22,751 nt of DNA from Candidatus Thorarchaeota archaeon (GCA_029858305.1 JAOUFI010000032.1:1-22751); one strand, 5' to 3'. Shown: positions 1-22,751, counted from the first letter of the stretch. The notes: generated by a model from the sequence alone, not told the origin. Made by a program: numbers and translations.

Positions 1-1646
1 TCGGTGAATCGGAATGGGCCAGCGTTCACGTTGGGCTCTGCTGGGTCGAATACTGGGTTCCAAGTGTTCCAGCCTGCATAACCAATACCGTCCACATTAT
101 TGAAGATGTGTTTGGGTATGATTGTGTCGTAGGCGAAGTTGGAGAAGTGCCAGTAGGACTCAGTGCTGAACTCGATGACGACTCTGTATGGTGTAGGCGC
201 ATATGCTGCAACCAGGTCACCAATATCAGTTCCAGCAGGGTTACCATAGACATAGCTCTCAAAGGCATATGTCATTGAGAAGGCAACGTCATCAGCTGTC
301 AGCTGTACACCATCGGACCATGTTGCGTTCTGGATGATATCGACTGTGAATCTGGTGTGACCGTCAGGAACATCCGAGTTGTCAGCATGGGTCTCAATAA
401 GCATACTCTCAGCAAGATCTGGGTAGGGGTTGAGGTCTGGACCAAAGCTGTACAGTGCAGGCCAGAGGTTCTCAAGGATCGCTGCGGAGTAGGCTGAGTT
501 TGTGACATAGATGTTGAAGCTGTCAGGTTCTTCACTGATAGCGACAGACAATGTACCACCAGTCGTACCATCAATTTCGTGAACTTTTCTCATGGTCCAA
601 GGACCAGTGATGTATCTACCAAGGTCAGCTACATGACCAGTGAACTTGTCGTTCCTGTATGCCTGGTTGTAGGTGTTCTCATAGACAACAAGTCGTGGAA
701 CGTTGTACAAGAGAATCTTCTGCATCTCAGCAGCAGCCTCAAAGACTTCCTCATAGGTTGTACCGTAGAGGAGTTGGGCTCTCCATGAGTCATAGGTCTC
801 GTTCCTGAAGTTGGTTGGATTCTGGTACGGTGTGTCAGCATACTCTGACCAATACTCATATGCGAGCCAGTCAACATCATTGCTGTAGTAGTTAAAGGCA
901 TAGAAGACCATATCGTACAAACCATGGCTGTCCAACCTCGAGATGTACTCGTTGAAGTCAGCTGCACGGGTACGAGCATTGATGTGGAGGTCTGTTAGAG
1001 CATCAACACCAATCTGTGCGGTACCACCTGCAATCTCCTGTGATGCTGATGAATACTCGATCTCGATGTCGAATGGTTGGCCACGGTATGTTCTGAAACC
1101 GTCACCACCGATTACGAAGTATCCTGTAGCATCAAGAAGGGCATTACCAATCGAGGACTGATCAGTGTAGTAGTGGTACGTGAACTCATCCTCGATACAC
1201 CAACCGTTAGGGTAGGGCACAAGGGAGTCTTGTTCCTGTGACCATCCATCCATGATCTCGGAGGTTACTCTTGTCTTGTCAAACGCATAAGCAAAGGCTC
1301 TTCTCAGAACACTCTCATTCAATGGCGCATCGCGACAGTTGATTGTGATGTGTCCATAGCCATTTCTTAATGCGCTGAAGATGGAAATATCTTCATCTGC
1401 ATCGAGGGTATCGTAATGCACCGGATCGAAGAAAGCGTTATCCATCTCAATTTCTCCGGCTTGCATTGCCAGCACCCTCTGATCCTGGTTCGATATCACC
1501 TTGTATACAATCTTGTCCACATATGGACCTTGATTCAGATCTGCAGGTATTGTCATTGCTGTTGAAACAGCTGGAGAGAATACCATGAAAAGAAACACTG
1601 AAACAAAGGTGATAGCTACCAGTCGTTTATTACGATCGGAAAGCAT
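1..1646 (-). CDS. Peptide/oligopeptide ABC transporter substrate-binding protein (family 5, OppA/DppA-like), circularly permuted; 3' end lies outside the window
   Basis: Not in the ORF track. Manual translation from ATG 1646 gives 548 open codons to the window edge: signal-like N-terminus MLSDRNKRLVAITFVSVFLFMVFSPAVSTA, then GPYVDKIVYKVI..RVLAMQAGEIEM, LRRAFAYAFDK, GGTLSVAISEEPDSFN, PDLAES, ATWSDGVQLTADDVAFS, NAGPFRF. AGGAG/GAGTGA upstream; strong C-ending codon bias. Confidence 0.93.
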   Translation of the reverse strand, partial: MLSDRNKRLVAITFVSVFLFMVFSPAVSTAMTIPADLNQGPYVDKIVYKVISNQDQRVLAMQAGEIEMDNAFFDPVHYDTLDADEDISIFSALRNGYGHITINCRDAPLNESVLRRAFAYAFDKTRVTSEIMDGWSQEQDSLVPYPNGWCIEDEFTYHYYTDQSSIGNALLDATGYFVIGGDGFRTYRGQPFDIEIEYSSASQEIAGGTAQIGVDALTDLHINARTRAADFNEYISRLDSHGLYDMVFYAFNYYSNDVDWLAYEYWSEYADTPYQNPTNFRNETYDSWRAQLLYGTTYEEVFEAAAEMQKILLYNVPRLVVYENTYNQAYRNDKFTGHVADLGRYITGPWTMRKVHEIDGTTGGTLSVAISEEPDSFNIYVTNSAYSAAILENLWPALYSFGPDLNPYPDLAESMLIETHADNSDVPDGHTRFTVDIIQNATWSDGVQLTADDVAFSMTYAFESYVYGNPAGTDIGDLVAAYAPTPYRVVIEFSTESYWHFSNFAYDTIIPKHIFNNVDGIGYAGWNTWNPVFDPAEPNVNAGPFRFT

Positions 1647-1895
1647 ATTTTCACTCTATCTCCTTTCCCTTCCGAGTCGAATTCGGATGAGACCGTCCCT
1701 CGAGCAGTCAATAAAAGCATTGAGTATTCAGTAAGCGTTTGTACGTCAGGGTATGGCGCAGCGATGGTCAAATAGTTAGCGAATAAAAAAATAGAACGTC
1801 GAAATAAATTGTATACTAATGCCAAGAGTAATTTTGAAGTCGCAAGAAAAACAAAGGATGGGTCGAAAAAAAGAACGACCCAAACCGTTTACCGA

Positions 1896-2969
1896 CTACC
1901 CGTACTTGATTCGGGGATCTAGCACTCCATATAATAGGTCTGCAACAAAGTTGGCTAAAATCGCCGTGATTGCGATAATCATGAAAATCGTCTGGATGAC
2001 CGGGTAGTCCATTAGTAATAGACTATCAAAAATGAACCGCCCAAGTCCTCGCCACGTGAACACCGTTTCAGTAAGCGTTGCCCCGTTGATGAGGAAGCCA
2101 AAGTTCAGCGCGATAATTGTGACCATCGGCAACATAGCATTTTTCAGACCGTGTTTGTAGAGTACTTGATTTTCATCTAGACCCTTTGCACGTGCTGTTA
2201 GAATATAATCCTCGGTCATGACGTCAATTAAATTATTGCGCATATAGAGGAAATATCCACCATAACCACCTACACCAAGGGTAATCATGGGTAGGAATAG
2301 ATGGTGAAGCACATCACCTGCGACCATCAGAGCGCCTAACGGATTTCCTCGTGCCACTTCCCAAACATCATAACTGATAGTACCAAATTGTGGAAATCCA
2401 ATTCGAATTCCCCACATCGCTTCAGTCCATTGAGGAAGCATAAAGCCGAAGATAAGCAAGAGCATCATCCCAAGCCAAAACACGGGCAAGGCATAAATGA
2501 ACAGAGCTACAGTGACAGCGCTAACATCCTTTCTTGATCCAGGGTCAGCAGCCACCTTCACACCAGTCCATATTCCAAGAAGAATGGATACCATTGAAGA
2601 CGTTCCCATCAGCAAGAGTGTGTTGGGAAGACGTTCAACGATTGAATCCATTACTGGTCGCTGGGTCAAGAACGAGACTCCGAAATTGCCTGTGAACATA
2701 CTGACAATGTATCGCCAGAACATATAGATCCAATCAAAAATATCTGGATTTGGTACAAGACCAAAGTTCACATACATCTGTTCTAGCAAGTCCTGCGTCA
2801 GATTGCGGCGAAGTTCGTCGCTGAGCATCAGGCTAACCGGACTAGCTCCAAACAAGAAAGTCGGGAGTCGGAATAGAAAGAAGTTGAAACAAACTACAGC
2901 TACTATAAGTAAGAACATGTAGATTGATCGTCGGATGACATATTCACGAAGTCCCATTACCAGACTCAC
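1896..2969 (-). CDS. dppB: Peptide ABC transporter permease (DppB/OppB family)
   Basis: GNFGVSF, RLPNTLLL, LPVFWLG, HLFLP, EAA-loop EDYILTARAKGL, ETVFTWRGLGR, DLLYGVLDPRI. GTG start at 2969 (alternative ATG 2957). Confidence 0.95.
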   Translation of the reverse strand: MSLVMGLREYVIRRSIYMFLLIVAVVCFNFFLFRLPTFLFGASPVSLMLSDELRRNLTQDLLEQMYVNFGLVPNPDIFDWIYMFWRYIVSMFTGNFGVSFLTQRPVMDSIVERLPNTLLLMGTSSMVSILLGIWTGVKVAADPGSRKDVSAVTVALFIYALPVFWLGMMLLLIFGFMLPQWTEAMWGIRIGFPQFGTISYDVWEVARGNPLGALMVAGDVLHHLFLPMITLGVGGYGGYFLYMRNNLIDVMTEDYILTARAKGLDENQVLYKHGLKNAMLPMVTIIALNFGFLINGATLTETVFTWRGLGRFIFDSLLLMDYPVIQTIFMIIAITAILANFVADLLYGVLDPRIKYG

Positions 2970-3071
2970 TCCAATTATATCGGTACATAGTGATACTAAG
3001 TACCATCACGTAATTTTGAAAATATCTTCCTAATAAGCGTAGTGCTCTCGGCTGACGCAAGGAAGGAACGG

Positions 3072-3112
3072 TAAAAAAGATAGAAGGATAGGAAGCAACA
3101 CCGCTTCCTATC
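3072..3112 (-). terminator. Hairpin plus U-tract downstream of dppC
   Basis: Perfect 10-bp inverted repeat GATAGGAAGC (3087-3096)/GCTTCCTATC (3103-3112), followed on the minus strand by CTTCTATCTTTTTTA; starts about 15 nt after the dppC stop. Confidence 0.6.
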
Positions 3113-3126
3113 TTAATATTGATTTC

Positions 3127-4698
3127 TTACCTTTCTCTCAGTCTTGGATTGAGCACTTGGTCTAATGTATGCCCCACAAATGTGAATGCAAGAGAGAGTA
3201 ACGTAATCATCAGACCTGGAAAGAGAACTACCCACCAGGCACCAGTACTGAATGCGCCACCTGTTCTAGCATCCGCAAGCATTCTGCCCCAGCTTGGATC
3301 TTCAGGATCAGTCAATCCTAGGAATGACAACCCAGCCTCTGATAGGATTGCTCCGACAACACCAAGAGTGATATTGGCAAACAATATTGGTGTTACATTG
3401 GGCAGGATATGGCGGAACATGATATAGGTGTCTGACGCACCGATTGCTCGTGCTGATTCGACATAAGCCTTGTTCTTCTCAGCCAAGACTTGAGACCGTA
3501 TCAGCCGCGATGTTCCAGTCCAACCTAATATAGCTATGACGATGATGATGTTTTGTATCGATGCTCCTAGAAAGGCTGCCAACACCATCATCAATGGCAA
3601 TCCTGGAATGACCAGTAGGAAGTCAACAACACGCATCAAAACTTCATCGACTTTACCGCCGAAATATCCTGCAACCATTCCGACAATAACGCCCACGGCT
3701 GTGGCTAGACTAGTCGCAAGAATACCGATGATTAAAGATATTCGACTGCCGTAGATAAGTTGTGAATATGCATCAGCACCCCAATTTGTGGAACCCATAA
3801 TACCAAAGTATTCTCCATAGGCTACCATCTTCAGGGTGGTGAATTTGAATGTCACAGTACCAGTATAATTCTGCCAAGGGTATCCGAACGTATCGCTATC
3901 AAACCAGCGATAAGGAGCTAGACCAATAACAATACGAACGTCATTTGAAGGATCCTGCTGCGTTCCGTTCACAACAATCATACCATCGAAGACGGACTTA
4001 AGGCTGAGATAGTTCATACTAATACGTTTCTCTTGAACTGCCTCAACGTAGGTTGCTTCTCGAGACTCGTAGACTTTGGTCCACTCATTAGATGAATCGA
4101 TGAGCCAGACATAGACCCTAAACATAAGATTATTGCCAACCGGACCGCCTGGAGCAAAGTCACCAGTCAATGTTGTTCCAAACGAAACTGACATGTTCAC
4201 ATCACTAGGTCGGTTGTTATAAGGCCAAGTGAAGTTTTGCTCAAAATAAACGAAATCGCCGTAGTCTGGTTTGATACCTTCAGGATCAATATCAAAGTCG
4301 AGTTGAGTCCCAGCAGTATGCGACCAGGTAAGATTCACATAACTTTGATTATTCGTATCACTTAACGGAACATGTATACCACTAAATTCGCCATGAGTTC
4401 CATTTGCTCGAATTAATGGTGTTTCCTCTAGATTGGGATCTGTGAGAACATCACCGGTGATAACGCCGTTAGGATCAAACACTGACAACCACGATGGCAT
4501 CAAGTATGTAGGTGCTACCTTTGCCTGTGGTGTTGGATCATGTGTGATTAACCCATCTGCGAATATTGCCATACCTACAAAAATCAAGATTAGAGCCAAT
4601 CCTACAAGCCCAATCTTATGTTTGCGGTACTCTTTCCAGAAACCAGTAATGCTAACATACCAATTACTATCTCTCCAACCCTTATGGGATCCGGACAA
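3127..4698 (-). CDS. dppC: Peptide ABC transporter permease (DppC/OppC family) with a large extracytoplasmic insertion
   Basis: OppC N-terminal pattern WKEYRKHKIGLVGL, GSTNWGADAYSQLIYGSRISL, GYFGGKVDEVLMR, YVESARAIGAS, EAGLSFLGL, SWGRML, LDQVLNPR. TTG start preceded by GGAGG. Confidence 0.95.
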   Translation of the reverse strand: MSGSHKGWRDSNWYVSITGFWKEYRKHKIGLVGLALILIFVGMAIFADGLITHDPTPQAKVAPTYLMPSWLSVFDPNGVITGDVLTDPNLEETPLIRANGTHGEFSGIHVPLSDTNNQSYVNLTWSHTAGTQLDFDIDPEGIKPDYGDFVYFEQNFTWPYNNRPSDVNMSVSFGTTLTGDFAPGGPVGNNLMFRVYVWLIDSSNEWTKVYESREATYVEAVQEKRISMNYLSLKSVFDGMIVVNGTQQDPSNDVRIVIGLAPYRWFDSDTFGYPWQNYTGTVTFKFTTLKMVAYGEYFGIMGSTNWGADAYSQLIYGSRISLIIGILATSLATAVGVIVGMVAGYFGGKVDEVLMRVVDFLLVIPGLPLMMVLAAFLGASIQNIIIVIAILGWTGTSRLIRSQVLAEKNKAYVESARAIGASDTYIMFRHILPNVTPILFANITLGVVGAILSEAGLSFLGLTDPEDPSWGRMLADARTGGAFSTGAWWVVLFPGLMITLLSLAFTFVGHTLDQVLNPRLRER

Positions 4699-4888
4699 AC
4701 GTCATCCTCCATTGGTAGGATTAATACACTCAAATGGATGAGATTTCTATTCATTTACTTGAGTGAATTAATCCTCTTTTATCACTTAAGTAGTGACGAC
4801 CCTGAAATTTCGCCTAAAAAAGGAATTGGTTCGGGTACCCAGTTATATTTTGGAAAAATACTGATACTTGCCTTGATTTCTGTAAGCT

Positions 4889-5212
4889 CTATTCTTCATC
4901 GTATGACTCTTCAAAGGGATCTTCAATAACAGGAGCGTCTATATCCTCTTCAGGAATCTTAAGATCCTCCTTCTGACGTTCTTTAATCATCTGCTGAGTT
5001 CTACGATGCGAGGCCCATAGATCCGCATAAACAGCTCCAACAAGGAATGTAGTAAGAGCTCCTGTCAATGCGATTATAGTTCCAAGAAATTGAAGAATGT
5101 AGACAAAAGTCATTGCCCAACCGCCGAACATTAAAATAATGGGGACTAGGAGAATACGTTTCTGAGGTTTATTGCGAGTCCTTGGAAAAGACCTGACTGC
5201 CATTCTCGACAT
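4889..5212 (-). CDS. Small membrane protein (2 predicted TM helices, acidic C-terminal tail), unknown function
   Basis: 107-aa ORF filling the gap between dppC and the divergent dppD promoter region; basic N-terminus, two hydrophobic segments, ends PFEESYDEE. Confidence 0.75.
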   Translation of the reverse strand: MSRMAVRSFPRTRNKPQKRILLVPIILMFGGWAMTFVYILQFLGTIIALTGALTTFLVGAVYADLWASHRRTQQMIKERQKEDLKIPEEDIDAPVIEDPFEESYDEE

Positions 5213-5342
5213 CTTTCGTCACAAACAATCAAATGAAGATGTGCCTTTTACCTTTTCTAATCAGGCGGCCCCATAAGCAGGTATTTGACCTATAACAGGA
5301 TTATAGCTTAGTTAACGAATATAATCTATCTTTCTTCTCTGC

Positions 5343-5400
5343 ATTATATAATCGAGACAACTTCAACGGACGAATGTCTTTGAAAGCAACATATTTAAGC
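5343..5400. promoter_or_regulatory. Candidate TATA elements of the divergent promoter region
   Basis: Perfect palindrome ATTATATAAT (5343-5352) and ATATTTAAG (5391-5399) between divergently oriented genes. Confidence 0.35.
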
Positions 5401-5483
5401 CGACCTCATGGCAGCGATATCCTAAGAAGGGCAGGGCCTATGCCATGCCCAGAGCCGCAATTGGCTCGATGGAGTGTACAATC

Positions 5484-6473
5484 ATGCCCTTGCTGGACAT
5501 TCGAAATCTTAGGATGTATTACCAAACACAGAAGGGTCTTGTAAAAGCAGTCGACAATGTCTCCCTGACGCTGGAGCCTGGTGAGTCTATTGGACTAGCA
5601 GGTGAATCAGGTTGTGGTAAGTCAAGTCTAGCATATTCAATTATGCAGCTACTTCCTCCTGCAGCGAATATAGTCGGTGGAAATGTGTACTTCAAGGGTG
5701 ACGACTTAATTCGCAAGACCGCGAAGGAAATGCGTGACATCCGTTGGAAGAATGTTGCTATCGTCTTCCAAGGCGCTATGAACGCGCTTAACCCCGTCTT
5801 TGAGATAGGAGAACAGATTGCTGAGGCTATCCTCATGCATGAGAATGTGACTGAGGAAGAGGCTCTAGACCGTTGCGCCAAGCTCTTCGAGATGGTAGGT
5901 CTGGATCCTGGTCGTATCCATAACTATCCTCACGAGTTTTCAGGAGGTATGCGACAGAGAGCTATGATTGCAATGGCTCTTGCGTGCAATCCGGACCTTG
6001 TTATTGCGGATGAGCCCACAACAGCCCTTGATGTCACAATCCAAGCGCAAATCCTCAAGCTGATGCAAAAGCTCCAGAAAGATCTTGGCTTATCACTCAT
6101 TTTGATCACACACGACCTGAGTGTTATTGCTGAGACCTGTGATAAGACTGCAATCATGTATGCAGGAAAAATTGTAGAGCTAGCTGATGTAGTATCAGTG
6201 TTTAAAGATCCAATTCATCCTTATGCTACTGGCCTAGTAGGTGCAATCCCAAGTATGGTGAAAGCAGAGAGGAAGAAACTTACCTCAATTCCTGGTTCTC
6301 CACCAGACTTGATTTCACCTCCGCCAGGTTGTAGATTCCATCCTCGATGCCCATATGCTCAAGATATATGTTCGAAGGAAGACCCACAACCACTTGAGAT
6401 AGAGCCAGATAGGTTTGTTTCCTGTCACTTTGCTGAGCAGCTTAGAGGCGAGATTGAAATAGACTTGGAGTGA
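5484..6473 (+). CDS. dppD: Peptide ABC transporter ATP-binding protein (DppD/OppD family)
   Basis: Walker A GESGCGKS, signature FSGGMRQR, Walker [20 protein letters not shown] motif and C-terminal [14 protein letters not shown] 5484 (MPLLDIRNL) has GGAGTG upstream and is preferred over the track start at 5445. Confidence 0.95.
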
Positions 6474-6476
6474 TAG

Positions 6477-7538
6477 ATGATGACAATAGACGAATCAAGA
6501 GTTCTACAGGGTTCAGATGATATCAAAGATGGTGAAACTTTGATTGCTGTCAGAAACATGCGGAAATGGTTTGCAGTAAACACCGGTTTCCTTTCATCAA
6601 TGCTGTATAAACAGGAACTCTTTGTGAAGGCAGTAGATGGAGTTACATTTGATATCAAGAAGGGAGAAGTACTTGTACTTGCAGGGGAGTCAGGTTGTGG
6701 AAAAACAACAACTGGCAGATGTGTTCTTCACTTGGAAACTCCTACCGACGGAGATGTAATCTATGCAGGTCAGAACCTCGCAACCCTCGATAGGAATGAG
6801 ATTAAGGAACTCAGGAAACGAATGCAGATTACATTCCAAGACCCCTACGAATCTCTCAATCCGAAACAGAGCATCTTCAGTATTGTACAGGAACCACTCA
6901 TGGTCCATAAAATTCCTCTCTCTCCAAGCCAGAGGCGTCAGAGAGTCCTAGAAGCAATGGAGAGTGTTGCTCTCACACCAGCTGAAGATTACATTGATAG
7001 GTATCCTCATGAACTCTCAGGAGGACAGAGACAGAGAATATCAGTAGCAAGAGCACTTATTCTCCATCCCGAATTCATGGTGGCAGATGAGCCGGTTTCA
7101 ATGCTTGATGTGTCCATCCGTGCAGAGATTCTGAACCTACTCTTGAACCTACGTGAAGAACTTGGACTCACTTACTTGTTCATAACTCATGATCTAGCTG
7201 TTGCAACATATATTGCTGATAGGATTGCAATCATGTACCTTGGAAAAGTAATGGAGTTAGGTCCAGCCCATGATGTCGCTTTTACTCCACTACATCCATA
7301 TACTCGAGCATTGATATCAGCTGTGCCATCTGGAGACCCAACTGTCAAACGACGCACTGAATCATTGAAGGGAGAACCTCCGAGTCCTATCAATGTACCC
7401 TCAGGTTGTCGGTTCCATCCCAGATGTCCATATGCTCAGGAAATCTGTGTACGGGAAATTCCGGATGATAGAGACATGGGTGATGGACATATTGTGGCGT
7501 GCCACTTTGCTGGTGAATTGCCAGAAGTTCGTCTTTAA
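6477..7538 (+). CDS. dppF: Peptide ABC transporter ATP-binding protein (DppF/OppF family)
   Basis: [59 protein letters not shown]; starts 3 nt after the dppD stop. Confidence 0.95.
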   Translation: MMTIDESRVLQGSDDIKDGETLIAVRNMRKWFAVNTGFLSSMLYKQELFVKAVDGVTFDIKKGEVLVLAGESGCGKTTTGRCVLHLETPTDGDVIYAGQNLATLDRNEIKELRKRMQITFQDPYESLNPKQSIFSIVQEPLMVHKIPLSPSQRRQRVLEAMESVALTPAEDYIDRYPHELSGGQRQRISVARALILHPEFMVADEPVSMLDVSIRAEILNLLLNLREELGLTYLFITHDLAVATYIADRIAIMYLGKVMELGPAHDVAFTPLHPYTRALISAVPSGDPTVKRRTESLKGEPPSPINVPSGCRFHPRCPYAQEICVREIPDDRDMGDGHIVACHFAGELPEVRL

Positions 7539-7548
7539 AACGAGAATG

Positions 7549-7590
7549 ACGGGCGCTCCCCTTGAAGCGCCCGTGTTCACTTCCTTTTTC
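7549..7590 (+). terminator. GC-rich hairpin plus pyrimidine/U tract after dppF
   Basis: 9-bp inverted repeat ACGGGCGCT (7549-7557)/AGCGCCCGT (7566-7574) followed by GTTCACTTCCTTTTTC, 10 nt after the stop. Confidence 0.6.
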
Positions 7591-7615
7591 AGCCTTCGTT
7601 TGGTAGGGTGATATA

Positions 7616-8053
7616 ATGACTGAAACTAGCGATCGACGACGTATGTTAAGAGCGATTAGGAAGTGCTTAGTCGACGGAAAAGAGTATTTCCAAAAGGCAA
7701 TGGACACACTTGATGATATCGGGAGAGGTTCCATTGGAGTAGGAATGACTCCACTAGTGGGGGGTTATGCGATTAAAGATCCCAAGAGCAACTTCCGTAG
7801 TGCATTAATTGAAATTGACTCAGCAGAACGAGCCCTTGAGCCGCTTATAACACGATTCAAGGATGGACGAGTCAATGAGTCACATTTCAAATCAAGAGAT
7901 GCAATAGTCTTGTTGGGCGATCTTGCAGGAGTCGACTATAATATTATAGTAAGGAAGCTTGCAGAACAGACTGGTCGAGAATCTACTTGGTATAGACTGA
8001 AAGAACTCAGAGCGAAGATTGAAGACCTACTAAGACTAATAGCCGAGGATTAG
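7616..8053 (+). CDS. Hypothetical protein, predicted alpha-helical bundle
   Basis: 145-aa ORF with GGGTGA RBS-like motif upstream; amphipathic helical pattern; no recognised family motif. Confidence 0.8.
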   Translation: MTETSDRRRMLRAIRKCLVDGKEYFQKAMDTLDDIGRGSIGVGMTPLVGGYAIKDPKSNFRSALIEIDSAERALEPLITRFKDGRVNESHFKSRDAIVLLGDLAGVDYNIIVRKLAEQTGRESTWYRLKELRAKIEDLLRLIAED

Positions 8054-8145
8054 GTCAGAGCAGATTTCCATCAAACTAGGAAAGATAATAACGCTAAAGC
8101 AGAATTGTTGCTTGTCGAGGATAATTCTGAGAGTGGTGTGAGCCT

Positions 8146-8817
8146 ATGTTTAGCTCTCCTGACCCAATAGGTATAATCAAAGAACTTGAGCGTGCAGAAC
8201 ATGTTCTCGATGTTCTCCTGCGACAACTTACAAGCATCTACACTAATCTTGAGCCTTTGGAGAGAGATCTTAGAGTTGATGATTTTTCTTCGAGTGGTAT
8301 GTTTGTCCCAGGACTTGCAACTGGAATTGTTTGTGCCTTAACTGCAGATATCAAGGGAGACCCAATATACAAAGCTCTTGAATCAATCAAAGGCAGAGGC
8401 CTGAAATTACCAGCTATAATCAAGGGGGCAGATCGAACAGAGGCACCAGTAATATGTGATTCTATCATGAAGATAATCAGAGCGCAATTCAATCTCAAAA
8501 CGACTCGATTCATTGTTAATCTCAGATGGTCATCATTACCGTCTATAATTGATAATGATAACGTTATGATCTTAGGGACAAGATACTTCCATGGCGATAG
8601 GAAAGTAATCGAGGGATTCAAGAATAGACTCAAAGGATTAAATCTTGAAGTGCTTGAAGATAATGGCGAATTTGGAGGAGGATTACTAACATACAAACTG
8701 ACGAATTTTGCGAAGGAAATTGATAGTATAACAGTTCTAGAGCTGACTCTCTCTTCGGCCCTTTGCGAGAATATTACTAAGGTTGCAAAGATTTTCGAGG
8801 CTATTACAATTCCTTAG
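8146..8817 (+). CDS. Hypothetical protein resembling the N-formylglutamate amidohydrolase / Zn-exopeptidase fold, apparently lacking catalytic residues
   Basis: The C-terminal half (FIVNLRWSS..VMILGT..LEVLEDNGEFGGGLLT..ITVLELTLS) mirrors the FGase pattern (DxHS..dxxLGt..v..N.PF.GG.IT..QIEI). Its stop abuts the next gene. The CDS is well supported; the family call is tentative. Confidence 0.6.
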   Translation: MFSSPDPIGIIKELERAEHVLDVLLRQLTSIYTNLEPLERDLRVDDFSSSGMFVPGLATGIVCALTADIKGDPIYKALESIKGRGLKLPAIIKGADRTEAPVICDSIMKIIRAQFNLKTTRFIVNLRWSSLPSIIDNDNVMILGTRYFHGDRKVIEGFKNRLKGLNLEVLEDNGEFGGGLLTYKLTNFAKEIDSITVLELTLSSALCENITKVAKIFEAITIP

Positions 8818-8826
8818 GTGTTTATT

Positions 8827-11800
8827 ATGAGTTCAATCTCAGATGCTTCAGAGATGCAGCTACCTTTTCCTCATGGAATAGAGATCGAACTTCAAGTTAT
8901 TCGCAAGGACGGCACTTGGATTCGTGGCGAAGACATTCTTGAAATCTTCGATAAGATTGTATCTAGTGCAAAGGGACTTCTGGATAAGAAAATTCGATTG
9001 TCTACAGTGGAAACCGTTAGAGAGAAGTATGAGCAGTCTTCACAAACAGAAGAAGGAGAAAGAGGTTCAAGAATAGTTGCCATCTACAAGGATCCAAAAG
9101 GGCAACCCAGAGAGTATACTTTGTTGGGACATGATCCTAACGTTGTGAGTCTAACCTGGATATTAGAGGTCGCGACACCGCCATGCACCACACTTGAAGA
9201 ACTCGCGTGGTGGATTCAGACTTTAATAGCTATATCATATGAGTCTCTACCCAAAGACTCTCAGGCAATTTTAATTTCTACCGGATTAAATCCAACTCAA
9301 GAATATCTGCGTAATCTATCTTTTGGGGAACATCATCACATTCTCAGTCAAGAGGCCGATGAGTCTGTTAGAATCGGTGTATACAATATGATTCGAAATT
9401 TCATCCCTCATCTTATTGCTCTGTCAGTAAATTCTCCTTTTGAAAACAAGAAGCCAAGTGATGAAATCACTATTGATGAGAATGGGATTGTTCGAGCTCC
9501 AAGATGCAAAAGATCAATTAGACTCTATAGAAATACAACACAGATGGGACCAATTAATGAGTTTGAGATGATACCATACATCCGCATAGCTGACAAAGAT
9601 GCCTTTGCAAAGCATGTAAATAGAAGCTATGCAAGAATGGTGGATTGCTATCCCTTCACAGATTATGGTACAATTGAGCTTCGAATTTTCGATACACAAT
9701 TAAGTATCCCAAGAAGAATAGGTTTAGCTTTAATTCTTCAAGCGCTCGCCTTGAAAGCACAGAGGATGATTGAGAGCGGAAAATCAATACCAGATGTAGG
9801 ACCAAAGTCACTTAGCTCAAACAGAGCTTCTGCAGTTGCTGCTGGCCTCTGGGGTCCTTTCAAGCTAGGTGAAGGATCAAATGAGTTCCTCACCATATAT
9901 AACCATCAAGTATCTGATGATGGTACTATTGACAATAGACATCGGAATAGATTTCTTGGGGATGCTGTAGTATCAATGCTTTATCTAATCCGAGAAGAGC
10001 TTGATGAACTCAAGGTAATTGAGAATCCATTCATACAGGCATTGCTTGTATCTGTATTTGGCAGTGAGTATGCCAATCCACGAACAACAGAAGCTGATTT
10101 TCAGCTCGATTTCTATGCTAAATCTGATTACAACATGGTCGTTCTATTGAAACGTCTTGCAGAGGTTACTCGGGAATGTAGCACAAATTGGCTATACGAT
10201 CCTATCGAGGGCACGCCTCATCTTCCTACATGGCTATGTTGGTGGAAAGGGCTCGAGCCAGAGATTGTTATAGACACTGACAGAACATTCGCAGGTCAAG
10301 AGGCAGAGTTCTCGATACTGATACGTAATAGTACAGGTAGGAATATTGACGGTCTAACTATTGAGTATTCAATTGAAGATTCCCTGAGAAATATAGTAGA
10401 TAGCAATCTTATCACAATTGGTAGTATTGAAACTGGAGAAATACATGTTTCTCGAGTTGCTTTCACAACTCGAAAGGACACCACCGCCTATAATATAATT
10501 ACAGAAGTAGGTTTTGTTGGACGTAAAATAAATCTTACAAGTACAATTAACATGTACTGGATGAGTGCATCAATACGTCCGGGCACAACGACGCAATTTG
10601 CGGATGGAAAGGCAGCAGTTCTCTTCAATGGCGAAATTGAAACCAATTATCCTTCAGGCTCATTCGTAAGCTGCCAAATCAATATCCTAGCGCCAAATCT
10701 GGAACGCCTTATAATTGGGACTACCGAAATACTCAAAGTCGAAGGAGGAGAAATAACTACATTTGATAGCTCATTATTTCCGCCTCTAGTGATTCCTCCC
10801 GATGTAGCAGAAGGTGTTGAGAGATGTGTACTTCAGATGCGTTTGATGAATGAAGAAGGCATCGAGATAGCAGAAGGAACATCAAAGCCGTTCTATGTAG
10901 GATTTGTTAGAAGAGGACCACAAGTCATTTTCGAGTCGAATATAAAGAGCAGCTATGTACCGGGAGAATTGGTCACCGGGAACATTCTAGTGAGTGATAG
11001 GAATAAAGTCATAGGACCATCTGCTAGAATGATAGTTGATTACTATGTAGAATCAGGGAAAACCATAGATATTGAAACCATACAATTTGAAGAATTCATT
11101 GGACGTAATGCATCTTTTCATTGGAGAGTCCCAAGGATTGAAGTTATGCCTCAGGTTGACAGAGTGGGTGTTATTAGAATTCGGGTGATTGAGAGAGGAA
11201 ATATTATTGCTGCTGTTGAGTCAGATAGGTTCAGTATAAATCAAGTAACAACAAGAGTCAATCTAGACTCTCTGAGAGTTCCTCAGCGTTCCCATGTCGG
11301 GGGCAAAATATCAGGATGGTTGCGGATAAGGAGAAACACTGAACAAGGAGATCCTGCGTTTCTTACTTTATCATTTGTATATCCTGACGATGATGAACAT
11401 GTAGTTCTTCGACAATCCGTAAAACAGAGCAAGAATCTATCTCTGGCCTTTGGCCCACTCACCATCCCAGCACCGAAAAAATCCACAAGTCCAAAATCTG
11501 TCATGCTAATAGCAGTGTTGAGCTACTTGGGCTTGGAGATGGATAGACGTTCAACAACAATAGATTTGGTAGGTGGACCATCAGCGGATTTTGCGAAGAT
11601 TGAATTCATCGGGCTTCCAAGTTTTACAACGCCTGATCAGATGGTTCAGGTGACACTCCAAGTTGAAAGCAATTCGATGGAAACGACTGATTGCGTACTA
11701 TCTGTAGATCTTGAATCAATTGCTGGGAACTCCAACCTAGTTGAGAGAAATATCAGCCTTGAGCTAGGAAAACTAAAGATGATTCCTATTCCCTTTAGAG

Positions 11801-12252
11801 TACCCCTCGGTGCTGAAATGAGTACTGCACACTTGAAGGCGGTCCTTCTGTGCGGCTCTCAATCATGTGGTAATAGCCAGCGGTTTAAGGTCAAGGCGAT
11901 CGAAAAACCATTCTTCAGTGTTGAATTTTCTATTAGAAATGAAGCTGGTGATGAGATACCAGGTCTCGTCGCGAGACTTACTCCTGTGGAAATCATTGCG
12001 AGTGTAGAGAGCAAAAGAGAGAATCTTCAAGGCATATCAATAAGTCTTAGAGTGATGTCAAGACGAGACATAATCAAAGAGTTTGATATACCACTCACCA
12101 ATGATAAGAAGAATACATTATCTGTAAAATGGCTAACACCACCCATCGATATTGTTACGGGTTATTTTCTTGACGCTGAAATTTCACAACACGGTCGCCC
12201 CTTACCGCACCGCGCAATTGAGATAGTGAAGAAGCAATTTACTGTCTATTAA
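8827..12252 (+). CDS. YbdK/GCS2-family carboxylate-amine (glutamate--cysteine-like) ligase fused to about six C-terminal Ig-like beta-sandwich modules
   Basis: GCS2 motifs in order: HGIEIELQV, LEVATPPC, STGLNP, FGEHHHI, IPHLIALSVNSPF, SIR, YGTIELRIFDTQ. Residues from about nt 10255 form about 110-aa beta-rich repeats. ATG 8827 follows AGGTG (track start GTG 8818). Confidence 0.88.
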   Translation: MSSISDASEMQLPFPHGIEIELQVIRKDGTWIRGEDILEIFDKIVSSAKGLLDKKIRLSTVETVREKYEQSSQTEEGERGSRIVAIYKDPKGQPREYTLLGHDPNVVSLTWILEVATPPCTTLEELAWWIQTLIAISYESLPKDSQAILISTGLNPTQEYLRNLSFGEHHHILSQEADESVRIGVYNMIRNFIPHLIALSVNSPFENKKPSDEITIDENGIVRAPRCKRSIRLYRNTTQMGPINEFEMIPYIRIADKDAFAKHVNRSYARMVDCYPFTDYGTIELRIFDTQLSIPRRIGLALILQALALKAQRMIESGKSIPDVGPKSLSSNRASAVAAGLWGPFKLGEGSNEFLTIYNHQVSDDGTIDNRHRNRFLGDAVVSMLYLIREELDELKVIENPFIQALLVSVFGSEYANPRTTEADFQLDFYAKSDYNMVVLLKRLAEVTRECSTNWLYDPIEGTPHLPTWLCWWKGLEPEIVIDTDRTFAGQEAEFSILIRNSTGRNIDGLTIEYSIEDSLRNIVDSNLITIGSIETGEIHVSRVAFTTRKDTTAYNIITEVGFVGRKINLTSTINMYWMSASIRPGTTTQFADGKAAVLFNGEIETNYPSGSFVSCQINILAPNLERLIIGTTEILKVEGGEITTFDSSLFPPLVIPPDVAEGVERCVLQMRLMNEEGIEIAEGTSKPFYVGFVRRGPQVIFESNIKSSYVPGELVTGNILVSDRNKVIGPSARMIVDYYVESGKTIDIETIQFEEFIGRNASFHWRVPRIEVMPQVDRVGVIRIRVIERGNIIAAVESDRFSINQVTTRVNLDSLRVPQRSHVGGKISGWLRIRRNTEQGDPAFLTLSFVYPDDDEHVVLRQSVKQSKNLSLAFGPLTIPAPKKSTSPKSVMLIAVLSYLGLEMDRRSTTIDLVGGPSADFAKIEFIGLPSFTTPDQMVQVTLQVESNSMETTDCVLSVDLESIAGNSNLVERNISLELGKLKMIPIPFRVPLGAEMSTAHLKAVLLCGSQSCGNSQRFKVKAIEKPFFSVEFSIRNEAGDEIPGLVARLTPVEIIASVESKRENLQGISISLRVMSRRDIIKEFDIPLTNDKKNTLSVKWLTPPIDIVTGYFLDAEISQHGRPLPHRAIEIVKKQFTVY

Positions 12253-12602
12253 TTGGTCATAGAATTCTATAGTCATAGAACATTCATAACTTTTTATTTT
12301 ATAAATGAAGAACTTATAGAACTGATTGAAGAAGATAGAGGTATTACGACCATTGACGATAGGAACTTCGTGAATTTACGATTCGACTATTGCCGTAATA
12401 CAGATAAAAAACGTTATATTGGCAAAGAAAAGTCGAAGTCGTAGCATACCTAAGGCAAAGCTATAAATGCAATAATCGGGCCGCAATGTGGTAATTGGAG
12501 ATATCAATTAGCTCCTGATATATGCTCATAAAACATTCGGGTGGATTAGCAGTTATATAACCAAAGTTTGAGATACTACGATAATTTATGGATGTGGAAT
12601 GA

Positions 12603-13529
12603 ATGTTTGAGATACTAGCGCATCCGGCCGTTTCCGGATTATTGGTGATGGGCATTGTTGGAGCCTTGGCCTATAAGGCTCATTTTGTTGATATATCAGG
12701 TCTAGTCAGTGCTTTTATCGTGGGATTCACTATCTGGTATACTGGTGGAGTCTCAGCTTTTGTAATCATTCTATTCTTCTTTATGAGCGCGGGTATTGCT
12801 ACAAAATACAAGTACAAGGTGAAAGTACAAAAGAATGTTGCTCAAGAAGGCAAAGGAAAAAGATCATGGAAAAATGTATTCGGGAGTGGCCTCATTCCGA
12901 TGATTTTCTCTGTAGCAATGTATCTTACACGACTATCGCCAGATTTAGCAGCAGTTGGATGGCCATTCTTTTTGTTTGGTGGATATGTTGGAGCAGTCGC
13001 AACAACATCCGCGGATACTCTAGCCAGTGAATTGGGTGTCTTTAGTAAGAGCAAACCAAGATTGATAACAAACCTTCGCAGGAAAGTTCCTAGCGGGACA
13101 ATTGGTGCAGTATCCCTTTTGGGAGAAGGTGTAGCTTTGCTCGCAGGTCTTTTTATAGGACTTCTAGCTGTGTCTTTCGCAATTTTCACGCCCGGATGGG
13201 TACCTGCTGTAACAACCACTGAGCATGTGTTATTCCTAATTCCATTGGCGGTGCTAACTGCATTCATTGGATGTAATGTTGATAGTTTCCTTGGAGCTGC
13301 TTTTCAGAACAGATACGTTTGTGAGATATGTGGAGCAGTCATTGACAAAGAATTTCATTGCGATTATGAAACCAAATACATCGGTGGTTTCAAGAGCTTC
13401 ACTAACATGCATGTGAATTTTGGTTCATCAGGGATGGGAGCGACACTTGGGATTCTTCTTGGAGCAGGTCTATTTGTGTGGATTTTGGGCGGCCTTTTCT
13501 TCTGGATTGCGGCTTCATCAAGTAGCTAG
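12603..13529 (+). CDS. DUF92 / TMEM19-family integral membrane protein
   Basis: FFFMSAGIATKY, GKRSWKNVFGSG, ADTLASELG, GAVSLLG, DSFLGAAFQ, CxxC..HC, N.HVN; multiple TM segments. Confidence 0.9.
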   Translation: MFEILAHPAVSGLLVMGIVGALAYKAHFVDISGLVSAFIVGFTIWYTGGVSAFVIILFFFMSAGIATKYKYKVKVQKNVAQEGKGKRSWKNVFGSGLIPMIFSVAMYLTRLSPDLAAVGWPFFLFGGYVGAVATTSADTLASELGVFSKSKPRLITNLRRKVPSGTIGAVSLLGEGVALLAGLFIGLLAVSFAIFTPGWVPAVTTTEHVLFLIPLAVLTAFIGCNVDSFLGAAFQNRYVCEICGAVIDKEFHCDYETKYIGGFKSFTNMHVNFGSSGMGATLGILLGAGLFVWILGGLFFWIAASSSS

Positions 13530-14872
13530 ACCTTTCCAAGGCAATTTTCCTCGAATCTAATCGCATACTCAAAGGAATCCTTGATTGGAAGATTATCTGC
13601 TATCTGTTTCAAATAACCTACAACGAACCAGCGTGTCATTTCAGGAGACTTACTCGCACTCAAAATGGACATATCTCGCTCGTCGACCAAATGCAATTTG
13701 TAGCTGTTCTTTGTATCTTTGATAATAATCGCTGCATCTGTCACATCTCGAATGCGCTCAATTGGCTTTGGTGACATAGAACGAATGAGATAACGCCAAA
13801 CTTGATTTGAAAGAATGAGAGTGTCCACTTGGGAAAGAACGGGTTTCAACCAATCTAGGCCCATTTCCCAGAAGGGTACAGAACATCTATAGACAAGTGG
13901 AATTCCTTGAGCTTTAGCAAATGCGGCAATCGAAGCGGCGACCTCAACAAAGAGTTCACCAATGTACACAGCCTTTGCCTTTTCTAAGATGGACCAAGGA
14001 ACCTGGGAGGGAGAGTTGATTGAGAGGGATGTTACTGGTCCTATCCCTACGAGCATTCGTGACTTGCTGTTTTCTGTTATAATGATCGACTCATTAGTAG
14101 ACTTTTCATTCTCTACAATTATATTTGAGACATCGACACCACCTTGAATGAGTTGAGTGATGACTTCCCACCCTTCAAGGTCATTTCCCACAGATGAAAC
14201 AAGAGATGTGTCGATACCTTCTCTTGCTAGTGCTATTGCTAAATCAACTGTGGATCCTCCTGGCGACCGAATAGGCGAACTGCAGCTTGCAAGTCCTCCA
14301 GCGGGAGGTATCTTTGCACATTCGATTCGCGTATTATACGCAGATGCACCGAAAATAACGATGTCAGGTTGTGAATATTTGATGGAATCTTCAAGAATCG
14401 CTTTTGCACGAGTGCGTGCAAAAATTTCAAAAAGTCTAGATTCTGGGATGCCAAGATCTTTATAGAGAGTTGTAAGTCGAATTAAGTAATCTTCAAGTAG
14501 GAATGCAGTGAGTTCTTCAATATCGGATGGGAGACCCTTGGAATAGAATCGGGCTAGCCCCCATCCACTCTTTGTGAGTTCATGATAAACAACACGCTTC
14601 CCATTATGAATGGTCGTTGCAGTTGTGATTAGACCAAATCGGCTTAATGTTTTTAGATAGGAGAGAACGCTCTTGTTTGAGTGTTGGAGATTCTCAACAA
14701 GATCACGCTGCAAAACACGACCATCCTCATGAAAACTCGAAAGCACACTACGAGTAACTCGAGATGCCATAACGGTTCGGATGAATTCATCTCTGGCCTC
14801 TCTTTCTGAGGGAAGAAAGAGCAGATAAGGCCAAAGATGTTCAATTGGCTTTGTTTCGACCATTCCCAACAT
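13526..14872 (-). CDS. Winged-helix DNA-binding domain fused to a degenerate PfkB/ribokinase-like domain (probable ligand-sensing regulator)
   Basis: wHTH: LQRDLVENLQHSNKSVLSYLKTLSRFGLI...YHELTKSG. PfkB N-motif: PGGSTVDLAIALAREG..VSSVGND. The DTxGAGD motif is absent. Start uncertain (TTG 14878, ATG 14872 or ATG 14863); the stop overlaps the DUF92 stop (CTAG 13526-13529). Confidence 0.85.
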   Translation of the reverse strand: MLGMVETKPIEHLWPYLLFLPSEREARDEFIRTVMASRVTRSVLSSFHEDGRVLQRDLVENLQHSNKSVLSYLKTLSRFGLITTATTIHNGKRVVYHELTKSGWGLARFYSKGLPSDIEELTAFLLEDYLIRLTTLYKDLGIPESRLFEIFARTRAKAILEDSIKYSQPDIVIFGASAYNTRIECAKIPPAGGLASCSSPIRSPGGSTVDLAIALAREGIDTSLVSSVGNDLEGWEVITQLIQGGVDVSNIIVENEKSTNESIIITENSKSRMLVGIGPVTSLSINSPSQVPWSILEKAKAVYIGELFVEVAASIAAFAKAQGIPLVYRCSVPFWEMGLDWLKPVLSQVDTLILSNQVWRYLIRSMSPKPIERIRDVTDAAIIIKDTKNSYKLHLVDERDMSILSASKSPEMTRWFVVGYLKQIADNLPIKDSFEYAIRFEENCLGKV

Positions 14873-14956
14873 CTTCAAATATCAGTTTACATGTTGAATC
14901 AATGTACAATCGTACCTATGTAGTTTACTAAATTACACTTCATAGGAGGAGAGTTA

Positions 14957-15760
14957 GTGTCAGAATTCAAACGATCTGTTGCTTACCCATGGGCTTTAAC
15001 AGGCATCTTTGCTGCATTTCATTTTGTTACATCGATGCTGCCATACTCAGTACTAGGAACTGGTGGAGGTTTCCTTTCATGGGGAATGATATCAGCTCCA
15101 ATTGTCGGCTTTCTCCTAGGTCCTTTCTTTGGAACGATATCGATTCTGATTGGTTCTATACTGAATGTAATAGTCTTTAATCCCGGTGAGATTTTGGGAC
15201 CGGTTGTTCTAACTTTGGCTCCAGCATCTGGAGCATTAGCAGCCGGACTTCTGAGAGCAAACAGGCCAGTTGGTGTCGTTGCAATCTATCTAATAGGACT
15301 CGTTGTCTTTCTGATAGGACCTATAGGACTGCTTGCATATCCATATCTTTGGCTTCATACTATCAGTCTTCTACTTGTGTTTCTATTTATTATTCCGCAA
15401 GCTCGCCGCTTCTTATTGAAAGGTCTACATTTCAAGAAAGAAGGCAGCCCAGCTATTACTATATTTTCTGTCTGGTTAACGGCTTTCATTGCACTTCTTG
15501 CGGATAATCTCATAGGAGGAGCAATTGGAACCTACTATTTCGTCTACATTTTACTTTTCAATCCTCCTGGACTTGCGAGTGTATACATGGGTATTGCATT
15601 GGTATATCCAGTAGAACGAATAATAGCATCAATAATTGTAGCTGGAGTTGCTATGGCCGTAGGATATGTGTTGGCTAAGTCATACTTCGACCTTCCAGTT
15701 CTACCGACCCAACAAATGACTATAGAGGAACTATCGGAGGAAGATGTGCAAACGGAGTAA
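14957..15760 (+). CDS. ECF transporter S-component-like membrane protein
   Basis: ALTGIFAA in helix 1, APIVGFLLGPFFGTISILIGSIL, 7-8 hydrophobic segments, PVER motif; GTG start after GGAGGAG. Confidence 0.75.
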   Translation: MSEFKRSVAYPWALTGIFAAFHFVTSMLPYSVLGTGGGFLSWGMISAPIVGFLLGPFFGTISILIGSILNVIVFNPGEILGPVVLTLAPASGALAAGLLRANRPVGVVAIYLIGLVVFLIGPIGLLAYPYLWLHTISLLLVFLFIIPQARRFLLKGLHFKKEGSPAITIFSVWLTAFIALLADNLIGGAIGTYYFVYILLFNPPGLASVYMGIALVYPVERIIASIIVAGVAMAVGYVLAKSYFDLPVLPTQQMTIEELSEEDVQTE

Positions 15761-15943
15761 GCAACAATCCAAACGCCATTTGGAATAAGAGCTATAGAGC
15801 AATTATGCCTGCAGTACTAGAATCAATCGCGTTCGAGACGAAGCTTCATAAGAACTCAGGCAAAGAATAGACATAGTGCAGAGTCCCTTGGGATTCTGTT
15901 CTGTATCTACACGGAATCGTGTGTATGCAGGAGTTAACAGATA

Positions 15944-16786
15944 TTGCAGTTATTGGATACACAAACGCTAATACTAGCGCTCGTCATTGTATTTGGATTC
16001 TTTATTCTAATGTTCGTTGCTAGTGGGATAAAAGTCCTTAAAGAATGGGAGCGTGTTGCAATCCTCAGGCTTGGAAAATACAAGGCAGTAAAAGGGCCGG
16101 GCATCATTTGGGTAACACCAATCTTGGATAGAATCGCAATGAAGGTTTCCCTAAGGTTGCTGACGTATGCATTCAAGACAGAGAGGTCTCTCACAAAAGA
16201 CAACGTACCAGTTGTTGTGGATGCTGTCATGTATTTCAGAGTAATTGATGTAGAAAAAGCAATCCTCAGTGTAGAAAGATACACGGTTGCAGTGGAACTG
16301 GGTGCTCAGACAACTCTGAGAGAAACCACCGGAAAAGTGACCCTAGATCAACTTCTATCAGATAGAGATAAGATAGCTCAACACCTTCAGGAACTGATTG
16401 ATGAGAAGACAGAGCACTGGGGTGTGAAGGTCACAAGTGTGGAGATACGAGATGTTGTCATTCCATCGGCGCTCCAAGATGCGATGAGCAGAGAGGCACA
16501 AGCTGATAGAGAGGGTAGGGCGAGAATTATCCTAGCTCAGGCCGAACTCGAGGCAGCTGAGAACATGCTCAAGGCAGCCAAGAGGTATGAAGAGTCACAG
16601 GTTGGTTTTGTCCTTCGTACTTGGAACATTATGCAGGAAATCTCAAAGAATGCCAACCTGATAATCATGGTGCCGACGAACATACCAGAGGTTGGAACAA
16701 CGACCGGTGTTGCAGCAGCGATGTCTGCGGGAACTGGAGGAATAAAGGTACCTCCTAACAAGGGTACAGTGGCTCCAGAGGATTAA
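15944..16786 (+). CDS. SPFH / band-7 (stomatin-like) protein
   Basis: N-terminal TM, EWERVAILRLG, GPGI, LTKDNVPVVVDAVMYFRV, AQTTLR, WGVKVTSVEIRDV, AMSREAQADREGRA; TTG start after AGGAG. Confidence 0.95.
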   Translation: MQLLDTQTLILALVIVFGFFILMFVASGIKVLKEWERVAILRLGKYKAVKGPGIIWVTPILDRIAMKVSLRLLTYAFKTERSLTKDNVPVVVDAVMYFRVIDVEKAILSVERYTVAVELGAQTTLRETTGKVTLDQLLSDRDKIAQHLQELIDEKTEHWGVKVTSVEIRDVVIPSALQDAMSREAQADREGRARIILAQAELEAAENMLKAAKRYEESQVGFVLRTWNIMQEISKNANLIIMVPTNIPEVGTTTGVAAAMSAGTGGIKVPPNKGTVAPED

Positions 16787-16811
16787 GCACTAATTATTGG
16801 AGGGAGTAAAT

Positions 16812-17525
16812 ATGGATGCCTGGATAAAAATCCTCGTCGTCATGATCATGTTTTCAGCCTTGAGCACGGTCATGACACTCTTCCTTGTCGATCCCCTTGT
16901 TGGCCTGATACTCTTTGGAGTTATCATGACATTGCTGGTCATTACACTTGAACCAGCAACAGGCAAAGCTATGGCTCAAGTCACTGTTCCACTTGTAATC
17001 ATTCTCTTTGTTATGGAGATATTCTTTACAAATCTATACAGTCCTGAACCACTGTCTTTTCCATTTTGGATGTTATTTGTGATCGGGGCAGTCTTGTACA
17101 TACTCTTCATGATGTTTACAGGTGGAAGTAGTTTTGTAGAAGGAGGTTTTATGGATGCAAAAGTTTCTTTGAAACTCTTCCCATTTTATGGTATAGCTAT
17201 CTTCCTTTCAGTTCTCATAGATGAAACCCACAAATTGACAGTGTATATTATGGCTGGTACCGTAATAGGAATGATGGCGCTCTACTTCGCGTTCCTTCGA
17301 GACTACGACAAGTGGCCTGCTTATTCACAAATGAAATACTCTGATATCCATGCCATTTCTGACATAAACCCCAGAGGTAAAGTGAAGACTGGTGCAGAAA
17401 TCTGGTGGGCAAGAACTACCGGACCCCCAATCAAAACTGGTGAGAAGGTTGTCATAGTAGACATCAAGGGTATGACCATGATAGTAGCACGTCCGGAGGA
17501 TATACTCATCGGTCACGAACAATAA
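16812..17525 (+). CDS. nfeD: NfeD-family membrane protein (TM bundle plus C-terminal OB-fold, no protease domain)
   Basis: About 6 TM segments, then GKVKTGAEIWWARTTGPPIKTGEKVVIVDIKGMTMIV (NfeD C-domain pattern); directly downstream of the stomatin gene. ATG 16812 follows GGAGGGAG. Confidence 0.88.
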   Translation: MDAWIKILVVMIMFSALSTVMTLFLVDPLVGLILFGVIMTLLVITLEPATGKAMAQVTVPLVIILFVMEIFFTNLYSPEPLSFPFWMLFVIGAVLYILFMMFTGGSSFVEGGFMDAKVSLKLFPFYGIAIFLSVLIDETHKLTVYIMAGTVIGMMALYFAFLRDYDKWPAYSQMKYSDIHAISDINPRGKVKTGAEIWWARTTGPPIKTGEKVVIVDIKGMTMIVARPEDILIGHEQ

Positions 17526-17562
17526 TTATGAAGAGGAGTGTCAGTAGTTCTGGCATCTTCCT

Positions 17563-18363
17563 CTATTCTTTCTTTCTAATACTAAGAATCCCCCAGATAA
17601 TAGATAGTCCAATCAAGAATCCGATTATTGTTGTAATTCCCCATTCAATTTGAAAAATCTCGGGATGAAGAACTGGCTCACGTGGGAATACTGGAAATAT
17701 TATGTAGGCTAACATGTTCCAAGCAAAATGAAACGCTATGGGTACCCAGAGTTTCCTACCTGACCAATAATAACTGACTGAGAGCACAACTCCGCCAAGG
17801 AACATGTTGAATGAGAAAATCAAAGCAAGATGCAGGGGAAATCCAGGCGTAGCCCACCAACTAAAATGAAGAAAAGAGAAGAAAATTGAACTGATAATGA
17901 TTGCCTGGGCTTTTCCCGCAAGAGCTTCGATATGAGGAAGAATGTATCCACGATGGGCAATCTCTTCAAGAATTGCAGTCGGAACAGTGATGATTATCTC
18001 AGAAATCAAAAGGTCAGCAGTCATTTGTTCTACTGGTCGCAATTGACCTCCAAAGAAGAAAGCAAACAAGATTACAATCGATGCTGCAATAGTACCCCCT
18101 ATTGTTCCAATGATTATTTGAGGAATCGTGGTGTTATCAAAATTAATACCTAGTTTTCCAATAGAAGATCCTTCTGAACGTGCGAAGATATCGGTGATAA
18201 TATACATTAAGAAAAATGTTCCAAAGAAAGCCGCAGTCGCCATCAATTCAAAGAGTTCGCCTGTGAAGAGTCTTGAGATAATTGGGGATATCTCCACTAT
18301 TATGAGAATGAATGCCATGAATAGAATAATTTTTAGAACGTCTTGCACTGGATCTCTTTTCAT
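17563..18363 (-). CDS. CPBP-family intramembrane metalloprotease (CAAX prenyl protease type II / Abi-like)
   Basis: EEIAHRGY (EExxxR), FSFLH, HFAWN (HxxxN) motifs in a multi-TM protein; start ATG 18363 or TTG 18369. Confidence 0.9.
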   Translation of the reverse strand: MKRDPVQDVLKIILFMAFILIIVEISPIISRLFTGELFELMATAAFFGTFFLMYIITDIFARSEGSSIGKLGINFDNTTIPQIIIGTIGGTIAASIVILFAFFFGGQLRPVEQMTADLLISEIIITVPTAILEEIAHRGYILPHIEALAGKAQAIIISSIFFSFLHFSWWATPGFPLHLALIFSFNMFLGGVVLSVSYYWSGRKLWVPIAFHFAWNMLAYIIFPVFPREPVLHPEIFQIEWGITTIIGFLIGLSIIWGILSIRKKE

Positions 18364-18569
18364 AACCAATCACTGAAATGCTACGCGACTATACATACCT
18401 AAAACTGATTTGGTCCTTTGATAATCGTGGGACGTCAGAGATTAGTAAATATATAGTGCGAACTGATATAAGCAGGCAGCTATAATCAACCGACTAAGGG
18501 TTACATAGGAAGCTAATTAATAGCTAACAACAGGAATGTATTGAACTCATAGTCTATGGAGGAGAATTA

Positions 18570-19715
18570 TTGCCCGAAACTAGGAGGCTATTGCTGGAAT
18601 TCGACACAGACAAAGTCGGACATCTTGCTCGATCGGATACAAAAGAGATGAAAGCTCTCATCCGAGCCTTCACTGACTCATCCGACATAGTTAGAGAACG
18701 GGCTCTAATTGCTGCTGTCGATGCAGCAGATCCTACAATCGTAAAAGAGATTGTCAAAATGATGGATGATGATGTTGTTAATGTCAGAATAGCTGCAGCT
18801 CAAGCACTTGCTTTCTATCATCAACCATGCACAATTCCAACACTCCTCAAGGGACTCAAGGATTCTAATACTTGGGTGCGTTCACACTGCGCTTCAGGAC
18901 TTTCCAAGCTCTTAAACGGACCAATATGGGCTCGTATACCTCAGGATTCTCTCGATAAAATTTTGAATAATTTTCCAGATATGATGGATGAAGATATCAA
19001 TAGGCTACTGGCATCAATCAAATTAAGCCCAGCGGCTATTAGCAGGTTCGCGAAATGGCGAGCAATGAATTTTGATGTTGAGATTGATACCAGTTTACTT
19101 GTAGAGGAATTGGAAGGGGCACCTATTCTTTTAACTGATGAAAGGGTAGCGAAACCTGAAGTAGCAGGACTCTCTGAAGATGTTGAAAAGATTCTAAGTG
19201 AACTCCCGGAAGAAATAATTGCCACACTCCCTCCTGAAGATCTCAAACGTTTAACTCCCAATTCTGCAAGAGAATTAGTATCAAAGCTAAAAGTGTCTTT
19301 ACCCCCACCAGAGAAGAAGAAAAAGACCGTTAAGGTTCGCAAGGTGACAAAGGTAAAGAAGAAGGCAAAAGAACCAAGCCGTGAAGAATTTATCAGAAAA
19401 CTACCACCTGAAATTCGAGAATCAGTTTCAGATGAAACATTGAACTCACTCAGTATTCAAGAGCTGGAAGCTTTGCTTGCATCAACAAGTGATGTCAAAG
19501 CAATTGAGGACGTAGAAGAAGAACCAGAGCCGGAATCAGCAGCAGAAGTTGAAGATCCAAGAATGGCGGATTTCGTTAAGAAATATGGTAAAGAAAAGGC
19601 AGCCCTCTTAGTTAATATTCCCGAAGTTATGCTAGAGGGGATACCTGAAGAGCAAATCAAGGAAATGGACTTGGAGACTCTTGAAGGTCTTGCACAAGCA
19701 CTTGAACCTCGTTAA
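18570..19715 (+). CDS. HEAT/PBS-lyase repeat protein with C-terminal LPxE helical repeats and a Lys-rich segment
   Basis: HEAT signatures DSSDIVRERALIA, DDVVNVRIAAAQALA, DSNTWVRSHCASGL; TTG start after GGAGGAG. Confidence 0.88.
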   Translation: MPETRRLLLEFDTDKVGHLARSDTKEMKALIRAFTDSSDIVRERALIAAVDAADPTIVKEIVKMMDDDVVNVRIAAAQALAFYHQPCTIPTLLKGLKDSNTWVRSHCASGLSKLLNGPIWARIPQDSLDKILNNFPDMMDEDINRLLASIKLSPAAISRFAKWRAMNFDVEIDTSLLVEELEGAPILLTDERVAKPEVAGLSEDVEKILSELPEEIIATLPPEDLKRLTPNSARELVSKLKVSLPPPEKKKKTVKVRKVTKVKKKAKEPSREEFIRKLPPEIRESVSDETLNSLSIQELEALLASTSDVKAIEDVEEEPEPESAAEVEDPRMADFVKKYGKEKAALLVNIPEVMLEGIPEEQIKEMDLETLEGLAQALEPR

Positions 19716-19721
19716 TAGTGA

Positions 19722-21011
19722 CTATTCTGAACCACGTATTACTACGGCAAATTCACCTGCGAGCTTACCATACCATTCAAGCAGGTCTCGCATATTGTCC
19801 ACATGACGGTAAGTACCATTTCCATACTGCGCGATGGCTAGCATCAATTCTTCATCAATTTCACTTCGTTCTCCAAGACCTATGCTGTAAATTACTAAGC
19901 GGGATCTGTCAGGAAAACGCTCTTTGAGAATCTTCAGTGGTGGAGGACCAGATGTCGTCATGCCATCAGTAAGCATGATGAGCATTGTTGGTTTTTCCGG
20001 ATCTCCAAACTCCTCCATGATATCACTTGCTTTTGCAAGAGCTGATCCCATGTCTGTAAGAGTCCCGCCCTCTTCAACCTTATCTACAACATGGGTACTG
20101 ATTATTTGAAGACCCAATGCTTTCTCTCGACCTGTACACTCTACAAAAGGCTGAACTTCTCCTGTTTCTGAGTTGAGAAATGTCATTTCACTGATATCTT
20201 TCTCGAACGTTATCACGCCGACTTTCTCGCCATAACCGCGCCCAACTTTTTCTGCGAGATATAACAAGACAGCCATAGCTGCCGCTTCAGCGCGACTGAC
20301 ATTTTTCCCTTCTTCAAATCGATTAAGAAAGGCTTGTACCTCAGGACTATCACCAGCTAAATCTTTCAGACCTTCTCGTGCATGAGCGATATCTTGAACA
20401 GGAACATCCGTTGTCTTCATTGAGCCACTAGTGTCGACACAAAGAACTGCATTGAAAGGTGTGGCAATCCCTACAGTCTTAAATTCATAACCAGTCTTTT
20501 CGCGAAGAGCCTCAAATGCAAGCTTTGCAAAGTGCTTTCCTGAGAGGGCAGGCTTAGTATTAAGAATCTCAACCTTCACATCAAGCTCAGGCCAGTTGAA
20601 TGACATTCCAGGATAGACAAGCCGGCCGCCTATGATATTTTCGAGTGAATGAACCTTCTCGGCAGCTCTAGAAACAAGGTCCTCAGTATTGGCATCTTCC
20701 GTAAGAGGTTTGAGTCCAAACTCTACATACTCTAGCGCAACCATATCTTGATCATATAGTGCCACCTCAACAATATCGCCCTCCATAAGCAGTGATGCCT
20801 CAAGAACAAGTGTATCAACGATAATCTTGTTTTCAGATATATCATTACCCTTGCGAATCTCTGCAGCCCCCCAGAAACTACTCTGTGGATCTTCGAAGAT
20901 GACAATGGAGCCTATATCTGCATCTAGAGTGTCAGCTGTCTTTGGGTGGAGATTCGCAAAGCCCCTAAGGTCTCCACCATCAACAATTTCTAATTCAAGT
21001 TTCTTGGTGAT
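19722..21011 (-). CDS. Cdc48/p97 N-domain-like (double-psi beta-barrel) plus von Willebrand factor A fusion protein, about 429 aa
   Basis: vWA MIDAS: CVDTSGSM, GTLTDMG, MLTDG; also IYSIGLG. The frame stays open 75 codons upstream of the track ATG (20786) and encodes (I)TKKLELEIVDGGDLRGFANLHPKTADTLDADIGSIVIFED...KIIVDTLVLEASLLMEGDIVEV. GAGGAGG lies 8 nt before ATC 21011. Confidence 0.85.
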   Translation of the reverse strand: MTKKLELEIVDGGDLRGFANLHPKTADTLDADIGSIVIFEDPQSSFWGAAEIRKGNDISENKIIVDTLVLEASLLMEGDIVEVALYDQDMVALEYVEFGLKPLTEDANTEDLVSRAAEKVHSLENIIGGRLVYPGMSFNWPELDVKVEILNTKPALSGKHFAKLAFEALREKTGYEFKTVGIATPFNAVLCVDTSGSMKTTDVPVQDIAHAREGLKDLAGDSPEVQAFLNRFEEGKNVSRAEAAAMAVLLYLAEKVGRGYGEKVGVITFEKDISEMTFLNSETGEVQPFVECTGREKALGLQIISTHVVDKVEEGGTLTDMGSALAKASDIMEEFGDPEKPTMLIMLTDGMTTSGPPPLKILKERFPDRSRLVIYSIGLGERSEIDEELMLAIAQYGNGTYRHVDNMRDLLEWYGKLAGEFAVVIRGSE

Positions 21012-21019
21012 GGCTGTTG

Positions 21020-21065
21020 CCTCCTCTAGTCCAATATGTATTCATTTTGTGTGTGTTGTTATAAA
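21020..21065 (-). promoter_or_regulatory. TATA box and Shine-Dalgarno for the Cdc48N-vWA gene
   Basis: Minus-strand TTTATAA (21065-21059) and GAGGAGG (21026-21020) in the 70-nt gap after the amidohydrolase stop. Confidence 0.55.
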
Positions 21066-21081
21066 GAATATGAGGTTCACG

Positions 21082-22587
21082 CTATCGAAAATATGATACT
21101 ACTTTCTCATGTAAATTCTTGCCTGTTTCTAGTGTAACCGCGTGATCTCTTAAAGATCGTATCAACACGGAATTATTAAGCTGGGATGCGTTTTGAATCG
21201 TTTCAATCCGTGTCATACCTGATGTACTTAGGAGTGAGCAACTGAGCAAACTGTTTGGTCCTCTTCGCATCCAAAGGTGAATCTCTCGATCGTTGTTTTT
21301 TGTTCTTAGGGTCATCACATAAGAATCAAGGTACACGCCATTAAAACCACCTCTAGATACAGGCAGTGGTTCAGGCCATGTTCCTTCCGGCGGGAGCATT
21401 ACATCGAGAGAGCATAGATCCCAATCTTCTTGATTAATGAGTGATATGATTGAGTTTTCCAATTGATGTTGGTTTGATTTATCTTGGTCTAAACAGTCAT
21501 ACACGACTGGAGTGGCGGAACGCCCAGTTTCAGTTGCAAACGGTTTCTGAGCAAGCATGAGTGCATTCCCACCCAGTATTCGTTGAATATCTGCCAAGGT
21601 TCCAGGGAATTTCCTTGATAGGAGGTAGAGAATGATGTCAGCGGCCTGAACAGAGAGGAAGCTGAAATCAGTTCCAAAGAGAATTTTCTCTGACCATGGG
21701 CTGTTCAATCGACCTAGTCTCTCAACAGCAGACTCAAAGAGGACAGGAACATCTAGATCGTGCAGAGTAGATGTTTCAGCAAAGATAGCTGGGTCCCGCA
21801 ATGCATCAAAGAGCTGAGGATCACCGGGAGACATTCCACAATGAGCGAGAACGACTCTCAATCCCCTAATTGCTGTTCCACATTCAGGATCGTTCTTTAT
21901 GGACTCTACTAAAGTCTTAATTCGTAGAACAGTGTTAATATTCCTTGTATCAAATATAACAGGGATATTTAGCTCGCCTGCTCGCTTTACGATATTTTTT
22001 GTTAATTCTCCCTCAATGGAGTCAAGAAAGAGCTGTGCTAGAGGGTGAAGCTTTAGACCCCGCAATCCAAGAACCTGAACACTGCGTTCAAGCTCTTTTA
22101 CGGCTAAATCTTTCTGCCTTGTTCCATCCATTGGATTAACACGTGCAAATCCGATCATGCGTATCGAATGTGGCGCTCGAGTTGTCCACCCTGCAATTTT
22201 ATCATTTGATACTTTGAAGGATGGAGCTTTTGCTGTTTCAGGTTTTGAGTAATCATCAGTATAAGGAAAGACAATCGTTCTATCTACCAACCAGCCATGA
22301 TTCAATCGCTCCCAACTTTTGTGGCTATTGAAACACCGATTAGCAAAATCGCTGGGAGCGACAGCAATTGGCTCGAAAAGTAGTGCATCCTCATCTCTGA
22401 GGTTTTTTGCTATTTTCTGCATCTCAAACCACAATTGGGCATAGAATTCATATGCACCAGCAGGAGTATTCGTATGGCCTTTTTCTCGACCCATGTGATG
22501 ATGCGCATCTACGATATAGAGCCAAAATTCATCACCTTTCTTGATACCTCGTGAGGGTTGGTCGTCTATTGCTCGTACGATGAGCAT
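21082..22587 (-). CDS. Amidohydrolase superfamily (amidohydro_2-like) metal-dependent hydrolase with C-terminal extension
   Basis: VDAHHH, GFARVNP, GLRGLKLHP, VLAHCG, ILFGTDF; GGAGG upstream of the ATG. Confidence 0.9.
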   Translation of the reverse strand: MLIVRAIDDQPSRGIKKGDEFWLYIVDAHHHMGREKGHTNTPAGAYEFYAQLWFEMQKIAKNLRDEDALLFEPIAVAPSDFANRCFNSHKSWERLNHGWLVDRTIVFPYTDDYSKPETAKAPSFKVSNDKIAGWTTRAPHSIRMIGFARVNPMDGTRQKDLAVKELERSVQVLGLRGLKLHPLAQLFLDSIEGELTKNIVKRAGELNIPVIFDTRNINTVLRIKTLVESIKNDPECGTAIRGLRVVLAHCGMSPGDPQLFDALRDPAIFAETSTLHDLDVPVLFESAVERLGRLNSPWSEKILFGTDFSFLSVQAADIILYLLSRKFPGTLADIQRILGGNALMLAQKPFATETGRSATPVVYDCLDQDKSNQHQLENSIISLINQEDWDLCSLDVMLPPEGTWPEPLPVSRGGFNGVYLDSYVMTLRTKNNDREIHLWMRRGPNSLLSCSLLSTSGMTRIETIQNASQLNNSVLIRSLRDHAVTLETGKNLHEKVVSYFR

Positions 22588-22730
22588 TTGTGAGTAAATC
22601 CTCCAATTTTCCTCTTTGCAATTGTGTGATAAAGTATTGCGTTTTTCACTGAAAAATCATTTAGATTACTATCGGCACTATGCATATATCATCTCCTGCA
22701 GAGAAATCCATAGCTACCGAGGTCGTAATC

Positions 22731-22751
22731 ATGATCGTTGTTGAAGACATT
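22731..22751 (+). CDS. 5' end of a gene running off the window (MIVVEDI..., compatible with an ABC ATPase N-terminus)
   Basis: GAGGT at 22719-22723, then ATG ATC GTT GTT GAA GAC ATT; only 7 codons visible. Confidence 0.45.

Follow-up and report, generated by a model that had tools for sequence, protein, structure and literature searches.

A YbdK-like carboxylate-amine ligase with a beta-sandwich arm and a co-inherited gene set in Asgard archaea

Carboxylate-amine ligases of the YbdK/GCS2 type (PF04107 and TIGR02050; structures 1r8g and 1tt4) share their fold, the order of their motifs, and their metal- and ATP-binding residues with the archaeal protein described here and are its nearest relatives by sequence. 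Free amino acids are the substrates of YbdK and GCL according to studies in the reference list of PMC2588565, an article that also discusses the role of a second arginine, located in the loop (D-x-R-P) that precedes strand 5. The same superfamily fold is found in PafA and Dop (4bjr and 9cku), where, as at the locus studied here, a ligase and a bond-breaking enzyme occur together and accessory proteins are encoded alongside. FluG, as described in its abstract, is an amidohydrolase fused to a type I glutamine-synthetase-like gamma-glutamyl ligase, for which its authors envisage a metabolic or signalling pathway, as yet unidentified, that includes a gamma-glutamylated intermediate.

The window analysed here is a 22,751-nucleotide stretch from a Candidatus Thorarchaeota archaeon (GCA_029858305.1, JAOUFI010000032.1:1-22751). 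Its ligase gene (8827..12252, + strand) is an open frame for 1141 amino acids plus stop that runs from an ATG at 8827 to the stop codon at 12250-12252, and a Shine-Dalgarno-like site, AGGTG, lies across the stop of the gene upstream. Compared with YbdK, the encoded protein has an insert of ca. 75 residues after the first strand, while ca. 20 residues that YbdK has ahead of the histidine motif are missing (a gap in the profile alignment); it lacks the loop arginine, scores under the curated cut-offs, and continues into a beta-sandwich arm of ca. 680 residues. It also sits in a fixed four-gene set, and we know of no YbdK in such a set. Among solved structures Dop ranks second and PafA fourth, but the ligase family profile matches no PafA or Dop chain in the PDB, and the hydrolase encoded here is a TIM-barrel metal amidohydrolase rather than a paralogue of the ligase. 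With FluG the locus shares the pairing of a same-superfamily ligase with an Amidohydro_2 enzyme. However, FluG's description sets it apart as a fusion with a ligase that is not of the GCS2 type, whereas the genes are separate here, and its abstract does not mention an arm, a vWA protein, or a partner as found at this locus. Literature searches that covered the main text of articles turned up neither this architecture nor this gene set.

The carboxylate-amine ligase domain covers residues 10-460 (8854..10206, + strand), as supported by TIGR02050, the match of the ligase family profile to YbdK, fold similarity, and invariant residues. Five motifs that a sequence-only reading of this DNA had picked out occur in the right order, i.e., GIEIE (17-21), EVATP (114-118), GEHHH (167-171), LIALSVNSPF (196-205), and TIELRIFD (282-289), and align with the matching YbdK segments. 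TIGR02050 matches with E 1.8e-15 and 57.1 bits, far below its cut-off of 176.4, and GCS2 (PF04107) does not reach its cut-off of 21 with 20.3 bits. Among 22 distant relatives of the ligase, 18 pass the GCS2 cut-off, one falls under it, and three have no match. Searched with the ligase family profile, YbdK structures are found at E 1.6e-16 (1r8g) and 5e-16, and all PDB chains together yield only YbdK and GshAB at E up to 1.

In the AlphaFold2 model of the protein (mean pLDDT 76), an alpha/beta domain occupies residues 11-456. The model's best match is 1tt4 (Z 24.4, 320 residues aligned, rmsd 4.0), and the next solved folds are Dop 9cku (Z 19.8, 316 residues), plant GCL (Z 19.2), and PafA 4bjr (Z 17.6, 326 residues). 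This fold and the metal/ATP residues bear out the earlier view of a GCS2/YbdK-type enzyme with its catalytic residues kept: all 33 orthologues share E21, E114, E168, H169-171, E284, and R286, and 15 distant relatives largely keep the metal/ATP residues. The observation that DCYP replaces D-x-R-P was likewise correct, and the replacement is family-wide, with arginine at this position in 0 of 15 diverse relatives. The TEEGERGSR loop was set aside, as it is invariant in Thor sequences but not conserved in the wider family. The ligase is a divergent YbdK/GCS2-type enzyme of a distinct, mainly Asgard clade beside YbdK/GCS2, and its annotation as a "glutamate-cysteine ligase family protein" is very probably the wrong name, whether it modifies proteins or metabolites.

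The arm consists in the model of six all-beta units, all encoded on the + strand, whose boundaries coincide with the unit starts that had been proposed from the sequence. D1 (residues 474-577; 10246..10557) resembles the Ig-like domain of 5axg (Z 13.2) and an MG domain of alpha-2-macroglobulin (Z 10.9), and in Odin-type proteins, in family f2, and in a 3551-residue protein the ligase core is likewise followed by a D1-like module. The profile of D2 (578-696; 10558..10914) finds in-register matches among f2 and Odin-type proteins. The least conserved unit is D3 (697-807; 10915..11247), with 36% mean identity and 2 of 111 columns invariant; D4 (808-919; 11248..11583), which bears a faint likeness to D3, has 12 of 112. 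D5 (920-1026; 11584..11904) scores Z 12.3 to Spo0M, 11.8 to an MG domain of C3, and 11.0 to CARDB 3idu, and D6 (1027-1141; 11905..12249) Z 10.8 to the carbohydrate-binding domain of Wzt. A pattern said to end most units fared less well, since D3 and D4 can be related to each other (57% probability, E 1e-4) but the other 14 of 15 profile-profile pairs stay below 12%. Because only this one pair is detectable, the arm is made of structural rather than sequence repeats.

Foldseek searches agree with an arm of tandem sandwiches, their best matches being macroglobulin-domain arrays (E 1e-19 to 1e-15). However, the TM-scores of these arrays against the arm are only 0.1-0.17, and the macroglobulin likeness therefore holds per domain only. 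Alpha-2-macroglobulin, C3/C4/C5, and CD109, like CARDB 3idu, are built from tandem sandwiches of ca. 100-110 residues (per-domain Z 11-13), but the arm has neither the thioester or any other helical domain of the macroglobulin and complement proteins nor a signal peptide. The CARDB likeness of D5 is structural only: a Pfam search of the whole protein at E up to 1 finds no family besides GCS2 and no CARDB (PF07705). In the ESM Atlas, the arm scores best with unnamed clusters (0.90), followed by a CARDB-labelled cluster at 0.88, which we regard as a lead only. A C-terminal QFTVY-type ending, considered as a docking or substrate motif, is present in 33/33 Thor orthologues and absent from other long forms, and because of this restriction we read it as the last strand of D6.

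The fusion of ligase and arm is real. Full-length fusions of 1130-1153 residues make up 111 of the 120 best database relatives, the ligase was found at 72 genome loci, and the domain order is kept in Odin-type relatives; with the architecture conserved in this way, it is not an assembly artefact. As the sequence-only reading had stated, the protein has no signal peptide or transmembrane segment (maximum Kyte-Doolittle 19-residue mean of 1.2), which supports a cytoplasmic location. Outside Thorarchaeia, collinear arm modules comprise D1-D4 in Odin-type proteins and D1, D2, and D6 in f2 proteins, and judging from these alignments the fusion is old. At 30-40% identity, the ligase core is also found in proteins between 425 and 3804 residues long, among them scaffold-type contexts such as coiled-coil, transmembrane-anchored, zinc-ribbon, and vWA-fused forms as well as giants of 2232-3804 residues; protein P0174 is a natural vWA-ligase fusion. 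Promethearchaeum syntrophicum is a cultured carrier of the short form (protein P0303).

Directly upstream, a translationally coupled gene (8146..8817, + strand) whose stop lies 9 nt ahead of the ligase ATG encodes a 223-residue partner with a long helix and a peptidase/phosphorylase-fold domain. It is present in 60 of the 72 ligase loci but missing from six Thor loci with a full-length ligase and is thus not obligatory. The partner model (pLDDT 86) matches pyroglutamyl peptidase I (Z 11.2) and FGase (Z 11.1) over ca. 150-160 residues, but purine nucleoside phosphorylases score nearly as high (Z ca. 10), so the fold match is unspecific. Unlike pyroglutamyl peptidase I (C15) and N-formylglutamate amidohydrolase, which have the same alpha/beta fold, the partner adds a 45-residue N-terminal helix and has no conserved catalytic triad (Cys/His/Glu) or zinc ligands among 26 sequences, in which only D172 and G177-179 are invariant. 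These alignments show a protein that has lost the catalytic residues and is predicted to be non-catalytic. It also evolves fast (20-75% identity). Of 18 non-Thor loci, 15 have a partner-type domain immediately before the ligase; in Loki-type genomes, the partner is homologous to the C-terminal domain of an upstream protein of ca. 620 residues. The 214-residue protein upstream of the ligase at locus L104 can be aligned to the partner profile in register, though short of significance. A 508-residue upstream protein at L106 gave no profile match and was rejected as a partner, as was a D5-like reading of the N-terminus of the Loki-type protein (pairwise E 0.008, profile probability 7%).

Two more genes lie 7.5-9 kb from the ligase in the window, on the opposite strand. 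The first (21082..22587, - strand) encodes a metal-dependent, Amidohydro_2-like amidohydrolase (PF04909, E 3e-12, 47.3 bits at a cut-off of 26.4) with the H-x-H, two further histidines, and aspartate expected of a metal/catalytic site; all 16 sequences compared keep D27, H29, H31, H181, H249, and D307. The second (19722..20786, - strand) encodes a MIDAS-vWA protein (Pfam VWA_2, 37.8 bits at a cut-off of 27), and its frame probably starts further upstream, near 21011, with ATC as the putative start codon. Its MIDAS residues D118, S120, S122, T244, and D274 (D-x-S-x-S, Thr, Asp) are invariant in 15 sequences, so that the active site of the amidohydrolase and the MIDAS site of the vWA protein both look intact by their residues. 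A CDC48_N-like barrel as vWA N-domain was dropped as a candidate: the one match, at L104, is sub-threshold (22.9 bits, cut-off 35.1), and none is seen in the window's own extended vWA frame.

The four genes are co-inherited and adjacent. Outside Thorarchaeia, the amidohydrolase accompanies 15 of 18 ligase loci and the vWA gene 9 of 18, adjoining the ligase in five, and in families f15 and f16 each of two ligase paralogues comes with an amidohydrolase and a vWA gene of its own beside it. Of 400 Asgard genomes, 254 carry the ligase, 242 the amidohydrolase, and 246 the vWA gene; all three are confined to the same 14 of 33 sampled families and absent from the same 19 (0 of 106 genomes), a phyletic match that overstates the support since the genomes are related and not independent of each other. 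All three genes are missing from eight Thor-family genomes, six of which are at least 91% complete. Adjacency within Thorarchaeia adds little, since the whole neighbourhood is syntenic there. Profiles of the partner, the amidohydrolase, and the Loki-type upstream protein revealed no fused copies among 333 fetched proteins. A 145-residue protein further upstream (7616-8053) was rejected as a member of the set; it has no Pfam, PADLOC, or meaningful NCBIfam match and no relative in the 18 non-Thor loci, and f2 has an EAP30-domain protein without likeness to it in its place. The 350-nt gap 3' of the ligase holds only short unconserved frames, and Rfam and tRNA scans of the window found nothing.

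We tentatively favour a reading, possible though we lean slightly towards doubting it, in which the ligase is the writer in an Asgard system of amide ligation and hydrolysis that also comprises the arm, the partner, the amidohydrolase, and the vWA protein. The ligase would convert a carboxylate into an acyl-phosphate and join it to an amine, while the arm and the non-catalytic partner would position a large substrate such as a protein, peptide, or assembly. The co-inherited metal amidohydrolase would then reverse or process the bond, and the MIDAS-vWA protein might serve as adaptor or target. That the parts associate physically, that they act as writer and eraser, and that the substrate is a macromolecule is what we infer from these data, and a protein or peptide substrate is plausible. 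The folds of Dop and PafA and the multi-protein, non-metabolic-operon context speak in favour of the earlier idea of a tagging enzyme; no Pup-like tag or proteasome genes were noticed at 18 distant loci or in the window itself when their gene maps were read, down to ORFs of 80 residues. A more specific version, which we consider unlikely, would be an Asgard-specific reversible protein-modification system with pupylation-like chemistry but independent origin. The ligase would write an isopeptide or amide mark that the amidohydrolase erases, the vWA protein would read or present a carboxylate-bearing target, and the dead peptidase-fold subunit would hold the substrate end.

The alternative that survives best is a small-molecule pathway, in which the ligase would make a gamma-glutamyl-type amide from a metabolite or an imported short peptide, the amidohydrolase would process it, and the arm would serve oligomerisation or localisation. 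The nearest relatives in sequence and structure, YbdK and GCL, do act on free amino acids, and FluG unites an amidohydrolase and a gamma-glutamyl ligase in one protein, with a gamma-glutamylated intermediate proposed in its abstract. In Thorarchaeia, moreover, two ABC ATPase genes of oligopeptide type precede the ligase gene on its strand, but this transporter linkage was not seen outside that group. Metabolic enzymes also do not typically come with Ig-like arms, a vWA fusion, coiled-coil and giant-protein contexts, a MIDAS-vWA companion, or a non-catalytic partner, and we judge this pathway somewhat improbable.

It is very unlikely that the ligase domain merely binds a ligand without catalysis in a mainly structural protein, although its family scores below curated cut-offs, has lost the loop arginine, and carries long conserved loops, including residues 202-247, that are modelled at low confidence. 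No variation is seen in the metal/ATP glutamates, the histidine cluster, or the strand-5 arginine, and the domain is the most conserved part of the protein (74% mean identity and 30% invariant columns, compared with 2-11% in the arm). This invariance spans 33 orthologues down to 51% identity and is far beyond chance. From its residues, the ligase is apparently an active, catalytically competent ATP-dependent amide-bond enzyme, as our preferred reading of a ligation and hydrolysis system would have it. Lastly, an anti-virus or conflict system built on the vWA protein and effector enzymes is barely credible: vWA proteins with enzymatic partners do occur in conflict systems and the 223-residue partner evolves fast, but PADLOC matches no family for five proteins, the ligase is single-copy in the source genome with one match per genome in most genomes listed (two in f15, f16, and some fragmented assemblies), synteny is stable across 72 loci, vWA proteins within the Thor family are 80-99% identical, and a quick tree of the ligase follows taxonomic families.

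The gene set is vertically inherited and mostly single-copy. Among known archaea, the Asgard group is the most closely related to eukaryotes, and the conserved machinery particular to its lineages is for the most part uncharacterised. At the centre of the set described here stands an enzyme that counts the Pup ligase and depupylase among its nearest structural relatives. If the ligase makes a metabolite, this would be an Asgard-specific compound so far unknown, and if it modifies proteins, it would represent a new conjugation system in Asgard archaea. The reversible-modification version, if true, would add a third prokaryotic protein-conjugation chemistry, present in Thor, Odin, Hel, Loki/Prometheoarchaeum, Heimdall, and Hod lineages.

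The ligase is encoded by a single open reading frame of 1141 codons (window positions 8827-12252, forward strand) with a Shine-Dalgarno-like ribosome-binding site, AGGTG, that overlaps the TAG stop of the 223-codon partner gene (8146-8817, forward strand), leaving 9 nt to the ligase ATG. The five ligase motifs picked out in the sequence-only reading occur in the proposed order and line up with their counterparts in YbdK of E. coli and in the homologue from Salmonella. The protein also lacks any transmembrane or signal segment, as had been claimed (highest 19-residue Kyte-Doolittle mean of 1.2, no hydrophobic stretch), which is consistent with a cytoplasmic ATP-using enzyme. By curated thresholds, it falls outside YbdK/GCS2 membership: Pfam GCS2 scores 20.3 bits, slightly below its cut-off of 21, and NCBIfam TIGR02050 reaches 57 of the 176 bits that its cut-off requires (E 1.8e-15). 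When a profile of 15 diverse ligase relatives was searched against the PDB, it retrieved two YbdK-type structures (E 1.6e-16 and 5e-16) and nothing else of note.

An AlphaFold2 model with an alignment of 33 orthologues as input (mean pLDDT 76) is closest to the YbdK homologue 1tt4 (Z 24.4; 320 residues, rmsd 4.0), followed by Dop (Z 19.8), plant glutamate-cysteine ligase (Z 19.2), PafA (Z 17.6), GshAB (Z 16.5), and glutamine synthetases (Z about 13-14). The ligase domain (aa 10-460) is the best-conserved region, with 74% mean identity and 30% of columns invariant. The first-strand and EVATP glutamates, the E-H-H-H cluster, and the glutamate and arginine of TIELR are invariant in all 33 orthologues (down to 51% identity), and these catalytic positions are largely retained in relatives at 27-40% identity. 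A passage in PMC2588565 places a second arginine of the superfamily in the loop preceding strand 5. This residue is replaced in the ligase and present in none of the 15 relatives, so that the deviating DCYP segment had been read correctly and turns out to be a family-wide trait. Taken together, the protein is apparently an active enzyme of a distinct clade beside YbdK/GCS2.

A conserved linker leads from the ligase domain into six all-beta units, modeled mostly at pLDDT 70-90, that bear out the six beta-rich modules proposed earlier and have boundaries in agreement with the starts named for them (D1-D6: aa 474-577, 578-696, 697-807, 808-919, 920-1026, and 1027-1141). The top Foldseek matches of the whole model in the PDB are macroglobulin-domain arrays (C4b, C3, C5, A2ML1, CD109, and bacterial alpha-2-macroglobulin) with E-values of 1e-19 to 1e-15, though at TM-scores of merely 0.1-0.17. 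Aligned one by one with VIA-align, the arm domains reach Z 10.8-13.2 to Ig-like, MG, CARDB, arrestin-like, and carbohydrate-binding sandwiches. Unlike the macroglobulin arrays, the arm has no helical (thioester-type) domain. Its units are hardly related by sequence, D3-D4 being the sole pair (57% profile probability), and they are less conserved than the ligase domain and unevenly so, with mean identities of 36% for D3 and 59% for D4.

The fusion is genuine across genomes: 111 of the best 120 database relatives measure 1130-1153 residues at 50-88% identity, and a genome scan found 72 ligase loci with almost exclusively Thorarchaeota labels. Two of these loci (L001 and L030) share one MAG label and encode copies with 85% and 53% identity to the window ligase, which could mean that the bin is mixed or that one copy is a paralogue. 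The ligase match is interrupted by an in-frame stop or broken into two parts in three genomes (G358:C41, G334:C3, and G368:C1), which could point to pseudogenes, recoding, or errors in sequencing. Of 1.84 billion representatives searched exhaustively, 153 matched, including collinear full-length proteins at 29-33% identity of which one cluster is labelled Odinarchaeota. Profiles of D1-D4 match the Odin-type protein in order, and those of D1, D2, and D6 match the protein of family f2, another Asgard lineage; the collinear arm in the Odin-type protein makes the arm older than the Thor/Odin split.

Proteins of 425 to 3804 residues share the ligase core alone, at 30-40% identity, and carry coiled-coil, N-terminal transmembrane, zinc-ribbon, or additional sandwich regions. 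A quick tree of 45 rows, for which three partial outgroup rows were left out and whose deep branches are provisional, sets the family on a long branch apart from YbdK-like sequences. It groups the arm-bearing forms (Thor, f2, Odin-type, f15, f16, and Hod-labelled; support 90) as well as the short forms (Hel-, Loki/Prometheoarchaeum-, and Heimdall-labelled; support 99). The labels of short forms comprise Helarchaeota, Heimdallarchaeota, Hodarchaeota, Promethearchaeota, and the cultured Promethearchaeum syntrophicum. A remoter clade of proteins with ca. 500 residues (P0329, P0325, and P0331; 28-30% identity) sits on a long branch in the quick tree, and one of its members is labelled Methanomassiliicoccales and lies on a 3.2-Mb contig, so the family is possibly not strictly Asgard-only.

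Throughout the 72 thorarchaeal loci the region is syntenic, with two oligopeptide-type ABC ATPase genes, the gene of a 145-aa protein (7616-8053), the partner, the ligase, and a DUF92 membrane protein in this order and genes for a HEAT-repeat protein, a vWA protein (19722-20786, reverse strand), and an Amidohydro_2 protein (21082-22587, reverse strand) 4.4-9.3 kb beyond. Since the entire region is syntenic, adjacency within Thorarchaeia alone says little about function. The partner gene is present in 60 of the 72 loci; six have no space for it, with 24-219 nt between the end of the 145-aa gene and the ligase, one is ambiguous, and in five the sequence upstream is missing. The ATPase genes belong to a complete oligopeptide-type ABC transporter immediately upstream (5445-7538, forward strand, and 3-4698, reverse strand), and lie on the ligase strand 77 nt from the 145-aa gene; this order is kept in 58/72 thorarchaeal loci and was not seen outside Thorarchaeia. 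Downstream of the ligase, a 450-aa protein (13526-14878, reverse strand) has its PfkB-type kinase domain confined to residues 172-355, and its ca. 170 N-terminal residues have no Pfam match.

Outside Thorarchaeia, the ORFs of 18 loci from 11 other Asgard families were clustered. A homologue of the window amidohydrolase is found in 15 of these loci: it adjoins the ligase in nine, is separated from it by the vWA gene in four, and is further off in L108 (two genes away) and L115 (about 4.5 kb). The vWA protein has homologues in nine of the 18, immediately adjoining the ligase in five. Families f15 and f16 have two ligase paralogues, each flanked by its own amidohydrolase and vWA gene, which indicates that the set was duplicated as a unit, and in the metagenomic protein P0174 (962 aa) the vWA protein and the ligase core are naturally fused (residues 85-409 match window vWA residues 38-349, E 4e-26). 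Immediately upstream, three arm-bearing loci encode a partner homologue, and twelve short-form loci encode a different protein without Pfam match (ca. 600-645 residues in eight, shorter, split, or cut in four). Against the partner profile, the last 150 residues of this upstream protein reach 92% probability (E 6e-7; eight of the twelve tested), including a common Asp and glycine turn, so a partner-type domain precedes the ligase in 15/18 loci.

Other genes recur in some of these neighborhoods. In families f2 and f3 (Odin-type), a protein of ca. 800 aa is encoded immediately upstream of partner and ligase on the same strand (L103:5462-7879, forward; L104:12060-14444, reverse); the L103 copy, with which the L104 copy clusters, has a C-terminal EAP30/Vps36 (ESCRT-II-like) domain (E 3e-19), and the EAP30 gene of the window genome is located elsewhere, on contig C168. 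Small ORFs of two BLAST clusters recur close to vWA or ligase genes in six Loki-type loci (L111:2441-2854, L112:14278-14670, and L113:19030-19422; L114:6186-6641, L116:5394-5771, and L119:15642-16019), and the one scanned member per cluster (those of L111 and L114) has a Roadblock/LC7 domain.

The ligase, the amidohydrolase, and the vWA protein also co-occur phyletically. Among 400 Asgard genomes, the ligase query matched 254 (E up to 1e-5), the amidohydrolase query 242, and the vWA query 246 (both E up to 1e-25), and the positive genomes belong to an identical set of 14 families; the other 19 families have no match to any query in 106 genomes. Because these genomes are related and not independent, we attach no statistic to this agreement. 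In the Thor family, each query is absent from 10 of 85 genomes and eight genomes lack all three, six of which are 91-99% complete; such shared absences, in a family where the genes are otherwise present, suggest that they were lost together. Most of the few genomes in which the three queries disagree are incomplete, and G315 (97% complete) has neither amidohydrolase nor vWA protein and only a divergent ligase match.

The amidohydrolase looks active from its residues, given that H-x-H, two additional histidines, and an aspartate are kept in 16/16 sequences, and the vWA protein has a complete MIDAS site in 15/15. The latter is 80-99% identical across the Thor family (ligase 44-85% and amidohydrolase 47-84% in the same genomes), an unusually strong constraint for a vWA protein. 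Upstream of its ORF, the frame stays open for 85 further codons (20787-21041, reverse strand) without ATG, GTG, or TTG, and it encodes some 75 additional conserved residues that can be aligned to the N-domain of homologues from outside Thor. There, an ATC isoleucine codon (21011-21009) follows 8 nt after GAGGAGG (21026-21020), an ATC, ATT, or ATA codon follows a similar GGAGG-like site in 8/9 thorarchaeal loci compared, and two loci have a stop merely 4 codons upstream of it. Together, these features point to a start codon that is non-canonical but conserved and to a vWA protein of about 429 aa, which gene prediction shortens. The partner is modeled (pLDDT 86) as a 45-residue helix and an alpha/beta domain closest to pyroglutamyl peptidase I (Z 11.2) and N-formylglutamate amidohydrolase (Z 11.1), followed by M42 aminopeptidases, nucleoside phosphorylases, and poly-gamma-glutamate hydrolases (Z 9-10.4). 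Invariance across 26 sequences is limited to one Asp and a GGG turn, so neither the C15 triad nor zinc ligands are retained, and the partner is probably a non-catalytic subunit.

A literature search over the full text of articles yielded no publication describing this architecture or this set of genes. The gene set might serve a small-molecule pathway via a gamma-glutamyl-type intermediate, for which a passage in PMC6478659 offers a comparable case in FluG, an amidohydrolase fused to a gamma-glutamyl ligase; we consider this the main alternative, less probable than the mechanism preferred below. That the ligase is a pseudo-enzyme is very improbable, being at odds with its conservation pattern. 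A defense system is more improbable still in view of the single ligase match in most genomes listed, the stable synteny, the 80-99% identity of the vWA protein across the Thor family, and the lack of any PADLOC match.

Computationally, we have established an amide-bond ligase that appears active and belongs to a clade of its own, its conserved six-sandwich arm, and its co-inheritance and frequent adjacency with a partner-fold domain, a metal amidohydrolase, and a MIDAS-vWA protein. The mechanism that we prefer, tentatively and at somewhat less than an even chance as a whole, is that the arm and the partner would hold a protein, peptide, or assembly on which the ligase would write an amide bond, that the amidohydrolase would then reverse or process this bond, and that the vWA protein may serve as adaptor or target.
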